This document shows, piece after piece, positions 1 to 61,763 of a stretch of 61,763 nucleotides of DNA. The position numbers were made by a program, and so were the translations under genes. The notes beneath the pieces are model-generated. The model did not search any database, was not told where the DNA came from, and worked only from the letters and a program-made list of their open reading frames with translations. How positions within the stretch are numbered: the stretch's first letter is position 1; every line of letters begins with the position of its first letter. The stretch lies in the sequence record SRR33789315_30; one strand, written 5' to 3'.

Positions 1-1330
1 CTCCATAAAGTGTATCAAGTAAGGCTACTTTGGCTTCTATTTGCTTGCCATAAATATTTCTATAATGCTCTCCCCAGATAGATTCGAACAGTTCAGATTT
101 TTTGGTTTCATCTATAGAATATATAGAAGTTTTTACTGTTTTAGGAAGATTTTCTACGACAGCTTCTGGAATCTTTGGCTCTTCTACTGGTTGAAAAATT
201 TGTCGGGTATATACTAATTTTGGTTGGTTATTTTCACCTGATCCAAAATAGCGTACCCAAGTCTCACCCTCTTTAAAAATATCAAGTACCGCAAAACCTT
301 GGCCACTATAAGCAAATAGGCCATCTCCACCCAAGACGGCATATGATGCCTTAGAACCAGATCCAGAAATAATTTGCTTCACTTCATCATGTTCTATATA
401 CTGTAAAGAGTGTTCATGGCCAGAAGCAAAAATGATTCTATGGTGATCATCTATTAATACTTTAAGACGCTTCATCAACTCGTTATATTTTTCATTATAA
501 CGGTCTTGCTTAGAAATACCCCCTTGAGTTCTTATTTGTGTGATAAGTGATGCAAAAATGGGAATAGGAATTTTCTTTTGAGATGGAAATAAATGTTTAG
601 TTATGGCAAATTTACCTCCATGTACACCATTTGTATACATAGGATGATGCATTGCTATAAGAACAGTTTTTTCTTGGTTTTTTTTTATCTCACCCTCTAA
701 CTCAAGAAAAAATTTCTCTCGGGTTTTAATGTTACATTTATCATTAATTTTTGGGTTTTTATCCCAATCTTCAAGATACCACTGTGTATCTATGATAATC
801 ATATGAACCTCGTCATCAATATCATAACTCACCAATGGACAACCATCTTCAGGTAAAAAAACTTTTTTATCTTTTAATTTACTCTGAAAATACTTTTCTT
901 GTCTTTGTAGCCCTTCTACCCCGTGATTATACCAATCATGATTGCCTGGAATAAAAATAACTTCGCCTTTATAATCTTTAACTGCATTGTACTGAATATC
1001 CAGCCTATATTCTGAAAGTGCTCTAGACTCACTTTCTTTTGGAGGCATACCTTCTGGATAGATATTATCTCCTAAAAAAAGAGTAAAATGATCATTATTA
1101 TTTTCTACAGAATCCAAATAGTTTTTAAGCACTTTAAGTCCTACAGTGCTTTCTCCCATCTGCGCATAGCCTGCATCACCAACAAGATAAAAGGTCTTTA
1201 CTGGATTCTTTGTTTTAGGATAAATCTCTATATCAGACTGCTTATCTTTATATAAAGGGATGTCATAAGTAGCACAAGAAGCAAAAATGAAGAAGCTGAA
1301 AAATGTTAGAACTATGTTATTTTTTGACAT
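1..1330 (-). CDS. Calcineurin-like metallophosphoesterase lipoprotein (5' part; runs off the left edge)
   Basis: Not in the ORF track. Reverse strand from ATG at 1330 reads MSKNNIVLTFFSFFIFASC (lipobox), then the metallophosphoesterase motifs YLVGDAG, FLGDNIY, IPGNHDW, HHPMY and SGHEH; appears open to the window edge. Confidence 0.85.
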   Translation of the reverse strand, partial: MSKNNIVLTFFSFFIFASCATYDIPLYKDKQSDIEIYPKTKNPVKTFYLVGDAGYAQMGESTVGLKVLKNYLDSVENNNDHFTLFLGDNIYPEGMPPKESESRALSEYRLDIQYNAVKDYKGEVIFIPGNHDWYNHGVEGLQRQEKYFQSKLKDKKVFLPEDGCPLVSYDIDDEVHMIIIDTQWYLEDWDKNPKINDKCNIKTREKFFLELEGEIKKNQEKTVLIAMHHPMYTNGVHGGKFAITKHLFPSQKKIPIPIFASLITQIRTQGGISKQDRYNEKYNELMKRLKVLIDDHHRIIFASGHEHSLQYIEHDEVKQIISGSGSKASYAVLGGDGLFAYSGQGFAVLDIFKEGETWVRYFGSGENNQPKLVYTRQIFQPVEEPKIPEAVVENLPKTVKTSIYSIDETKKSELFESIWGEHYRNIYGKQIEAKVALLDTLYG

Positions 1331-1356
1331 CTACTATTTATAAGTATATTTATTAG

Positions 1357-1380
1357 TAATTTTCACTAAGCAGAAATGTA
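1357..1380. promoter_or_regulatory. Overlapping divergent Bacteroidota -7-like elements
   Basis: TAATTTTC on + (1357-1364) and TACATTTC on - (1373-1380), both variants of the TAnnTTTG consensus, lie in the 56-bp gap between divergent genes. Confidence 0.45.
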
Positions 1381-1386
1381 AGATAT

Positions 1387-2592
1387 ATGGCTGAAATAGC
1401 AGAAGCTAAAATAGAGATAGTAGAAAAAGCTGATGACTTTGTTCTTCAATTGTTCAAGGAAAAACTTCCTAATTCCTACCTGTACCATAATTACAACCAT
1501 ACGTATAGAGTGGTTAAAAGTACTAAAGAAATTATCGAAAATACTGAATTAAATGTTAAACAGAAAGAAGCTGTACTGCTTGCTGCCTGGCTGCATGACA
1601 CGGGTTATAGTGAGACGTTGGCTGAACATGAAGAAGCCAGTATTAAAATAAGCGAAGAGTTTTTGCGATCACAACAAGTAGATAGTGATCAAATTGAATT
1701 AGTGTCTTCACTTATTAGATCTACAAAGATGAGTGTTGAGCCCAAAAACATTCTAGAATGGATATTGAATGATGCTGATGCCTCTCATTTTGCGAAAGAT
1801 CATTTTGATAGTACAAGTGAATTTTTAAGACAAGAATTAAATCTTACAGGTGTTGCATCTTATAGCCCTGAAGAATGGCTGGATGAAAACATCAAGATGT
1901 TTACTAATACGCATAGGTTTTATACAGATTATGCACTAAAGGAATGGAAGCCACAAAAAGATAAAAATCTTATTAATCTTATAGAAGCTAAGCAAAAAAT
2001 AGAAAAAAAACTAGTTAAAGAAAAAACTAAAGCTAAACTAAAGGCCAAGTATAAAGACGAAAGCCCAGATAGAGGAATACAAACGGTATTTAGAACCACC
2101 CTCCGTAATCATATTAAATTAAGTGATATTGCCGATACGAAGGCGAATATTTTGCTGTCTGTTAATGCAATTATTATCTCTTTTGCTTTAGCAAACGTAA
2201 TTCCTAAGTTAGATTCACCTACTAATAGGCATTTAATGTTACCTACGTTGATTTTAGTTCTCTTTAGCGTAGCCTCTATAATTATGTCTATCCTATCTAC
2301 ACGTCCCAATATTACCAGTGGTGAGTTTACTCGTGAACAAGTCTTAAAAAGACAGGTTAATATCCTCTTCTTTGGTAATTTTCATAAAATGGAATATGAT
2401 GATTACAAATGGGCTATGAATGAAATTATTAGAGATAAGGATTATATATACGAAGCTCTAACTAAGGATTTATACTTATTAGGAATTGTCCTAAACAAAA
2501 AATATATGCTTTTACGTAAAACATATATTGTATTTATGACAGGAATTATAATCTCGGTTTTGAGTTATATATTAGCTTTTTGGTTAATTTAA
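1387..2592 (+). CDS. HD-domain protein fused to a Pycsar-type transmembrane effector domain (DUF5706/PycTM-like)
   Basis: N-terminal HD motifs YHNYNHT, WLHDTG, HEE, DAD. C-terminal IADTKANILLSVN, TM helices, LFFGNF, and KKY..LR..Y..F..G plus a terminal TM helix match the PycTM family. Confidence 0.85.
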   Translation: MAEIAEAKIEIVEKADDFVLQLFKEKLPNSYLYHNYNHTYRVVKSTKEIIENTELNVKQKEAVLLAAWLHDTGYSETLAEHEEASIKISEEFLRSQQVDSDQIELVSSLIRSTKMSVEPKNILEWILNDADASHFAKDHFDSTSEFLRQELNLTGVASYSPEEWLDENIKMFTNTHRFYTDYALKEWKPQKDKNLINLIEAKQKIEKKLVKEKTKAKLKAKYKDESPDRGIQTVFRTTLRNHIKLSDIADTKANILLSVNAIIISFALANVIPKLDSPTNRHLMLPTLILVLFSVASIIMSILSTRPNITSGEFTREQVLKRQVNILFFGNFHKMEYDDYKWAMNEIIRDKDYIYEALTKDLYLLGIVLNKKYMLLRKTYIVFMTGIIISVLSYILAFWLI

Positions 2593-4962
2593 AACTTTCA
2601 TTAATTCTTCATAGGTAACATTAGCAGTTCTAGATTTCTTTATTTTAGTCTCATAGTTATATACGACTTCAACTCTAAGAGCTCTTAACCCGACTACACC
2701 TTGAACATCTTCAAGTTTTACATCTTCTACCGTATTGCCTAAATAATTTTTGAATTGTAAATATTTAATATAGCGCATATATTCTTCTGCATCACTATCT
2801 TGAGTATATACAATAGCTATTTTACCCTTTTGTGTAATACGTTCTGTAGTGCCACTTATAAAAGCCTTATCAATACGTTTTTTTATAATCTCATATCTTG
2901 CATTGTAAGAACCATCTATATCAAATTTCTTTTCATCCATTCTATATCTTATAGTCAACGTCCTACTATATACTAAAATTAAAGATGCCGCATCTAAATG
3001 AAAGGTATCATCTTTTTGTATTTGATAGAAATGATTTTCCATTTCACACATAGTACTCAATTGCCATAACCTTAAGTTATACAAATAGATCTCGCTAAAT
3101 TTTTCTGAACGGGTCATAGACTCGCCTATATACATATTATGATCTACACCATCTGTTTTATAACGTTCAAAATAATGCGGGTATTTTTTTTGCGCATCTT
3201 GTTGTTTATTATCTATAAATGTTGCTAGATTCAAGTTGATTTTCTCAACTATTTCATCGTAAGTTTTTCTATGATCATATATTAAACCTGAATCCTTATT
3301 GATTGCCGCCTTATAATTATCTATTGTATGAGAAAGTTCATAAAACTTAGATTTTAAATGGTTTAGAAAAGGATTAACCTCATTTTGCAATAATTTTATT
3401 ACTTCAGATTCACTCGATGCGCTCAAATGATCTGAAATAGAATCGGTATACTCACTTACTCTAAATAAAACCTGCTCATAAATAGGTAACGGATTTAACT
3501 TAAAAGCTAGTTTTAAGATATCACTCACCATATTCAATTGCATGAGAATATCCTTTTGTATCGCTTTATTACGTTGTTCAGAAGAACCTATCATATCTAT
3601 CTGCCCATATAAAGGATATACGTCGTTAAAAGCAATATCCCTAAATGCAGCAAACCTACCCATGCCCTGTAATGCGATAAATCTTCTGGCTTCCCGTTCA
3701 AACACCCATAGTACACTAGGATGAATACTGGTACATTCACTTTGTATTACAGCCTTAATGCGGTTCTGTTTTTGATAACGCATTCTCTCAATTGTAGACA
3801 CAATATATGGCGTAACATCATCAAGCTTTATCGCATTAATGCTATGCAACTCGTTTTTTCTAATAGAAACTATTTCTAAAACGGCTAATAGCTTTTTCCC
3901 TTTTGCCAATGGAGCCAGAATACAACTTTTTATGCCTTTTGCAAGTAAATTCTCAGATAGAAGATTATAATCTGTATTAACGGCATAAGCTTCAACATCT
4001 GCAATACTAAAATAAGTCTTCTCAATGACTAAGGCATTGTAAGCATCTTTACATAATAAGGTGTTGCATTTATGCTTATTTTCTTTATCAAGAATATAAC
4101 TGGAAGCAAAATCTTTATCCATTTTAATAAAGCTTCTGTCCTCAAAATTAAGTTCGGTAAACCCTACTTTAAGATCAGCTATGTCAAATATTGATCTGAA
4201 AATTTCTTCAAATTTGGGATAACCATTAAGGTTATCTATATCGCTTTGACTAAGGAGATTACTTTTAAGTTCAGAAATAGCATCATCAATAGTAACATCT
4301 GTTAAAGTAAGAATTGTTAAACCTCGCATTACCCAACTATTAGGTGGAAAATATTTTTTCCAAAGGGTAATATTGTCAAAATTCTGAATTAATTCCTTAA
4401 ACATCTCACTAGTAACATCCACTGCCTGATCTGTAGGTTCTAATGTCACAAAATCATAATTCATCGTTATACGATAATGACGCAGTAAACCATTTTTTTC
4501 AGGAATATCATAATAAAGGGGCTTATTAAGATCAATATTATAGCCATAATAATTATTCAAAATTACTACACACGTATAGATGTAATAGGTCTCGTCATCA
4601 AAATTCCTGATTTCCAATTCAAAATCAGGTCCAGCATTTTCTAATATAGAAGAAAAATGCTGTGTAGGATTAAAAATAACATTATGAAATGGTATACATG
4701 CGGCCTTTATCTCATTTGCCGAAAGTGCAGCAGGAAACAAATTTTCTAAAATAAGATGAATGGGCTCTACATACTTTTCTAATTCTTTAAAATCTGAAAC
4801 ACCATCTATTAACTCAGGAAAAGATTGAGCATACCCCAACATAGACTCCATATACGATTTTAAAAAATCTGTATCAGAATTTTTAATTCTAGATATTAGT
4901 TTATCCACAATTTTATACAGACTAAACTTAATCTGTACAGGAAACTCTTCAGCCTTTTTCAT
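2584..4962 (-). CDS. GAF domain-containing protein with a putative divergent class III nucleotidyl-cyclase C-terminal domain
   Basis: GAF signature GIKSCILAPL...LLAVLEIVS. C-terminal LYGQIDMIGSS, RYKTDGVDHNMYIG, FDIDGSYNAR and GKIAIVY follow class III cyclase motif order (cyclase call is inference). Confidence 0.7.
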   Translation of the reverse strand: MKKAEEFPVQIKFSLYKIVDKLISRIKNSDTDFLKSYMESMLGYAQSFPELIDGVSDFKELEKYVEPIHLILENLFPAALSANEIKAACIPFHNVIFNPTQHFSSILENAGPDFELEIRNFDDETYYIYTCVVILNNYYGYNIDLNKPLYYDIPEKNGLLRHYRITMNYDFVTLEPTDQAVDVTSEMFKELIQNFDNITLWKKYFPPNSWVMRGLTILTLTDVTIDDAISELKSNLLSQSDIDNLNGYPKFEEIFRSIFDIADLKVGFTELNFEDRSFIKMDKDFASSYILDKENKHKCNTLLCKDAYNALVIEKTYFSIADVEAYAVNTDYNLLSENLLAKGIKSCILAPLAKGKKLLAVLEIVSIRKNELHSINAIKLDDVTPYIVSTIERMRYQKQNRIKAVIQSECTSIHPSVLWVFEREARRFIALQGMGRFAAFRDIAFNDVYPLYGQIDMIGSSEQRNKAIQKDILMQLNMVSDILKLAFKLNPLPIYEQVLFRVSEYTDSISDHLSASSESEVIKLLQNEVNPFLNHLKSKFYELSHTIDNYKAAINKDSGLIYDHRKTYDEIVEKINLNLATFIDNKQQDAQKKYPHYFERYKTDGVDHNMYIGESMTRSEKFSEIYLYNLRLWQLSTMCEMENHFYQIQKDDTFHLDAASLILVYSRTLTIRYRMDEKKFDIDGSYNARYEIIKKRIDKAFISGTTERITQKGKIAIVYTQDSDAEEYMRYIKYLQFKNYLGNTVEDVKLEDVQGVVGLRALRVEVVYNYETKIKKSRTANVTYEELMKVLN

Positions 4963-5154
4963 AGAGGGTAATTATAGATGAATATAAACCAAAAATTATA
5001 TAATAAATATTTTTGTTCATATATTTAACAGTGATTTATATTCCACATTACAATTCTCCTAATTTCCTCCCAAATTATCATATTCTAGTGGTTAATATAC
5101 CTTAAAAAGAATTTGTTTTTATGGTATATTGCAGTCTAAATAAATATAAATAAT

Positions 5155-6294
5155 ATGTCACGTATTTTAAGCCTTTTACTCCTACTCACGCTATTTATAT
5201 CTTGTGAAAAGAATGAAAATTACACCATAGAAGGTACCCTAGAAAATGTTGAAGATGGTACAGCAATTTACTTACAAGAAATAGATGAAAACAATAGACT
5301 TGCCAACGTAGATACCACTCAAGTACTAGCTGGTAAATTTAATTTCACACCAGAGAATGTAGCTAGCCCTAACATCAATATAATTACTGTTGATAAGATA
5401 AATAACGGTAGATTGATTTTTATTGCCGAAAATCAAAAAATAAAAATCACCTTAAATAAGGATAGTTTATATATCTCTAAAGTGCGCGGTGGTGCAGAGA
5501 ACGATTTCTTCAAGACCTACTACGATGAAGTAGTAGATGTAAATAAAGAAAAACAACGTCTACAAACCGATGGTATGAATGCCATGAGAAATGGCGATAC
5601 CGAACAAGTAGAGGTTATTAAAAATGAATTAAAGCAAATAGATGAAATTGCAAGGGATAAACGTATAGAATTAATACAAGCTCATCCTGAATCTCACGTT
5701 TCTGTAATTATATTAACAGATTTAATCGGATTAAAACAGATTAAGGCAGATAAAGCAGAAGCTCTTTTTGAAAGCTTAGATAGTCAAGTTAAGGAAACAG
5801 AAAAAGGAAAAAAATTAAGCGAAATGATCGCTAAATTTAAATCTACAGAAATAGCCTCTACACTAGTTGAAGTAGGGAATAAGGCTCCTAATTTTAGTGC
5901 ACCTCAACCAGATGGTACCGTTCTCGCTCTAAATAGCGCTTTAGGAAAGTATACCATTATTGATTTTTGGGCCAGTTGGTGTAAGCCTTGCCGTGTTGAA
6001 AACCCGAACGTAGTAGCAGCTTATGAAAAATTTCATGATAAGGGATTAAATATCCTAAGTGTTTCTCTAGACAAACCTAATGACAAAGAAAAATGGGTTA
6101 AAGCTATTAAAGATGACAACATGAACTGGAATCACGTATCAAATCTACAATACTGGCAAGATCCTATTGCAAAGCAATTTGGTGTAAGAGCTATCCCTGC
6201 AACATTTTTATTAGATGAAAACGGCGTAATTATTGAAAAAGATCTTCGCGGAAAAGATCTTCAAGACAAATTAGAAAGTCTTTTAGGAGTATAA
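5155..6294 (+). CDS. TlpA/AhpC-TSA family thiol-disulfide oxidoreductase lipoprotein (DUF4369-type N-terminus)
   Basis: Lipobox FISC; C-terminal thioredoxin fold with DFWASWCKPCR and IPATFLLD. Confidence 0.9.
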   Translation: MSRILSLLLLLTLFISCEKNENYTIEGTLENVEDGTAIYLQEIDENNRLANVDTTQVLAGKFNFTPENVASPNINIITVDKINNGRLIFIAENQKIKITLNKDSLYISKVRGGAENDFFKTYYDEVVDVNKEKQRLQTDGMNAMRNGDTEQVEVIKNELKQIDEIARDKRIELIQAHPESHVSVIILTDLIGLKQIKADKAEALFESLDSQVKETEKGKKLSEMIAKFKSTEIASTLVEVGNKAPNFSAPQPDGTVLALNSALGKYTIIDFWASWCKPCRVENPNVVAAYEKFHDKGLNILSVSLDKPNDKEKWVKAIKDDNMNWNHVSNLQYWQDPIAKQFGVRAIPATFLLDENGVIIEKDLRGKDLQDKLESLLGV

Positions 6295-6322
6295 CACATC
6301 CTATATAATAAGTATAGAAACT

Positions 6323-6353
6323 AAAAAATCCCGCATCTAACGGGATTTTTTTT
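6323..6353. terminator. Bidirectional intrinsic terminator
   Basis: AAAAAATCCCG-CATCTAA-CGGGATTTTTTTT between convergent genes. Confidence 0.85.
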
Positions 6354-6397
6354 ACTTTTTATATTTGGTAATATTATTCTTTATCTAATAAAGGAAA

Positions 6398-7651
6398 CTA
6401 CATTGTAGCTTCAACACCAGCAGATAATCGTTTATAAGTTCCATTTTCTAGTCGCTCTCTAATTGCAGAAAAAGCTTCTAGTGTAACTTCTACATCCTCT
6501 AATGTATGTGATGCTGTAGGAATCATTCTTAATAGAATTAGTCCTTTAGGAATTACAGGATACACAACTATAGAGCAGAATATGCCAAAGTTTTCGCGTA
6601 AATCTTTAACTAAAGCCATAGCTTCAGGTATGCTTCCTTGAAGATATACAGGCGTTACACAACTCTGTGTAGTACCTATATCAAAACCACGTGACTTTAA
6701 ACCACCTTGAAGCGCATTTACGTTCTCCCATAATTTTGCTTTAAGTTCTGGCATCGTACGCAACATATCTAAACGCTTTAAAGCACCAACAACAAGTTGC
6801 ATTTGCAAGGACTTAGCAAACATTTGTGAACGTAAATTATATTTTAAATAATCTATTATCTCTTGATCTGCAGCTATAAATGCTCCGGTACTTGCCATAG
6901 ATTTAGCAAAAGTAGCAAAATAGACATCTATCTCATCCTGAACACCTTGCTCCTCACCTGCTCCAGCACCTGTTGCACCTAAAGTTCCAAAACCGTGTGC
7001 GTCATCAACAAATAAGCGGAAATTATATTTTTTCTTTAAAGCAACTATATCTTTCAACTTGCCTTGCTCTCCTCGCATTCCAAAAACACCTTCAGAGATC
7101 AATAAAATACCACCTCCCGTTTGTTCTGCTAATTTAGTAGCACGTTGCAAGTTTTTTTCAATACTCTCTACATCATTATGCTTATAGGTAAATCGTTTAC
7201 CCATATGTAAACGTACACCATCAATAATACAAGCATGAGCATCTACATCATAAACAATAATATCGTCTTTTGACACCAATGCATCCACTGTAGATACCAT
7301 ACCTTGGTATCCAAAGTTTAATAAATAAGTGGCTTCTTTTTTAACAAAAGCAGCTAGTTCATTTTGAAGTTGTTCATGAAGTTCTGTATGACCACTCATC
7401 ATTCTTGCTCCCATTGGGTACGCAGATCCATAAGCTGCAGCAGCTTCTGCATCTACTTTACGTACTTCGGGATGATTAGCAAGTCCTAAGTAATCATTTA
7501 TACTCCAAGTAACGACTTCTTTACCTTGGAATTTCATTCGGTTAGAAATAGGACCTTCTAGCTTAGGAAATACAAAATATCCTTCTGCTTGTTCTGCCCA
7601 TCTACCTAAAGGACCTTTATCCCTGTAAATTTTATCGAATAAATCTCTCAT
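6398..7651 (-). CDS. capB: PLP-dependent alpha-oxoamine synthase; probable cysteate:fatty acyl transferase (CapB/SulA-type, capnine biosynthesis)
   Basis: AONS/SPT-family motifs NDYLGLA, HACIIDG, DDAHGFG, TFAKS. N-terminus (DLF..I...KGPLG.W..QAEGYFVFPKLEG) resembles flavobacterial cysteate acyltransferases as I recall them; directly downstream of a cysteine-synthase-like gene. Confidence 0.7.
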   Translation of the reverse strand: MRDLFDKIYRDKGPLGRWAEQAEGYFVFPKLEGPISNRMKFQGKEVVTWSINDYLGLANHPEVRKVDAEAAAAYGSAYPMGARMMSGHTELHEQLQNELAAFVKKEATYLLNFGYQGMVSTVDALVSKDDIIVYDVDAHACIIDGVRLHMGKRFTYKHNDVESIEKNLQRATKLAEQTGGGILLISEGVFGMRGEQGKLKDIVALKKKYNFRLFVDDAHGFGTLGATGAGAGEEQGVQDEIDVYFATFAKSMASTGAFIAADQEIIDYLKYNLRSQMFAKSLQMQLVVGALKRLDMLRTMPELKAKLWENVNALQGGLKSRGFDIGTTQSCVTPVYLQGSIPEAMALVKDLRENFGIFCSIVVYPVIPKGLILLRMIPTASHTLEDVEVTLEAFSAIRERLENGTYKRLSAGVEATM

Positions 7652-7673
7652 ACATCAGTTTTCAAACAAGAAG

Positions 7674-7681
7674 CAAAATTA
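7674..7681 (-). promoter_or_regulatory. Bacteroidota -7 promoter element
   Basis: TAATTTTG on - strand about 22 nt upstream of the 7651 ATG. Confidence 0.55.
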
Positions 7682-7773
7682 ACAAAATTCTGCTTTTAAG
7701 CAACTTATTAAGTTTCGGAAATTAAGCATACCTATTTCTAATGAATAGCTATTACTTCCAGATAAATTTTTAC

Positions 7774-8826
7774 TTAGGAAATATAGGTGATTTTTGGAGT
7801 TGCTTTCTCTTGCTCTTGAGCACTAGCACTATCCATAAAGCCTTGGTCTTTCATCCACTTATCGCTATATATCTTACTCATATATCGACTACCGTGGTCT
7901 GGAAATATAACTACTACAACACTTTTCTCATCAAAAACACCTTGTTCTCCCAATTGCTTAACACCCTGAATAGCAGCACCACTGGTATATCCAACGAACA
8001 TGCCTTCTGTTTGTGCTATTTCTCGAGCGGTAAATGCGCTATCTTCATCTGTTACTTTCTCAAAGAAATCAATGACATCAAAATCTGTAGCTGTAGGAAT
8101 AAGGTTTTTACCTAAACCTTCTATGCGGTAAGGATAAATCTCATTGCTATCAAATTCTTGAGTCTCATGATATTTTTTCAAAACACTACCATAAGCATCA
8201 ATACCCAACACTTTTATGTCTGGATTTTGCTCTTTTAAAAATCTTGCTGTTCCCGAAATAGTTCCTCCAGTTCCACTACAAGCAACTAGATGTGTTATCT
8301 TTCCTTGGGTCTGTTCCCAAATTTCTGGACCTGTAGATTTATAGTGTGCTTCGGTATTTAATTGATTAAAATATTGATTGATGTAGACTGACCCTTCATT
8401 TTCCTGATGCAATCTTTTTGCAACTTGATAATAAGATCTAGGATCGTTAGCAGCTACATGGGCAGGACAAACATGAACCTCAGCACCCATAGTACTTAAA
8501 GCATCTATTTTGTCTTGAGAAGATTTTGAACTCACTGCAAGTATACACTTATACCCTTTTAAAATGCTTACCATAGCTAAACTAAATCCAGTATTTCCAG
8601 AAGTTGTTTCAACTATAGTACTCCCTTTTTTAAGGATACCACGTCGCTCTGCATCTTCAACAATATGAAGCGCAATTCTATCTTTTGTAGAATGCCCCGG
8701 ATTAAAACTTTCTAATTTTGCATAGAAGTTTCCCGGAATGTTTTCGGTGATGGTATTCAACTTTACAAGTGGAGTATCACCGATTAATTGTAGTACGTTA
8801 TTATAAACGTTAAGATTTTTCTTCAT
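7774..8826 (-). CDS. capA: PLP-dependent cysteine synthase/CBS family protein; probable cysteate synthase (CapA-type)
   Basis: Motifs [30 protein letters not shown]; no CBS domains; adjacent to the alpha-oxoamine synthase. Family call is firm, specific function inferred from context. Confidence 0.65.
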
Positions 8827-8870
8827 AAAAGAATCGCCTTTCCATAGCTTTTCAGTCCGTCGCCTAAAAC

Positions 8871-8893
8871 CAAACTTAAACCTTGCAAACTTA
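8871..8893 (-). promoter_or_regulatory. Two tandem -7 promoter elements (TAAGTTTG x2)
   Basis: CAAACTTA at 8871-8878 and 8886-8893 on +, i.e. TAAGTTTG twice on -, 15 bp apart, upstream of the 8826 start. Confidence 0.5.
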
Positions 8894-8895
8894 AG

Positions 8896-11043
8896 TTAAA
8901 AAATTGACTTATGGCTTTTAGCTTCTAAATCAATTATAAATGCATAGCTTTCTGCCACTTCTTTTAGGGCTTCAAACCTTCCTGAAGCCCCGCCGTGGCC
9001 TGCTTCCATATTAATTTTAAATAAAATTTCACTACTACCTTTATTATGGTCTCGTAATTTTGCAATCCATTTTGCTGGTTCCCAATATTGAACCTGAGAA
9101 TCGTGATAACCCGTGGTAACCAATATGTTAGGATAAATACGGTCTACTACCTGATCATAAGGGGAATAGGATTTCATATAGTCATAATATTCCTTTTCAT
9201 TAGGATTTCCCCATTCATCATACTCACTTGTTGTTAACGGTATGGTATCATCTAGCATAGTGGTTACAACATCTACAAAAGGAACTGCTGCTATAATTCC
9301 GTTATAAAGTTCTGGAGCCATATTGTTTACGGCTCCCATTAAGAGTCCGCCAGCAGAGCCGCCGTAAGCATATAAATGCTCAGCACTGGTATATTTCTGT
9401 TCAATTAGAAATTTTGAAGCTGTAATAAAGTCTGTAAAGGTGTTTCTTTTATTAAGCAGTTTGCCATCTTCGTACCATTTTCTCCCCATATATTCACTAC
9501 CTCTTATATGGGCAATAGCATAAATAAACCCTCTATCTAGTAAACTTAATCGTGAGCTAGAAAATGATGGGTTTATAGTATAACCATAACTACCATAAGC
9601 ATACTGTAAAAGGGGGTTTTTACCATCTAGCTCTATTCCTTTTTTATAAACTAAGGATATAGGTATTTTTACGCCATCTGTTGCTGTTGCCCATACCCGT
9701 TTTGTTTCATAATTATCTTTATTAAAATCTCCTCCTAAAACTTCCATTTCCTTTAATACTTCTTGCTCTCGAGTCACCATATCAAATTCTATAACAGAAC
9801 TAGGGGTATTAAGTGAATTATAGGTATACCTTAACTTTTGTGTATCAAAATCTGGATTTACGCTTGTGTAGGCCGTATAGGTTTCATTATTGAAAGGAAG
9901 GTAATAATCCTGTGTGTTATCCCAGTGCTTAATATTGATTTTATTCAACCCTTCACTACGTTCCTCAACAACTAAAAAATCTTTAAATATTTCTACTTCT
10001 TCTAAAAGTACATCTTCACGATGGGGAATTACTTCTTTCCAGTTTTCTTTTAGTGTCTTATCTATCGGGGTTTTCATCAATTTAAAATTGGTTGCCCCAT
10101 CTTTATTAGTTACTATATAAAAATCATCTTTATAATGCGAAATGCCATATTCTAAACCGCGCTCCCTAGGCTGAAATACCTTAAAATTAAAATCGGGTCC
10201 TTTTGCATCTGTGATTTGATATTCTGAAGTTAAGGTACTACTCGAGCCAATAACTATATATTTATTAGATTTTGTTTTATAAATAAAGGTATCATAAGTC
10301 TCATCTTCCTCCTCAAAAACTAAGATATCTTCATCTGATGATGAACCTAAAACATGTTTATAGATTTGATAGCTGCGTAAAGTTTGCTCATCCTTTCTAG
10401 TATAGAAAAGCGTTTTGTTATCTGCTGCCCATACTGCTCTACCAGTTGTATTAGATATTTCATCTTTGTAAACTTCACCCGTTTTTAAATTTTTAATATG
10501 AAGTGTGTATTTTCTTCTACTCAAAGTATCTACTCCGTAAGTAGCTAGCAAATTGTCTTCTGAAACTGAATAACCCGCTTGATTAAAATAAGCATGACCT
10601 TGAGCCATTAGGTTATTATCAAACATCACCTCTTCTTCTGCTTCTAATGTTTTATACTTTCTACAGAATAAAGGATAATCCTTCCCTTTTTCGTAGCGGG
10701 TATAATACCAATACTGATTATACAAGTAAGGGACACTTTCATCATCTTCCTTAATTCTGGCTTTCATTTCTTCAAATAATTGCTCTTTTAAGGGCTGTGT
10801 GTGAGCAGTCATTTTATCATAATAATCTTTCTCACTATTAAGATATTCAAGAACTTCGGGAGCATCTCGTTGATTCATCCAATAATATTCATCTACGCGA
10901 ACATCCCCATGAATTTCAAGGGTTTCTGCTATCTTTTTAGCCTCTGGCATTACTAGTTCTGTATTCAAATCTGTGGTTTCTTTTTGTTTACACGAATTGG
11001 TAAAAATAAGAGGAATAACTATTAACCCTATTAATTTTTTCAT
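8896..11043 (-). CDS. ptrB: Oligopeptidase B (S9A), probable lipoprotein
   Basis: GGSAGG nucleophile motif, YDEWGNP, HDSQV, GHGGASGRF. Likely start is the ATG at 11043 (MKKLIG...NSC); the ORF track starts at 11067. Confidence 0.92.
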   Translation of the reverse strand: MKKLIGLIVIPLIFTNSCKQKETTDLNTELVMPEAKKIAETLEIHGDVRVDEYYWMNQRDAPEVLEYLNSEKDYYDKMTAHTQPLKEQLFEEMKARIKEDDESVPYLYNQYWYYTRYEKGKDYPLFCRKYKTLEAEEEVMFDNNLMAQGHAYFNQAGYSVSEDNLLATYGVDTLSRRKYTLHIKNLKTGEVYKDEISNTTGRAVWAADNKTLFYTRKDEQTLRSYQIYKHVLGSSSDEDILVFEEEDETYDTFIYKTKSNKYIVIGSSSTLTSEYQITDAKGPDFNFKVFQPRERGLEYGISHYKDDFYIVTNKDGATNFKLMKTPIDKTLKENWKEVIPHREDVLLEEVEIFKDFLVVEERSEGLNKINIKHWDNTQDYYLPFNNETYTAYTSVNPDFDTQKLRYTYNSLNTPSSVIEFDMVTREQEVLKEMEVLGGDFNKDNYETKRVWATATDGVKIPISLVYKKGIELDGKNPLLQYAYGSYGYTINPSFSSSRLSLLDRGFIYAIAHIRGSEYMGRKWYEDGKLLNKRNTFTDFITASKFLIEQKYTSAEHLYAYGGSAGGLLMGAVNNMAPELYNGIIAAVPFVDVVTTMLDDTIPLTTSEYDEWGNPNEKEYYDYMKSYSPYDQVVDRIYPNILVTTGYHDSQVQYWEPAKWIAKLRDHNKGSSEILFKINMEAGHGGASGRFEALKEVAESYAFIIDLEAKSHKSIF

Positions 11044-11076
11044 ATTCTTATCTGAAAGATTAGTCATGTAATTTAG

Positions 11077-11084
11077 TAATTTTG
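11077..11084 (+). promoter_or_regulatory. Bacteroidota -7 promoter element
   Basis: TAATTTTG about 22 nt upstream of the ybaB ATG. Confidence 0.55.
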
Positions 11085-11106
11085 TTCTTCAAAAAAATAA
11101 AAAAAT

Positions 11107-11418
11107 ATGTTTGGAGATATGATGGAGCGTTTACAAGAAGCTCAAAAGAAAGTTGAAGAAACTAAAAAACGATTAGAAAACGTTTATATAGATGAAAAAA
11201 GTAGTGATGATTTATTACAAACCAGCGTCAGTGTTGCTGGTAAAATTAAAAACATTACGATTGCAGATGATTTACTCGCAGATAAAGAACAACTGGAGGA
11301 CTATTTAATACTCACCTTAAATAAAGCTATTGAGAAAGCCAGAGCTAGCTATGACGCAGAAGTTGCAGCTGTTGCAAAATCTGGAATGCCTAATATCCCG
11401 GGAATGGATATGTTTTAA
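11107..11418 (+). CDS. ybaB: YbaB/EbfC family nucleoid-associated protein
   Basis: 103 aa; MM..LQEAQ N-terminal helix, DKEQLEDYL...LNKA, and GMPNIPGM C-terminal tail. Confidence 0.88.
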
Positions 11419-11436
11419 TAGATAATTTTCAACTAT

Positions 11437-12486
11437 TTATAATTTAAAGAGAGGTGATATATTTGCGCTCTTTAATTTTTTAATAGAAAACAAGATATCG
11501 AGTACATAAATAGATAGAGCTAAAGCCAAGAAAAATTCTTTATACTCTGTTATCTCCCAAGTTCTCGCAAAATTTTCTCCCTTAATTAAAAAAAGAACTT
11601 GAGAAAGAATAATAATTAGTATGGTAAATATTAAAACATAACGTTCTTCTTCCTTTTTAGAATAAATGGAATAAAATGTTAAAATCAGTATAGTTCCAAA
11701 AAAAGTAATTTGTGTGAAAATGATATTCCACATATCAAAATTATATGCATAGGCTACTGTAGCCAAAACCATCACCACTGGATTAGCAATAAATATTTTC
11801 AAATCTTTTTTTTTAGCTACTCTGGGAAAATAATTGACAACAAAAGGTGAAAATATTAATAAAACCCAAACTCCAAAGTAGTAGGTATTTTCTAAATAAT
11901 TTGTCGCAAAATTGTGAATATTTAATTCGTGTTGCTCATTGCCTTTAAAGATTGCCGGAGTTTTTATATGAAAAACACGCTGAAACCAAGAAACTTCTTC
12001 CATTGCCACAATAAAAAATAGTATCGCAAAAAACAAAACCATGTTTTTAATGAAAAAGGAAATAGAGGGGTTTTTCTTAATTTTAATAAAGAGTTTTAAA
12101 AGGAGTATAAAATCTATAAAGAAGAAAAGGGCTGAAGCCCATTCCACAGGGTGATCTTCAAAAGCCAGGTAACTAAATACGGCTGGGATAAATAAAAATA
12201 AGAATAAACATATTAATGATCCTGTTAACACTATCGAAAGGATCCTTTTTGCGTGAGGCAGCCCTTTATAATCAAAAAAATATTCCTTAGTCTCATTTTT
12301 TAAATAAAAAAAGAAAAGAAAAGCTGTAATTGAAAAACAAATAACTAGGCTTCTCATTATATACTTTATACTAAGGATGGGCCAAGTTTCTTTAAAAACA
12401 CCAAGACCCATATTAATATCCCACACAATAACCGCAAATAACCCTAGAATACCTATTATTAAATAAAACAGAGGTATTTGTAACAA
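11437..12486 (-). CDS. Polytopic membrane protein of unknown function
   Basis: Roughly 9-10 hydrophobic segments; polar motif MEEVSWFQR...NEQHELNIHN; very AT-rich; TTG start is uncertain. Confidence 0.7.
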   Translation of the reverse strand: MLQIPLFYLIIGILGLFAVIVWDINMGLGVFKETWPILSIKYIMRSLVICFSITAFLFFFYLKNETKEYFFDYKGLPHAKRILSIVLTGSLICLFLFLFIPAVFSYLAFEDHPVEWASALFFFIDFILLLKLFIKIKKNPSISFFIKNMVLFFAILFFIVAMEEVSWFQRVFHIKTPAIFKGNEQHELNIHNFATNYLENTYYFGVWVLLIFSPFVVNYFPRVAKKKDLKIFIANPVVMVLATVAYAYNFDMWNIIFTQITFFGTILILTFYSIYSKKEEERYVLIFTILIIILSQVLFLIKGENFARTWEITEYKEFFLALALSIYVLDILFSIKKLKSANISPLFKL

Positions 12487-12667
12487 CTTAATTTTTACTA
12501 TATTTTAATTAATTAATCTAAATTTAATATTTAGTTTAATTTAAATTAAAGAATATGCGAAAAATTAACTATTCATATTAGGAAAATGTAACGTTAAGTA
12601 TGTTGTTGAATTCAAAGTCTTTATCTATTACAGAATACTTAGCTTCCGCAGAGGTTACATCAGAACC

Positions 12668-13690
12668 TTATAATGTGTTTAAAAAACCTAATAAGAATTG
12701 ATGCATTTCTTCGGTATAATCATAATGCGTGCAGATTCTTAATTTTCCTTTTCCCATAGTACTGATATGTATATTACCTGACTCTAATTTAGTCTTATAT
12801 ATTATTTCATCTACTTTGTCTTTCAGACTAAATATTACAATATTGGTTTCAACTGCTTCTACTTTTTCTACTGATTCACTGCTCTTTAATACTTGGGCAA
12901 TTTCTTGAGCACGACGGTGATCCTCTTGCATTTGTGACCAGTTATGATCCAGCGCATAAAGTCCGGCAGCAGCCATAAACCCTACTTGTCGCATCCCACC
13001 TCCTAACATCTTTCTCACGCGTAAAGCTTTATCCATATACTTCTTTTTACCAACTAATACAGATCCCATAGGCGCTCCCAGTCCTTTAGACAAACAGACA
13101 GATATTGTATCAAACACTTCCCCGTATTGCGTAGGCGTTTCATTTTGTGCTATTAATGCATTCCATAATCGTGCACCATCCAGATGTAATCCCAAATTAT
13201 ATTTATCACAAACTTCCCTGATATTTTTTATTTCCTTGAAATCATAACAAGCACCACCACCCTTATTAGTTGTATTCTCTAAACAGACTAAAGTAGATAA
13301 CGGACTATGATAAAAATCTGGTGGATTTATCGCCTCTTCAACTTGATCTGCAGTTATCATTCCTCTGTATCCATCTATCAGTTTACAGCTCACCCCACTA
13401 TTAAAAGAAGCTCCTCCACCCTCATAATTAAAAACATGAGCATATTTATCTGCAATGAGTTGTTCTCCGGGTTGAGTATGAATTTTTATAGCAGTCTGAT
13501 TTGTCATCGTACCGGTAGGAAAATATAATGCAGTATCCATCCCAAACATTTCTTTAATTCGGGTTTCTAAAGCATTAACTGTTGGGTCTTCTTTATAAAC
13601 ATCATCACCCACTTGAGCCGTAAACATGGCTTCTAGCATTCCTGGCGATGGTTTTGTTACCGTATCACTTCTTAAATCTATTCTCATCAT
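12668..13690 (-). CDS. ltaE: Low-specificity L-threonine aldolase
   Basis: IDLRSDTVT, GDDVY.EDPTV, ENTTN, HLDGARLWNA, CLSKGLGAPMG. Confidence 0.92.
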   Translation of the reverse strand: MMRIDLRSDTVTKPSPGMLEAMFTAQVGDDVYKEDPTVNALETRIKEMFGMDTALYFPTGTMTNQTAIKIHTQPGEQLIADKYAHVFNYEGGGASFNSGVSCKLIDGYRGMITADQVEEAINPPDFYHSPLSTLVCLENTTNKGGGACYDFKEIKNIREVCDKYNLGLHLDGARLWNALIAQNETPTQYGEVFDTISVCLSKGLGAPMGSVLVGKKKYMDKALRVRKMLGGGMRQVGFMAAAGLYALDHNWSQMQEDHRRAQEIAQVLKSSESVEKVEAVETNIVIFSLKDKVDEIIYKTKLESGNIHISTMGKGKLRICTHYDYTEEMHQFLLGFLNTL

Positions 13691-13714
13691 TATAATAATA
13701 TAGCTACTTAATAA

Positions 13715-14512
13715 TCATCTTAAATGTTCCCCTCCGTCAACTGGGATTATAGTACCCGTAATCCACCTAGCTTCTGGCAATGCAAGAAGATAAACAGCAT
13801 TTGCTACATCTTCAGGCAGCGTTAAACGTTCATTAGGGTTATGTTTTAATGCCTCTTCAATAAGTTTATCGCTTCCCGGAATAAGCAATAAACTTTCGGT
13901 TTTAGTTACACCAGCTTCAATACAATTTGCAGTAATATGTAAAGGTGCTAGTTCATATGCTAGACTTCTTATTAGAGCTTCTAAAGTTGCTTTAGCTGCC
14001 CCAACAGCCGCATAGTTAGGCAAGGTTTTTCTACTTCCGGCACTTGTGAAAGCTAAAATGCTGGCTTGAGGAGAAAACAACTTTGCCTCAAGAAACTCTT
14101 CTACCCACGCATACAGACTTAATGCCATCGCATCTATAGTTAACGTGAAATCTTTTGCTGAAAGGTGGTTTTTTTGAATATCTGAAATTATAGGTTTTAA
14201 ATTGCCCTTTGCTATGCTATGCAGTAAAACCTTTACTTTTTTTGAATCTTTTATAAAAAACTCTTTGACACTTGAAATATTCTCATTTTGTAAAGCATCC
14301 AGATTAAAATCTACACACAGAACATTACATTCTTTAATCTCCTCAATTTCTTTTGCAAGTTTTTCTAATTGACTTCGTCTTGTGCGGTGTATTATACATA
14401 TATGCATCCCGTGAAGTGCCAATTTCTTAGCCGAAGCTAATCCTAGACCAGATCCGCCTCCTAATACGCATGCCCATTCATTTTGATTTGAAGAATTAAA
14501 ATTTTTTACCAT
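13715..14512 (-). CDS. SDR oxidoreductase, enoyl-ACP reductase (FabL/FabI-like)
   Basis: GGGSGLG Rossmann motif; YAAVGAAK (Yx6K, enoyl-reductase spacing); ITG.IIPVDGG; overlaps the PKS stop. Confidence 0.8.
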   Translation of the reverse strand: MVKNFNSSNQNEWACVLGGGSGLGLASAKKLALHGMHICIIHRTRRSQLEKLAKEIEEIKECNVLCVDFNLDALQNENISSVKEFFIKDSKKVKVLLHSIAKGNLKPIISDIQKNHLSAKDFTLTIDAMALSLYAWVEEFLEAKLFSPQASILAFTSAGSRKTLPNYAAVGAAKATLEALIRSLAYELAPLHITANCIEAGVTKTESLLLIPGSDKLIEEALKHNPNERLTLPEDVANAVYLLALPEARWITGTIIPVDGGEHLR

Positions 14513-15573
14513 TGTAACAAAATTCGCTGAGCAGAAAAACCAGGACCAAAGCTAAGCATTAATCCATATTCATCGGGTGGTACTTTTGATTTGAGAAACT
14601 CCTCAAGTACGATTAAAACCGTTACACTACTCATATTACCAAACTGCCGCAGTACTTCTTTAGTAATATTTATATTTTTTCCAAATACACCAAATAACTT
14701 TTCTACAGTTTCTATAATTTTTCTTCCTCCGGGATGAAATATAAGATGATCTATCTCATGGATCTCAAGATTATTTTGTTTCAAAAAAGGATTAATCACC
14801 ATTGGGAAATGTTCGGCTATCGTTTCGGGTACAGATTTATCTAAAATCATTTTTAAACCAAAATTTGTTAACTTAAAACCCATCATATGTTCTGCATCAT
14901 AAAAATGATACATCCCAGTATCCTTAATCACGGGCCCACTATCTTCTTCGCAAGAAGACAATAAAACACAAGCAGCTCCATCCCCAAAAATAGCAGCACT
15001 TACTACATTTGCCATCGAAAAATCAGTATGCTGAAAGGTAGCCGTAGGGCTTTCTACAGCAATTATAGCCGCGCGCTTTCCGCTATTTGCCTTTAAAAAA
15101 TCGTTGGCATAAACCATCGCTGATATGCCAGCAGCACATCCCATTTCGGTGACGGGTAAACGCACGATATCTTGTCGTAAATGCAATCTATTTATTAAAT
15201 AGGCGTCTAACGATGGGATCATTATACCCGTACAACTCACTGTAATAATATAGTCCAAATCTGTACCAGCCCATTGCGCGTCGCTTAATGCCTTCTGTAA
15301 AGCTTTCTCCCCTAAATTGGTCATTTCACGCGCATACACTTCATTTTTTTCTTCAAATGAGGTTGCTGTAAAAACTTCTTCTGGAGACAATATACTATAG
15401 CGTCTGTCAACACCAGCATTGCCAAATATTTTTTTGACTTTACGCCTAAAACGTTCATCCTGATTTATTAACCAAGTATCTAAAAGGGGAATAATCTCTG
15501 CTGTATCTCGTGTATACAAAGGCAATTGGTGAGCTACACCTATTACTTTGACTCCTGATTTTCTATTATCCAT
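14506..15573 (-). CDS. Type III polyketide synthase
   Basis: Catalytic Cys in EMGCAAG, His in FHPGG, Asn in FGNMSS; also IFGDGAA and SFGPGF. Confidence 0.93.
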   Translation of the reverse strand: MDNRKSGVKVIGVAHQLPLYTRDTAEIIPLLDTWLINQDERFRRKVKKIFGNAGVDRRYSILSPEEVFTATSFEEKNEVYAREMTNLGEKALQKALSDAQWAGTDLDYIITVSCTGIMIPSLDAYLINRLHLRQDIVRLPVTEMGCAAGISAMVYANDFLKANSGKRAAIIAVESPTATFQHTDFSMANVVSAAIFGDGAACVLLSSCEEDSGPVIKDTGMYHFYDAEHMMGFKLTNFGLKMILDKSVPETIAEHFPMVINPFLKQNNLEIHEIDHLIFHPGGRKIIETVEKLFGVFGKNINITKEVLRQFGNMSSVTVLIVLEEFLKSKVPPDEYGLMLSFGPGFSAQRILLQW

Positions 15574-16250
15574 AAATATCTATACGCCCATCGCCAATCC
15601 AAGGAATAGTTTTTTATATTCAATTTTTTAGCATAGTCTATTATTTCTTCTTTTTTAAATCCTCTTTTTATAGAAATTTTACCATCATGTCTCGCTAATT
15701 TTGTTTTCATCATCAACGGACTAATAATACTAAATGCCCCCAAAGCTACACGAGATCGATGTAGATCATTAATTACAATCCCCAATTTTGCTACACGTTG
15801 CATATTGCTTACTATTTGGAGCACTTCATCATCGTTAAAATGATGTAAGGTTAGTGAGCAAATAATTATATCATATGTTACATTTTCCTTTTTAAGATCG
15901 AGAATATCAGCAAGAACATACGTGATTTCTGGATAGACAGCAGATCTATTTTCTGCAATAGAAATACTAACTGGGTTTATCTCCCATCCTGTTAAGGTTG
16001 CTTTTATATCTTTTTTTCTAAAAGATCTAGCTAATATTTTAAGTAATTCTCCATTACCGCTTCCCAAATCTAATACACTGTATTTTTTTTGTGGATATAA
16101 CTGTAGGAGTTTTTGTACCCCACTAAGGGTACCTTTATGACCTCCCAACCAACGGTTAACCTTGTCAATATCACTCAACGCCTTTTTAAGGGTTTTACGT
16201 TTTATATTAGGTCCATCCATTAATTCGGGGATAAGCTCTCTATGCTTCAT
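15543..16250 (-). CDS. SAM-dependent methyltransferase (type III PKS-associated)
   Basis: VLDLGSGNG motif I, SLTLHHF, INDLHRS, HDGKISI.RGF. Confidence 0.88.
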   Translation of the reverse strand: MKHRELIPELMDGPNIKRKTLKKALSDIDKVNRWLGGHKGTLSGVQKLLQLYPQKKYSVLDLGSGNGELLKILARSFRKKDIKATLTGWEINPVSISIAENRSAVYPEITYVLADILDLKKENVTYDIIICSLTLHHFNDDEVLQIVSNMQRVAKLGIVINDLHRSRVALGAFSIISPLMMKTKLARHDGKISIKRGFKKEEIIDYAKKLNIKNYSLDWRWAYRYLWIIENQESK

Positions 16251-17370
16251 ACATTGACGGTTTGCCGTGTGTTTTTGCTATTATTTTTAAAAGAAGCCCT
16301 GGCATTAATTTTAAAGCTCTCACTGCATGATGAGTTAGCTGTTTATTTTGAATTCCCTTTTGTAATATCGCTCCTGTTGAAATTCTTGTAGAAAAATGCC
16401 TTTTCCAATGTTCAATATAGGCGTTTTCTAAAACATCTCTATTTTTTTCACCCGAATCAAAATAGGCATTAAAACAAGTGGTTAAAATCTTAGCACTCAT
16501 AATCGCCATAGCCATACCATTACCACATAAGGGATGAATAAGAGCTGCGCTATCTCCACACATGATTATATGATCCTTTATTAAAGATTTTCGCTCAAAT
16601 GAAATTTGGCTTATACTTAAACGCTTATCAAATATCATTTCTGAATGTGTGTAAAAGTCATTCAATATTGTATTTGCACGTAACACATGTTCCTCAAAAT
16701 CAGCAAAACCTTTATAAGATTGAAATATGGGCAAACTCACTAGATAACATACGTTTACTTTTCCATCTTCAATTTTTGAAACGCCACAATAGCCTCCTTT
16801 AAATGTAAAAAGGCCCACTGTATCACTAGACCATGTTCCTTTATAATGTGCTTTTACTGCAAGCCACTGACTTCTTTTTTTTATAAAATTACGAGATAAG
16901 GAAATATCTAGATTGCTGCGTTTACCATAGGCTCCTATTACAAATTTACTTTGATATGTCTTACCTGACTGGCATTCAACTACAAAGTGATCCTTAACAT
17001 AGTGTACTGCAACCACTTTATCTTGTCTCAGCTCACAATTTGAATCTTTTAGTTTTTCATAAAAAAGGTTGTCTAACGTATATCTACTTAAACCGAATCC
17101 CCCTAAAGGCAACCTTGTTTTAAGACTATTACCTTTTTCGTCTAACAAATTTAAATTGTGTATAGCTACCGCTCCAGCTGCATAAGGATCTATACCTAAT
17201 TCTTTTAAATAGGGAAGCACCTCATTAGAGATGTATTCGCCACACACTTTATGGGAAGGAAAGGTGCCTTTTTCAATGAGAGCTAAATTATAATCATATC
17301 GTGACAAATCCATTGCCAAGGTCAACCCTGCCAAACCTCCTCCTACAATTATAATATCTCTTTCTACCAA
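16240..17370 (-). CDS. NAD(P)/FAD-dependent oxidoreductase (geranylgeranyl reductase/monooxygenase-like)
   Basis: GGGLAG FAD motif, HKVCGEYIS, GDSAALIHPLCGNGMAMA; TTG start. Confidence 0.88.
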   Translation of the reverse strand: MVERDIIIVGGGLAGLTLAMDLSRYDYNLALIEKGTFPSHKVCGEYISNEVLPYLKELGIDPYAAGAVAIHNLNLLDEKGNSLKTRLPLGGFGLSRYTLDNLFYEKLKDSNCELRQDKVVAVHYVKDHFVVECQSGKTYQSKFVIGAYGKRSNLDISLSRNFIKKRSQWLAVKAHYKGTWSSDTVGLFTFKGGYCGVSKIEDGKVNVCYLVSLPIFQSYKGFADFEEHVLRANTILNDFYTHSEMIFDKRLSISQISFERKSLIKDHIIMCGDSAALIHPLCGNGMAMAIMSAKILTTCFNAYFDSGEKNRDVLENAYIEHWKRHFSTRISTGAILQKGIQNKQLTHHAVRALKLMPGLLLKIIAKTHGKPSMYEA

Positions 17371-17400
17371 GAACGTTAAGTTACAACCTTATTGAAAATA

Positions 17401-17426
17401 AAAAACCCCGAAAATTCGGGGTTTTT
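17401..17426 (-). terminator. Intrinsic terminator after the ompA-family gene
   Basis: Inverted repeat AAAAACCCCGAA-AA-TTCGGGGTTTTT, 14 nt past the stop, with a U-tract on the - strand. Confidence 0.85.
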
Positions 17427-17440
17427 AAAAGTCTTAAAAT

Positions 17441-18142
17441 TTACTGACCAGATCCAACTTCTTTTTTGGCCTCTTCTTTCATTTGGTCATTAGGTACTAT
17501 GGCTAAAGTTACTCTTCTATTTTTAGCACGTCCTTCTTCGGTTGTATTATCATATTTGGGTTGACTCTCTCCATACCATTGTGTTGTAAATCTACCTGAT
17601 GATATACCTTCCTGGATCAAAAAACTTGTTACTGCCTGAGCTCTATTTTTTGATAATGTCATATTGTAAGTATCAGATCCCGTATTATCTGTATGTCCAA
17701 CAACTAATATATTAGTTTGAGGGTATTCTACCATTACTTTAGCCAATCCGTTGAGTGTTTTTTGAGAATCTTCGTTGATATTAAATTGGTTAGTAGCAAA
17801 ATATACACCACTATTTTCATCAAAATTCACAACTATACCATCATCAATACGCACGACTTCTGCACCAGGAATTTCTTCTTCAATTCGCTGAGCTTGCTTA
17901 TCCATTTTATTACCTATTATATTTCCGGCAGCACCTCCTACAACGCCACCTATAACGGCTCCAAGCTCACCATTACCGCCACCGCCAACATTATTACCTA
18001 TTACAGCACCTAATATTGAGCCTCCTGTGGCACCAATTACGGTTCCTTTTTGTTGGTTATTTGCATTTCGAACCGCTTCACAGCCAGTTATTAAAAATAG
18101 TGATAACACTACAATTGATAAGTTTTTGCATATTTTTTTCAT
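17441..18142 (-). CDS. OmpA-family lipoprotein with glycine zipper (YiaD-like)
   Basis: Lipobox ITGC; GA.IG repeats; GHTDNTG, N.TLS..RA, GRAKNRRV. Confidence 0.92.
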   Translation of the reverse strand: MKKICKNLSIVVLSLFLITGCEAVRNANNQQKGTVIGATGGSILGAVIGNNVGGGGNGELGAVIGGVVGGAAGNIIGNKMDKQAQRIEEEIPGAEVVRIDDGIVVNFDENSGVYFATNQFNINEDSQKTLNGLAKVMVEYPQTNILVVGHTDNTGSDTYNMTLSKNRAQAVTSFLIQEGISSGRFTTQWYGESQPKYDNTTEEGRAKNRRVTLAIVPNDQMKEEAKKEVGSGQ

Positions 18143-18157
18143 AATTTTATTTTTTAG

Positions 18158-18646
18158 TTAATCAGCTATTTTACTAAAATTCATCACAATAGTAAAAGGA
18201 CTTCCATCTACAGTTACGGTTTGAGTAAATTGCAAGGTGTCTTCTGATAAATATTGAATATTCAACCTATATCCCTTATTGTTCATGGTTGATTTCATTT
18301 TTTCGTCTGTAGGTTTTAAAAGAACTTCATATGAATTAGTTGACGAAGCTTCTTCTGGAATAGACCACACAAAGTAGTTTTTATCCCCCGAACATTCTCC
18401 ATTTACTAATTCATAATTTCCGAAATTATTATTTGGAATAAATCTCCATTTACTTCCCACCATGCACTCAGAAGAAACACTCCCAAAAAGAGTTACCTTA
18501 TAAATGCCGGGTGTATTATTATAATTGATTTCATCAAGATTCCAATATCCTTTTAAAGCCTGTCTGGATTCTTTAACAATTTTAGTGCTCCCACAAGATG
18601 AAAGCACTAAAATTATTAAAAACATAACTAGATTCTTAGTCATCAC
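18158..18646 (-). CDS. Lipocalin-like domain lipoprotein
   Basis: Lipobox LSSC; LKGYW.L lipocalin-type GxW motif; beta-rich; 15 bp from the ompA-family gene. Confidence 0.75.
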   Translation of the reverse strand: MMTKNLVMFLIILVLSSCGSTKIVKESRQALKGYWNLDEINYNNTPGIYKVTLFGSVSSECMVGSKWRFIPNNNFGNYELVNGECSGDKNYFVWSIPEEASSTNSYEVLLKPTDEKMKSTMNNKGYRLNIQYLSEDTLQFTQTVTVDGSPFTIVMNFSKIAD

Positions 18647-18654
18647 TTTGTATT

Positions 18655-18813
18655 TTATCTAAATAACCTTGATAAAAGGCTAATAACTAGTAATACTATG
18701 AAGATAAAAAACAAAACTCTTGCAATGCCTTCTGCTCCAGCAGCTATACCGCCAAAACCGAAAATACCTGCAATTATTGCAACGATCAGAAATATAATGG
18801 TCCACTTTAACAT
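18655..18813 (-). CDS. DUF1328 (YtjA/UPF0391) small membrane protein, 52 aa
   Basis: Missed by the ORF track. Reverse strand reads [52 protein letters not shown], the DUF1328 pattern. Confidence 0.92.
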
Positions 18814-18945
18814 AATTGATAATTTTATTGGTTCGTATGCTAAAGTATCAAAGATTAAATGGAGAATGAATGATATTAATATTGTTTAACTCATTTATGT
18901 TAATTTAGGTTAACACACTAAGGAGTATCTATTAACAATAAAGAA

Positions 18946-20934
18946 TTAATAAGAAATAAGGGCTCTTAAACTGGCTTCTAGCCTACTTTTCCCTGAAAAT
19001 TGTTCTTCAAGTTTTGACGAGAAAGGAATAGGGCTATCAAGGCTGCAAACCCTGTGAATGGGCGCATCTAAATACTCAAAGCAGTGTTCTGCCAGTAAGG
19101 CAGCTATATCTGATGCAATACTACCAAACTGGGTATCTTCTGTTAAGATAAGTGCCTTTCCCGTTTTTTTTACTGAAGCATATAAGGTTTCCTTATCTAG
19201 AGGTTGTAACGTTCTTAAATCTATTACTTCTACATCAAGATCAGGATTTGTTTTTAAAAGATCTAAAGCCCAATGTACTCCAGCCCCGTAGGTAATTAAA
19301 GTCGCACTTCCCCCTGTTCTCAACACGCTTGCCTTGCCTATAGGTATATTATAATATCCTACTGCTACATCTTCTCTTATCGTTCTATAAAGTGCCTTGT
19401 GTTCAAAAAACAATACTGGATTAGGGCTTTCAATTGCCGAAATAAGCAACCCTTTTGCATCTGCTGGAAAAGCAGGATAAACTACTTGCAATCCCGGTGT
19501 GTGAGTGAACCAAGCTTCGTTTGTCTGACTATGAAATGGCCCAGCACCTACGCCACCGCCACAAGGCATGCGTATAACTACATCTGCCGGTTGACCCCAG
19601 CGATAATAGCTTTTTGCGAGATAATTTACTACAGGATTAAAGCCTGACGTAATAAAATCTGCAAACTGCATTTCTACAACCGCTTTCATTCCCGCAATAG
19701 CCAGTCCCATGCCGGCTTCAATTATTGCAGATTCACATATTGGGGTATTACGCACTCGGTCTGTTCCATATTTTTCAACAAAACCTTCTGTTATCTTAAA
19801 TACACCTCCATAACCCGCAATATCCTGTCCCATTAATACCAATTTTGGAAAGTGATTCATGGCCAGATTTAAACCATCAGCAATCGCATCAATAAATCTT
19901 ACATTTTCTTTTTCTAATGGATTTGGTTTTACCGCAATTGCCTCAAAAGGAGCGTAAACATCTTTTAACTCCTCAGACAAATTGGCTTCAGGCAAACTTT
20001 CTTGCGCAACTAGAGCAAGAGCGGCATTTATTTCTTCTTTTATTTCTTTTTTATGAGTAGCAACAAAGGTTTCGTCAATAATTCCTTCGGCTATTAAATA
20101 ATCTTCTAGAGTTTGAACGGGGTCTTTTTGGCTCCAAAAATCCATAAGTTCATTTGGGACATATTTTGTTCCGCTTGCTTCCTCATGACCCCGCATTCTA
20201 AAGGTTTTAAATTCTAATAATATAGGTCTTGGATGTACACGTAAATCTTCAGCAAGTTTCTTAACTGTTTGATATACTTCTATCACATTATTTCCATCTA
20301 TAATATGCCCTTCAATACCATAGCCTATAGCGCGATCTACCAAATTTGCGCATTTATATTGTTGATCTGTTGGTGTTGAAAGTCCATAACCATTATTCTC
20401 AATACAAAAAAGAACGGGCAAATCCCATACAGCAGCAACATTCAAGGCTTCGTGAAAATCACCTTCGCTCGTACCACCTTCTCCTGTAAATACGGCTACA
20501 ACTTGTTGTTCATTCTTGAGTTTATGTGCCAAAGCAATACCATCTGCCACGCCTAACTGCGGTCCCAGATGTGATATCATCCCAATGATCTTAAACTCTT
20601 GTGTGCCGAAATGAAAACTGCGATCCCTACCTTTAGTAAAGCCAGATTTTTTACCTTGCCATTGCGCAAATAATCTAGATAGCGGAATACCTCGCTTAGT
20701 AAATACGCCCAGATTGCGATGCATGGGCAATATATATTCATCTTCAGTTAGAGCACTGGTAACCCCAATACTTATAGCTTCTTGCCCAATCCCACTAAAC
20801 CATTTAGAAATTTTACCCTGCCTAAGTAAAATCAACATCTTTTCTTCAATAAGCCTAGGTTTTAATATATCTAGATAAAGCCTTAATGCCATTTCTGTAG
20901 ATAATCCTGTATGATCTAAAATTTTTGTGCTCAT
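18946..20934 (-). CDS. 2-oxoacid (branched-chain type) dehydrogenase E1, fused alpha/beta subunits
   Basis: GQEA, TPP motif GEGGTSEGDFHEALN...ENN, FRMRGHEE; beta part NTPICE, EMQFADF, GPFHSQ. Confidence 0.92.
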   Translation of the reverse strand: MSTKILDHTGLSTEMALRLYLDILKPRLIEEKMLILLRQGKISKWFSGIGQEAISIGVTSALTEDEYILPMHRNLGVFTKRGIPLSRLFAQWQGKKSGFTKGRDRSFHFGTQEFKIIGMISHLGPQLGVADGIALAHKLKNEQQVVAVFTGEGGTSEGDFHEALNVAAVWDLPVLFCIENNGYGLSTPTDQQYKCANLVDRAIGYGIEGHIIDGNNVIEVYQTVKKLAEDLRVHPRPILLEFKTFRMRGHEEASGTKYVPNELMDFWSQKDPVQTLEDYLIAEGIIDETFVATHKKEIKEEINAALALVAQESLPEANLSEELKDVYAPFEAIAVKPNPLEKENVRFIDAIADGLNLAMNHFPKLVLMGQDIAGYGGVFKITEGFVEKYGTDRVRNTPICESAIIEAGMGLAIAGMKAVVEMQFADFITSGFNPVVNYLAKSYYRWGQPADVVIRMPCGGGVGAGPFHSQTNEAWFTHTPGLQVVYPAFPADAKGLLISAIESPNPVLFFEHKALYRTIREDVAVGYYNIPIGKASVLRTGGSATLITYGAGVHWALDLLKTNPDLDVEVIDLRTLQPLDKETLYASVKKTGKALILTEDTQFGSIASDIAALLAEHCFEYLDAPIHRVCSLDSPIPFSSKLEEQFSGKSRLEASLRALISY

Positions 20935-20953
20935 GTATAAGAAACAATATTTT

Positions 20954-21048
20954 CAAATGTAGCAATTTGTTCGGGTAATCGCTTAAAACCATTCATTTGA
21001 GAATTAATAAATACCTATTCCTAAATAGCAGTAATTTTAATACATTTG
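20954..21048. promoter_or_regulatory. Divergent promoters
   Basis: TACATTTG on - (20954-20961) and TACATTTG on + (21041-21048), each about 20-26 nt from its start codon. Confidence 0.6.
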
Positions 21049-21074
21049 TTATTACCTACTAGATTAATTAGCTT

Positions 21075-22025
21075 ATGAATAATATTCCAAGTGTGGATCT
21101 CGCAGACTTCTTAAGCGAAGATCCCCAACGAAAGCAGAAGTTTGTAAACGAAATTGGAAAAGCATATGAGGACATAGGATTTGTTTCGCTTAAAAACCAT
21201 TTTCTTGATGACGAGCTTGTAGAAGATCTTTATAAAGAAGTAAAGTCTTTTTTTGATCTTCCAGAAGCTACTAAAGCCAAGTATGAAATACAAGGCTTAG
21301 GTGGTCAACGTGGATATATTTCTTTTGGAAAAGAACACGCAAAAGGTAAAAAAGAAGGTGATTTAAAAGAATTCTGGCATTTTGGTCAAGAACCTGATCC
21401 TGATGCAAACCTCATAGACTCTTATCCTGAAAATGTTATCGTTAAAGAACTGGATAATTTCAACACTATAGGAATGGAAACCTATAGAATGCTTGAAAAA
21501 ACAGGCATTTATGTATTACGCGCATTAGCAATATACATAGGTCTGGATGAGTTTTATTTTGATAATTGGGTGCGTAACGGGAATAGTATCCTTCGCCCTA
21601 TTCACTATCCTCCTATTACGACAGAGCCTAAAGGTGCTGTACGCGCAGGAGCTCATGGAGACATTAATCTAATTACCCTACTTATGGGAGCCTCTGCAGG
21701 AGGTTTACAAGTATTACGCAAAGATGGCGAGTGGATTGATGCTATCCCTAATGAAGATGAACTGGTAATTAATGTGGGCGACATGTTAGAACGCCATACT
21801 AATAATAAATTAAGATCAACTATACACCGGGTTGCAAACCCTCCAAAAGAACAATGGCATACGCCAAGGTATTCAATTCCTTTCTTTATGCATCCGCGAA
21901 GTGATATGCCTTTAAACTGCTTAGATGCTTGTATTACAGATGAACACCCACAAGCGTATGACGATATTACAGCTGGTGATTTTCTTCACCAAAGACTTGT
22001 AGATATTGGTCTGATTAAGAAATAA
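21075..22025 (+). CDS. 2-oxoglutarate/Fe(II) dioxygenase, isopenicillin N synthase family
   Basis: HGD iron ligands, NVGDML, distal HRV, and RYS 2OG-binding motif. Confidence 0.92.
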   Translation: MNNIPSVDLADFLSEDPQRKQKFVNEIGKAYEDIGFVSLKNHFLDDELVEDLYKEVKSFFDLPEATKAKYEIQGLGGQRGYISFGKEHAKGKKEGDLKEFWHFGQEPDPDANLIDSYPENVIVKELDNFNTIGMETYRMLEKTGIYVLRALAIYIGLDEFYFDNWVRNGNSILRPIHYPPITTEPKGAVRAGAHGDINLITLLMGASAGGLQVLRKDGEWIDAIPNEDELVINVGDMLERHTNNKLRSTIHRVANPPKEQWHTPRYSIPFFMHPRSDMPLNCLDACITDEHPQAYDDITAGDFLHQRLVDIGLIKK

Positions 22026-22027
22026 TC

Positions 22028-22363
22028 ATGGACCTTAAGGATCAATTAAAAAACCTATTCCCAGATCATGTTGACTCTTCTAATGATGAGGACAACAACA
22101 CCCCTAATGTCTCTGAGATATGGTTACAAGATGACCCTTTAATATGTAAATATGAAAAACGCAAGGGCAAACCTATTACTATCATAGACGGCTATACAGG
22201 TGCCGATAGTGATTTTAAAATCCTTGCAAAAGAGCTTAAAACCCTTCTCAGTGTAGGAGGTAGTTTTAAAAACGATCAAATTATAATTCAAGGTGATTAT
22301 CGCGATCGGATTATGACCTTTTTAAAAGAAAAAGGATTTAAAGTCAAACGCGTAGGGGGTTAA
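22028..22363 (+). CDS. yciH: Translation initiation factor SUI1/YciH family
   Basis: KRKGKPIT.I.G, LAKELK...VGGS.K, IIIQGD.R, GFKVKRVGG. Confidence 0.88.
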   Translation: MDLKDQLKNLFPDHVDSSNDEDNNTPNVSEIWLQDDPLICKYEKRKGKPITIIDGYTGADSDFKILAKELKTLLSVGGSFKNDQIIIQGDYRDRIMTFLKEKGFKVKRVGG

Positions 22364-22373
22364 TTTTTGTATT

Positions 22374-23309
22374 ATGAATAAACGAATTCTTCATATCACC
22401 AATGGAGATAGTCTAACTGAACTATTAGATGAAATTCACCTAGATGGAGATATTATAGTATGGCGAGAAATGCTATGCGAAGGGCCTACTGTGCAAGAAG
22501 TAGGAACAGAAAAATTTATTTCCGTTCGTAAAAAATTTCTACTGGAGACCTATGGTATTTCTGAAGTAGATTATGAAGAGAAATTTGTTTCTCAATTAAA
22601 CAAACTCGCAACTATTGATAAATATGACGAAATAATTCTATGGTTTGAATTTGATTTATTTTGCCACATTAATATGCTTGCAGCTATAAGTTACCTGCTT
22701 CAACACAAAAGTAAAGAACCTATATATTTGGTATGTAGTGGTCGTGTAAGTGGTGAAAAAGAAATGAAAGGACTCTCAGAACTCAACGAGAAACAACTCA
22801 TGGCTCATTATGAAAGTAAAATTCGCCTGTCTGAAGATGACCTCGAAATGGCACATTTTATTTGGCAGCTCTACTGCGGAAACAACCCCAATAGATTAAA
22901 ACCAGAAATTAGAAAGTCATCCAACTTTAAGTATTTATCCAGTTGCATGCGCGCACATATAGAACGTTTTCCAAATGCCTTCACCGGATTAAACTCCCTA
23001 GAAACCAATATTCTTAAGCTCATTCAGAAATATAATATTAAATCAGAAAACCAACTCTGTGGTTATGTATTAAATTATCAAGGCTATTATGGTTATGGTG
23101 ATTCCCAAATTATTCGCATTTTAGATAAGCTAAAACCTTTCTATACCTTTTCTGAAACTGGTAAAATTGTTTTAACTAAAAAAGGTGAATTTGCCATTGC
23201 TGGAACCAAAAACTTCTATAGCGAATTGAAGAGCGACTCCGTTTTAGGCGGAACAAAAAAATACGACTACCTTTATAGCCCAGAAAGCCACCAACTTTTG
23301 AAGCTATAA
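22374..23309 (+). CDS. DUF1835-domain protein
   Basis: LHITNGDS, WREMLCEGP, LWFEFDLFC, GYGDSQ typical of the family. Confidence 0.75.
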   Translation: MNKRILHITNGDSLTELLDEIHLDGDIIVWREMLCEGPTVQEVGTEKFISVRKKFLLETYGISEVDYEEKFVSQLNKLATIDKYDEIILWFEFDLFCHINMLAAISYLLQHKSKEPIYLVCSGRVSGEKEMKGLSELNEKQLMAHYESKIRLSEDDLEMAHFIWQLYCGNNPNRLKPEIRKSSNFKYLSSCMRAHIERFPNAFTGLNSLETNILKLIQKYNIKSENQLCGYVLNYQGYYGYGDSQIIRILDKLKPFYTFSETGKIVLTKKGEFAIAGTKNFYSELKSDSVLGGTKKYDYLYSPESHQLLKL

Positions 23310-23312
23310 TTT

Positions 23313-24188
23313 ATGCCATTAGCCCCATCTGAATTTATTTTAAATGCTGACGGAAGCATTTACCACCTCAATCTTAAACCTAATCAAATTTCACATACTA
23401 TTATTACAGTAGGTGATCCAGACCGAGTTGAAAAAGTAACTGCCCACTTTGATAGTATTGAATTCACCAAACATAAAAGAGAATTCAAAACACAAACAGG
23501 AAACTATAAAGGCAAACGCATTACCGTAATCTCAACGGGTATTGGGACAGATAATATTGATATCGTTCTTAATGAATTAGACGCTCTTGTTAATATAGAT
23601 TTTGAAACGAGAGAAATTAAACCTAATCACACTACACTAGATATAATTCGAATTGGCACAAGTGGTGCTATACAGCCAGATATAGCTGTAGATTCTTTTG
23701 TGGTAAGTAAGCGAGCTATAGGTTTTGATAATCTCATTCACTTTTATGACAGTGAACATATTCAAGATAAAGTAAGACAAGAAATTTTCCTCAAAGAAAT
23801 AGATTGGAATCCAAGCAAGAGTGTGCCCTATATTGTTAGGTCTTCTAGCACTTTACTAGAACATTTCTCAACTCCACCATTTCAATTAGGATTTACAGCA
23901 ACCAATGTGGGTTTTTATGGACCACAAGGAAGAATATTGAGAGGGAAGTTAGAAGATGATGGTTTAAATGATAAACTGCAGAATTTTAGTTTTGAAGGTG
24001 AACGCATTACCAATCTAGAAATGGAAACAGCAGGAATTTACGGCTTATCTAAATTACTGGGGCACAGAGCGATCTCTTTAAATGCAATACTAGCAAATAG
24101 AGCCTTAGGCACATTTAGTACAGATCCTGGCAAAGCTGCCGAAAATCTTATTGAAATTGCACTAGAAAAAATAATCGCCTTACCTTAA
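23313..24188 (+). CDS. Nucleoside (uridine-type) phosphorylase
   Basis: VGDPDRV, STGIG, IRIGTSG, GFYGPQGR, NLEMET. Confidence 0.9.
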   Translation: MPLAPSEFILNADGSIYHLNLKPNQISHTIITVGDPDRVEKVTAHFDSIEFTKHKREFKTQTGNYKGKRITVISTGIGTDNIDIVLNELDALVNIDFETREIKPNHTTLDIIRIGTSGAIQPDIAVDSFVVSKRAIGFDNLIHFYDSEHIQDKVRQEIFLKEIDWNPSKSVPYIVRSSSTLLEHFSTPPFQLGFTATNVGFYGPQGRILRGKLEDDGLNDKLQNFSFEGERITNLEMETAGIYGLSKLLGHRAISLNAILANRALGTFSTDPGKAAENLIEIALEKIIALP

Positions 24189-24245
24189 ATGACAAAAAGG
24201 ACTTACCATCTTTATTTTTGTAAATTACCTATTTAATATAGGATA

Positions 24246-26300
24246 ATGAGTATTGATGTTGCCGTGCCACTAAAATCTAGAGATCTCAATTGGTTGAGTT
24301 TTAATGAACGTGTATTACAAGAAGCAGAAGATAAAAAACACAATCCGCTGTTTGAACGCATTAAATTCTTGGCTATCTTTTCATCTAATCTGGATGAATT
24401 TTTCAGAGTCAGGGTTTCCCAATTACGTCAAATCAAGAAAGTTCATAAAACTTTTCGCGACAAGCTGACCCTAAGACCTACTAAAACGGTTAAAGAAATC
24501 TTATTACAAGTTAAAAAGCAACAAGAACGCTTTGGTAACATTTACCAAAATGATATTCTTCCCGAATTAAAGGCGAATAATATAACGATCCTCCAATCAG
24601 ACGAAATAACTCAAACACATCTTACTAAAGCAGAAAAGTATTTTGACACAGAACTTTCAACACTTTGTACTCCTGAAATTGTATCTATATCCTCTCCAAA
24701 TAAGCCCTTTTTAGAAAATGAAAGCCTTTACTTTTTCATTACTTATGAAGATGAAAATAGTTTGGGATTTGTGAAGATTCCTACAGAAAGAACACAGCGA
24801 TTTCTTGATTTAGGAAAAAAAGATGGACAACATCATATTGCTTTTTTAGATGATATTATACGTCATAAAATAAATACAGATCAAGATCAAAAAATTACAG
24901 GCATCTATGAAATAAAATTATCCAGAGATGCAGAGCTCTATATGGATGATGAATTAGATGGAGAGCTTGCAGAACAAATTTCCAAATCTTTACCTCAGCG
25001 TTTTGACAATCAACCTACACGATTGCTCTATGACGCAACTATGCCCACGGATAAAATTAAAATACTTCGTAGATTATTAGGTTTAGGAAGAATAGATATG
25101 ATGCCTGGTGGTACATATCATAATTTTAAAGATTTTTTTCAATTTAAAGATCCTACTAACCATGTGAATTTGCATTATGAATCTAAACCACTTATTAAGC
25201 ATTTAGATTTTGATAAAGAGGCCGATTATTTCAAAGTAATCTCTAATAAAGATCAATTATTACATTATCCCTATATATCATTTATCTACTTAGAGAATTT
25301 TATAGAGCAAGCTGCATGGGATAAACAAGTAGAAGAAATTAAAATCTCTTTTTACAGAATAGCAGATAAATCTCGCTTAACTTCAGCCTTACTTAAAGCT
25401 TTAGAAAATGATATAAAAGTCACTATTTTTATAGAGGCCAAAGCGCGTTTTGATGAAGAAAACAATCTAAAATGGGGGAAAATATTTGAAAAGAATGGAG
25501 CACATGTAATCTATAGCTTTCCGAGAATAAAAGTGCATTCTAAAATATTACTCATTAAAAGAAAAGAAAGAAATAAGGTTAAAAGCTACGGTTATATTAG
25601 TACTGGAAATTTCAATGCACAAACCTCAAAAATATATGCCGATCACAGCCTTTTTACTGCAAATAAAAAAATTACAAAAGAACTAGATCGAGTGTTTGAA
25701 GTACTCGTAGGTAAATTAATAATTCCACGAAATAAGCACTTACTCATTTCCCCTTTTGGTACGCGAAGAACATTTGAAAAATTAATAGATCAGGAAATAG
25801 CTAATGCCCAAAAAGGCTTACCAGCAAAAATAACAGCTAAATTAAACAGTCTCGAAGATACCGAAATCATACACCGACTTTATAAAGCTAGTAACAGCGG
25901 AGTAACTATAAGATTAATTGTAAGAGGTTTTTGTTGTCTCATTCCGGGAATTGTAGGCTTAAGCGAGAATATACATATTACGAGTATCTTAGACAGGTAT
26001 CTCGAGCATGGGAGAATATACTTATTTCATAATAATGGTGAAGAGAAAATGTATATGGGCTCTGCAGACTGGATGGTACGCAATCTGGATCGCAGGATTG
26101 AAGTACTTACGCCTATTTATGATCCCGATGTCTTTATTGAATTAAAAGAAATACTTCAATTACAACTACAAGACAATTGTAAGGCTCGTATTCAAGATGC
26201 ACGAGAAACAAATACCTATGCCGTGCACCATGAGAATAAACCAAAAATAAGATCGCAATATGCGATCTATGATTATTTAAAAGAAAAGCATAAAAAATGA
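24246..26300 (+). CDS. ppk1: Polyphosphate kinase 1
   Basis: WLSFNERVL, SSNLDEFFRVRV, ARFDEENN, KVHSK, RYLEHGR, SADWM.RNLDRRIE. Confidence 0.95.
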   Translation: MSIDVAVPLKSRDLNWLSFNERVLQEAEDKKHNPLFERIKFLAIFSSNLDEFFRVRVSQLRQIKKVHKTFRDKLTLRPTKTVKEILLQVKKQQERFGNIYQNDILPELKANNITILQSDEITQTHLTKAEKYFDTELSTLCTPEIVSISSPNKPFLENESLYFFITYEDENSLGFVKIPTERTQRFLDLGKKDGQHHIAFLDDIIRHKINTDQDQKITGIYEIKLSRDAELYMDDELDGELAEQISKSLPQRFDNQPTRLLYDATMPTDKIKILRRLLGLGRIDMMPGGTYHNFKDFFQFKDPTNHVNLHYESKPLIKHLDFDKEADYFKVISNKDQLLHYPYISFIYLENFIEQAAWDKQVEEIKISFYRIADKSRLTSALLKALENDIKVTIFIEAKARFDEENNLKWGKIFEKNGAHVIYSFPRIKVHSKILLIKRKERNKVKSYGYISTGNFNAQTSKIYADHSLFTANKKITKELDRVFEVLVGKLIIPRNKHLLISPFGTRRTFEKLIDQEIANAQKGLPAKITAKLNSLEDTEIIHRLYKASNSGVTIRLIVRGFCCLIPGIVGLSENIHITSILDRYLEHGRIYLFHNNGEEKMYMGSADWMVRNLDRRIEVLTPIYDPDVFIELKEILQLQLQDNCKARIQDARETNTYAVHHENKPKIRSQYAIYDYLKEKHKK

Positions 26301-27148
26301 CAACACTAAGAATAGGAGGCGTTCCAGAACACTTTAATTTTCCGTTCCATCTAGCCATGCAAGAAGGGCTTTTTGAGCGAGAAGGCATAGATCTACAATG
26401 GCAGGAATTTCCTGACGGTACTGGAGCGATGTGCAAAGCATTGCGCAATGATGTAATTGATCTAGCGGTAACCTTACCTGCTGGACTAATTAAAGATATT
26501 GCCCTAGGTAATCCCTCAAAGATTATTCAAAACTATGTATCATCGCCACTGGTATGGGGAGTTCACGTAGATGCAAAAAGTGAATTCAAAAATATTGAAG
26601 ATTTAGAAAATAAAAGAGTTGCTATAAGCAGATTTGGTTCAGGATCACATATAATGGCATTTGTGCAAGCTCAAAAAATGGGTTGGGATATAAGTAGGCT
26701 AGAATTTGTTATTGTTGCCACCATTGAGGGAGCTATTAAGGCGCTGCAAGCTGGAGAAGCCGATTATTTTATGTGGGAACATTTTACCACAAAACCCATA
26801 GTGGATGCTGGAATTTTTAGACGCGTATCAGATTTTCCTTCGCCGTGGAGCACCTTTGTTATTGCAGCAAAAGAGGATTGTATAACAAACCACAAGTCTG
26901 AACTGAGTAATTTTTTAGCAGTTATTAACACCGTCACCGCAGATTTTAAGAAAATTCCATCTATAAACCATACCCTATCGAATACCTATGGGCAAAAAAT
27001 AGAAGATATCGACTCATGGTTAAAACAGACTAAATGGTCACAAAATCAATTTAGCATTGAAGAGTGTCAATATGTGCAAAATTATCTTTTAGAACTCGAT
27101 ATTCTTACTGTTAATCGATCACCTGAATCCTATTTAACACAGATTTAA
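26297..27148 (+). CDS. Type 2 periplasmic-binding-fold protein (NMT1/Ca3427-like) without signal peptide
   Basis: GGVPEHFN.P, GTGAM, SRFGSGSH, FMWEHFTTKP; no N-terminal hydrophobic stretch; ATGA overlap with the ppk1 stop. Confidence 0.75.
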   Translation: MTTLRIGGVPEHFNFPFHLAMQEGLFEREGIDLQWQEFPDGTGAMCKALRNDVIDLAVTLPAGLIKDIALGNPSKIIQNYVSSPLVWGVHVDAKSEFKNIEDLENKRVAISRFGSGSHIMAFVQAQKMGWDISRLEFVIVATIEGAIKALQAGEADYFMWEHFTTKPIVDAGIFRRVSDFPSPWSTFVIAAKEDCITNHKSELSNFLAVINTVTADFKKIPSINHTLSNTYGQKIEDIDSWLKQTKWSQNQFSIEECQYVQNYLLELDILTVNRSPESYLTQI

Positions 27149-27236
27149 TAAATTTTTCACATTTAATATTCTTCACTTAGCAGAATATAGCGCCACATTT
27201 GTACTGAAGGAATAATAACAATCAACCCGTACCACT

Positions 27237-27356
27237 ATGATTACATTTTTTATTATCCTCGCTGTACTATTATTAATTAATTTCCTGCTATTCAAATTCA
27301 ATGTTGACGACCAACAAGCTCAACAAAGAAGATTAGCAAAAATGCAAGGCAAATAG
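27237..27356 (+). CDS. Putative small single-TM protein, 39 aa
   Basis: Missed by the ORF track. MITFFIILAVLLLINFLLFKFNVDDQQAQQRRLAKMQGK*; fills the intergenic gap and is preceded by CACATTTG (a -7-like element). Confidence 0.6.
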   Translation: MITFFIILAVLLLINFLLFKFNVDDQQAQQRRLAKMQGK

Positions 27357-27400
27357 TACCAAGCGTGTGCAACTGGTAAGTATCTTCGCTCCCTCTAAGA

Positions 27401-28066
27401 TTACCATTCAATGGTTTTCTTATCTTTTGCAATTAAATATTTATTTGTTTTACTAAAATGTTGGTTCCCGAACCAGTAACCTCTATTGGCACTCAATGGA
27501 GAAGGATGACCAGATTCTAATATTAAATGTTTATTAGCATCTATAAGTTTCTTTTTCTTTTTGGCATAACCGCCCCAAAGTAAAAAAACGACATTCTCCT
27601 TTTTTTGAGAAATAAGCTCAATGACGCGATCTGTAAATATTTCCCAACCCTTACCTTGGTGTGAGCCTGCTTGGTTTGCCCTAACGGTTAATGTCGCATT
27701 AAGTAATAATACACCTTGTTTGGCCCAACGTTCTAGATTTCCGTTATTAGGAAAAGTTAGATTTACATCTGTAGTTATTTCCTTAAAAATATTTTGGAGT
27801 GATGGCGGCATCACAATCCCCTCATTTACAGAAAAACACAAGCCGTGTGCTTGCCCTAAACCGTGATAAGGATCTTGTCCCAAAATAACTACTTCGGTTT
27901 TATCAAACGGGCATAAATTAAAGGCTTTAAAAATTTGATCTCCTTTCGGGAAGCACATTTCTTTAGTATATTCTTCTTTTACAAAATGAACAAGCGCTTT
28001 AAAATAAGGCTTATCAAACTCATCTTCTAAAATAGCTTTCCAACTTGGGTGTAGTTCTACCTGCAT
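27401..28066 (-). CDS. ung: Uracil-DNA glycosylase
   Basis: GQDPYH, PPSL.NI, GVLLLN, HPSPLS. Confidence 0.97.
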   Translation of the reverse strand: MQVELHPSWKAILEDEFDKPYFKALVHFVKEEYTKEMCFPKGDQIFKAFNLCPFDKTEVVILGQDPYHGLGQAHGLCFSVNEGIVMPPSLQNIFKEITTDVNLTFPNNGNLERWAKQGVLLLNATLTVRANQAGSHQGKGWEIFTDRVIELISQKKENVVFLLWGGYAKKKKKLIDANKHLILESGHPSPLSANRGYWFGNQHFSKTNKYLIAKDKKTIEW

Positions 28067-28073
28067 TTATCCT

Positions 28074-28081
28074 TAAATTTG
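28074..28081 (+). promoter_or_regulatory. -7 promoter element for mutS2
   Basis: TAAATTTG in the short ung/mutS2 divergent gap. Confidence 0.5.
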
Positions 28082-28114
28082 CATTAAAAATAAGCCTAAA
28101 AATAGGCATTGCCA

Positions 28115-30289
28115 ATGATTAAAATTCATCCGAAGACGCTTATTGATCTTGAGTTCCCTACCGTTTGCCAACAATTGGCCAATTTGTGCATCACAGAAAT
28201 GGGGAAAGAAAAGGCTGTAAAAACCATTCCGCAATCTAGTTATTCCAAAACGGTATTTGCTTTAAATCAAACTCAGGAATACCTCAGTTCAGATGTTCAA
28301 GAACAACCTATACCTAATCACGGTTTTGATCAATTAGACCACGAAATAAAACTTCTCAACATAGAAGACACCATTCTAGAAGTAGGTAGTTTTAGAAAAA
28401 TTACAAATATTTCACAAACAGTAAATACCCAACTTCGCTATTTTATAAAATACCAACACCTCTACCCTAGTCTTTTTAAAACTACTGAGGATACCCAATA
28501 TACAACAGCAATAATAGATGAGATTGATAAAATTGTGGACCGTTTTGGCGAGATTAAAGATGATGCTTCTTCTCTTCTAGCCCAAACCAGACAAGCAATT
28601 AATCAAGTAAAAGGACAAATTAATTCGAGTTTTTCAACCGCCTTATCCCATTATCAATCTGCAGGGTATCTAGATGATATTCGCGAATCTATTGTAGATA
28701 ATGTTCGTGTATTAGCTGTTATAGCGATGCATCGCAGAAAGGTAAAAGGGAGCATATTAGGTAATTCTAAAACAGGTAGCATTGTTTACATTCAGCCAGA
28801 GGCTACCCAACGATATCAACGCGAACTCAATAATCTGGAATATGAAGAAAATGAAGAAATCAAACGCATTAGAAAAGAATTAACAAATTTTCTTCGACCA
28901 TTTACGCCTTTGCTTATTGATTATCAAGCACTATTGAGTACCATAGATGTAATTGCTGCAAAAGCTAAATATGCCAAAAAGTTAAATGCCATTTTACCTA
29001 AAATTACAAAAGAGCGGGAGTTTAATTTAAAAGAAGCCTACCATCCACTGCTTTATTTAAACAATAAAAAACGTAACGAAAAAACCTATCCGCAGGATAT
29101 TTCGCTTGACGCAAACAAAAGAATTATTGTGATAAGTGGCCCCAATGCCGGCGGAAAAAGCATCACCTTAAAAACAGTAGGATTACTTCAAGTTATGCTA
29201 CAGAGCGGTATGCTTATTCCGGTACACGCGTACTCTCGCGTATGCTTTTTTGATAAAATACTAACAGATATTGGAGACAATCAAAGTATTGAAAATCATT
29301 TAAGCACCTATAGCTACCGTCTCAAGAATATGAATTATTTCTTACGAAAATGTGACGACAAAACCCTTTTCCTTATAGATGAATTTGGTACGGGAAGCGA
29401 TCCTGAATTAGGTGGTGCGCTGGCCGAAACTTTTCTGGAAGTCTTTCACGAGCGCGGTAGTTATGGCATCATTACTACACATTACTCCAATTTAAAAATG
29501 ATGGCAAATGAGACCGAAGGTATCTCAAATGCCAATATGCTATTTGATGCACACACACTCGAACCGTTATTCAAATTACATTTAGGTGAGGCTGGAAGCT
29601 CTTTTACCTTTGAGGTTGCTCAAAAAAACGGAATTCCTTACTCGTTAATCAATCGCTCTAAAAAGAAAGTTGAACGTGGTAAAATACGTTTTGATAAGAG
29701 CATTGCAGACCTACAAAAAGAACGCAGCAAGCTGGCAAAAACAAACACTTCCCTCAAGGACAATGAGCAAAAAGCGATTCAACGCCAGCAAAAACTAGAC
29801 GAAATAAATGATCGCGTACAACAAAAGCTGGAAAGTTTTCAAGAGCTTTATGATAGCAACCAGCGTCTTATTTATTTAGGGCAAAAACTGGATGACCTTT
29901 CTGAAAAGTTCTTTAGTAACAAAAATAAAAAGCTACTCATTAGCGAACTTATAAAAGTTGTTCAAATTGAGAATTCCAAACGGGTACAAAAGACAGTAAA
30001 AGAGAAAAAAGCAGAAAAAATAAAGGTTGAAAAAGTAAAACAAGAAGCCGAAAAGAAAATTGAGGTTATTCGCGAACAGAAAAAAGAGGAAAAAAAGAAA
30101 AAAGAAATTATTGAAAAAACCAAACCCAAAGTCGCTTTAAAAGTGGGCGACAGGGTACGTCTTCCCGATGGTCGAGCAGTAGGTAGTATTGATGAAATAG
30201 AACGCGGTAAAGCGATTGTTAATTATGGGATGTTTACCACCAATATCGACGTAGATCAATTAGAACTGGTGCAAGCAGCGAAAAAGTAG
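28115..30289 (+). CDS. mutS2: MutS2-family ATPase lacking the C-terminal Smr domain
   Basis: SGPNAGGKS, DIGDNQSIENHLSTYS, DEFGTGSDP, ITTHY; coiled coil; ends at KOW-like LKVGDRV. ATG at 28115 preferred over TTG at 28109. Confidence 0.9.
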   Translation: MIKIHPKTLIDLEFPTVCQQLANLCITEMGKEKAVKTIPQSSYSKTVFALNQTQEYLSSDVQEQPIPNHGFDQLDHEIKLLNIEDTILEVGSFRKITNISQTVNTQLRYFIKYQHLYPSLFKTTEDTQYTTAIIDEIDKIVDRFGEIKDDASSLLAQTRQAINQVKGQINSSFSTALSHYQSAGYLDDIRESIVDNVRVLAVIAMHRRKVKGSILGNSKTGSIVYIQPEATQRYQRELNNLEYEENEEIKRIRKELTNFLRPFTPLLIDYQALLSTIDVIAAKAKYAKKLNAILPKITKEREFNLKEAYHPLLYLNNKKRNEKTYPQDISLDANKRIIVISGPNAGGKSITLKTVGLLQVMLQSGMLIPVHAYSRVCFFDKILTDIGDNQSIENHLSTYSYRLKNMNYFLRKCDDKTLFLIDEFGTGSDPELGGALAETFLEVFHERGSYGIITTHYSNLKMMANETEGISNANMLFDAHTLEPLFKLHLGEAGSSFTFEVAQKNGIPYSLINRSKKKVERGKIRFDKSIADLQKERSKLAKTNTSLKDNEQKAIQRQQKLDEINDRVQQKLESFQELYDSNQRLIYLGQKLDDLSEKFFSNKNKKLLISELIKVVQIENSKRVQKTVKEKKAEKIKVEKVKQEAEKKIEVIREQKKEEKKKKEIIEKTKPKVALKVGDRVRLPDGRAVGSIDEIERGKAIVNYGMFTTNIDVDQLELVQAAKK

Positions 30290-30314
30290 CTGGTAGCTTG
30301 TATCTTGTAAGTTT
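30287..30314 (+). repeat. Degenerate heptamer tandem repeat
   Basis: TAGCTGG-TAGCTTG-TATCTTG-TAAGTTT beginning at the mutS2 stop codon. Confidence 0.6.
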
Positions 30315-30333
30315 GAACAATAAACACATTATA

Positions 30334-30783
30334 ATGAAACATTTTTTTTATTTATCAATTTTAATTTTAATAGGCAATCAATCATTCGGACAAATGGTTA
30401 TGACTGCAGAAGGAGTAAATCCAGATAATGTTTGCAATCCAAACAATGTATATTTCCTTATGGAGAGAAAAGCTAGGCCTATAGAACCTATCGACTCCAT
30501 TGAAGTTAGACTAAATGAGACCGTTACTTTTGCTAAAGATAATCCAGACTTCACTGGGAAATCATCTATACAATTCGCGGTAAATTGCAATGGTGAAGTT
30601 GGTGGCGGATTCCACGTTGTTATAAAAACTGGAGATATTGAATTTGATAACAAACTAGTTGAATTTTTTAAGACTATTGAAAACTGGAAAGCTGGTAAAA
30701 AGAATAAAAAGAAAGCTGTTGATAGCTGGTATATGTGGAGATTAGAAGTGAAAGATGGGTTTATAGCTATTCAAAATAGATGA
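30334..30783 (+). CDS. Secreted hypothetical protein, possibly TonB C-terminal-like
   Basis: Likely start ATG 30334 (MKHFFYLSILILIGNQSFG signal peptide); IQFAVNCNGEV...WKAG...VDSWY pattern recalls TonB_C-like domains. Confidence 0.55.
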   Translation: MKHFFYLSILILIGNQSFGQMVMTAEGVNPDNVCNPNNVYFLMERKARPIEPIDSIEVRLNETVTFAKDNPDFTGKSSIQFAVNCNGEVGGGFHVVIKTGDIEFDNKLVEFFKTIENWKAGKKNKKKAVDSWYMWRLEVKDGFIAIQNR

Positions 30784-30838
30784 CGCTTGCCTGCAATGGT
30801 GTAATTAATTCCAAGAAATAAGCTGTTAAATAGCTAAT

Positions 30839-30880
30839 ACTTCAGACTTCCCACTTCTAACTTCCCACTTCAAACTTCCT
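30839..30880 (+). repeat. Heptamer tandem repeat (ACTTCNN)x6
   Basis: ACTTCAG-ACTTCCC-ACTTCTA-ACTTCCC-ACTTCAA-ACTTCCT read directly. Confidence 0.9.
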
Positions 30881-30895
30881 TTGTAACTTTACCTA

Positions 30896-31297
30896 ATGGC
30901 AGAAAAGAAAATCATAGTGTTTGACGGCATTTGCAATTTATGCAACAACGCCATTAATTTTGTGATTAAGCACGATTCAAAAAACGTGTTTCAGTTTGCC
31001 ACCTTACAGAGTGAAACAGGCAAGGCACTACTTAAAAAATTTAATATTAATCCAGCAGAAACAGATTCTATTATCTTAATAGCTGGAGATACATACTCTG
31101 TAAAATCAACTGCAGCTTTACATATTTCTAAGTCTCTTAATGCAGCTTATCCCCTGTTTTTTGGTTTTATGATTGTCCCTAATTTTATACGCAATGCCAT
31201 TTATGATTATATAGCTAAAAATAGGTATAAGTGGTTTGGCAAAAAAGAGAGCTGCATGATTCCTACTCCAGAACTTAAAGCTAAATTCTTAGATTAA
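30896..31297 (+). CDS. DCC1-like thiol-disulfide oxidoreductase (YuxK family)
   Basis: FDGICNLC (DxxCxxC), F.TLQS, YDYIAKNRYKWFGK. Confidence 0.92.
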   Translation: MAEKKIIVFDGICNLCNNAINFVIKHDSKNVFQFATLQSETGKALLKKFNINPAETDSIILIAGDTYSVKSTAALHISKSLNAAYPLFFGFMIVPNFIRNAIYDYIAKNRYKWFGKKESCMIPTPELKAKFLD

Positions 31298-31429
31298 CCC
31301 ATTTGCTTGTAGTTATTATGTTTGCCAACTGTTTTCGCTTTTGCGAAAGCAAAACTATAGGTAAAACGATACTTTTTTCTTATTCACTAACGTTATAATT
31401 AAGTATATTTAAGCAAAACTTCTTATCTT

Positions 31430-33358
31430 ATGAAAGCTCTCTTTTTGGTATTAACCGCCTATTTTATAAGTATCTCTTCGTCTTTAGCTGCCCATTATCC
31501 ACCTACAGAAATAACATCTTCTATTGAAAAAGTCACCGTTTTCTTAAAAGGAGCCAGTATAGAACGTACGGCAACTGTCTCTGTAAAAGCAGGGCAAAAT
31601 AAAATTGTATTTAATAATCTTTCGCCTGCTATTATTGCCAATAGTATCCAGTTTAAGGGATTAAAAAATGCTTCGGTTTTAGCAATAAATTTCAACATTG
31701 ATTTTCTGGATAAGAAAGAACAATCTGCAGCTTATACTAAATTAAATAGTGAACTTGATGTACTCTTATTTGATAAAAATAATATCCAAAACACCATTTC
31801 AGGATATGAACGCGAACTCAAATTACTGGATAATAACCAACGTATTAATAGCGACCAGACTGATCTTTCGTTAGAAAAAATAAAACAAATTTCTGCTTAT
31901 TACCGCGAGCGTAGCACTGCGATTAATAATGCTATTTACAAGGAACGTGAAACACTTGCTGAGCTCGATAAAAAAATAAGAGATTACAATTTAGAGTTAC
32001 AAAAGCTTAATGATACCCGACGAGAAAAAAGAGGTGAAATCACCCTGAAACTTGATGCTGAACAAACCTCAACCCTGGATATAAACATCTCTTATACCAT
32101 TACAGATGCAGGCTGGTTTCCCATTTACGATATACGTGCAGACAACACCTCAAGTCCTATCTCGCTTAAATACAAAGGGAATGTGTATCAACAAAGCGGC
32201 GTAGATTGGGAGGATGTAAAACTCGTACTCTCTACAGGTGATCCTAATACCAATAACATCAAACCAGACCTAGCAACCAAATACCTCAACTTTGTTAGTC
32301 CATATTATAAAAAAGCTTCTGCTACAAACCGAAGCAATTATAAATTCAACCCTACCATACGCACCGTTTCGGGAATAGTTCTCGATGAATCGGGAACACC
32401 ATTGCCAGGCACAAGTGTACTTGTACGTGGCACCAACACAGGAACTACTACAGATTTTGACGGAAATTATACCATCAACATTAACGGCGGTCAGGAATTG
32501 GCCTTTTCCTATGTAGGTTTTAATACCGAAGTGCTTCCCGTATATTCTTCGGTAATGAATGTGAATATGGAAGAATCCCATGAATCCTTAGATGAAGTTG
32601 TGGTTGTGGGATATGGTGTACAGCGAGATAAGAAAGCATTAGGATATGCCGTTTCAGATGTGCTAGGATCAGCTCCGGGAGTCAAAATTCGCGGCATAAG
32701 CAGTATGGAACCTGCACAATACAATGAAACGGTTGAAGCTAAAGAAGAAAGCCTTACTAACATCAGGTTTACCATTAAAAAAAGCTATACGATCGTCTCC
32801 AGTAACGAAGTAACTACGATAGAAATTGACGATTTTGAGTTACCTGCCTCCTACCAGCATTATGCAGCACCAGAACTTAATGAAAACGTATTTCTTACCG
32901 CTACTGTAACAGACTGGGAAAAATATGACCTGCTTTATGGGGAAGCCAATATTTATTTTGACGGAAGTTATGCCGGCAAGACCGAAATTAATCCCATTGC
33001 CACGACAGATAGTCTGGAAGTCTCGATGGGAATAGACCCCAATGTGATTGTAACTCGTGAGAAGCTAGATAACTTTAAAAGCAAATCTTTCCTTGGCGGA
33101 AACCGAGTGATTCAACAAGGGTATAAAATAGAGGTGAAAAACAATAAGAGCACAGCTATCAACCTATTACTGGAAGATCGCATTCCTATCTCGCAAAACA
33201 AAGAGATTAAGGTAGATGATGTTGAAACGGGTGATTCAAAATATAATACAGAAACTGGTATCATGCAATGGAAGTTAGATCTCGCAACAAAAGCGACTAC
33301 AAAAAAGGAATTTTCATACGAAGTACGCTATCCTAAAAACCGACATATTAATTTGTAA
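31430..33358 (+). CDS. DUF4140/DUF4139 secreted protein with an inserted carboxypeptidase-regulatory-like (SusC N-terminal type) domain
   Basis: Signal peptide; VTVFLKGA.I.R, AGW.PIYD.R, QQSGVDW..V.L.LST, D.IP.S (DUF4139/4140); internal SGIVLDESG.PLPG..V...TTTDFDGNY...LDEVVVVGYG. Confidence 0.82.
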   Translation: MKALFLVLTAYFISISSSLAAHYPPTEITSSIEKVTVFLKGASIERTATVSVKAGQNKIVFNNLSPAIIANSIQFKGLKNASVLAINFNIDFLDKKEQSAAYTKLNSELDVLLFDKNNIQNTISGYERELKLLDNNQRINSDQTDLSLEKIKQISAYYRERSTAINNAIYKERETLAELDKKIRDYNLELQKLNDTRREKRGEITLKLDAEQTSTLDINISYTITDAGWFPIYDIRADNTSSPISLKYKGNVYQQSGVDWEDVKLVLSTGDPNTNNIKPDLATKYLNFVSPYYKKASATNRSNYKFNPTIRTVSGIVLDESGTPLPGTSVLVRGTNTGTTTDFDGNYTININGGQELAFSYVGFNTEVLPVYSSVMNVNMEESHESLDEVVVVGYGVQRDKKALGYAVSDVLGSAPGVKIRGISSMEPAQYNETVEAKEESLTNIRFTIKKSYTIVSSNEVTTIEIDDFELPASYQHYAAPELNENVFLTATVTDWEKYDLLYGEANIYFDGSYAGKTEINPIATTDSLEVSMGIDPNVIVTREKLDNFKSKSFLGGNRVIQQGYKIEVKNNKSTAINLLLEDRIPISQNKEIKVDDVETGDSKYNTETGIMQWKLDLATKATTKKEFSYEVRYPKNRHINL

Positions 33359-34516
33359 TTACTTTAAATTCTTTAAAATAAAATCAAGCTTTTTATTCTT
33401 GTTGTTATTGGCTACAAAAGACGTACTTAAATATTGCGCAGGTTCGGCAAGGCCTATTTCCTGTAATTTATTTATGGTTTCTAGATATTCTAAAGTTACT
33501 TTTCCAGTGAGTAAATTCATATAATTCACACCATTTTGACTGGCATCATAGATTTTCTTTAATCCGGTAAGATACAAGGCATCTTTAGTAAAGCCGCCAC
33601 CCCGATGCGCGCGTAAAGTCACTTGCCAAGACATACTTCTGTCTAATTTGTATTGATTATGTAAGAGATCAAATGTGTCTTTAAAATCATATCCTTTGCG
33701 TAAACTATCTGCTGCCAGCACACGATAGGCTAAAACTTTCAACCGTCGCATGGTGAGACACCCAGACATATATTCACTAAAAACGGCCAGACCTTCTTGG
33801 GTTTCGGTATTATTTACAAAACCGTTAGAGAAAATTTTTAAGGGCTGTTTTTTACCATTAAACGTGGTGACTAGATGTACCCCTATCTCATGATTAGCCA
33901 ATACCTGTAATTGATTTTCGCTAAAAACGTGGTTTTTCTTGAGCAACAAGGTTTCTGTAGCATTAAGTACCATAGCCTCTGCAGAAATATGTGTGCTTTG
34001 TTGTATTTTAAATTTAAAATCATAGCGCTCGCCAAAAACTTTAAAATAGGCTTCTGCCTCATTTGCCGTATAGCGCGGCAACATCTCATCTATAGTAAGA
34101 TCATCTTCAAAATGCAGAATAAACTTAGCGTTTTCTACATCGCGTTCTTTTGGAGTGCCAAAAACTTTTAAGGAATTATAATAAAACCGCTTGCCCTCAC
34201 CTATGCTTGCAAGACATTCTACTAAGCCTGAATATTCATAGATAATATCCTCATACAGTTTATGAATAACGGGATCTTTAATTTGCTCTAACGGAAGATT
34301 GAAAAATAACCGCTGCATTTGAAAAGGTTCAAACTTGAGTTTGCGGTAATTAAATTGTGGATTTTCAGCATATTTTGAAGCAAAAAACTTACGCTTTTCC
34401 TGTTCAATATTCAACGGATTGAGATAATACAACAACTCAACATCTCGCACCAGTTTATCTAACTGGTTATCAATATTAAAAAGGGTTGTATAATTCTGAA
34501 CAGCATCTATTTGCAT
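33359..34516 (-). CDS. QEGLA-motif / DUF1704 (MATCAP-like) metallopeptidase
   Basis: HEIGVH (HExxxH), TQEGLAVFSE, RGGGFTKDALYL.G. Confidence 0.88.
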   Translation of the reverse strand: MQIDAVQNYTTLFNIDNQLDKLVRDVELLYYLNPLNIEQEKRKFFASKYAENPQFNYRKLKFEPFQMQRLFFNLPLEQIKDPVIHKLYEDIIYEYSGLVECLASIGEGKRFYYNSLKVFGTPKERDVENAKFILHFEDDLTIDEMLPRYTANEAEAYFKVFGERYDFKFKIQQSTHISAEAMVLNATETLLLKKNHVFSENQLQVLANHEIGVHLVTTFNGKKQPLKIFSNGFVNNTETQEGLAVFSEYMSGCLTMRRLKVLAYRVLAADSLRKGYDFKDTFDLLHNQYKLDRSMSWQVTLRAHRGGGFTKDALYLTGLKKIYDASQNGVNYMNLLTGKVTLEYLETINKLQEIGLAEPAQYLSTSFVANNNKNKKLDFILKNLK

Positions 34517-34535
34517 CCTGCATATTTAAAAGGTG

Positions 34536-34543
34536 CAAATTTA
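34536..34543 (-). promoter_or_regulatory. Internal -7 promoter element upstream of the QEGLA gene
   Basis: TAAATTTG on - strand about 19 nt upstream of ATG 34516. Confidence 0.5.
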
Positions 34544-34569
34544 AACATCTCATGATAAAACGATCTCAA

Positions 34570-35397
34570 TTAGTCTGTTTTTGCCAAAAAAAGCTCAACA
34601 TGAGTGTTTATTTTACCACGCAAGCCTTTTTCTATAGCGGCAACCACTTCTGGAAAAATGATTCCGGTAAGCTCATCACAATAGATTTTTGAAAATTCTG
34701 TAGCCAGCACCAATACATTAGGAAAGTGCTGTGTGATATATTTTAAAAAATAACCATTACCTTGAAAGGTATCATTAATACCTGCTGTAGTAATATTGTT
34801 ATGTGGTAATTCTATTTGCGACAACATATCGCGCCAAGCTTCGGCTAATTCACCAAATCTTGCTTGATCTATATTTGTAGTACCTAGGTTTATAACAGGA
34901 ACTTCCCTATCCCAACGTTTCCAGTTATAAGAATGCATATCATAAACAACAGCTTTCCCGTGAATTGAAGTCACTTTTTCTACCAGAGCGTGTACCACCT
35001 CATAAAAAGCTTGATGTTTGGCTAGGCTTTGTTGTTTTTCGGCTTCAGAAAGAGGTGTTTTCCATAATTTTTTACCCCAAGCGTCTTCATATATTGCATT
35101 TTCGGGATCGCGATTAAGATCATATTCAAAACGACTGTCACAACCCGCAATAACGATAGGATGGGATTTTACAAAATAGTTAGTACAGGGATCTTCTTCA
35201 TACCAGCGATCATATTCACTATGCAAACATTTTTCCCATAAGTCTTTTCTAAATTGGTGTCCATTGTGCACGGCACCACAAATATAAGGGACAAATTCTT
35301 CTACTTTAAGCGTAAAGGAATAATCACTGGCGACAGCTTCAAAAGTTTCTCCGTTTTTTATTTTAGCTATAATTTCTGCTACTGTAAGATATTGCAT
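34570..35397 (-). CDS. N-formylglutamate amidohydrolase family protein
   Basis: AVHNGH, EEDP.T, SRFEYDLNR, YDMHSY, NLGT, ND.FQG, LATE motifs of the FGase (zinc carboxypeptidase-like) family. Confidence 0.85.
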   Translation of the reverse strand: MQYLTVAEIIAKIKNGETFEAVASDYSFTLKVEEFVPYICGAVHNGHQFRKDLWEKCLHSEYDRWYEEDPCTNYFVKSHPIVIAGCDSRFEYDLNRDPENAIYEDAWGKKLWKTPLSEAEKQQSLAKHQAFYEVVHALVEKVTSIHGKAVVYDMHSYNWKRWDREVPVINLGTTNIDQARFGELAEAWRDMLSQIELPHNNITTAGINDTFQGNGYFLKYITQHFPNVLVLATEFSKIYCDELTGIIFPEVVAAIEKGLRGKINTHVELFLAKTD

Positions 35398-35409
35398 AAT
35401 AATTCGGTT

Positions 35410-36441
35410 TTAAGCCTCATCTACATGCTTGCGCAACTTGGCTCTTCTATCCATACGGTTAACGCGCGAAAGCACCATATCTTCTACAAAGTTGATTACC
35501 TTCTCGTGTACTTTCACCTTATAAACACGATTCATATACGTAATCCCGCCCGGACTCATAACATTTACCTCAACAAGCATTCCATTAATCACATCAATCC
35601 CAACAAAATACAAACCATCTTTAACCAATTTTGGTCCAATTTTACGGCAAAGTTCTTTTTCCTTTAGAGTCATAACGTGCTTGGCAATGGTTCCGCCCGC
35701 ACTTATATTAGAACGGTGATCATCTTCTCCGGGAACGCGTCGCATAGCGCCTATGGGTTTTCCGTTAAGCATAAGAATACGTACATCGCCCTGATCTGCT
35801 CCTTCTATATAATCTTGAAGAATGACATAGTTTGAAGTACCATCTTTATTTGTAATGTAGAAATCCAGCAACGAACTAATACTGTTCATCGCATTTTTTT
35901 CGATTAAAATAACCCCAGAACCTCCAAAACCATTGAGTGGTTTTAATATCATCTTGTCTTTATCTGACTCTTTGATCATTTTAAGGAGATAATCTTTATT
36001 CTTAGTTACATGGGTTTTGGGAATAAATTCATTGTTTTCGTCCTCAAAAACAGCAGTATATAATTTATTATTTGCTCTGCGGATTCCGTCTATATCATTC
36101 ATGATAAAAACATCATCTTTTACCGAATCTAAGAAATTGAGCATGATGGTATCTAATGGCGGATTACTGCGTAGAATAATAACATCAAACCCCGCAAGCG
36201 GAAGCATTTCATCTCTAAATTGTGCTTTTGTATGAAACGTTTTTTGTGACGAAGAAATCTTCTCTGCCCGTACAAGCACTTTACAAAATGCATACGTAAC
36301 ACTGTCTCTTATAGTAAGATTTGCAGGAGTAATTATAGCTACACCGTGCCCGCGCTTAGCGCATTCGCGTACAAGAGATAAAGAAGAATCATCCTCAGGC
36401 TTGATCTCTTCCCAAGGATACATCAGAAAACATACATTCAT
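35410..36441 (-). CDS. Glutathione synthetase-like ATP-grasp ligase
   Basis: GshB-like N-domain (FLMYPWE..., LRSNPPLD), KPLNGFGGSGV, QDYI, GDVRI, RSNISAGG, GIDVI, EVNV.SPGG. Substrate not established. Confidence 0.85.
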   Translation of the reverse strand: MNVCFLMYPWEEIKPEDDSSLSLVRECAKRGHGVAIITPANLTIRDSVTYAFCKVLVRAEKISSSQKTFHTKAQFRDEMLPLAGFDVIILRSNPPLDTIMLNFLDSVKDDVFIMNDIDGIRRANNKLYTAVFEDENNEFIPKTHVTKNKDYLLKMIKESDKDKMILKPLNGFGGSGVILIEKNAMNSISSLLDFYITNKDGTSNYVILQDYIEGADQGDVRILMLNGKPIGAMRRVPGEDDHRSNISAGGTIAKHVMTLKEKELCRKIGPKLVKDGLYFVGIDVINGMLVEVNVMSPGGITYMNRVYKVKVHEKVINFVEDMVLSRVNRMDRRAKLRKHVDEA

Positions 36442-36507
36442 ACAAATGATCTTAGTAAATTGAATACCTATCCTTTAAAGATAATAAACTTTGTGTTTTA
36501 ATATCTT

Positions 36508-37971
36508 TTACTTTTTATGAGGCACTTTATCTTCCTCTATATCCCAAGCTTTATCCGGATCTTTTGCAGGATCATAATGTAGCATCCCTTCTCCTTTAGC
36601 AATTATAGAAGAAACCGTAGCGTCACCAGTTACATTTACAACGGTACGACACATATCTAGAATACGGTCAACAGGAAGAATAATCCCAATCCAAGCCGGA
36701 TTTAATCCTACAGATTGCAACACAATAATCAACATAACCAGACCAGCACTAGGAACCGCCGCAGAACCTATAGAAGCTAATGTAGCGGTCAAAACAATCG
36801 TCAATTGTTGCCCTATGGTCAAATCAATCATATGCAGTTGTGCTAAAAAGACCACAGCTACTGCCTGATACAAACAAGTACCATCCATATTTACCGTAGC
36901 ACCTATAGGCAACACAAAACTGGCGATTTTATTATCTACGCCCAGATTATCCTCAACACACTCCATAGTTACTGGAAGTGTAGCCGCACTACTCGATGTA
37001 GAAAATGCCAACGTTTGTGCCGGTCCCATCGCTTTAAAAAATCCTTTATACGGAATTACACGTACCAAAAGTTTAATCAATAACGGATAAACAATAAAGA
37101 TCATCACCATTAAGCCTAGAAAAACAGTAAGCGAATACCAACTTAAGCCTTTAAAAATTTCGACTACTTTACCTATATCATCTCCCGCCATTTTACTTAC
37201 CACTCCAGCAAGTAATGCAAACACAAAAAACGGTGCGGCTTGCATAACAAGATCTACCATTTTAAGAAAAACCTCCATTATGCCATCTACAGCCTTAGTG
37301 ATAGGAGCCGATTTTTTATTGTCTATAAAGAGTAAACTTATCCCAAAAAAGAGTGCAAAGAAAATCACCTGAAGCATTCTTCCGTTATCTGCAAGAGCAT
37401 CAAAAAAGTTTTGTGGGACTAAATCTACGAGTGGTTGTAAAGGACCTTGTCCTTTAGTTTGGTCTGCAGTTGCCATTTTTTCGTTAACCGTGGCATTGAT
37501 ATCTGCTTTAGAAAGATCTGTTATTTCTCTGGCACGTTCAACAAAAGCAGGGTCTTTTAAATAATGGATTCCGTCTTTAATTTCCAGATTTTGAGAATCT
37601 GCCCAAATTTCATAACTAATCCTATTGTCTATTCGGCTTTGCTCATCGACCAATTTTCCGGGCTTTATGATATTAACCAAAGCCAAACCTAAAGACACGG
37701 CAAGCAACGTAGTAATGAGATAGGCTAGCAAGGTTTTGCCGCCCATTCTTCCCAGACTAGAAGGATCTCCAATATTTGCAACGCCATTGATGATACTGAA
37801 AAAAACCAGCGGTACAGCAATTAATTTTAAGAGATTGATGAAAATGGTACCAAAAGGGGCGATCCAATTTACCGTGAACTGGCTCCATCCCATTGTACTG
37901 GACAACAGGGCCCAGATAATACCCAATACCAATCCTATTATAATCTTCCAGTGCAGTGCCAGTTTCTTCAT
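36508..37971 (-). CDS. Dicarboxylate/amino acid:cation symporter (GltP/DAACS family)
   Basis: AFSTSSSAATLP, GATVNMDG, DRILDMCRT.VNVTGD. Confidence 0.93.
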   Translation of the reverse strand: MKKLALHWKIIIGLVLGIIWALLSSTMGWSQFTVNWIAPFGTIFINLLKLIAVPLVFFSIINGVANIGDPSSLGRMGGKTLLAYLITTLLAVSLGLALVNIIKPGKLVDEQSRIDNRISYEIWADSQNLEIKDGIHYLKDPAFVERAREITDLSKADINATVNEKMATADQTKGQGPLQPLVDLVPQNFFDALADNGRMLQVIFFALFFGISLLFIDNKKSAPITKAVDGIMEVFLKMVDLVMQAAPFFVFALLAGVVSKMAGDDIGKVVEIFKGLSWYSLTVFLGLMVMIFIVYPLLIKLLVRVIPYKGFFKAMGPAQTLAFSTSSSAATLPVTMECVEDNLGVDNKIASFVLPIGATVNMDGTCLYQAVAVVFLAQLHMIDLTIGQQLTIVLTATLASIGSAAVPSAGLVMLIIVLQSVGLNPAWIGIILPVDRILDMCRTVVNVTGDATVSSIIAKGEGMLHYDPAKDPDKAWDIEEDKVPHKK

Positions 37972-37974
37972 AGT

Positions 37975-38002
37975 TTATCTTTTGCCGTAAGGCGAAAGAT
38001 AA
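37975..38002. promoter_or_regulatory. Stem-loop between aroC and the symporter gene
   Basis: TTATCTTTTGCC-GTAA-GGCGAAAGATAA inverted repeat just upstream of the 37971 ATG; one arm contains TATCTTTC (-7-like) on the - strand. Confidence 0.55.
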
Positions 38003-38025
38003 AAAACTATCCTAAAAGAAAGGCC

Positions 38026-39090
38026 TTAAAGTTTGACGGTTTTATTGATTAAATAATAATCTGCTAAAACCAGTGCAGCCATAGCTTCTACAATAGGTAC
38101 AGCACGTGGTACAACACAAGGATCGTGTCGCCCTTTGCCCATCATTTCGGTAGCATTTCCGTTCTTATCTATTGTAGGTTGGTTTTGCATAATGGTAGCT
38201 ACCGGTTTAAACGCTACTCGAAAATAAATATCCATCCCATTGCTAATGCCGCCTTGAACACCACCGCTCAGGTTAGTTTTAGTACTTCCGTCAGCATTAA
38301 AAAGATCGTTATGCTCGCTGCCTTTCATTTGTGCACCTTCAAAGCCGCTACCATATTCAAATCCTTTTACGGCATTGATAGAAAGCATCGCTTTGCCCAG
38401 CTCAGCATGTAATTTATCAAAAACAGGTTCACCTAATCCTACAGGTACATTTTGAATAACACACATCACAGTTCCTCCTATAGTATCACCCGCTTTACGT
38501 ATTTCTTTGATTTTATCAATCATTTTTGCTGCGAAAACAGGGTCAGGACAACGCACATCATTACTTTCGATTAATGAAAAATCGAGTTCTTCATAAGGCG
38601 TACTCATTCTTATTTCTCCAACCGAATCTACAAAAGCATGAATCTTAACCTCTTTTAGGACTTGCTTAGCAATAGCACCAGCAGCAACACGACATGAGGT
38701 TTCTCTAGCCGAAGATCTTCCGCCACCACGATAATCCCTAACACCATATTTTTGATCATAGGTATAATCTGCATGAGACGGTCTGTAACTGTCTTTTATA
38801 TGGCTGTAATCGTGTGATTTTTGATTGGTATTAGCAATATGAAAACCAATAGGCGTTCCAGTGGTTTTTCCTTCAAAAATTCCGGAAAAAAACTCAACCG
38901 CATCGGGTTCTTTACGTTGGGTAACTATTTTGGATTGTCCGGGCTTACGACGCTCCATATCAAGCTGTATAAGATCAAAATCAAGTTCTAATCCAGCTGG
39001 ACATCCATCAATAATACCGCCCAATGCTTTACCATGTGATTCTCCAAATGTGGTTAATGTAAATAGCTTTCCGAAAGAGTTCCCTGCCAT
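38026..39090 (-). CDS. aroC: Chorismate synthase
   Basis: [39 protein letters not shown] at 39090 (MAGNSFG) preferred to 39108. Confidence 0.96.
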
Positions 39091-39247
39091 AATCTTTATT
39101 TGTGGCACGAAAATACTCGCTTTTCACTAAAAAATAAACCCTAATCATTTCTATTTGTTTACAACCGTGTTAAAAAGAACTATTAATTTAAACTTCGGTT
39201 AAAGTTTCGGTAATACTAAAAGGGGTTATTTGAATAAAATATAAGCG

Positions 39248-40078
39248 TTGAAGCGTAAAATCGATCTTGTTGTTCTTTCTGATGTACATTTGGGAACCTA
39301 TGGGGCTCACGCAAAAGAACTTCTCAACTACCTAGGCAGCATTAAACCAGATACTTTGGTTCTTAATGGAGACATTATAGACATCTGGCAATTTAGAAAA
39401 CGGTATTTCCCAAAAGAACACCTTCAGGTCCTCAAAAAGATAATTTCGATGGCCACAAAAGGGACAAAAGTGTATTACATCACGGGTAATCATGATGAGA
39501 AACTCAGGAAATTTAGCCCTGTTAAAATGGGGAATATTTCTATTGTAGATAAACTCATCTTAGATCTGGATGGAAAAAAAGCATGGTTGTTTCACGGAGA
39601 TGTTTTTGATGCTTCTATTCAACACACCAAGTGGATTGCCAAATTGGGTGGCTGGGGTTATGATTTTCTAATTGTATTTAATCGCTTTTTAAACTGGTGT
39701 TTAGTTAAAATGGGAAGGCCAAAATATTCGCTTTCCAAAAAAATAAAAAACAGCGTTAAAAAAGCGGTTAGCTTTATTACAGATTTTGAGGAAACGGCTG
39801 CTCAACTGGCTATAGAAAACGAGTTTGATTATGTGCTTTGTGGCCATATACACCAGCCCCAAATGCGTACTGTTACGCACAAAGGGGGAGAATGTTTGTA
39901 CCTAAATAGTGGCGATTGGATTGAAAACCTCACCGCATTAGAATATGATGATGGAAACTGGTCTATTATGGAATATGAAACACAAAATTTACCTGCCACC
40001 GAAGCGCAAGATGAAAGTACCAATATAGAGATTGACCCGCGAGCCATCCTAGCTTCTATTACATTGTTTGCTAAATAG
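39248..40078 (+). CDS. LpxH-like metallophosphoesterase (UDP-2,3-diacylglucosamine diphosphatase family)
   Basis: SDVHLG, GDIID.W, GNHD, HGD.FD, CGHIH, NSGDW; TTG start. Confidence 0.85.
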   Translation: MKRKIDLVVLSDVHLGTYGAHAKELLNYLGSIKPDTLVLNGDIIDIWQFRKRYFPKEHLQVLKKIISMATKGTKVYYITGNHDEKLRKFSPVKMGNISIVDKLILDLDGKKAWLFHGDVFDASIQHTKWIAKLGGWGYDFLIVFNRFLNWCLVKMGRPKYSLSKKIKNSVKKAVSFITDFEETAAQLAIENEFDYVLCGHIHQPQMRTVTHKGGECLYLNSGDWIENLTALEYDDGNWSIMEYETQNLPATEAQDESTNIEIDPRAILASITLFAK

Positions 40079-40081
40079 TTG

Positions 40082-42403
40082 TTAATCCAACACCTTCAGT
40101 TTTGCAAACCGAAGCAAAAGGTTTTTAATTCCACCTGTTTCAAATGAAATTTCAGCCTTTTTATCTTGCCCTACGCCTTCTATTTTAACAATCGTTCCGT
40201 GACCAAAACGGGAATGTTCTACGCGAGTACCTTCATGAAGTTTACCTTCAAAATCTGATGCTGCTCTTGGGGTTGAGGTATCGGGTTTAATTTTACGCAG
40301 TTTGCGCAATTGCGATTCAGTAGGCGTTCCTACTGTTGGCGGTGAGCTGCTTATTGGTTTTTTTAATCGCAGTTTACTCTTATCTACTTCTCCAAAAATA
40401 TCCCGATCTACTAACGGTTTATAGCGATATGTCTGGATAGGCGTCTGGTTATCTACAAAGCGTTCATCTATTTCTTCAATAAATCGACTGGGTTCTGCAT
40501 CGATCAGTTTTCCCCAACGATAGCGCGATTCTGTATAGGTGAGATAGGCTTGTTTTTCGGCGCGGGTAAGTGCGACATAAAACAAACGGCGCTCTTCTTC
40601 TAGTTCGCTACGGGTATTCATACTCATTCCGCTAGGGAATAAGTCTTCTTCCATCCCAACGATATAAACGTATGGAAATTCAAGCCCTTTGGCCAAGTGA
40701 ATCGTCATTAAAGAGACCCGATCATCATCTTCGACTTCTTTGTCTAAGTCTGTTGCAAGCGCGACATCTTCCAGAAATTCGCTCAAAGAACCTGTTGCAT
40801 CTACGATTTCGCGTTGTCCTTCAACAAAATCGCGCATCCCATTGAGTAATTCCTCAATATTTTCAATACGAGCTACACCTTCTGAGGTACCATCTTTTTT
40901 TAATTCTTGCAACAAGCCTGTTTTCCGTGCAACCTGTTCAGCAATGCTAAAAGCATCTGCCTGCTCGTTTATCACCTGAAAACTTTTAATCATCGTAGCA
41001 AAATTGTTCAATTTTGTACGGGCACCTTGGTTTATTCCTATATCCAGTTGATTGATATGCTCAATGATTTCAAACAACGATTTATCATAGTGTTTTGACG
41101 CAACTATTATTTTATCTATCGTGGTAGATCCTATCCCGCGAGCAGGATAATTAATCACCCTTTTTAATGCTTCTTCATCTTTAGGATTGATGATTAAACG
41201 CAGATAAGACAGTACATCTTTTATTTCTTTGCGCTGATAGAAGGAAAGTCCGCCATAGATACGATACGGTATATCGCGCTTACGCAAAGCATCTTCCATC
41301 GCACGAGATTGAGCATTTGTGCGGTATAAAATGGCAAATTGACCATTCATTAACTGCTGGTTCATCTTATTCTCAAAAATAGAACTTGCAACAAAACGAC
41401 CTTCTTCCCCATCTGTAGGAGAGCGATGAACAATGATTTTTGGGCCTTCATCATTGGCCGTCCAAACCACTTTATCCAGTTTGGTTTTATTATGCTCAAT
41501 TACCGAATTTGCTGCTTCTACAATATTTTTAGTAGAACGGTAATTCTGCTCTAAACGGTAGACTTTTACATCGTCATAATCCCGCTGAAAATTGAGGATG
41601 TTATTAATATTTGCTCCGCGAAAAGCATAAATACTTTGTGAATCATCTCCCACCACACAAATATTCTGAAACCTATCTGCAAGCGCTTTAACAATTAAAT
41701 ATTGCGAATGGTTTGTATCCTGATACTCATCTACCAAAATATATTTAAACCTTTTCTGGTATTTGGCCAAAACCTCTGGAAACCGATTCAGCAACTCATT
41801 GGTTCTAAGCAATAAATCATCAAAATCCATCGCACCTGCTTTAAAACATCTTTCTACATACTCTTGATATATATCTCCTAATCTAGGCTTTTTTGCCATC
41901 GCATCTGCCTCTACAAGTTCGGGGTTTTGAAAATAAGCCTTAACGGTAATCAGACTGTTTTTATAGGACGAAATCCTAGAATAGACCTGTTTGTATTTGT
42001 AGATATCTTTATCCAGTCCCATTTCTTTAATTATGGCCGAAATCAAACGCTGACTATCCTGTGTGTCGTAAATCGTAAAATTTGAGGGGAAACCCAGATG
42101 ATGTCCCTCAAACCGAAGGATTTTAGCAAAAACGGAGTGAAATGTCCCCATCCAGAGATTCTTAGCTTCACTATTACCCACCATAGTGGCGATACGCTTT
42201 TTCATTTCACGCGCTGCCTTATTGGTAAAAGTCAAGGCCAAAATATTAAAGGAATCTACCCCTTGCTGCATTAAAAAGGCAATGCGCATCGTAAGCACAC
42301 GTGTCTTTCCAGAGCCTGCACCGGCAATTACCATTAATGGGCCATCTTTTTGTAAAACCGGTGCCCGTTGGGCATCATTTAATCCTTCTAAAAATTTTTC
42401 CAA
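40082..42403 (-). CDS. uvrD: ATP-dependent DNA helicase UvrD/PcrA
   Basis: AGAGSGKT, TFTNKAA, DEYQD, QNYRS, AKGLEF, EERRLFYVA.TRA, C-terminal Tudor-like HSRFG.G. Confidence 0.95.
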   Translation of the reverse strand: MEKFLEGLNDAQRAPVLQKDGPLMVIAGAGSGKTRVLTMRIAFLMQQGVDSFNILALTFTNKAAREMKKRIATMVGNSEAKNLWMGTFHSVFAKILRFEGHHLGFPSNFTIYDTQDSQRLISAIIKEMGLDKDIYKYKQVYSRISSYKNSLITVKAYFQNPELVEADAMAKKPRLGDIYQEYVERCFKAGAMDFDDLLLRTNELLNRFPEVLAKYQKRFKYILVDEYQDTNHSQYLIVKALADRFQNICVVGDDSQSIYAFRGANINNILNFQRDYDDVKVYRLEQNYRSTKNIVEAANSVIEHNKTKLDKVVWTANDEGPKIIVHRSPTDGEEGRFVASSIFENKMNQQLMNGQFAILYRTNAQSRAMEDALRKRDIPYRIYGGLSFYQRKEIKDVLSYLRLIINPKDEEALKRVINYPARGIGSTTIDKIIVASKHYDKSLFEIIEHINQLDIGINQGARTKLNNFATMIKSFQVINEQADAFSIAEQVARKTGLLQELKKDGTSEGVARIENIEELLNGMRDFVEGQREIVDATGSLSEFLEDVALATDLDKEVEDDDRVSLMTIHLAKGLEFPYVYIVGMEEDLFPSGMSMNTRSELEEERRLFYVALTRAEKQAYLTYTESRYRWGKLIDAEPSRFIEEIDERFVDNQTPIQTYRYKPLVDRDIFGEVDKSKLRLKKPISSSPPTVGTPTESQLRKLRKIKPDTSTPRAASDFEGKLHEGTRVEHSRFGHGTIVKIEGVGQDKKAEISFETGGIKNLLLRFAKLKVLD

Positions 42404-42533
42404 AACCGTATTTTTCCAAGGTGTGAAAATAAAGAAACTAGTTTTGTTATATAAAGACTATACTGTCTTTTTATAAACAGCTTATCCCCGTGCTTCACAT
42501 GATTTTTTTAATATCTTTAAACTTTTATCTTTT

Positions 42534-43067
42534 ATGAAAAATAGAATACTTGCATTTATCCTTCTTGTAGGCATTATACCCTTACAAGCCCAAAAGGTCA
42601 AAGGCGAAGTGATCACTGAGTTTGGTGAAACTTTTCCTGTATTAAACCCCGATTTTAAAACAGATACTTCAACTACCTTTAAAGTAGTTTTTGACATTTC
42701 CAGGGCTCCACAAGATTCCACGCAGATTAGTCCTTTTTTTAATACCGCTGCCAGATTTCTCAACATGCACCAAGGCGCAGGTGTACCACTTGAACAGTTA
42801 AAACCCGTTTTAGTTGTGCATGGTAATGCCGCTTATGGCTTATTAAACAATGCTGCTTACCAAGAAATGTATGGTGTTGACAATCCTAATCTCTCACTTT
42901 TAGACGCCTTACATAAGGCAGGAGCACAAATTATTATCTGTGGTCAGACTGCTCAAGCACGTGATATTTCTAAAGAAAAAAGATGGCCCCAGACGCGTCT
43001 TGCACTTTCGGCAATGACAGCTTTAATACAACTTCAAAATGATGGCTACCGCTTGATTTCATTTTAA
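42534..43067 (+). CDS. Secreted DsrE-family protein
   Basis: Signal peptide; KVVFDI, LVVHG.A, ICGQT, SAMTALIQLQ..GY. Confidence 0.75.
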   Translation: MKNRILAFILLVGIIPLQAQKVKGEVITEFGETFPVLNPDFKTDTSTTFKVVFDISRAPQDSTQISPFFNTAARFLNMHQGAGVPLEQLKPVLVVHGNAAYGLLNNAAYQEMYGVDNPNLSLLDALHKAGAQIIICGQTAQARDISKEKRWPQTRLALSAMTALIQLQNDGYRLISF

Positions 43068-43087
43068 AAATCCCTTAATACTAATTT

Positions 43088-44377
43088 ATGAAAAACCTAC
43101 TTACCCTTATTTTAATAACCCTTTTTACTGCAATAGGGTTTACACAAACCTCTCCCGACCCCGAGTTGATGGCTGCTGCAGAAAAAATCGAAGATAAAGT
43201 TATCGCCTGGCGTCGTGATTTTCATGAACATCCAGAACTGAGTAATCGTGAATTTGAAACCGCTAAAAAAGTTGAAAAACATTTAAAATCCTTGGGCATT
43301 CAAGTACAAACCGGAGTTGCCCATACTGGAGTGGTAGGTGTACTTAAAGGGGACTATCCTGGTAAAACAGTGGCGTTACGAGCAGATATGGATGCGCTTC
43401 CGGTTACAGAGCGCAATAATCTTCCGTTTAAAAGTTTAGTAAAAACCTCCTTTTTAGGTACAGAAACCGGTGTGATGCATGCGTGCGGTCACGATACGCA
43501 TACTTCTATCCTGATGGGTGTAGCCGAAATTCTTTCGCAGCATAAAGACAAAATACACGGTACGGTAAAATTCATATTTCAACCCTCAGAAGAAGGAGCA
43601 CCTCCGGGAGAAGAAGGTGGCGCGCGCTTAATGATTAAAGAAGGAGTGCTTAAAAATCCAGATGTAGATGCTATTTTTGGTCTACATATCAATTCGGCTA
43701 CGCCCGTAAATACTATTTTATATAAGCCCGGTGGAACAATGGCTGCGGTAGAACGTTTTGTGGTAAAAGTAAAAGGAAAACAAACCCACGGTTCTGCACC
43801 GTGGGCAGGAGTTGATCCTATATATATTTCGGCAAAAATCATAGATGGTTTTCAGTCTATCATTAGTAGAGAGTCTAATTTAACTAAAGAAGCTGCTGTG
43901 ATTACCGTAGGAAAAATCACAGCAGGTGTGCGCTTTAACATCATTCCCGAAGAAGCCGAAATGATAGGAACTGTACGTACCTTAGATCCTGATATGCGCG
44001 AACACATTATTCGCAGAATGAATGAGGTTGCAGAAGGTCTAGCAAAAACCTACGGCGGTAGTGCCGCTATAGAATGGCAAGACAACACCTTAATCACTTT
44101 TAATGACCTTGAGCTTACCGCACAAATGCTACCTACTTTACAAGAAATTGCCGGTAGTGATCACATAGTACTGACTAAGGCAAGTACAGGCGGTGAAGAT
44201 TTTAGTTATTTTCAAGAACAAGTTCCCGGTTTCTTTTTCTTTTTAGGCGGAATGACTCCCGGTAATAAAGAAGCATTTCCACACCATACACCCGATTTTC
44301 AAATCGATGAAGCCGGACTGCTTCTAGGTGTTAAAACAATGAGTCAACTTACTATAGATTACCTAAACGCTCAATAA
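43088..44377 (+). CDS. M20D amidohydrolase (N-acyl amino acid hydrolase family), secreted
   Basis: HPELS.RE, LRADMDALP, HACGHD.H, FQP.EEG, GEDFS, PHH; signal peptide. Confidence 0.9.
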   Translation: MKNLLTLILITLFTAIGFTQTSPDPELMAAAEKIEDKVIAWRRDFHEHPELSNREFETAKKVEKHLKSLGIQVQTGVAHTGVVGVLKGDYPGKTVALRADMDALPVTERNNLPFKSLVKTSFLGTETGVMHACGHDTHTSILMGVAEILSQHKDKIHGTVKFIFQPSEEGAPPGEEGGARLMIKEGVLKNPDVDAIFGLHINSATPVNTILYKPGGTMAAVERFVVKVKGKQTHGSAPWAGVDPIYISAKIIDGFQSIISRESNLTKEAAVITVGKITAGVRFNIIPEEAEMIGTVRTLDPDMREHIIRRMNEVAEGLAKTYGGSAAIEWQDNTLITFNDLELTAQMLPTLQEIAGSDHIVLTKASTGGEDFSYFQEQVPGFFFFLGGMTPGNKEAFPHHTPDFQIDEAGLLLGVKTMSQLTIDYLNAQ

Positions 44378-44379
44378 AC

Positions 44380-45654
44380 ATGAAAACTAAATTTCTAGTA
44401 CTCGTATTTATTTTGGGATGCTTCGGTTTTGCCCGTGCCCAAAAAGGTTATGAAAAAGCTATTGAAAAAATAGAGCCTAAATTAATTGAATGGCGAAGGG
44501 ATTTTCATCAATATCCTGAATTATCCAACCGTGAATTTAAAACGGCTGAAAAAATTGCTACACATCTTAAGTCTTTAGGGATGGATGTACAAACCAATGT
44601 AGCTAAAACAGGAGTGGTAGGGATCTTAAAAGGAACCAAACCCGGTAAAGTTTTAGCTTTACGCGCAGATATAGACGCATTGCCTGTAGAAGAACGCGGG
44701 GATCTTCCGTTTAAATCTATAGAAAAAAGCAGCTATCTGGGTAACGAAGTAAGTGTGATGCACGCCTGTGGTCACGATACACATATTGCGATCTTGATGA
44801 GTGTTGCCGAAATTCTTGCCAAGAACAATAATTTCCCAGGGACTATTAAGTTTATTTTTCAGCCTGCAGAAGAAGGAGCTCCTCCAGGAGAAGAAGGCGG
44901 TGCAGAGCTTATGGTTAAAGAAAATGTACTGAAAAACCCAGATGTAGATGCTATTTTTGGTTTGCATATCGCTTCAGAATTGCCCGTTAATTATATTTCA
45001 TACAAATCAGGAGGAATAATGGCGGCGGCGCAAAGTTTTGAAATCAATATAAAAGGAAAACCTAGCCACGGCTCTACCCCTTGGACCAGTATTGATCCTA
45101 TTATGACAGCCGTAAAAATCATTGACGGCTTGCAAACAATAATCTCACGGGAAGTCCCGCTTACACAAGAGGCGGCCGTAATTTCTATGGGTAAAATCAC
45201 AAGTGGTGTGCGTAATAATATCATTCCTGAAACTGCCCAAATACTGGGAACCATACGTACTCTGGATTATGATATGCAAAAAACCATAAACCAAAGAATG
45301 AAAGAAATGGTTCCTGCAATTGCTGCTGCTTATCGTGCCGAAGCTACTATTGATATTACCAAAGGAACTCCTATTGTATACAATGATCCTAAGCTTACCA
45401 GCCAAATGCTACCTTCTATAGAAAAAACAGCTGGCAAGGAACATATTATTATAACTAAAGCCATTACGGGTGCAGAAGATTTTTCATTCTTTTCAAATGA
45501 AATACCCGGTCTTTATTTTTTCTTGGGCGGAAAAGCCTTAGACTCAAAAGAGGCTGCACCACACCATACTCCAGATTTTAAAATTGATGAAAGCGGAATG
45601 CTTTTAGGAGTCAAAACTTTTATTCAACTTGCAATAGATTATTTAAACGGTTAA
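44380..45654 (+). CDS. M20D amidohydrolase, tandem paralog
   Basis: Same motifs (LRADIDALP, HACGHD.H, FQPAEEG, AEDFS, PHH); signal peptide; 2 bp after the first copy. Confidence 0.9.
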   Translation: MKTKFLVLVFILGCFGFARAQKGYEKAIEKIEPKLIEWRRDFHQYPELSNREFKTAEKIATHLKSLGMDVQTNVAKTGVVGILKGTKPGKVLALRADIDALPVEERGDLPFKSIEKSSYLGNEVSVMHACGHDTHIAILMSVAEILAKNNNFPGTIKFIFQPAEEGAPPGEEGGAELMVKENVLKNPDVDAIFGLHIASELPVNYISYKSGGIMAAAQSFEINIKGKPSHGSTPWTSIDPIMTAVKIIDGLQTIISREVPLTQEAAVISMGKITSGVRNNIIPETAQILGTIRTLDYDMQKTINQRMKEMVPAIAAAYRAEATIDITKGTPIVYNDPKLTSQMLPSIEKTAGKEHIIITKAITGAEDFSFFSNEIPGLYFFLGGKALDSKEAAPHHTPDFKIDESGMLLGVKTFIQLAIDYLNG

Positions 45655-45657
45655 TTT

Positions 45658-47274
45658 ATGGATTCAATTCTGGCTTTTTTGGGCGAACTCCCTTGGTGGG
45701 GATATCTCGTTTTTGCCCTCTTTCTTATTGCCATCAAAGATGTGTTTTTTAATAAAAAGCACATCATAAAGCACAATTTCCCCATAGTAGGGCGAATTCG
45801 CTATATGATTGAAGGTATAGGACCAGAATTGAGACAATATATTGTAGCCAGTAACAGAGAAGAGTTACCATTTAATCGCATAGAACGCGGTTGGATTTAC
45901 GCTTCGGCTAAAAACGAAAATAATTACGAGGGTTTTGGTACAGATCAAGACATTTATAAACCCAACTATATTTTTATCAATAATGCCATGATGCCTTATA
46001 AAGTTAATTTGGATCATCCCAATGCGGGAGATCCTTATTTTCTACCGTGTGCTAAAGTGATGGGAGCTTACAACAAGCGCAGAAGACCGTTTCGCCCGGC
46101 ATCTATTATTAATGTTTCTGCAATGAGTTTCGGCTCTCTATCTGCGCGTGCTATAGAATCGTTAAACAAAGGTTGTGGTCGGGCTCATGCGTTTCACAAT
46201 ACCGGTGAAGGCGGTCTTTCACCCTACCACAGAACGGGAAGCGATGTGATGTTTCAATTTGGTACCGGATATTTTGGTGTACGGGATGCAAATGGTGGTT
46301 TTTCTATGGAAAAAATCAAGGAGCTCACCGAAGAATTTCCGCAAATACGTGCGATAGAGATTAAACTTTCTCAAGGTGCAAAACCTGGAAAAGGTGGTGT
46401 GCTTCCTGCTGCAAAAATCACCAAAGAGATTTCAGAAATACGTCATGTCCCTATGGGTCAAGATGTCCTGTCACCTCCTAATCATTCGGCTTTTAGCGAT
46501 GTTCCTAGTCTTTTAAAGTTTGTAGAGGAAGTTGCAGAAACTACCGGATTACCAGTAGGAATTAAAGCGGCTATTGGCAAACTTGAGCAATGGAGAGAAC
46601 TGGCTGCCCTTATGGCCACTTCTGGTCGGGGTCCAGATTTTATTACTATAGATGGTGGTGAAGGTGGTACTGGAGCTGCTCCGCCTAGTTTTGCAGATCA
46701 CGTATCCTTACCTTGGGTTTTTGCTTTTGGGGATATCTACAAAATATTTAAAGAACATAAACTCACAGATCGTATTGTCTTTATAGGTGCCGGAAAATTA
46801 GGTTTACCTGCAAAAGGGGCTATGGCTTTTGCTATGGGTGCAGATCTTATTTATGTGGCACGTGAAGCGATGATTGCGATAGGTTGTATTCAGGCTCAGG
46901 TATGTCATACAAATACCTGCCCTACTGGTGTTGCCACACAAAATAAATGGCTTCAGGCAGGGATAAATATCAATGACAAAGCTATACGCACCCAATTTTA
47001 TTTTAAAAATTACCGAAAAGAATTACTCGAACTGGCTCACGCTTGTGGCTACGAGCATCCTTGCCAGATGACTATGGAAGATGTAGATTTTAGTTTAGGT
47101 GATCGCAGCTTAGTACAACCCTTATCGCATTGTTTTGGATATAATAAGGTTCCTGTACATTTTGAAAATGTGCAATCTTTAATGGATTGCGAGCATCTAG
47201 GTGGCCAATATTCTCATCAAAAAGCAGAGAAAAAAACTAAAATTGCAGCAGCAAAAAGTGAAGTACGTTACTAA
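45658..47274 (+). CDS. FMN-binding glutamate synthase family protein (YerD-like), N-terminal membrane anchor
   Basis: SAMSFGSLS, NTGEGG, EIKLSQGAKPG.GG, DGGEGGTGAAP, Fe-S motif CIQAQVCHTNTCP; no amidotransferase domain. Confidence 0.9.
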   Translation: MDSILAFLGELPWWGYLVFALFLIAIKDVFFNKKHIIKHNFPIVGRIRYMIEGIGPELRQYIVASNREELPFNRIERGWIYASAKNENNYEGFGTDQDIYKPNYIFINNAMMPYKVNLDHPNAGDPYFLPCAKVMGAYNKRRRPFRPASIINVSAMSFGSLSARAIESLNKGCGRAHAFHNTGEGGLSPYHRTGSDVMFQFGTGYFGVRDANGGFSMEKIKELTEEFPQIRAIEIKLSQGAKPGKGGVLPAAKITKEISEIRHVPMGQDVLSPPNHSAFSDVPSLLKFVEEVAETTGLPVGIKAAIGKLEQWRELAALMATSGRGPDFITIDGGEGGTGAAPPSFADHVSLPWVFAFGDIYKIFKEHKLTDRIVFIGAGKLGLPAKGAMAFAMGADLIYVAREAMIAIGCIQAQVCHTNTCPTGVATQNKWLQAGININDKAIRTQFYFKNYRKELLELAHACGYEHPCQMTMEDVDFSLGDRSLVQPLSHCFGYNKVPVHFENVQSLMDCEHLGGQYSHQKAEKKTKIAAAKSEVRY

Positions 47275-47795
47275 TGGAAGAAACTATTTTTGATATCTTA
47301 AAAAGTGTTGGACCTGCTATTGTTGTAGGGGTAATTGCTTATTATTTCTTTGATCGATTTATAGACAATGAAGATAAGCGCAGAAAATTTTTATTGGTTA
47401 AAGATGTAAAGAAAAGTACCATTCCCATTACATTACAAGCCTATGAGCGCTTGGCCTTATTTTTAGAGCGAATTAGCCCTGCCCAACTGCTGGTGCGCGT
47501 AAAACCTACTAGTCAAGACAAACAAGTTTATTCTCGTCTCTTAAATCAACAAATCGAACAAGAATTTGAGCACAATTTGTCGCAACAAATCTACATTACC
47601 CAAGAGTGCTGGAATGTGATTAAATCTTCAAAAAATGCGATGGTTAAACTCATACGAACAGCAGGTGAGAATGAAAATATTAAATCGGCAGACCAACTGC
47701 GTGAGTTTATTTTACAGCAAACCGTAGAAAAGCCTGCTCCAAGTAGTGTCGCTTTAGAATACCTTAAAAATGAGGTTAAAATGGTTTTAGGATAA
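47274..47795 (+). CDS. Conserved hypothetical membrane-anchored protein
   Basis: N-terminal TM; LQAYERLALFLERI.P and EFEHNLSQQIY; 1-bp TAATG overlap with the upstream gene. Confidence 0.75.
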   Translation: MEETIFDILKSVGPAIVVGVIAYYFFDRFIDNEDKRRKFLLVKDVKKSTIPITLQAYERLALFLERISPAQLLVRVKPTSQDKQVYSRLLNQQIEQEFEHNLSQQIYITQECWNVIKSSKNAMVKLIRTAGENENIKSADQLREFILQQTVEKPAPSSVALEYLKNEVKMVLG

Positions 47796-47805
47796 GTTTA
47801 AATCT

Positions 47806-48714
47806 CTATACTTTTACTTTATTTTCTACAGCTAACTTATCCTTTTCTTGAGCGTAGTCCCAACCTTGCTGCCACCAGGATTTCATCAATTCTCCATCAA
47901 AAATCAAACTGTTTTCGGTAAGCATAGATGGTGTATAATACAGGTTTAGAGACACTTCTTTATTGATAGCTGCCAGTTTGCCCACTAGCACATCATGATA
48001 TTCTACCTGATCCATTAAGAATCCAAACAGATTTACCATCATACTAAAAGGATTCTTGCCGGGCGTGTTTCCACGTTCCATATTTTCAGAATCCAGAATA
48101 ATCGCATCTACTTCTGTAGCACCACGCCTAATCGCTTCTCTAATGGGTACGGCAGATCCAAAACCTCCATCTGCATATTCACTACCATTTTTAGTAACTA
48201 AACTCATAAACGGAATGAAATTACACGAAATCCAGATCCAATCACAAAAATCAGCATACTCACAATCCTTAATGCTTTTATATTCTACCCGATTTTCAGA
48301 AAGATTAGTCACCGTAACCACGATGTCTTTCTCTAAAGATTTAAGGCTTTCAAAATAGGCCGGTGAAAGATTCTTTTTGATGTTTTTTAGTAGGTTTTTG
48401 CTTTCGCCAAACGTCTTTTTCTTTTTCATGAATTGCCGCATACTATTCAGGTAATTAATAGAAACAAACTCCTTACCGCCTTTCTTTTTAATCGTAAACG
48501 GACTCACATTAAAAATGGTTCGCTGGGTTACATTGGTATAAATTTCATAGGCTTGTTGAATATTGCCTCCAGCCAGTTGAGAAATGAGTAAACTCCCCGT
48601 AGAAGTACCTATAAAAAGATCATATTCTTTTCCTTTTTCTTCTAAAAGATATTGCGCCACACCACCGGCATAAGCGCCTTTACTACCACCTCCAGAAATC
48701 ACCAATGCTCGCAT
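47806..48714 (-). CDS. Patatin-like phospholipase
   Basis: GGGSKG, GTSTG (GxSxG), DGG. Confidence 0.92.
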   Translation of the reverse strand: MRALVISGGGSKGAYAGGVAQYLLEEKGKEYDLFIGTSTGSLLISQLAGGNIQQAYEIYTNVTQRTIFNVSPFTIKKKGGKEFVSINYLNSMRQFMKKKKTFGESKNLLKNIKKNLSPAYFESLKSLEKDIVVTVTNLSENRVEYKSIKDCEYADFCDWIWISCNFIPFMSLVTKNGSEYADGGFGSAVPIREAIRRGATEVDAIILDSENMERGNTPGKNPFSMMVNLFGFLMDQVEYHDVLVGKLAAINKEVSLNLYYTPSMLTENSLIFDGELMKSWWQQGWDYAQEKDKLAVENKVKV

Positions 48715-50784
48715 CTACTCTATTTTTGTTTTAAGAAATTCTTGTTCTTTTTGATCTAAATCTGTCAATTCCTGAAGCCTATTCTTCCATTTTTCATCTG
48801 CTAATAAAGCATCTAAAATACTCCGACAACTTTGGGTAAACCGCCAGTTAGCGTGTAAACATCCCGCTACCAGATTGGTTAAGGATTGTGGTTCATACAA
48901 CTGCAATTGATACAAATACCGAAATGCATTTTCGCGAATGCTAAAAGCATATTCTGGATTTGTATAGTCTATTAAGGTTTCATATCTCGCCTCCCAAGAA
49001 TCAGGATCATACGTGGAAGTTGCTAGCGAAAGTGCAAGCCATAAAGTCTCTACATTTTTATCGCTAAAACCGGCAATACCTTTTAATTTTTCTAAGTAAA
49101 CTATTCTTTTCTGCGGAATTTCACTCCACAAGTTTAGCAGTGCCATTTCTTGCGTAACATAGGACTGATCTTCAAGCAACGATTCATAAGCAGGCTGCAG
49201 CGTTGTTGGAATTTGCTGTAACGACACCGCAATTGCCTGCCGTACAAAATGATTATTTGAGACGAAAGCTTTTTCGTATACGGGTAAAGCCAAATCCATC
49301 GATTCACCAGCAAGTTGATACACCACTTCTTGCCCTATATAATTGTTGGGTAACTTGAGTGCTTCCAGCAAAGCATCTTGCTTTTGCGCTAACGGAAGCT
49401 TCCGAAGGGCAGAAATTGCCAGATACCGTTCAATAAAAGATGATTTTTGAAGGGATTGCAAGGCTTCCTTAGCTATAAATGCAGATTGCTTGATCCAGTT
49501 ATCTTCAAAATCGACCAAATCTTTGCCGGAGGCTTCTTTCGCTTTAGCTAAAAAATCCTGCGTGGAAACATTTTTAAATTGATACGCGTTGAGGTAGTTT
49601 TTTACTGCTTCCTTAAAAGCCTGCTCTCCTATTTCTTCCCGTAAAATATGCAATGCCCAAGCTCCTTTCTGGTAAAAAGTTAAAGAGGAGGCTTTGTCAT
49701 TGATCAATTTCTCGCCTTTTCCCTCATCACTCAATGCTTTAAGTTGCTCGGCACTTTGGTACAATTGCCAGTAGTAATAATCGTCACCAAAAATTTCTTT
49801 TTCGGCCAGTAATGCATAAAAAGTAGCAAATCCTTCCTGCAGCCAGTGATGCGTTCCCGAGGTTTCTGTCACTAAATCGCCAAACCATTGATGAGCGAGT
49901 TCGTGTGCATTTACATTTACATAATTCTGATCGACAAACCCAATATCATCTACCATAAAATGATCACTAAAAAGGGTTGTGGTTGTGTTTTCCATCCCGG
50001 CATAGAGAAAATCTTTTACAGGAACTTGCTTGTAATCTTGCCAGGGATAGGCGACTCCTATTTCGGTTTCTAAAAAATCAAAAATCTGTTGCGAATAGCG
50101 ATAAGTAGGCTCCACCTGCAGCGAATCTTCAGGATAATAATACAAATCGATAGGAATACCACTTGCCGCAGTAAGCTCTTTTTTATCATAATCTCCTATC
50201 GCCAACGCCACAAGGTAACTCGCCATAGGATGCTGCATATCAAATTTCCAAAGTGTAGTGGTATCTGAAACTACCTTGTCTATTAATTTTCCGTTTGCGA
50301 TGACTTGCTTGTTATTGGGAGCTACAATACTGAGGTCAAACTCAATTTTGTCATTCATATCGTCTATGCTGGGCAACCAATTTGAGGTGTATTTTCCTTG
50401 CCCTTGTGTCCAGATTTGGGTTTTTCCGAGGTTATTAACAAAGTAAAGTGCTTTTGTAGGCTGCGCGGTATAGTGCAATTTTACGGTATAGCTTCGGTTA
50501 GGTTTGAATTTTGAATATAAGCTCCAGTGCTTTCCATCAAAGGTGCTTTTAAGCGTATCCTTACCCAAAAACGCGGTGTATTGGGTCATATTTTTGGCAT
50601 CTAAAAAAACAGAATCAACAGGGCTTAATACCTGAAAATCAACTATTAAGTTTCCACTAACTTGTTTAGCAACCGTGTCAAATTGAAGCTGTGCCTGAAT
50701 ATGTTTAAAATCTATATATTCTACTTGCTGCGCACGGGCGAAAGCCGAAAATAGCACTACCCAAATCAAAAAACGATACTTCAT
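48715..50784 (-). CDS. M1 family zinc aminopeptidase, secreted
   Basis: AGMEN, HELAHQWFG, WLQEGFA, YQKGA; signal peptide; abuts the patatin start (TAGATG). Confidence 0.92.
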   Translation of the reverse strand: MKYRFLIWVVLFSAFARAQQVEYIDFKHIQAQLQFDTVAKQVSGNLIVDFQVLSPVDSVFLDAKNMTQYTAFLGKDTLKSTFDGKHWSLYSKFKPNRSYTVKLHYTAQPTKALYFVNNLGKTQIWTQGQGKYTSNWLPSIDDMNDKIEFDLSIVAPNNKQVIANGKLIDKVVSDTTTLWKFDMQHPMASYLVALAIGDYDKKELTAASGIPIDLYYYPEDSLQVEPTYRYSQQIFDFLETEIGVAYPWQDYKQVPVKDFLYAGMENTTTTLFSDHFMVDDIGFVDQNYVNVNAHELAHQWFGDLVTETSGTHHWLQEGFATFYALLAEKEIFGDDYYYWQLYQSAEQLKALSDEGKGEKLINDKASSLTFYQKGAWALHILREEIGEQAFKEAVKNYLNAYQFKNVSTQDFLAKAKEASGKDLVDFEDNWIKQSAFIAKEALQSLQKSSFIERYLAISALRKLPLAQKQDALLEALKLPNNYIGQEVVYQLAGESMDLALPVYEKAFVSNNHFVRQAIAVSLQQIPTTLQPAYESLLEDQSYVTQEMALLNLWSEIPQKRIVYLEKLKGIAGFSDKNVETLWLALSLATSTYDPDSWEARYETLIDYTNPEYAFSIRENAFRYLYQLQLYEPQSLTNLVAGCLHANWRFTQSCRSILDALLADEKWKNRLQELTDLDQKEQEFLKTKIE

Positions 50785-50874
50785 TATAATGTGCTTATCA
50801 AAACCTTAAAAATACGTAATTGACAATAGATTTACTTCTTTAGAAAGATGAACTCATTTTTTTATCTTCGTCCT

Positions 50875-52980
50875 ATGAAGTCCGGTAAATTACAAACGCC
50901 CATAGATTACCTTAAAGGTGTAGGCCCCAGTCGTGCCGAACTGTTGCGATCTGAGCTGGGCATACACACCTATCAGGACTTACTCAATCTGTTTCCTAAC
51001 CGCTATATCGATAAAACCACCTATTACAAAATTAAACAGCTACAGCCCACACACGCTGATGTACAACTTATTGGACAGGTGACTCAACTTAAAGTAATTG
51101 GCGAAGGTCGTGCCAAAAGACTGGTAGGCACTTTTAAGGATGAAACTGGAACGATGGAGTTGGTTTGGTTTAGAGGGCATAAATGGATTGTGCAACATAC
51201 TAAACTCCATACGCCTTATGTGATTTTTGGGAAAGTACAGCGTTTTGGATATATCTATTCTATACCACATCCTGAGATGGAACTGCTTGCTGATCACGAA
51301 ACAAGCTTACGTAGTGCCATGCAACCCGTTTATTCTTCAACCGAAAAACTGAGCAATAAAGGAATTACAAATCGGGTACTTAATAAATTGATGCAGGATT
51401 TGTTTTTAGAAACCAAAGGCCATTTAGGCGAAACCCTTTCAGATCCTTTGCTCAACGGGCTAAAGCTTATGCCGCGTGACCACGCCTTTTTTAATATTCA
51501 TTTTCCGAAAACACAGGACGATTTAGCAAAAGCGCAATACCGCCTCAAGTTTGAAGAATTGTTCTATATGCAGTTGCAACTGTTGATCAAAAACCTGCAA
51601 CACAAGCAAAAAATAAAAGGCTATCCGTTTACGCAAATCGGGAGTTATTTTAACACCTTTTATACCGAAAAGCTTCCGTTTGAATTGACCAACGCACAAA
51701 AACGGGTGCTCAAAGAAATAAGAAACGATTTAGGCAGTAGTGCGCAAATGAATCGCCTGTTGCAAGGTGATGTAGGCAGTGGTAAAACCATTGTGGCGTT
51801 AATGACGATGCTTATTGCGCTGGATAATGGTTTTCAAGCCTGTTTAATGGCACCTACAGAAATCTTAAGCATTCAGCATTATCAATCTATCCAAGAAATG
51901 CTGGAAGGAATGGATGTTTCTGTAGAATTGCTTACCGGATCTACAAAAACCGCAAAACGCCGAGACCTGCATCAACGTTTAGAAGAAGGATCGCTTCAAA
52001 TTTTAATTGGCACACACGCCCTTCTGGAAGATAAGGTTCAGTTTAATAATCTGGGGCTTGCCGTTATTGACGAGCAACACCGTTTTGGCGTGGCGCAACG
52101 CAGTAAGCTCTGGCATAAAAATGAATATCCGCCACACGTTCTAGTGATGAGCGCTACTCCTATACCACGCACGTTAGCAATGAGCGTACTGGGCAATCTG
52201 GATCAATCTACAATTGACGAGTTACCACCCGGAAGAAAAGCCATCAAAACTGTGCACCGCTTTGACTCTAATCGCTTAAAGGTTTTTCGGTTTTTAAAAG
52301 ACGAAATCAAAAAAGGGCGACAAGCTTATATTGTTTATCCGTTGATCCAGGAAAGTGAAGCGTTAGATTATAAAGATCTTATGGATGGCTACGAAAGCAT
52401 TAGCAGGGAGTTTCCTAAACCCGAATACCAGATATCTATCGTACATGGCCAGATGAAACCTGCTGATAAAGACTATGAAATGCAACGCTTTGTCAAAGGG
52501 GAAACCCAAATTATGGTTGCCACTACGGTTATAGAAGTGGGCGTTAATGTGCCCAATGCATCTGTAATGGTGATTGAAAGCGCAGAGCGTTTTGGGCTGA
52601 GTCAATTACACCAGTTGCGCGGTCGTGTAGGTCGTGGTGCCGAACAAAGTTATTGTATCCTGATGACGGGTCATAAACTCACAGACGATAGTAAAAAACG
52701 CCTAAAAACGATGACCATGACGAATGATGGGTTTAAAATCGCTGAAGTAGATCTAGAACTACGAGGTCCGGGAGATGTGATGGGAACCCAACAAAGTGGC
52801 GTACTCAATCTTAAAATTGCAGATATAGTACGTGATGGTCAGATTTTACAGCTATCCAGAGGCTATGCAGCTGCTATTCTTCGGGAAGATCCGGGACTTT
52901 CAAAACCCGAAAATCAAGTTATTAAGCAGACCTATTTGCAACTGATGAAGTTTAAAAATATCTGGAATTATATTTCGTAG
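50875..52980 (+). CDS. recG: ATP-dependent DNA helicase RecG
   Basis: QGDVGSGKT, DEQHRFG, SATPIPR, QLHQLRGRVGRG, DLELRGPG; ATG 50875 preferred to 50848. Confidence 0.96.
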   Translation: MKSGKLQTPIDYLKGVGPSRAELLRSELGIHTYQDLLNLFPNRYIDKTTYYKIKQLQPTHADVQLIGQVTQLKVIGEGRAKRLVGTFKDETGTMELVWFRGHKWIVQHTKLHTPYVIFGKVQRFGYIYSIPHPEMELLADHETSLRSAMQPVYSSTEKLSNKGITNRVLNKLMQDLFLETKGHLGETLSDPLLNGLKLMPRDHAFFNIHFPKTQDDLAKAQYRLKFEELFYMQLQLLIKNLQHKQKIKGYPFTQIGSYFNTFYTEKLPFELTNAQKRVLKEIRNDLGSSAQMNRLLQGDVGSGKTIVALMTMLIALDNGFQACLMAPTEILSIQHYQSIQEMLEGMDVSVELLTGSTKTAKRRDLHQRLEEGSLQILIGTHALLEDKVQFNNLGLAVIDEQHRFGVAQRSKLWHKNEYPPHVLVMSATPIPRTLAMSVLGNLDQSTIDELPPGRKAIKTVHRFDSNRLKVFRFLKDEIKKGRQAYIVYPLIQESEALDYKDLMDGYESISREFPKPEYQISIVHGQMKPADKDYEMQRFVKGETQIMVATTVIEVGVNVPNASVMVIESAERFGLSQLHQLRGRVGRGAEQSYCILMTGHKLTDDSKKRLKTMTMTNDGFKIAEVDLELRGPGDVMGTQQSGVLNLKIADIVRDGQILQLSRGYAAAILREDPGLSKPENQVIKQTYLQLMKFKNIWNYIS

Positions 52981-53043
52981 GAAGAAGATTGCTTAGAAAC
53001 GCTTTCGGAAATATCTACTTTACAGGTGAAGTATACATCCGAT

Positions 53044-53078
53044 TTTGGTTTAAAAAAGCTGTGTAAATAGTATATTTG
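53044..53078 (+). promoter_or_regulatory. pheT promoter (-33 TTTG / -7 TATATTTG)
   Basis: TTTG at 53044-53047 and TATATTTG at 53071-53078, upstream of the pheT start. Confidence 0.6.
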
Positions 53079-53097
53079 CCCGTCCAAAAATTTATTG

Positions 53098-55524
53098 ATG
53101 AAGATTTCATACAACTGGTTAAAACAGTTTATCAACCTAGATTGGGAAGCAGAAAAAACAGGAAACCTTTTAACCGATTTAGGCCTTGAAGTAGAAGGCA
53201 TAGAATCTTTTGAAAGCGTAAAAGGCAGTTTAAAAGGTATTGTAGTAGGAGAAGTCCTCACGTGCATAAAACACCCTGATGCTGATAGACTTAAACTCAC
53301 CACAGTAAATCTGGGAAGTGGCGAGCCTGTACAAATTGTATGTGGAGCACCTAATGTAGCAGCCGGACAAAAAGTACCTGTAGCCACCATTGGAACCACC
53401 TTATATGATACAAAAGGAGAAGCCTGGACCATCAAAAAAGGAAAAATAAGAGGACAAGAAAGTCACGGTATGATCTGCGCAGAAGATGAATTGGGACTGG
53501 GAGAAAGTCACGATGGTATTCTTGTTTTAGCAGAAGACCTAGAGGCTGGAACGCTACTAGCAGATATTTTGTCCATAGAAAGTGATCAAGTATTTGAAAT
53601 TGGTCTTACACCTAATCGCGCAGATGCGATGAGCCATATGGGTGTGGCACGAGACTTAAAAGCAGGTCTGTTGCATCAAAAAATAAACCCAGGTTTTATT
53701 ACGCCATCAACTACCGCTTTTCATATTGAAAACCGTACCAATAAAATCAACGTTGAGGTTCACAATAACGAATTAGCACCGCGCTATTGTGGTGTTACTA
53801 TTTCTGGCATTACCGTAAAAGAATCTCCTTCTTGGATACAAAATAGATTAAAAGCCATAGGGCTTACCCCTATAAACAACATAGTAGATGTCACAAATTA
53901 TGTATTACATGAACTAGGACAACCGTTGCACGCTTTTGATTTTGCAAAAATAAGTGGTGGTGAGATTAATGTAAAATGTGTTAAAAAAGGAACCAAGTTT
54001 ACTACACTAGATGAAGTAGAACGAGAACTACACGAAGAAGATCTTATGATTTGTGATGCTGAAAAACCCTTGTGTATTGCAGGTGTTTTTGGCGGAATAA
54101 ACAGTGGTGTATCCCAAACGACCCATGCAATCTTTCTAGAAAGTGCCTATTTTAACCCAATAAGCATACGCAAAACCGCAAAACGTCATGCCTTAAACAC
54201 AGATGCCTCATTTAGATTTGAGCGTGGTATAGATCCTAATATTACAGAATATGCGCTTAAACGTGCCGCTATTCTAATTGTTGAAACTGCGGGAGGCCAT
54301 ATAAGCAGTGAGATCACAGACATTTACCCTAAAAAAGTTACAGATCATCAAGTTTTCTTGCAATTTGATCACGCAGATGCATTAATCGGCGAAAAAATTG
54401 AACCAGAAACCATAAAAGGAATTCTGTCTTCTCTAGATATAAAAATAAATAACGTCACAGAATCTGGTATAGGAATGACTATACCAGCATATCGCAATGA
54501 TGTTAACCGAGAGGTAGATGTCATCGAAGAAATACTTCGTGTTTATGGGTATAATAACGTAGCTTTTAGCGGTAAGTTAAATGCCTCTATAGCTACAACA
54601 AACCGTTTTGAAGACCATAAAATTCAGCGAATAATAGGGGATCAATTAGCCAGTTTAGGTTTTAATGAGATAATGACCAACTCCTTAACTACACCTAACT
54701 ATGCTGCGCAGATTGCATCTTTAAAGGAAGATTATAATGTAGAAATGCTCAATCCGTTGAGTAATGATCTTTCTGTAATGCGCCAAACGCTTTTATTCTC
54801 TGGACTGGAAGCTATCTCGCATAACATAAACCGCAAACGCGAAAATTTAAGCTTATTTGAATTTGGCAAAACCTATCATAATTTTCCTGGCGGAAGCGAA
54901 GAACAAAAATGCCTAACGCTATATCTTACAGGCAGCCGAAACAGCGAAAGCTGGTTACATACCAGTGCTCCATCTAGTTTCTTTCAATTAAAAGGAATTG
55001 TTTATTCCATTCTTGAACGACTAGGGATAGCTAATTTGACTGAAAAACCTACCAAAAATTTAATTTTCTCTGAAGGTCTTCAGCTTGTTTCCCAAAAGAA
55101 AACCTTAATAGAATTTGGAGTTGTTAAAAAACAACTTAACAAAGTTTTACAAATAAACCAGGAAGTTTTATATGCTGAATTCAATTGGGATTTGATTCTT
55201 AATGTCATTAAAAACCAAAAGATTTTATTTAAAGCCATTCCTAAATATCCAGCGGTAAGACGAGATCTTGCGCTCTTACTAGATCAAGAAATCACCTTTA
55301 GTCAATTGTATGATATGGCTTTTCAGGCTGAAAAAAAACTTCTAAAAGAGGTTAGTTTATTTGATGTATATCTGGGTAAAAACATCCCAGAAGGCAAGAA
55401 AAGCTACGCACTAAGCTTTACCCTTCTAGATGAAAACAATACCTTAACAGATAAGCAAATAGATAAAGTTATGGATAAAATACAGTCTAGTTTTAAAAAT
55501 CAGTTAAAGGCCGAATTAAGATAA
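53098..55524 (+). CDS. pheT: Phenylalanine--tRNA ligase beta subunit
   Basis: MKISYNWL, HPDADRL, CGAPNV, TPNRAD, DASFRFERG, RRDLA and GKKSYA anticodon-binding domain. Confidence 0.97.
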   Translation: MKISYNWLKQFINLDWEAEKTGNLLTDLGLEVEGIESFESVKGSLKGIVVGEVLTCIKHPDADRLKLTTVNLGSGEPVQIVCGAPNVAAGQKVPVATIGTTLYDTKGEAWTIKKGKIRGQESHGMICAEDELGLGESHDGILVLAEDLEAGTLLADILSIESDQVFEIGLTPNRADAMSHMGVARDLKAGLLHQKINPGFITPSTTAFHIENRTNKINVEVHNNELAPRYCGVTISGITVKESPSWIQNRLKAIGLTPINNIVDVTNYVLHELGQPLHAFDFAKISGGEINVKCVKKGTKFTTLDEVERELHEEDLMICDAEKPLCIAGVFGGINSGVSQTTHAIFLESAYFNPISIRKTAKRHALNTDASFRFERGIDPNITEYALKRAAILIVETAGGHISSEITDIYPKKVTDHQVFLQFDHADALIGEKIEPETIKGILSSLDIKINNVTESGIGMTIPAYRNDVNREVDVIEEILRVYGYNNVAFSGKLNASIATTNRFEDHKIQRIIGDQLASLGFNEIMTNSLTTPNYAAQIASLKEDYNVEMLNPLSNDLSVMRQTLLFSGLEAISHNINRKRENLSLFEFGKTYHNFPGGSEEQKCLTLYLTGSRNSESWLHTSAPSSFFQLKGIVYSILERLGIANLTEKPTKNLIFSEGLQLVSQKKTLIEFGVVKKQLNKVLQINQEVLYAEFNWDLILNVIKNQKILFKAIPKYPAVRRDLALLLDQEITFSQLYDMAFQAEKKLLKEVSLFDVYLGKNIPEGKKSYALSFTLLDENNTLTDKQIDKVMDKIQSSFKNQLKAELR

Positions 55525-55592
55525 AAATCCCGTAATAGACGTATTGTTTCTTTGCTTTCAAATAGTTATGTTTACTAGAAAAACTTGTAAGT

Positions 55593-56309
55593 ATGCTATT
55601 GAAAAAGACAAACATTCAGGAACGGCTACTTAGCCACCGGAATAAAACACGTAACGGAGAAGCTATCTTGGCACAAGTAAAAGCCTTTCTAGAAGTAGAT
55701 GAAGAAGACAAAATTCTAAAATCACTCCATAAATTAACTCCAAGTGCTGAAAACAAATTTGACTTTGATTTATTAGAAACCGATAGAATTTTTCACCTTA
55801 ATGATATTGAAAAAATCTGCGTAAACTACCGCTTACGTTTTCTGGATTCTAAATACTTTAAGGGTAAAATACCCGAAAAAGCTATTGCTACAATTAAAAA
55901 TCTTGAATTTCAACATGATATTGATCTACAAGGATTTAAAGTTATGGCTCCTTCAAAACTTTTTGTGCTTAAAAAAGTAGATGATCCATTACTATTTGCA
56001 CCTATGGGCAATGATTACTTCTATCTTATTCACAAATGGGGTAATGATTTGCACCCATTACGCAAATGGATGATGTGGCCCTTTAAGTCTTTTGAAAATT
56101 TAATTTTTGCTATCTTAGTTTCTAGCATTTTGGCCACGTGGCTAGTACCTAATGGTCTTTTTTCTAAAAAACAGACCTTAAGTCAAGACCTTATGGTATT
56201 TTTATTTATGTTTAAATCTATAGCTGCAATTGTTCTTTTTTATGCTTTTGCGCTCGGTAAAAATTTTAATACTGCAATCTGGCAAAGCCAGTATGACAAG
56301 ACTCAATGA
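55593..56309 (+). CDS. Conserved hypothetical membrane protein
   Basis: YRLRFLDS, DDPLLFAP.GN.Y.YLIHKWG.D; two C-terminal TM segments. Confidence 0.75.
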   Translation: MLLKKTNIQERLLSHRNKTRNGEAILAQVKAFLEVDEEDKILKSLHKLTPSAENKFDFDLLETDRIFHLNDIEKICVNYRLRFLDSKYFKGKIPEKAIATIKNLEFQHDIDLQGFKVMAPSKLFVLKKVDDPLLFAPMGNDYFYLIHKWGNDLHPLRKWMMWPFKSFENLIFAILVSSILATWLVPNGLFSKKQTLSQDLMVFLFMFKSIAAIVLFYAFALGKNFNTAIWQSQYDKTQ

Positions 56310-56800
56310 TAAATACAGACTCTAGTTATGAGCGCATCTACACGGGCTCTCAGATTAATGCTAATTATATAAAAACTGTACTTGAGGAAGAAGAGATCAG
56401 AGCAGTTATTCGAAATATTTTTGAAAGTGCCTTACTCGGCGGATATGGCAGCACACCAAATCAAGTCCAGTTGTATGTGCGGAAAGAAGATATTGTTCTA
56501 GCAAAACGCATTGTAGAACGTTATCAAACTGAAGATGAAAAGGAAGAACCCTATTCTTCCAAAAATCACAATCATCTCCGCGTAGAAAATGAGCTGGCTA
56601 AGAAACCATCAAGCAAAAAAGGAATAATTTTTCCGTTAATATTAAACACCTTCTTTATAGGGTATTGCTTGTACAAATTATGGCCTTTAACAAAAGGTGA
56701 GGACGTTTCGTTATGGCGTATAATTTTTAGTGTTCTTTATATAATTCTTGGTATAGGCGCAATTTTCGTTTGGGTTAAAGAACAAAAAAATCCCACTTAA
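56306..56800 (+). CDS. DUF2007-like (putative signal-transducing) domain with two C-terminal TM helices
   Basis: IYTGS.INA..IK..LEEE.I...RN..ES..LGGYG...VQLYV...D...AK.I; ATGA overlap with the upstream gene. Confidence 0.65.
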   Translation: MINTDSSYERIYTGSQINANYIKTVLEEEEIRAVIRNIFESALLGGYGSTPNQVQLYVRKEDIVLAKRIVERYQTEDEKEEPYSSKNHNHLRVENELAKKPSSKKGIIFPLILNTFFIGYCLYKLWPLTKGEDVSLWRIIFSVLYIILGIGAIFVWVKEQKNPT

Positions 56801-56814
56801 AAAGCGGGATTTTA
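56787..56814. terminator. Bidirectional intrinsic terminator
   Basis: AAAATCCCAC-TTAAAAA-GCGGGATTTT between convergent genes, overlapping the upstream stop. Confidence 0.7.
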
Positions 56815-56840
56815 TTTTATAATTAATTCGATATAAACAA

Positions 56841-58469
<1,629 letters not shown>

Positions 58470-58490
58470 CTAAGCCTTTTTTAACGAGCG

Positions 58491-58498
58491 CAAAATTA
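58491..58498 (-). promoter_or_regulatory. -7 promoter element for the ABC-F gene
   Basis: TAATTTTG on - strand about 24 nt upstream of the ATG. Confidence 0.55.
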
Positions 58499-58637
58499 AG
58501 ATTTAGCAAGCAAACGACATAAGATTAACTTTTTAATTATGTGTTTTAACTACTACTTAACATCATAACTTGTTTTAGCCCTTTATTTTTGCTGGGCTAT
58601 AACAAATTGTACTATTTACTATTTGTTTGTATCTCTT

Positions 58638-60065
58638 ATGCGTAATTTATTTTTTTTATCGATTACCCTGTTCAGTTTATTAAGTTGTAACCGGCAAGAA
58701 AATAGTGCCCTTGACGGAACGTATATAGGCGGCGCAATTAGAAAACCGCTTACCAATTCTATAATTATAGAACGTGCTGGTGTGGTTATAGACACCGTTC
58801 TTCTCGACGAAAATAACAGGTTTTTATACAAATTTAAAAATTTCACTCCTGGTCTTTACACGTTAAAGCATTTTGAGAGACAACTCATTTATTTAGAAAA
58901 GAATGACAGTCTTATGCTTAATTGTGACACAGACTCTTTTGATGAGACTATGGGTTTTTCAGGGTTTGGGGCTTTTGAAAATAATTTTCTGTCTAAGCTT
59001 TTTCTCTTAAACGAAAAAGAGAATAGGTTTATGATCAAACAAAAAATATATCAAAAAGATCCCGAGGATTTTGTTGCTGTTTTAGATTCGCTCCAACAAA
59101 TACGTTTTAATCTTTGGAGAGAATTTAAAATAAAACACGATGTATCGCCCGCATTTGAAAAAATTGTAGAAGCAACAAATACATTTGACTTTTATGCACG
59201 AAAAGAAGTTTACCCACTTTCCTTATTCGGAAAAAAAGATAATGAATCTATAAATAATCTTCCTGCACAATTCTGCTCTTATCGTGATGAAGCAGATTTG
59301 AACCGTGAAGAATTTCTAGACCTCTACTCCTACCAACGCTTTTTGTTTAACTATTTTCATCAAGCTGCCTATAAAGAATACAATACCCAAAGTGATTATA
59401 ACACCTTATCTTTTAAGCATAACATACACAAATTAAGACTAATAGATAATACTGTTAAAAACCCAGCCGTCAAAGATTTCCTAATAAGCCATTGTATAAA
59501 AGGTTATTTAGCTAATAGTAATGATATAAATGGCGGACAAGTTCTCTATGATATGTATGTTGATCACATCCAGAACCCTGTTATAAAAGAAGGGGTTGAA
59601 AAACTGTATGCTTCTAATAAGAAAATAGAATCTGGAAGGGATTTACCCAATTTGAAATTGGTTTCAGAAGAAGATCAAGTTGTTCAATGGAGTGGCCTAG
59701 TAAACAAACCTACCGTATTTTACTTCTGGAGTAAGAAAAGTAAAAGCCATTTTAAACGCGCGCATCGCCGGGTAGATACCTTGATCAAGAAATATCCCGA
59801 ATATAATTTCTATGCGATCAATATAGATCAGGATAAAGAAGAATATAGTTCTTTAATCAAAAGATATAATTTTGACGAGAAAAGTGAATTTCGTTTTAAG
59901 TGTAAGCCAGAAGTTTTTAATGAAGAAATTGCTCTTAACTCTATCTATAAGACGTTTATTGTAAACCCAAAGGGTACTATTCTAAATGCTCACGCTAATT
60001 TATTGAGTTCTACTTTTGAAAAAGAATTAGACAAATATTTAGCACTAAAAAAACCAGCTCAATAA
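58638..60065 (+). CDS. TlpA-like thioredoxin-fold lipoprotein lacking CxxC
   Basis: Likely start ATG 58638 with lipobox LLSC. C-terminal LPNLKL...KPTVFYFWS...FYAINID...TFIVNPKG.I is TlpA-like, but the active site reads WSKKSKSH. Confidence 0.7.
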   Translation: MRNLFFLSITLFSLLSCNRQENSALDGTYIGGAIRKPLTNSIIIERAGVVIDTVLLDENNRFLYKFKNFTPGLYTLKHFERQLIYLEKNDSLMLNCDTDSFDETMGFSGFGAFENNFLSKLFLLNEKENRFMIKQKIYQKDPEDFVAVLDSLQQIRFNLWREFKIKHDVSPAFEKIVEATNTFDFYARKEVYPLSLFGKKDNESINNLPAQFCSYRDEADLNREEFLDLYSYQRFLFNYFHQAAYKEYNTQSDYNTLSFKHNIHKLRLIDNTVKNPAVKDFLISHCIKGYLANSNDINGGQVLYDMYVDHIQNPVIKEGVEKLYASNKKIESGRDLPNLKLVSEEDQVVQWSGLVNKPTVFYFWSKKSKSHFKRAHRRVDTLIKKYPEYNFYAINIDQDKEEYSSLIKRYNFDEKSEFRFKCKPEVFNEEIALNSIYKTFIVNPKGTILNAHANLLSSTFEKELDKYLALKKPAQ

Positions 60066-60081
60066 ATAAGCTGGTTTTTTT
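60048..60081. terminator. Bidirectional intrinsic terminator
   Basis: AAAAAACCAGCT...AGCTGGTTTTTTT between convergent genes. Confidence 0.8.
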
Positions 60082-60101
60082 ATATGATAAGAAGAAAAAA
60101 A

Positions 60102-60758
60102 TTACTTGTTTCCTTTCTCGTAATCTGCTAAGAACTTAGCCAGACCTATATCTGTTAAAGGGTGTTTTAATAAACCTTCAATAGATGATAAAGGTCCTGT
60201 CATAACATCTGAGCCAATTTTTGCACAATCAATAACGTGCATTGTGTGACGTATAGATGCTGCTAAAATTTGTGTTTCATAACCGTAGTTATCATAGATT
60301 AAACGAATCTCAGCAATTAAGTTAAGACCATCTGTAGAGATATCGTCTAGTCTTCCAAGAAATGGAGATACATAAGTTGCTCCAGCTTTTGCAGCCAATA
60401 AAGCTTGTCCTGCTGAAAAAACAAGTGTACAATTTGTTTTAATCCCTTTATCGCTAAAATACTTTAGGGCTTTAACCCCTTCTTTGATCATAGGTATTTT
60501 AACAACGATTTGCTCATGCAAAGCAGCAAGCTCCTCACCTTCTTTTACCATGTTTTCAAAATCTACAGAAATTACTTCGGCACTTACATCGCCGTCAACA
60601 ATTTCACAGATATCTATATAATGTTGAAGAATTTTCTCTCTTCCTGTAATGCCTTCTTTAGCCATTAGAGATGGATTTGTAGTTACACCATCTAAAACGC
60701 CCAGGGCTTGTGCCTCGCGAATATCATCAAGATTTGCGGTATCGATAAAAAATTTCAT
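60102..60758 (-). CDS. fsa: Transaldolase / fructose-6-phosphate aldolase family
   Basis: [48 protein letters not shown]. Confidence 0.93.
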
Positions 60759-60789
60759 ATTCAGTTTTTGGTTTGAATTTAATTTATGA

Positions 60790-60797
60790 CAAATGTA
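60790..60797 (-). promoter_or_regulatory. -7 promoter element
   Basis: TACATTTG on - strand about 31 nt upstream of the fsa ATG. Confidence 0.55.
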
Positions 60798-60876
60798 AGG
60801 ATTTGGTCAAAGACTGTACATATACCCAAAGCGTTTATTTTAAAAATAACAAAATGGTAAAATGCAAGTTAAAAAC

Positions 60877-61695
60877 CTATAACTTATAATGCTTACTAAT
60901 TAAGCGCTCATATGTTTTACCTGGCAAGATTCCTTTTAAGATTACAGAAATTTTTTGCAGCATAGAACCTACCTTATAGTTTACATTAGGATTGTCTTCT
61001 AACATAATTTTGTGCACTGCGTCTGCCATAAGTTGTGGGTTTTCACCGTGATTTACATGATCATTCATCAATGAAAGTGACTTACCGTAACTAGTTAAAT
61101 AAGGTGAGTCATCCCGAAGTGGAGCGTGGTACCTACCTGAAGCAATATTTGTAGCAAAATCTCCCGGAGCGATATTGGTCATTTTAACCCCAAACTCACT
61201 TAATTCCATTCTAAAAGATTCTGTAGTAATGGCTAAAGCACTTTTTGTAGCAGAATAAGCACCACGATAAGGCAAGCCCATAAAAGAAGCTATTGAAGTT
61301 ACATTTATTATCATACCAGAACCTTGAGCCCGCATAATAGGTAAAACAGCCTTAATCAAATTAAGTGGCCCAAAATAATTCACTTCAAAATTATGCTTGA
61401 GTTCAACCTCTGGAATTTCTTCCATTGGACCTGTTATGCCTTTTCCAGCATTGTTAATTAAATAATCTATACGACCTTCGGCAGCATTAATTTTTTTTAC
61501 CAATTCTTGAATACTCTCAGGATTAGTAACCTCTAGTTTCAAAAAATGAATCCCGTTTAAGATTTCTTCCTTAGGATTTCTACTCGTGCCATAAACTATA
61601 TAGTTATTTTTGACTAGATGCAATGCAATAGCATTACCTAAACCAGAGGAAGCTCCTGTAATTAATACGACGCGGGTAAAATCTTGTTTGGGCAT
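60877..61695 (-). CDS. Classical SDR oxidoreductase
   Basis: ITGASSGLG, NNAG, YSATK (YxxxK), PGDFAT. Confidence 0.9.
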   Translation of the reverse strand: MPKQDFTRVVLITGASSGLGNAIALHLVKNNYIVYGTSRNPKEEILNGIHFLKLEVTNPESIQELVKKINAAEGRIDYLINNAGKGITGPMEEIPEVELKHNFEVNYFGPLNLIKAVLPIMRAQGSGMIINVTSIASFMGLPYRGAYSATKSALAITTESFRMELSEFGVKMTNIAPGDFATNIASGRYHAPLRDDSPYLTSYGKSLSLMNDHVNHGENPQLMADAVHKIMLEDNPNVNYKVGSMLQKISVILKGILPGKTYERLISKHYKL

Positions 61696-61740
61696 ATACT
61701 AAAAGAAGAGAAAAGTAGTTAAAAACAAGACATAAAAAAA

Positions 61741-61763
61741 GGCAAGCTACCTACATCACACCG
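61741..61763 (-). ncRNA. ffs: 3' end of signal recognition particle RNA (truncated by the window edge)
   Basis: Reverse strand reads CGGTGTGATGTAGGTAGCTTGCC followed by T7, matching my recollection of the 3' arm of flavobacterial small SRP RNA. Only 23 nt are visible. Confidence 0.6.

Follow-up and report, generated by a model that had tools for sequence, protein, structure and literature searches.

Among the described systems, Pycsar and Pucsar come closest to the locus considered here, sharing with it a gene for a class III-fold cyclase beside a gene for a 3-TM protein of the PF18967 or pJV1-SpdB3 type. According to the available parts of the Pucsar preprint, the effector PucTM forms a cylindrical 3-TM hexamer around a 15 A channel, of which the ligand-bound state could not be solved, and the terms "HD domain", "GAF", "Bacteroid" and "Flavobacter" are all absent from the available main text (bioRxiv 10.64898/2026.08.12.744502). 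The physiological class III adenylyl and guanylyl cyclases with a fused sensor (CyaB, CyaC, Cya2 and the GAF-regulated cyanobacterial cyclases) offer a second comparison. A third is the "Metallo" subfamily of Omp85 proteins, which in the available passages of Heinz and Lithgow 2014 is described as a metalloprotease without an assigned role that is conserved within genera and has been spread by transfer (PMC4104836).

We analysed a stretch of 61,763 nucleotides (SRR33789315_30, in the following the window). Its nearest named relatives, Leeuwenhoekiella and Flavimarina, stand at about 70% identity, and the window therefore belongs to a member of the Flavobacteriaceae. Three genes at its start probably form an undescribed everyday circuit of cell-envelope signalling and not a defence system, because they are inherited together in most flavobacteria. 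A literature search, mostly without subscription papers, found no paper on this locus.

The three genes are packed as tightly as the original prediction had claimed. A metallophosphoesterase lipoprotein gene on the minus strand stands head-to-head with an HD-PycTM gene on the plus strand across a gap of 56 bp read from the sequence (1331-1386), and the HD-PycTM gene overlaps a GAF-cyclase gene on the minus strand tail-to-tail by 9 bp (2584-2592), where a terminator scan gave, again as claimed, zero sites. Within the gap a promoter-like TAATTTTC at 1357-1364 on the plus strand faces the HD-PycTM gene and resembles TAnnTTTG, which we take to be the Bacteroidota -7 promoter element. In close relatives the gap measures 54-63 bp and the HD-PycTM strand bears a similar TAnnTTT(C/G) element, the exact TAnnTTTG being mostly missing from the intergenic gaps. 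A sigma-70 scan, the model of which does not cover Bacteroidota promoters, found fewer sites than in shuffled sequences. No island signal is seen in the GC content (30-33% at the locus, 30-40% elsewhere in the window), and the surroundings up to 21 kb as well as 33 later ORFs that were scanned are ordinary metabolic and housekeeping genes.

The gene at 2584..4962 (minus strand) encodes a cytoplasmic protein of 792 aa that consists of an N-terminal region (aa 1-221, for which the Atlas is blank), a GAF domain (aa 222-404, 3751..4299, minus strand), a conserved helical linker and a class III nucleotidyl-cyclase fold (aa 443-768, 2659..3636, minus strand). Zero Pfam, NCBIfam or PADLOC models match it above cut-off. 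The GAF domain, poorly conserved in sequence, was detected with a family profile and by its fold, and the cyclase domain is detectable by fold alone. The proposal that the GAF protein has a cyclase fold is borne out by this match and by two aspartates that are invariant in 138/138: D456 where strand 1 ends (codon 3595-3597) and D604 in the hairpin between strands 2 and 3 (codon 3151-3153). Their secondary-structure positions are those expected of the metal-binding aspartates of class III cyclases.

In contrast to the Pycsar and Pucsar cyclases, this one is fused to a GAF domain, carries between helix 1 and strand 2 an insertion of helices about 110-130 aa long, and is unmatched by the PADLOC PycC models. 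It has no detectable sequence likeness to the sensor-fused class III cyclases named above, and from these it is further set apart by the place of the insertion, an altered helix-4 motif and a partner that is a PycTM-type membrane protein and not a CRP or CNBD protein. Foldseek with the whole 792-aa model returned low-TM multi-domain matches only, and a search of a viral library gave nothing clear. A homodimer prediction for aa 405-770 with ATP and Mg, for which the alignment was not used, scored 0.01 against a mark of 0.32, which weighs neither for nor against a dimer. The Atlas and a precomputed Pfam column link the protein to PF27174, labelled "YeeD" (32% of cluster members), and this may be an existing curated entry for part of the cyclase domain.

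The nature of the product can be approached through the nucleotide pocket. Pyrimidine-selecting residues are given, in the part of the source available, as F100/R142/Q144 for EaPycC and Y50/D94/R97 for BcPycC (PMC11224242). If the pocket is mapped by motif spacing, position D1-2 is variable in our family (Q454, non-aromatic), D2-4 is Lys or Arg and D2-2 is Lys, apparently unlike the pocket of PycC. A profile-profile alignment of the cyclase region with four small cyclase alignments from fetched loci reached a best probability of 6.8%, and the residue registers consequently rest on motifs and secondary structure. The product would be a 3',5'-cyclic mononucleotide, most likely cAMP, because K/R600 and D681 stand at the positions that select adenine in cyclases.

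A hint in another direction arises from the basic helix N687-K699, which matches helix 4 of class III cyclases and in which N687 is kept in 135/138 and R689, K694, K695 and R696 are conserved, with a spacing that differs from that of the N-x3-R transition-state pair. R689, K694, K695, R696, K699, R708 and R763 make up a family-specific basic patch. This patch, the shifted register of the helix motif and the lengthy insertion of helices, all three unmatched in canonical cyclases, could mean that the domain is active with a product other than a 3',5'-cNMP, such as an oligonucleotide, a polyphosphate-linked nucleotide or an adenylylated target, or that it signals to the HD-PycTM protein by contact; the recurrence of ppk1 among the neighbours (see below) would agree with this. 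We regard both such a product and such a contact as unlikely: ordinary class III cyclases with an intact N-x3-R fill the same slot at other loci, and a diffusible cNMP fits this better.

The second gene (1387..2592, plus strand) encodes 401 aa without a signal peptide and joins an intact HD hydrolase domain (aa 33-134, 1483..1788, plus strand; Pfam E 2.5e-7) to a 3-TM module of the PycTM or pJV1-SpdB3 type (aa 238-398, 2098..2580, plus strand; PF18967 E 4e-34, PADLOC PycTM E 7e-18), the two domains that had been proposed for it. Hydropathy places the TM helices at aa 255-273, 285-303 and 381-399. Between 62 and 65 of 65 sequences preserve each of H34, H38, H70, D71, H81, E82, D129 and D131, and H38, H70, D71 and D129/D131 supply the H...HD...D metal ligands of an HD phosphohydrolase. 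Given the three TM helices and the absent signal peptide, the HD domain should be cytoplasmic. At two other loci (L097, L098) the HD and TM parts are separate neighbouring genes.

The third gene (1..1330, minus strand) is read from 1330 to 1 and is open at the window edge, so that 443 aa, the 5' third of the gene, are visible. A Metallophos match (E 2e-9) and a lipobox Cys19 read from the sequence uphold the proposed lipoprotein metallophosphoesterase, although only the first third of the protein had been in view. Full-length relatives have about 1,235 aa (1,190-1,380 aa), and in relatives including L007 the phosphatase is followed by a kinase domain resembling PI4K, CotH and HipA, then by a beta-rich linker domain and finally by an Omp85 barrel. 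The third protein is thus an exported lipoprotein made of a purple acid phosphatase, an atypical kinase and an Omp85 barrel. The five purple-acid-phosphatase blocks (GDAG 51-54, GDNIY 87-91, GNHD 129-132, MHH 227-229 within AMHH, GHEH 304-307) are conserved in 45-46 of 46 sequences; the best PDB matches of the domain are TRAP/ACP5 (E 3e-14), and CpdA and Rv0805 are not named among the 20 PDB matches listed.

The lipoprotein signal and the barrel indicate that the enzyme works outside the cytoplasm. Together with the purple-acid-phosphatase blocks and the TRAP/ACP5 matches they lead us to reject it as a cytoplasmic off-switch for the messenger, and a stand-alone cytoplasmic phosphodiesterase of the CpdA type is rejected on account of lipobox and barrel. 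From the built-in off-switches of the original prediction there remains, as a candidate, the HD domain with its intact motif. CpdA shares a looser PAP-like motif, as far as the available part of the source goes, and the phosphatase may therefore still possess phosphodiester activity (PMC3726613). In the relatives, as in the "Metallo" subfamily, a single chain combines a PF00149 domain with an Omp85 barrel, and the window contains the first 443 aa of it. Unlike the account in the available "Metallo" passages (PMC4104836), the domain here is of the purple-acid-phosphatase type, is accompanied by a kinase-like domain unmentioned there, and belongs to a kinase-barrel family that is present in 118 of 300 genomes of the phylum and tied to PycTM. 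TRAP/ACP5 on the one hand and the atypical kinases PI4K-II, CotH, CtkA and HipA on the other represent domain kinds that are here both found in one bacterial outer-membrane protein.

To describe inheritance we give counts in place of p-values, because related genomes are not independent. Around close homologues the HD-PycTM gene was found at 26 of 27 loci (the remaining one stops at a contig edge) and the phosphatase at 24. Within the family, 117 of 151 genomes contain the GAF-cyclase and 117 the HD-PycTM protein, and these are the identical 117. The two genes lie less than 1 kb apart in 110 of them, farther apart in five and on different contigs in two; 101 of the 110 adjacent pairs are tail-to-tail (convergent) and nine co-directional. 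Small genomes of at most 2.4 Mb account for 12 of the 20 listed genomes without both genes, compared with 2 of the 117 with both; a further 14 negatives fall outside this list for genome size. Over 27 loci the pairwise identity in one of the three proteins goes along with that in the others (correlation 0.92-0.95), as would be expected under joint vertical descent and leaving co-evolution unproven. A chance cluster is rejected, the linkage being far beyond chance: the three genes are inherited together.

This distribution is also an argument regarding defence. The available parts of two sources describe all tested pairs of a cyclase with PycTM or PucTM as abortive-infection systems (PMC11224242; bioRxiv 10.64898/2026.08.12.744502), and besides the PADLOC PycTM model the CBASS 2TM models also match the 401-aa protein. 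The module could be an anti-phage or general stress system that is old and has become fixed: on infection the cyclase would be switched on, the pore would depolarise the cell, and a threshold would be set by the HD domain. We judge this quite improbable. The module is present in 117 of the 151 family genomes, nearly always in single copy and among housekeeping genes, as had been predicted for the window, compared with at least one of 151 for one PycC model (of several, hence a lower bound); the convergent, non-operonic arrangement of 101/110 pairs speaks against it as well. Among 50,697 phage records zero matched the GAF-cyclase or the HD-PycTM protein, and the hits among plasmids, in 2 and 6 records, are all large non-mobilizable replicons. 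In a quick tree of 93 TM domains, which left out 12 near-redundant loci, the median end branch is 0.17 versus 1.3-4.8 for six PycC-linked effectors, where sampling density differs and the long branches are unsure.

The six come from a control of 20 weaker PycTM loci, of which six adjoin a PycC (E 1e-62 to 1e-135), one of them next to an integrase; true PycC-PycTM pairs thus occur separately in Bacteroidota. Membership in Pycsar is rejected on the tests run here, with zero PADLOC families for the cyclase at E up to 1 and a near-core, slow-evolving distribution. The predicted Pycsar-related circuit holds for the effector, which belongs to the PycTM family, and fails for PycC membership and for a patchy or mobile context. 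The module is built like Pycsar without being a member, a variant of the cyclase plus TM-effector kind, and differs from Pycsar and Pucsar in its HD-fused effector, its convergent genes, near-core in the family and slow-evolving, and the accompanying Omp85 phosphatase-kinase. The three genes are probably one copy of a highly conserved envelope module that is inherited in Bacteroidota, and not a phage-defence island. A gene labelled "Pycsar system effector family protein", as found in most Flavobacteriaceae genomes, should not be read as the sign of a defence system.

The co-occurrence and linkage extend across Bacteroidota. In 300 genomes of the phylum we found the GAF-cyclase in 46, PycTM in 124 (112 strong, 12 weak ones set apart) and the kinase-barrel (cut-off E <=1e-140) in 118. 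All 46 genomes with the GAF-cyclase contain PycTM and 45 of the 46 the kinase-barrel. Out of 48 GAF-cyclase hits 32 lie within 15 kb of PycTM, six far from it and ten on another contig. The tightest phylum-wide pair is PycTM and kinase-barrel (104/112 strong-PycTM genomes, 104/118 kinase-barrel genomes), and the two are within 7 kb of each other in 74 of 105 genomes compared. Genes that recur as neighbours at 60 distant loci encode an SdiA-regulated phytase-like propeller (21), PAP2 (15), SixA (11) and ppk1, the polyphosphate kinase (11). CotH and a phosphate-selective porin also recur or occur near PycTM loci.

The pair of PycTM and kinase-barrel, the many loci without a nearby cyclase and the presence of PAP2, SixA, PPK1, CotH and the porin would suit a two-membrane phosphate or phospholipid machine of PycTM channel, phosphatase-kinase and propeller lipoprotein, to which the cyclase is a co-regulated passenger and in which PycTM is not nucleotide-gated. 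The exact co-presence and co-absence of GAF-cyclase and HD-PycTM in 151 family genomes and the convergence of several unrelated cyclase architectures on the locus, one of them fused to PycTM, make us think this improbable. Long-PycTM loci without the GAF-cyclase were fetched from 20 of 29 genomes, and 11 of these 20 contain a gene of the cyclase type. Nine of these genes encode a 4-TM class III cyclase, one encodes a DUF2652 protein that carries cyclase-like motifs, and one (L069) encodes a cyclase fused to PycTM. At short-PycTM loci a cyclase-TPR gene stands between PycTM and the phosphatase-kinase-barrel in 6 of 20, and no cyclase was seen within 14 kb in the other 14. Other class III cyclases can thus replace the GAF-cyclase. 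The strongest reason to think that the GAF protein works as a cyclase, and that a diffusible nucleotide forms the link, is the occurrence of several unrelated cyclase architectures in the same slot.

We propose, with confidence a little below one half, a circuit in which a GAF-controlled cyclase makes a cyclic mononucleotide for an HD-PycTM oligomer with HD-based removal, while the outer-membrane phosphatase-kinase acts on phosphoesters. A small-molecule or stress input to the GAF domain would turn the cyclase on. The nucleotide could bind the cytosolic part of the oligomer (hexameric by analogy with PucTM), which may then control a non-lethal conductance or transport step in the inner membrane, and local hydrolysis by the fused HD domain would reset the switch. 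The phosphatase-kinase may remove and add phosphate on periplasmic or surface substrates, as part of the regulated process and not of messenger decay; judging from the neighbour genes, this process is most likely phosphate or phosphoester handling at the envelope. A wider reading, which we consider doubtful, is a phylum-wide two-membrane second-messenger circuit with an unrecognised cyclase family, perhaps a nucleotide other than cAMP or cGMP, a self-resetting HD-PycTM channel and an Omp85 kinase-phosphatase barrel, a stock from or alongside which the lethal Pycsar and CBASS TM effectors evolved.

If the proposed circuit is true, a core nucleotide-signalling pathway of a common group of marine, soil and freshwater bacteria has gone unnoticed behind the annotation "GAF domain-containing protein". 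PycTM-type pores would gain their first non-lethal role and a tractable model of cyclic-nucleotide gating, and a kind of Omp85 protein that pairs a kinase with a phosphatase domain would be defined. Homologues without a partner exist in Haliovirga and Chondrinema. The Fulvitalea axinellae record pFA2 lines up a metallophosphoesterase, a 302-aa gene and HD-PycTM, directly followed by a gene annotated as an adenylate/guanylate cyclase.

In the fetched loci (L-numbers; coordinates after a colon are positions within the locus) that lack the GAF-cyclase, the place near PycTM can be filled by ordinary class III cyclases of the 4-TM and TPR types. All of these carry Gln, never Lys or Glu, four residues before the second Asp, within a Q-Y/H-V/Y-G-D motif (L064, L065, L066, L068, L072, L073, L074, L081, L104, L113 and L115; L084, L087, L089, L091, L092 and L098). 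Judged from this motif, these cyclases may have an unusual base specificity. At L130:3285-4960 and L138:3219-5626, a receiver-cyclase and a TPR-cyclase, both possessing canonical K-x-I-G-D motifs, adjoin more divergent PycTM genes; PycTM is thus paired more than once with physiological-looking cyclases.

In L069 (7245-8315), a class III cyclase domain is joined directly to PycTM in one frame of 356 aa, a minimal construct for probing the coupling of cyclase and effector. Further stand-alone PycTM-like genes of 186-224 aa occur in L126-L129 and L133-L135 in housekeeping surroundings (catalase-peroxidase, msrB, RNA methyltransferases), with no adjacent cyclase.

The GAF-cyclase itself extends beyond the Bacteroidota: a full-length homologue with 31% identity is encoded on plasmid pHIC of Haliovirga abyssi, Fusobacteriota (L143:6971-9292), where it lies next to transposases and the partner genes of the module are absent beside it. 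Within the phylum sample, the kinase-Omp85 protein is present in two or three copies in several genomes, HD-PycTM being mostly single, and some possess a kinase-only paralogue of approximately 429 aa (observations from G001, G223, G279, G295, G063, G047 and G159).

Elsewhere in the window, three ORFs gave no Pfam match at the thresholds used: 349 aa (11437-12486, minus strand), encoding a protein that spans the membrane several times and situated where GC content is low, 311 aa (22374-23309, plus) and 480 aa (58623-60065, plus). The polyphosphate kinase gene (PPK1; 24246-26300, plus) lies 19 kb from the module, outside its cluster, and overlaps the gene for an NMT1/THI5-like binding protein. 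Genes for an FAD-dependent oxidoreductase, a methyltransferase, a type III polyketide synthase and an enoyl-ACP-reductase-like SDR are closely packed at 13715-17370 (minus) and presumably represent a small lipid pathway of the alkylresorcinol/pyrone type. A single run encoding a dicarboxylate symporter, a glutathione synthetase-like ATP-grasp protein, an N-formylglutamate amidohydrolase and a MATCAP-like carboxypeptidase (33359-37971, minus) may form a module for peptide or glutamate tagging and removal.

Follow-up and report, generated by a model that had tools for sequence, protein, structure and literature searches.

The described systems closest to the locus studied here are class III nucleotidyl cyclases with GAF- or phytochrome-type sensors (Cya2, 2W01; CyaB, 3R5G; CyaC, 1WC1; and the chimera 6FHT) and the Pycsar/Pucsar systems, in which a PycC or PucC cyclase is paired with a three-helix (3TM) membrane effector, PycTM or PucTM. 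The phylum of this locus also holds an orphan adenylate cyclase class without a known fold, class V, found in Prevotella ruminicola; it is shorter than the proteins described below and serves here as a possible lead only. Its accession is AAC12946.1 (Cotta et al. 1998, cited in PMC10427991). According to PMC11224242 and preprint 10.64898/2026.08.12.744502, the cNMP from the Pycsar/Pucsar cyclase activates the effector, and the preprint contrasts 'physiological' cyclases as being without conflict-effector partners. Our literature searches returned nothing on class III cyclases with both a GAF domain and an insertion in Bacteroidetes, on PycTM with an HD domain, or on DUF5706.

Gene and domain layout

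The window, that is, the whole stretch of DNA analyzed (61,763 nucleotides of sequence record SRR33789315_30), encodes a protein (hereafter, P0001) that has no hydrophobic segment and is predicted to combine a sensor region with a cyclase-like domain. The features near its gene are as follows.

2..1330, minus strand: gene for a metallophosphoesterase-Omp85 outer-membrane protein, truncated at the start of the window (N-terminal 443 aa of ~1200)
1387..2592, plus strand: HD-PycTM gene (401 aa), joining an HD phosphohydrolase domain to a three-helix membrane module of PycTM type
2584..4962, minus strand: whole P0001 gene, for a 792-aa cytoplasmic protein in which an N-terminal domain, a GAF domain and linker helices precede a split class III cyclase-like domain
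4243..4962, minus strand: N-terminal alpha/beta region, residues 1-240, from the secondary structure of the full-length model; possibly PAS-like
3814..4230, minus strand: GAF domain, about residues 245-383, from Pfam GAF/GAF_2 at the equivalent place in homologs and from fold matches
3664..3813, minus strand: long linker helices between the GAF and cyclase-like domains, residues 384-433 (H384-409 and H415-433 in the model)
3586..3636, minus strand: first strand(s) of the cyclase-like domain, residues 443-459, with invariant D456 (codon 3595-3597), then invariant S460
3184..3585, minus strand: five-helix insertion, residues 460-593, from the C-terminal model and the Asp-Asp spacing
2665..3183, minus strand: main part of the cyclase-like domain, residues 594-766, from secondary structure, fold matches and conservation

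P0001 has 817 homologs, with 814 clusters at E ≤ 1e-30. Pfam gave zero matches to its N-terminal residues 1-240, and PAS-GAF-PHY phytochrome modules aligned with the full-length model. The initial annotation had called it a GAF-domain protein, a label that Pfam did not reproduce on P0001 itself, where GAF stayed below threshold. The domain was recovered from the equivalent region of homologs, where Pfam cut-offs were passed or approached (GAF in P0131 at 23.7 bits, where the cut-off is 22.4; GAF_2 at E = 1.4e-09 in the L144 open reading frame), and from GAF structures matched by the full-length model (3w2z and 6ozb, TM 0.59-0.63 by target).

Homologs shorter than 435 aa, considered as stand-alone cyclase domains, were contig-end fragments. 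A 1383-aa open frame in genome G037 contained no extra Pfam domain; that genome is GC-rich, and most likely the frame simply stays open upstream of the gene.

Predicted fold of the C-terminal domain

An AlphaFold2 model of residues 436-792, built from 130 sequences, reached a pLDDT of 94.9 and a pTM of 0.89. When it was compared with the PDB using Foldseek, all 38 of the 38 matches listed were class III nucleotidyl cyclases, including Cya2 (2w01, E = 1.1e-04), CyaB (3r5g, TM 0.60 by target, 332 columns), CyaC, sGC, AC9, Rv1625c and Rv1900c; the Pycsar-type uridylate cyclase 8jsz ranked 30th among them. The TM-scores (0.45-0.60) were normalized to single-domain targets, with alignments of ~330 columns crossing the insert, and the values are modest overall (E 1e-04 to 1e-02, rmsd 5-8 Å, from a search without a negative control). 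The top match of the full-length model was the phytochrome-cyclase chimera 6fht (E = 2.3e-07, 695 columns). The predicted structure contains the palm-like beta-alpha-beta-beta-alpha-beta core of the cyclase homology fold, as anticipated in the initial annotation, and at the level of the model the C-terminal domain has a class III-type fold. The catalytic fold and the sensor-linker-cyclase order are thus like those of the sensor-bearing class III cyclases, whereas P0001 differs from them in its separate N-terminal domain of ~240 residues and its family in having no detectable profile similarity.

Pfam and NCBIfam returned no cyclase match for P0001 even at E ≤ 10 (PF00211 was absent), PADLOC returned no cyclase and no family at E ≤ 1, and the family profile, aligned by hhalign with 30 genuine PF00211 domains, gave Prob <1% in all five variants. 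By the PF00211 sequence profile, the family falls outside class III. Searching the PDB by sequence profile gave chance-level matches only, to apolipoprotein A-IV on the helical insert (E = 0.0025) and to UPF0166. It had been suggested beforehand that a helical insert of ~100 residues conceals a class III fold from profile searches. The model and its fold matches, together with the silent profiles, support this. The hhalign probability stayed below 1% whether the insertion columns were kept or removed.

Motifs, insert length and conserved residues

The six motif strings named before this analysis were all found at their implied coordinates in the translation of 2587-4962, minus strand.

LYGQIDMIGSS: residues 451-461, 3580-3612, minus strand
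RYKTDGVDHNMYIG: residues 600-613, 3124-3165, minus strand
LDAASLILVY: residues 656-665, minus strand
KKFDIDGSYNARYEIIKKR: residues 678-696, minus strand
KGKIAIVY: residues 712-719, minus strand
LEDVQGVVGLRALRV: residues 750-764, minus strand

Taken alone, these strings were not above chance, and their order fits the secondary structure of the confident C-terminal model. The first strand(s) (E443-450/E454-458 in the full-length model, E9-23 in the C-terminal model) end at D456. The main part of the domain holds the hairpin K602-T603-D604-G605, with D604 (codon 3151-3153) in its turn, the FDxDG..N687.R689 strand-helix, in which FDIDG is a strand and the helix runs from A688, the basic residues K694/R696/K699, and the KIAIVY strand.

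The two Asp codons lie exactly where they had been placed, 148 residues apart. The predicted enlargement of this gap extends across the family, which has 141-150 residues (median 148) between the two Asp against 44-45 in canonical domains (44 in 29 of 30 domains, 45 in one); the metal pair of EaPycC is D102/D146 (PMC11224242). The difference corresponds to a five-helix insert with an excess of ~100 residues (H25-54, H58-76, H80-104, H106-118 and H129-158 in C-terminal model numbering), whose length is tightly conserved across the family. Judging from the model, the first and last of these helices probably correspond to alpha1 and alpha2 of canonical domains.

Conservation was assessed in 267 family sequences, of which 254 are unique and 13 are distant, unlinked paralogs. 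D456, S460, D471, D604, G605, G613, K694, R696 and K699 were invariant (267/267), in line with the earlier expectation for the two Asp, and F680, G684 and R708 were kept in 266. Slightly lower counts were obtained for residue 607 as Asp or Glu (265/267), S/T461 (264), D681 (263), N687 (261) and R689 (250). This conservation holds down to ~33% identity, the unlinked paralogs included. The invariance of D456, D604 and several basic residues is evident from the alignment, and the two Asp are candidate metal ligands. Canonical class III cyclases convert NTP to cNMP and pyrophosphate as head-to-tail dimers that share their active sites, where the two Asp stand side by side at a two-metal site.

As in class III cyclases, strand 1 closes with an acidic residue, after which comes a Ser/Thr phosphate loop: D456, S460 and S/T461 occupy the place of the first metal Asp and the loop G-(F/S)-(T/S), and D456 aligned with the canonical Asp in a non-significant hhalign frame. 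The family also shares with canonical domains a gapless K-T-x-G...(+8)G hairpin frame and the FDxxG...N.A.R.E strand-helix; the hairpin frame comes from an hhalign alignment of Prob <1% and serves as a weak frame check only. In that frame the canonical second Asp (K-T-I-G-D, ~44 residues on) falls on V606, and the family instead has its acidic residues shifted around the Gly, with invariant D604 one residue before it and residue 607 after it. A functional equivalent of the second metal Asp is likely present, though the defining position is not kept. In canonical class III enzymes one turn of helix 4 separates the transition-state Asn and Arg (N-x-x-x-R, four residues apart), whereas N687, at the helix start, and R689 are two residues apart, with invariant K694 and R696 further along; the initial annotation had called this spacing non-canonical. 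It had also mapped the base-specifying Lys to Arg, but in the hairpin frame the conserved canonical Lys aligned with K602 (Lys in 223/267), not with R600.

Linkage to the HD-PycTM gene

The HD-PycTM gene is convergent with the P0001 gene, their 3' ends overlapping by 9 nt, so the two genes of the window are not co-transcribed. Its product matched PycTM (Pfam, 4.3e-34; PADLOC, 7.1e-18) and HD (Pfam, 2.5e-07) and has three hydrophobic segments, and the HD metal signature was intact in 104 of 107 orthologs. HD-PycTM adjoined the family gene in 77 of 80 close loci, the three exceptions being contig ends, and in 23 of the 30 loci from the phylum sample (1.5-kb flanks), including two (L102 and L105) with both genes on the same strand. 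In three further loci (L163-L165) the two genes belong to one co-directional cluster. One Flavobacterium difficile cluster, with 11 members of 968-974 aa, has an HD domain fused to the C-terminus of the family protein; fusion residues 774-968 align with neighbor residues 11-209 at 36% identity (E = 7e-36). A second apparent fusion, P0404 (JGI name 'HD superfamily hydrolase'), was a fragment without an HD domain. The family gene is thus genetically linked to HD-PycTM by adjacency, by shared clusters and, in one lineage, by fusion.

The linkage was missing from about half of the distant members; of 20 such loci, 2 had HD-PycTM no more than 6 kb away. HD-PycTM was also more widespread than the family (133 versus 47 of 301 genomes) and hence does not depend on a P0001-type protein. 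Matches of HD-PycTM type occurred in 47/47 family-positive genomes and in 86/254 other genomes, a co-occurrence confounded by shared ancestry.

The arrangement resembles Pycsar/Pucsar, defined by a cyclase gene beside a PycTM (3TM) or CNBD-TIR effector gene, in that a protein with a predicted cyclase fold is genetically tied to a three-helix module of the PycTM family. It differs in that the 3TM module bears an N-terminal HD hydrolase and the cyclase-like partner is a 790-aa GAF protein matched by no PADLOC model; given this silence at E ≤ 1 and the rank of 8jsz among the fold matches listed, the protein was not assignable to the PycC/PucC clade. The pair is, moreover, syntenic and near-core, accompanied by the metallophosphoesterase-Omp85 gene, and not part of a defense island.

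Wider neighborhood and distribution

The metallophosphoesterase-Omp85 gene is the third member of the conserved cluster. Its product has a Pfam Metallophos match and a signal-like N-terminus, and the 2..1330 portion matched positions 7-435 of a model (cl0) built from full-length genes with Metallophos and Omp85. A polyphosphate kinase is also a conserved partner in two lineages. The family gene is near-core, being present in 291 of the 401 sampled genomes of its family (Flavobacteriaceae), and in 47 of the 301 genomes of the other sample; sampling was centered on genome G001, reached via locus L008. Its synteny with housekeeping-type neighbors is conserved, and the sporadic, mobile, defense-island distribution that marks Pycsar/Pucsar was not seen.

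Proposed function and alternative readings

We consider it probable, at roughly 60%, that P0001 is a sensor-regulated, active cyclase feeding a housekeeping cyclic-nucleotide circuit. The N-terminal and GAF domains of this cytoplasmic sensor enzyme would regulate the class III-type nucleotidyl cyclase domain at its C-terminus, in which the connection from strand 1 to hairpin 2-3 would have grown into the constant-size five-helix insert. The domain would bind NTP with two metal ions via D456 and D604 (or D/E607) and cyclize it to a 3',5'-cNMP. cAMP would be the first guess for the product, because the in-frame K602...D681 pair is of the type that we take to specify adenine. The product might act on, or be hydrolyzed by, the adjoining HD-PycTM membrane protein, in a housekeeping circuit that would also travel with the outer-membrane metallophosphoesterase.

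The displaced second Asp in the K-T-x-G frame, the Asn/Arg spacing and the lack of profile similarity to active cyclases would also suit a domain that has retained the class III fold, and perhaps the ability to bind nucleotide, for a regulatory or scaffolding role without catalysis. The large insert would, moreover, occupy a region that in canonical domains contributes to the dimer and the active-site surroundings. Degenerate domains, however, usually lose their catalytic residues, and here both Asp, S460 and three Lys/Arg are fixed over 267 sequences, with D681, N687 and R689 nearly always kept. Their retention down to ~33% identity argues against a loss of catalysis, as does the tightly conserved insert length, and we regard such a loss as unlikely. 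That the strings were chance likenesses in a region with no cyclase-type domain at all is very improbable. The motifs alone were statistically insignificant, but a high-confidence model recovered class III cyclases only, among the matches listed, every motif lies on its expected secondary-structure element, and the candidate metal Asp are invariant.

An active palm-type nucleotidyltransferase of another chemistry, whether it produced cyclic dinucleotides or linear oligonucleotides or cleaved NTP pyrophosphate, seems improbable to us. The divergent active-site spacing and unique insert would allow a different product, and the partners (HD and metallophosphoesterase phosphohydrolases, and polyphosphate kinase in two lineages) fit phosphate or nucleotide metabolism generally. 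Against this, the 38 matches listed for the C-terminal model were all mononucleotide cyclases, with no GGDEF, Cas10 or polymerase palm, and PycTM-type partners are so far known as cNMP responders (PMC11224242; preprint 10.64898/2026.08.12.744502). DosP and a phytochrome diguanylate cyclase appeared among the matches of the full-length model.

A probably active, sensor-regulated cyclase allows a broader picture, which we offer tentatively and consider rather doubtful as a whole. The family would be the signal generator of a core-genome circuit of Bacteroidota, a GAF-gated, insert-bearing cyclase producing a cNMP that either gates an inner-membrane HD-3TM protein of PycTM type or is removed by it, with ties to an outer-membrane phosphoesterase and to polyphosphate handling. 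The family would then be related to the Pycsar/Pucsar cyclase-3TM defense pair as a housekeeping form, or might even have given rise to it, and would make up a new structural class of cyclase, invisible to profile searches. Its partners suggest that cyclic-nucleotide signaling is linked to phosphate or envelope physiology: besides the HD hydrolase they include the outer-membrane metallophosphoesterase and, in some lineages, a polyphosphate kinase.

If active, the family would add a widespread and so far uncounted cyclase to the second-messenger inventories of Flavobacteriaceae and other Bacteroidota. The family shows that profiles of the Pfam kind can miss a class III domain when it carries a constant insert of ~100 residues. 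For the PycTM/3TM proteins, which are known from defense by abortive infection, it supplies a chromosomal non-defense partner, and two questions become testable: the sensing of cyclic nucleotides by PycTM/3TM membrane modules and the origin of the defense systems. The disguised cyclase fold of the model, in combination with the linkage to a defense-type membrane protein, points to an undescribed everyday second-messenger circuit. Most family members carry a precomputed Pfam label, PF27174 (short name 'YeeD', Pfam 38.1). Two Atlas clusters bear this label too, as do C-terminal fragments 300-430 aa long; its presence on the fragments indicates that PF27174 covers some part of residues 436-792.

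A large protein family with a predicted class III cyclase fold

The initial annotation had placed a cryptic class III nucleotidyl cyclase fold at 2660-3620, a region enclosed by the single ORF that encodes P0001 (792 aa). This gene and its neighbors in the window are:

2-1330, minus strand: N-terminus (443 aa) of an outer-membrane metallophosphoesterase-Omp85 gene, cut by the window start
1387-2592, plus strand: HD-PycTM gene (401 aa), convergent with the P0001 gene, the ends overlapping by 9 nt
2584-4962, minus strand: P0001 gene
5155-6294, plus strand: gene for a DUF4369 and AhpC/TSA thioredoxin-like protein, the divergent upstream neighbor of the P0001 gene

All six motif strings quoted in the annotation were found in the P0001 translation in the claimed order and at the claimed coordinates, and the two candidate metal-binding Asp are D456 (codon 3595-3597) and D604 (codon 3151-3153), 148 residues apart, as described; the observation is confirmed. 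Taken alone, the motifs do not rise above chance level: Pfam, NCBIfam, PDB sequence-profile and profile-profile comparisons gave no cyclase signal. Neither a cyclase family nor GAF was matched in Pfam and NCBIfam even at E ≤ 10, and a search of PDB sequences with the P0001 profile returned chance-level matches alone. The profile of P0001 and its homologs (hereafter, the cyclase-like family), compared by hhalign with 30 genuine PF00211 domains from Bacteroidota genomes, gave Prob <1% with the insertion kept, and removal of the insertion columns, which had been suggested as a check, left it at <1%.

The cyclase-like family is large and uniform in architecture, with 817 matches among 90% clusters, most of which carry the name 'GAF domain-containing protein', and 814 clusters with E ≤ 1e-30 at 50% clustering, almost all about 790 aa long and aligned over their full length. 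P0001 has no hydrophobic segment, indicating a cytoplasmic location. The top structural match of its full-length AlphaFold2 model (pLDDT 79.9, 24 sequences) was 6fht, a phytochrome-adenylate/guanylate cyclase chimera (E 2.3e-07, 695 columns), followed by PAS-GAF-PHY modules, DosP and a phytochrome diguanylate cyclase. Residues 436-792 were modeled from 130 diverse sequences (34-67% identity) with pLDDT 94.9 and pTM 0.89. The 38 PDB matches listed for this model were all class III nucleotidyl cyclases, in line with the proposed fold: Cya2, CyaB, CyaC, soluble and receptor guanylate cyclases, AC9, sAC, Rv1625c and Rv1900c, and further a trypanosomal cyclase and a Pycsar-type uridylate cyclase. 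Eight of those listed had E ≤ 0.001; TM-scores, normalised to single-domain targets, were 0.45-0.60, and the alignments covered about 330 columns, bridging the insertion. The modeled elements are, in order, strand(s) ending in D456, five helices (460-593), a hairpin with D604-G605 in the turn, a helix, a hairpin, a strand, a helix from A688, a strand, a helix and two strands, and each motif of the annotation coincides with its expected element.

Conserved residues and the active-site frame

Conservation was profiled in 267 family sequences (254 unique), comprising the 130 representatives and ORFs of fetched loci; distant members contributed 13 unlinked paralogs and 9 linked sequences. Both Asp were invariant (267/267), as were S460, D471, Q591, P595, G605, G613, K694, R696 and K699; F680, G684 and R708 were each conserved in 266, D681 in 263, N687 in 261 and R689 in 250, and position 607 was acidic (Asp or Glu) in 265. 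The distance between the two Asp was 141-150 residues (median 148) versus 44 in 29 and 45 in one of the 30 canonical domains, so the insertion is a constant trait of the family. Its excess of about 100 residues is predicted to be helical, as had been proposed. PMC11224242 gives D102 and D146 for EaPycC, a spacing of 44.

The insertion-deleted hhalign alignment to the canonical domains is not significant and serves as a weak frame. It pairs the canonical first Asp with D456, the following 'FT' with S460-S461, K-T-I-G...(+8)G with K602-T603-x-G605...G613 (gap-free), and Y-D-x-W-G with F680-D681-x-x-G684. The base-specifying Lys, which the annotation had mapped to Arg, falls in this frame on K602 (Lys in 223/267) and not on R600. 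If this weak frame holds, K602 and D681 would form a pair of the adenine-specifying type. V606 would occupy the canonical second-Asp position, and the family has D604 before the Gly and the acidic residue 607 after it. For the Asn and Arg, whose spacing the annotation had called non-canonical, the consensus strings compared by eye place the Asn one residue early and the Arg three early, this stretch being unaligned in the hhalign rows.

Linkage to the HD-PycTM gene

The cyclase-like family is linked to HD-PycTM by neighborhood, cluster, co-occurrence and fusion. The HD-PycTM protein combines an HD domain (E 2.5e-07) with a PycTM module (4.3e-34 in Pfam, 7.1e-18 for PADLOC PycTM) and has three hydrophobic segments; its HD metal signature is intact in 104 of 107 orthologs and gapped in the remaining three. 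In close relatives the two genes adjoin in 77 of 80 loci (the three misses are contig ends), a set that cannot separate linkage from plain synteny because every neighbor is syntenic there. The cyclase-like gene was detected in 291 of 401 genomes sampled from the bacterial family and in 47 of 301 sampled from the phylum. HD-PycTM was present within 1.5-kb flanks in 23 of 30 phylum-sample loci, in two of them (L102, L105) on the same strand as the cyclase-like gene, and within 6-kb flanks in 2 of 20 more distant loci; nine genomes have both genes on one contig, separated by 1-13 kb. HD-PycTM-type matches (E ≤ 1e-20) occurred in 47/47 family-positive genomes versus 86/254 others, a comparison confounded by ancestry and including matches that span just one half of the protein.

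A Flavobacterium difficile cluster from one lineage (11 members, 968-974 aa) joins the cyclase-like protein to a C-terminal HD domain, 36% identical to residues 11-209 of the window HD-PycTM (E 7e-36), and genomes G452 and G224 of the 401-genome sample have co-directional pairs of genes that are read across a stop. Other distant members, including second copies in G001 (Leeuwenhoekiella) and G044, are unlinked to HD-PycTM and were read as paralogs; the G001 copy is at L162 (G001:C1:2857000-2873000). G001 also has three PycTM-bearing ORFs (L081-L083), of which two measure about 410-420 aa and the third 184 aa. Many Bacteroidota genomes carry separate HD and PycTM ORFs of about 200 aa each, sometimes adjacent (e.g., G242:C89:2997-4176); the two halves thus form a variable pair, with the HD-3TM fusion as one of its states.

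Proposed function and alternatives

The annotation's interpretation is supported for fold and conservation, and P0001 is a predicted cyclase. D456 with D604 or D/E607 would carry out two-metal NTP cyclisation, and the GAF and N-terminal domains may control the predicted cyclase domain via linker helices, as in GAF- or phytochrome-gated class III cyclases. The product would be a cNMP, with cAMP as a first guess, and the HD-3TM protein would be its receiver or its phosphodiesterase. We give this whole reading a probability of about 0.6.

A pseudo-cyclase, keeping the fold and losing the activity, could account for V606 and sits less easily with the invariant Asp pair; we consider it unlikely. 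More doubtful still is a different nucleotidyl-transfer chemistry, which the shifted acidic residues might accommodate, while the listed structural matches point to cyclases. That the resemblance arose by chance, a fair description of the motifs by themselves, is highly improbable given those matches.

Relation to known systems

P0001 falls outside PF00211 by its sequence profile and its second-Asp position. As in Pycsar and Pucsar, described in PMC11224242 and preprint 10.64898/2026.08.12.744502, a cyclase fold is paired with a PycTM-family 3TM module. The P0001 family is not a member of either, because it matches no PycC model, its gene is near-core and syntenic, and the 3TM module here is fused to HD. 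The accessible preprint text, Table S1 aside, does not mention GAF, Bacteroid-, Flavobacter-, polyphosphate or phosphodiesterase. PF27174 ('YeeD', Pfam 38.1) already covers part of the C-terminal region of the family, and its curators may have noted the cyclase fold. Our literature search found no paper on PF27174, DUF5706 or PycTM with an HD domain, or on a class III cyclase with a GAF domain and insertion in Bacteroidetes. Prevotella ruminicola has an orphan class V adenylate cyclase, for which PMC10427991 gives an accession; the family may possibly be identical with it.

The wider gene cluster

In the nine genomes with both genes on one contig, the stretch they span carries a recurrent set in the order HD-PycTM, a ~290-aa SdiA-regulated/phytase-like propeller, the metallophosphoesterase-Omp85 gene and the cyclase-like gene. 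The set is co-directional and tightly spaced at three loci (L163-L165), and a polyphosphate kinase with all four PPK1 domains lies between HD-PycTM and the propeller at two (L164, 1831-3873; L165, 1716-3770). The metallophosphoesterase-Omp85 gene accompanies HD-PycTM and the cyclase-like gene in distant lineages. The window ORF 2-1330 matches the first 435 positions of this ~1200-aa family, and its product has a lipoprotein-like signal with Cys at its end. At L169 (G228:C1:20000-27000), the cyclase-like gene is flanked at 2615-7001 by two ORFs, one matching the first part of the metallophosphoesterase-Omp85 gene and the other its middle part, as though that gene had been split around it; the G228 family match contains a stop. 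The DUF4369 and AhpC/TSA neighbor is syntenic in the closest relatives only (3/30 phylum-sample loci). The G+C content of the window is about 0.38-0.41 at 32000-54000 versus 0.31-0.35 over the first 30 kb.

Follow-up and report, generated by a model that had tools for sequence, protein, structure and literature searches.

A conserved three-gene module of an ATP-grasp ligase and two predicted hydrolases with a probable role in reversible addition of a terminal acidic amino acid

Three co-oriented genes from a marine flavobacterium form a conserved module that is found across several phyla more often than chance would allow. Judging from sequence, the module, which encodes an ATP-grasp ligase, an FGase-fold hydrolase, and a MATCAP-like protein, probably adds a terminal acidic amino acid to some substrate and removes it again. 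The reading that we tentatively favor, at slightly less than even confidence, is that of a widespread cytoplasmic enzyme module outside the glutathione pathway, whose three proteins would act on a single acceptor. The genes were confirmed on the minus strand of the window, by which we mean the whole 61,763-nucleotide stretch of DNA that was analyzed, at the following positions:

35410..36441, minus strand: ATP-grasp ligase of the NF009110/PRK12458 clade (here T1), 343 aa, annotated elsewhere as glutathione synthase
34570..35397, minus strand: FGase-fold amidohydrolase, 275 aa, Pfam FGase
33359..34516, minus strand: MATCAP/DUF1704 "QEGLA" zinc carboxypeptidase-like protein (predicted), 385 aa, Pfam MATCAP
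36508..37971, minus strand: SDF-family (GltP/DctA-like) symporter, 487 aa, 66 bp upstream of the ligase gene, with an uncertain link to the module
34536..34543, minus strand: -7-like motif TAAATTTG, 27 nt before the QEGLA start

The first-pass annotation had described co-oriented genes downstream of a symporter, separated by gaps of 12 bp (ligase to FGase-like) and 53 bp (FGase-like to QEGLA), and the list of open reading frames (ORFs) bears this out. It was also right that the window holds no gshA, as Pfam detected no glutamate-cysteine ligase family in the five local ORFs or in the remaining 43 ORFs that reach 110 aa or more. The hut gene families are likewise missing from these 48 ORFs, and scans for sigma-70 promoters and terminators gave signals no better than the shuffled level.

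Conservation of the gene set is evident at several scales. The order ligase, FGase, QEGLA is kept in 24 of 28 related genome loci (three of the others are cut by contig ends and one is degraded) and in 42/53 assessable metagenome loci. Because the metagenome matches are all close marine relatives, 56 to 72% identical, this second scan adds no wider taxonomic sample. Within 201 Bacteroidota genomes, all eight intact MATCAP genes lie no more than 3 kb from a strong GSH-S_ATP match, and eight of the nine strong GSH-S_ATP matches adjoin a MATCAP gene. The module also occurs in Photobacterium, with a ligase that is 60% identical, and on replicons of Aminobacter, Rhizobium, and Sinorhizobium (Rhizobiaceae and Phyllobacteriaceae); in all 11 records listed in both tables, the GSH-S_ATP ligase and MATCAP genes are at most 900 bp apart. 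Moreover, in L018 and L022, among other relatives, the ligase gene overlaps the FGase gene, and no metagenome locus (0/53) is without just one of the two. FGase::QEGLA fusions exist in G108 and Photobacterium. Among the 150 representatives of the FGase subfamily that are nearest, 40 join both hydrolases in one protein, and FGase is at the N terminus in every case (40/40). In 16/42 metagenome triads, a rhodanese gene separates ligase from FGase, but rhodanese and TerB-like inserts group into one or two clades in the tree of QEGLA proteins and look like lineage-specific insertions rather than core parts. Conservation across phyla, fusions, and overlaps together uphold the functional link among the three genes that had been proposed from the window, and co-occurrence and fusion had been named among the ways to check it.

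The same annotation had cast the three genes as a writer/eraser system. The link stands, but a closed writer/eraser pair does not: QEGLA occurs alone beside the symporter in 11/53 metagenome loci, in several separate parts of the QEGLA tree, and hydrolases occur without the ligase in L135 (FGase plus a long QEGLA protein) and in Vibrio sp. HDW18, which has a QEGLA protein of 663 aa standing by itself. The pairing of ligase and hydrolases is thus not a closed loop, and a substrate for the hydrolases must exist without the module ligase. Such loci are what might be expected of a catabolic or salvage role, in which the hydrolases would break down an acidic peptide-like compound, either endogenous or brought in by the neighboring transporter, and the ligase would provide accessory resynthesis or activation. 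QEGLA stays by the SDF symporter where ligase and FGase were lost, and two families of amino acid transporters adjoin the module (SDF here and an APC amino acid permease in G120). We nevertheless regard salvage as improbable, since an ATP-spending ligase would be ill placed in it, yet accompanies every intact QEGLA gene of the 201 genomes, no conserved oxidizing or modifying enzyme comes between ligation and hydrolysis, and the transporters are not conserved outside Flavobacteriaceae.

The symporter deserves separate comment. Its ORF matches Pfam SDF (3.3e-120), with GltP as its best NCBIfam model at 252.6 bits, below the cut-off of 638. An SDF gene lies within 4 kb of the module in 32/32 assessable metagenome loci and is not beside it in Photobacterium, Aminobacter, or G108. 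This neighborhood is kept only inside Flavobacteriaceae; aroC is kept there too, and so the symporter link may be plain synteny. MscS-type channel genes adjoin the module in L003, L005, and 5/53 metagenome loci.

The ligase resembles glutathione synthase and is probably not one. It carries the two Pfam domains of Escherichia coli GshB (GSH-S_ATP, 1.9e-53; GSH-S_N, 4.2e-24), scores 126 bits to the E. coli structure (PDB 1GSA), and keeps the catalytic residues common to that enzyme (R86, K125, K160, R210, R225, R233, N235, D273, E281, and N283). Its top model, however, is NF009110 (450.7 bits; cut-off, 408). It falls narrowly above the cut-off of NF003573, the NCBI glutathione synthase equivalog (283 versus 272 bits), and below that of TIGR01380 (230.7 versus 299.05 bits). 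Module ligases score 171 to 244 bits on TIGR01380 and 386 to 497 bits on NF009110, whereas four bona fide GshB proteins score 405 to 464 and 194 to 222 bits, respectively, and 416 to 496 bits on NF003573, so that the models part the two groups cleanly. The phylogeny that had been suggested as a check agrees: in a 26-row tree, the window ligase falls within clade T1 (support, 95/99) and outside the clade of GshB from glutathione producers (99/99), while a further ligase clade, T2, has support of 98/98; the tree supports these three clades without a firm order among them. RimK rows form the outgroup on a branch of 3.5, and the window ligase is nearer to GshB than to RimK, as it also scores below cut-off on the RimK model TIGR00768 (93.1 versus 143.4 bits). 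The TTL domain PF03133 has no match in the window ligase by Pfam scan and one sub-threshold match of 16 bits in a related T2 ligase.

At residue level, 22 positions that are invariant in six bona fide GshB sequences differ in 10/10 T1 rows (e.g., E124N, T288G, and E292Y). A literature search found no published substrate-contact residues for E. coli GshB, and these clade-specific replacements were therefore not placed on ligand contacts. The absence of the GshB lid loop in RimK was considered as a clade distinction and dropped, as every clade has that loop region in the alignment. The module ligase further differs from E. coli GshB by a C-terminal extension, a constant QEGLA linkage, and carriers in which no gamma-Glu-Cys ligase was found.

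The last point is evidenced by the thiol genes of the carriers. At the genome level, gshA (PF04262) was found in 0/5 relatives, and 0/201 Bacteroidota genomes score over cut-off; this absence applies to relatives, and for the source DNA it applies to the window. GCS2 (PF04107) is present in one of the five, in another operon, and PF03074 was found in none of them, although the control for PF03074 also gave no match anywhere. BshC is encoded in 5/5. Bacillithiol genes are reported from Flavobacteriaceae (PMC12719100). Carriers thus appear to make bacillithiol and to lack gamma-Glu-Cys ligase, and the name "glutathione synthase" is probably wrong, as the first-pass annotation, which called for a gshA search of the genome, had argued and as the separate clade, the split in model scores, and the gshA survey of relatives now indicate. 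The contrary reading, an ordinary glutathione synthase beside two unrelated hydrolases, has in its favor the NCBI and JGI name, the narrow pass on NF003573, and the retained catalytic residues. It is largely refuted, and we give it very little credence: besides the evidence above, QEGLA adjacency is kept across phyla, and G180, which alone among the Bacteroidota genomes has a gshB of the bona fide type, carries GCS2 two genes away from it and no MATCAP gene.

The FGase-like protein matches PF05013 at 61.1 bits (cut-off, 28.9; E, 2.2e-16). By sequence, neither the FGase-subfamily profile (E values up to 1) nor the single sequence found a solved structure; a fold search did. With an AF2 model (pLDDT, 88.8), the best Foldseek match was 2q7s, an N-formylglutamate amidohydrolase (E, 1.7e-12; TM, 0.70). 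Next came M14 carboxypeptidases, including CCP5, and poly-gamma-glutamate hydrolases. H44, G46, H47, S88-R96, D153, H155, and E234 are invariant in the seven aligned sequences. On the HutG equivalog TIGR02017, the protein reaches 24.1 bits, far below the cut-off of 278.75.

The QEGLA protein of the window is a predicted zinc carboxypeptidase-like member of the MATCAP family with intact motifs. It matches PF08014 (MATCAP/DUF1704) at 343.7 bits (E, 1.5e-102; positions 2 to 363 of 365) and TIGR02421 at 325.9 bits, slightly below the cut-off of 338.65. The HExxxH (H209-H214) and QEGLA (Q240-A244) motifs are invariant in 10/10 aligned relatives, and in an alignment to human MATCAP (PDB 7Z5G; E, 3.7e-9), they pair with HEIGTH and EEGLA. 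Some QEGLA proteins are longer, with an N-terminal domain that is FGase-like by hhalign (76.5%; E, 2.2e-5). VIA-align places 2q7s (Z, 9.8) and 2odf (Z, 9.4) at the top for this domain, with amidases and carboxypeptidase A within 1 Z, and Foldseek returned weak, generic zinc-peptidase and phosphorylase matches (TM, 0.3 to 0.4) for its model. With moderate rather than firm confidence, we take it to be a degenerate FGase domain.

Two lines of evidence bear on what the hydrolases do. First, the FGase::QEGLA fusions and the FGase-like domain of long QEGLA proteins suggest that both hydrolases act as a unit. Second, each of the 14 long-type loci has one partner, FGase in 10/14 and, in a second cluster type, an AstE/AspA-family deacylase in 4/14, never both and never neither. 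This swap suggests that the enzyme in the FGase slot deacylates an N-acyl acidic amino acid, and it would narrow the chemistry to an N-acyl-Glu/Asp-type bond.

In the mechanism that we infer, which covers what bond is formed and cleaved, which residue is added, how large the acceptor is, and what the module does for the cell, the ligase would convert a carboxylate to an acyl phosphate and then couple it to an amino acid. Glutamate or some other acidic residue is the most likely choice, although the residue is a guess by analogy with the RimK, MptN, CofF, FGase, AstE, and AspA families. The FGase-fold enzyme would undo the ligase bond by hydrolyzing an N-acyl-Glu/Asp-type amide, releasing the C-terminal acidic residue, and the MATCAP-like enzyme, acting as a unit with it, would trim a C-terminal residue off the same acceptor. 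A small acidic peptide or N-acyl amino acid is favored as the acceptor, and a protein tail may serve. The module is probably tied to amino acid uptake and to adjustment to low osmolarity. Against this proposal, a ligase coexpressed with its own hydrolase would run a futile cycle unless regulated.

A metabolic parallel is the mammalian N-acetyl-aspartyl-glutamate cycle of RIMKLA/B ligase, glutamate carboxypeptidase II, and aspartoacylase, in which the ligase extends an N-acyl acidic amino acid by one C-terminal residue, a metallocarboxypeptidase takes that residue off again, and the remainder is deacylated by an amidohydrolase of the AstE/AspA clan. By analogy, the module may share this three-part logic, into which the FGase and AstE/AspA swap fits, but the carboxypeptidases differ (M28 versus MATCAP), and we know of no N-acetyl-aspartyl-glutamate-like compound from these bacteria. 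Pteroyl-glutamate is likewise an N-acyl glutamate, the bond type cut by FGase-like enzymes, and glutamates might instead be added and trimmed on a glutamylated, e.g., folate-like, cofactor. After the glutathione synthase models, the next-best NCBIfam models for the ligase are indeed cofactor-capping alpha-L-glutamate ligases (MptN, 102 bits; CofF, E of 9.2e-6). These scores are far below the family cut-offs, however, and no locus examined has a conserved cofactor biosynthesis gene beside the module, which makes such a role highly improbable.

The acceptor might also be a protein, the ligase adding residues to an acidic C-terminal tail and the two carboxypeptidase-like enzymes removing them, as modeled by RimK on ribosomal protein S6 and by TTL/TTLL with MATCAP and CCP on tubulin. 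RimK belongs to the same superfamily branch of ATP-grasp ligases and is likewise found beside a hydrolase able to undo its bond, RimB in Pseudomonas; the C-terminal carboxylate to which it adds a glutamate-type residue may be a further likeness. The two systems differ in ligase clade, in the FGase and MATCAP families of the module hydrolases, and in the S6 target. The tubulin tail cycle shares a MATCAP-family HExxxH enzyme, a second hydrolase with a zinc carboxypeptidase-like fold, and an ATP-grasp ligase; the module has a ligase that is GshB-like rather than TTL and no tubulin.

Several observations suit tail editing. The only characterized MATCAP-family enzymes, human MATCAP (7Z5G) being the one aligned here, are protein C-terminal carboxypeptidases (PMC10499314). 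The FGase model also resembles M14 carboxypeptidases, CCP5 among them, and RimK itself adjoins an AstE/AspA-family gene in two Bacteroidota genomes, a pairing of the same logic. An eraser without a writer, as in the 11 metagenome loci, would be natural if the trimmed residue is genetically encoded, and clusters with two different ligases (L022, L129, and L130) recall initiating and elongating enzymes. On the other hand, the ligase retains the N-terminal substrate domain of GshB and is nearer to that small-molecule enzyme than to RimK. No conserved candidate target gene lies beside the module, and a search for longer, fused ligase forms found none, which is weak evidence. To our knowledge, characterized FGase and AstE/AspA family members act on small N-acyl amino acids. 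On balance, we judge a protein tail to be unlikely and continue to prefer a small acceptor.

A -7-like element before the QEGLA gene had been noticed in the window. The motif, TAAATTTG, fits TAnnTTTG, which we take to be the Bacteroidota -7-like promoter consensus; across the window, its density is 0.74 per kb per strand. It recurs before QEGLA in 29/76 relatives, compared with 6/68 before the ligase gene, in counts of relatives that are not independent. In Photobacterium damselae, ChrII genes RS17020 ("GshB") and RS17025 (QEGLA) are 38-fold and 27-fold up, respectively, at 1% versus 3% NaCl, and RimK rises together with them at low salt (PMC10308900). From the consecutive locus tags and two other Photobacterium replicons, RS17020 is presumably the module ligase.

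Our literature search, with most subscription journals beyond its reach, found no experimental description of the bacterial module, and the MATCAP work that it found is eukaryotic. The RLAN-ATP-grasp, GCS2, and FGase operons seen in G001 and L029, reportedly described by Iyer et al. in 2009 among amidoligases, resemble the module in placing an amide ligase and an FGase-family hydrolase in one operon. They differ in using other ligase families and in having no MATCAP-family member.

The ligase clade is named "glutathione synthase" in 3,593 matches among public records (NCBI and JGI naming), a probable misnaming that would mislead metabolic models. The low-salt induction in Photobacterium provides a condition under which to seek the product. 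A more far-reaching idea, which we hold to be distinctly unlikely, is that the module edits protein C termini in bacteria and was the prokaryotic source of eukaryotic MATCAP. If so, the MATCAP-like enzyme would clip the encoded last residue from the acidic tail of an abundant protein, the GshB-like ligase would attach a residue of the glutamate type, and this residue would be taken off again by the FGase or AstE/AspA-type enzyme, such that the state of the tail would track glutamate and ATP pools as osmolarity falls. In a close variant with the same logic, the module may act as a reversible glutamate "capacitor," by which free glutamate would be condensed to a small peptide when osmolarity is low. 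The only relatives that the tubulin detyrosinase MATCAP has in bacteria are joined in the module to an ATP-grasp ligase, and the origin and original substrate of the MATCAP family thereby become testable in easily grown bacteria.

The module forms a co-oriented run on the minus strand, downstream of a symporter gene, and its last gene converges on a plus-strand neighbor. The features of the locus are as follows:

37971..36508, minus strand: SDF-family symporter, 487 aa (Pfam SDF, 3.3e-120)
36441..35410, minus strand: ATP-grasp protein, 343 aa (Pfam GSH-S_ATP, 1.9e-53, and GSH-S_N, 4.2e-24)
35397..34570, minus strand: FGase-like protein, 275 aa (Pfam FGase, 2.2e-16)
34516..33359, minus strand: QEGLA protein, 385 aa (Pfam MATCAP/DUF1704, 1.5e-102)
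31430..33358, plus strand: MuiA-like/CarboxypepD_reg gene, convergent to the QEGLA gene

The gaps measure 66 bp between the symporter and ligase genes, 12 bp between the ligase and FGase genes, and 53 bp between the FGase and QEGLA genes. The first-pass annotation was right at each checkable point about these open reading frames, their co-orientation, the 12- and 53-bp gaps, and the symporter upstream, and likewise about the lack of gshA in the window, where a Pfam scan of 48 open reading frames found no glutamate-cysteine ligase families. The HExxxH and QEGLA motifs of the QEGLA protein are unchanged in 10/10 aligned relatives, and human MATCAP (PDB 7Z5G) aligns with both. The stop codons of the convergent MuiA-like and QEGLA genes abut at 33358/33359, with zero spacer for a terminator.

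The motif TAAATTTG lies 27 nt ahead of the QEGLA start, where a separate -7 element had been proposed. The pattern TAnnTTTG occurs in the 80 nt before QEGLA in 29/76 relatives, against 6/68 for the ligase gene, counts that come from interdependent relatives. The density of TAnnTTTG in the window (0.74 per kb per strand) gives a chance expectation of about 5 of the 76, which are again interdependent. A scan for terminator-like sites in the module's intergenic gaps returned none. An internal promoter before the QEGLA gene is plausible.

The ligase carries the database name glutathione synthase, which is probably wrong. A maximum-likelihood tree of 26 proteins, of the kind that the first-pass annotation had recommended, recovered three clades, namely, bona fide GshB (support, 99/99), a second ligase type, T2 (98/98), and a type that includes the window ligase, T1 (95/99), while the order among the three was not recovered. 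T1 and GshB share their catalytic residues, yet 22 positions that are invariant in six GshB proteins are replaced in 10/10 T1 proteins. Near the presumed acceptor pocket, the ligase has SPGG in place of the SPT(C/G) of GshB. Two protein models also part true GshB from module ligases without overlap: four true GshB proteins score 405 to 464 bits with TIGR01380 and 194 to 222 bits with NF009110, whereas module ligases score 171 to 244 and 386 to 497 bits, respectively. Counting against this reading, the window ligase exceeds the NF003573 equivalog cutoff, albeit by a narrow margin (283 versus 272).

The search for gshA, run on relatives, points the same way as the tree. PF04262 (gshA) is absent from 5/5 module-bearing relatives, and it exceeds its cutoff in 0/201 Bacteroidota genomes. 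GCS2 occurs in one of the five relatives, inside a separate operon of RLAN-ATP-grasp, GCS2, and FGase genes. BshC is found in 5/5, in agreement with the bacillithiol synthesis genes described as widespread in Flavobacteriaceae (PMC12719100). Together, the separate clade, the split model scores, the relatives without gshA, and the presence of BshC support the earlier view that this is not glutathione synthesis. In the 201 Bacteroidota genomes, a single strong GSH-S_ATP match, the ninth (227.9 bits, genome G180), has no MATCAP gene to accompany it; it has a GCS2-type ligase two genes away and behaves as a true gshB would. Its locus, L046 (G180:C1:1489000-1502000), is a row of gshB (323 aa), a DNase II-family gene, and the GCS2-type ligase (452 aa).

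When the genome collection was searched with the ligase, 28 loci were returned, all from Flavobacteriaceae; 24 keep the order ligase, FGase, QEGLA; three are truncated at contig ends, and one is degraded. An alignment of QEGLA proteins identified 80 close marine relatives in metagenomes, 53 of them assessable (at least 2.3 kb of upstream sequence); the triad is present in 42/53 and aroC, SDF, and QEGLA only in 11/53. PF08014 was detected in 8/201 Bacteroidota genomes, one of these with fragments only. A strong GSH-S_ATP match lies within 3 kb of 8/8 intact MATCAP copies in these genomes, and a MATCAP gene adjoins 8/9 strong matches (at least 159 bits). Beyond Bacteroidota, a plasmid and chromid collection contains the module in Photobacterium, Aminobacter, Rhizobium, and Sinorhizobium; the Photobacterium ligase is 60% identical to that of the window, and the ligase and QEGLA genes are within 900 bp of each other in all 11 records common to both listed tables.

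Three architectures were seen. In A, that of the window, the ligase, FGase, and short QEGLA are separate genes. In B (genome G108 and Photobacterium), the ligase precedes an FGase::QEGLA fusion of ~665 aa. In C, found in several Bacteroidota, Aminobacter, and Sinorhizobium pSymB, FGase and a long QEGLA of ~610 aa are followed by a T2 ligase, which is ~30% identical to the window ligase. Three loci (L022, L129, and L130) combine A and C, with both ligase types. When the window FGase-like protein was searched against 1.84 billion representatives, 520 clusters were obtained at E ≤1e-3; in 40 of the best 150, a QEGLA domain is present, always C-terminal to FGase. Both the three-gene co-occurrence and the fusions that the first-pass annotation had proposed to look for exist.

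Several loci depart from these arrangements. QEGLA is in two pieces in a Leeuwenhoekiella MAG (L001:5931-7050), and a 1.8-Mb Flavobacteriales MAG retains QEGLA fragments only and a ligase remnant of 20 residues (L028:8211-8757); these may reflect decay or assembly error. A co-oriented two-domain rhodanese and/or small TerB-like gene lies between ligase and FGase at L016:8022-9192 and L023:8212-9033 and in 20/42 metagenome triads; carriers of these insertions group together in the QEGLA tree.

The long QEGLA proteins have an additional N-terminal part of ~235 aa that matched no Pfam family. Across 197 columns, this part aligns with a profile of the FGase subfamily (hhalign, 76.5%; E, 2.2e-5), without the catalytic-motif segments. 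Two solved FGase-family structures rank top against its AF2 model (pLDDT, 83.3) in VIA-align, with Z scores of 9.8 and 9.4, other zinc amidases scoring within 1 Z of these; Foldseek matches were unspecific. Because of the profile alignment and the top-ranking structures, we read this part, with moderate confidence, as a degenerate FGase domain.

FGase itself is exchangeable. Of the 14 long-type loci examined in Bacteroidota, an FGase gene lies upstream in 10; in the remaining 4 (L030, L035, L036, and L131), the ligase is followed immediately by a gene of the succinylglutamate desuccinylase/aspartoacylase (AstE/AspA) family. Each locus has one or the other, never the two together. Since named members of both families hydrolyze N-acyl-Glu or N-acyl-Asp, the task of the third enzyme would most simply be to cut an amide at the amino group of an acidic amino acid and so release that residue, the reverse of glutamate addition by an ATP-grasp ligase. 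None of the 53 metagenome loci lacks just one of ligase and FGase, and the two genes overlap in several relatives; both observations are consistent with a ligase/deacylase pair.

In two Bacteroidota genomes, RimK lies directly beside an AstE/AspA-family gene, at L047 (G001) and L048 (G141; Pfam on the L048 protein alone); the two may form a pair of glutamate ligase and deglutamylase. The closest complete relative, G001, has a type 2 cluster (L030, G001:C1:1261000-1275000) of long QEGLA (612 aa), second ligase (352 aa), and AstE/AspA-family protein (299 aa). Its operon L029 (G001:C1:362146-365952) encodes an RLAN-RimK-like ATP-grasp protein (485 aa), GCS2 (406 aa), and a short FGase (227 aa), a second, distinct ligase and FGase system.

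We tentatively propose, at a little short of an even chance, that the ligase would use ATP to attach a Glu/Asp-type residue to a small acidic acceptor at the carboxylate of the latter, that the FGase-fold enzyme would take this residue off again, and that the MATCAP-like enzyme would trim the same acceptor C-terminally. A version in which these steps act on a protein tail instead of a small acceptor is a less likely alternative. QEGLA stands alone beside SDF in 11/53 loci, and these are scattered over several positions of a FastTree QEGLA tree (topology alone), which suggests that ligase and FGase were lost repeatedly. Moreover, locus L135 has FGase and a long QEGLA without a ligase, and Vibrio sp. 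HDW18 has a lone QEGLA protein of 663 aa. The hydrolases therefore have a substrate independent of the module ligase, and this weakens a closed writer/eraser model. Of the tagging cycle first proposed, with one ligase and two hydrolases, the conserved three-gene association is supported, but a closed pairing is made less likely.

Physiological clues come from Photobacterium damselae, in which ChrII RS17020 ("GshB") and RS17025 (QEGLA) are reported to be 38- and 27-fold upregulated at 1% versus 3% NaCl, alongside RimK at 52-fold (PMC10308900). We infer that these are module genes from their consecutive tags and from the way the genes are arranged in two further Photobacterium replicons. Our literature search found no module expression data beyond P. 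damselae. MscS-type channel genes adjoin the module in loci L003 and L005 and in 5/53 metagenome loci, and an APC permease adjoins it in G120. An SDF symporter is within 4 kb in 32/32 assessable Flavobacteriaceae loci; this neighbor is a feature of that family alone, in which aroC also keeps its place, and Photobacterium, Aminobacter, and G108 lack it.

Elsewhere in the window, a co-directional plus-strand series at 42534-47795, 6 kb from the module, encodes a DsrE-like protein, two tandem M20 peptidases, a glutamate-synthase-domain protein, and DUF7935, possibly a further amino acid- or peptide-handling operon. Beta-eliminating lyase, SDR, type III polyketide synthase-like, methyltransferase, and FAD-binding genes in series at 12668-17370 (minus strand) resemble a small cluster for a secondary metabolite or pigment. 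A 401-aa protein at 1387-2592 (plus strand) combines an HD domain with a PycTM (Pycsar effector) transmembrane domain at its C terminus and is possibly anti-phage effector-like, with no evident cyclase beside it.

The module, no experimental study of which came up in our literature search, is real and widely conserved, and it is a new variation on a known ligase/peptidase theme, that of RimK and its hydrolase and of TTL and MATCAP.
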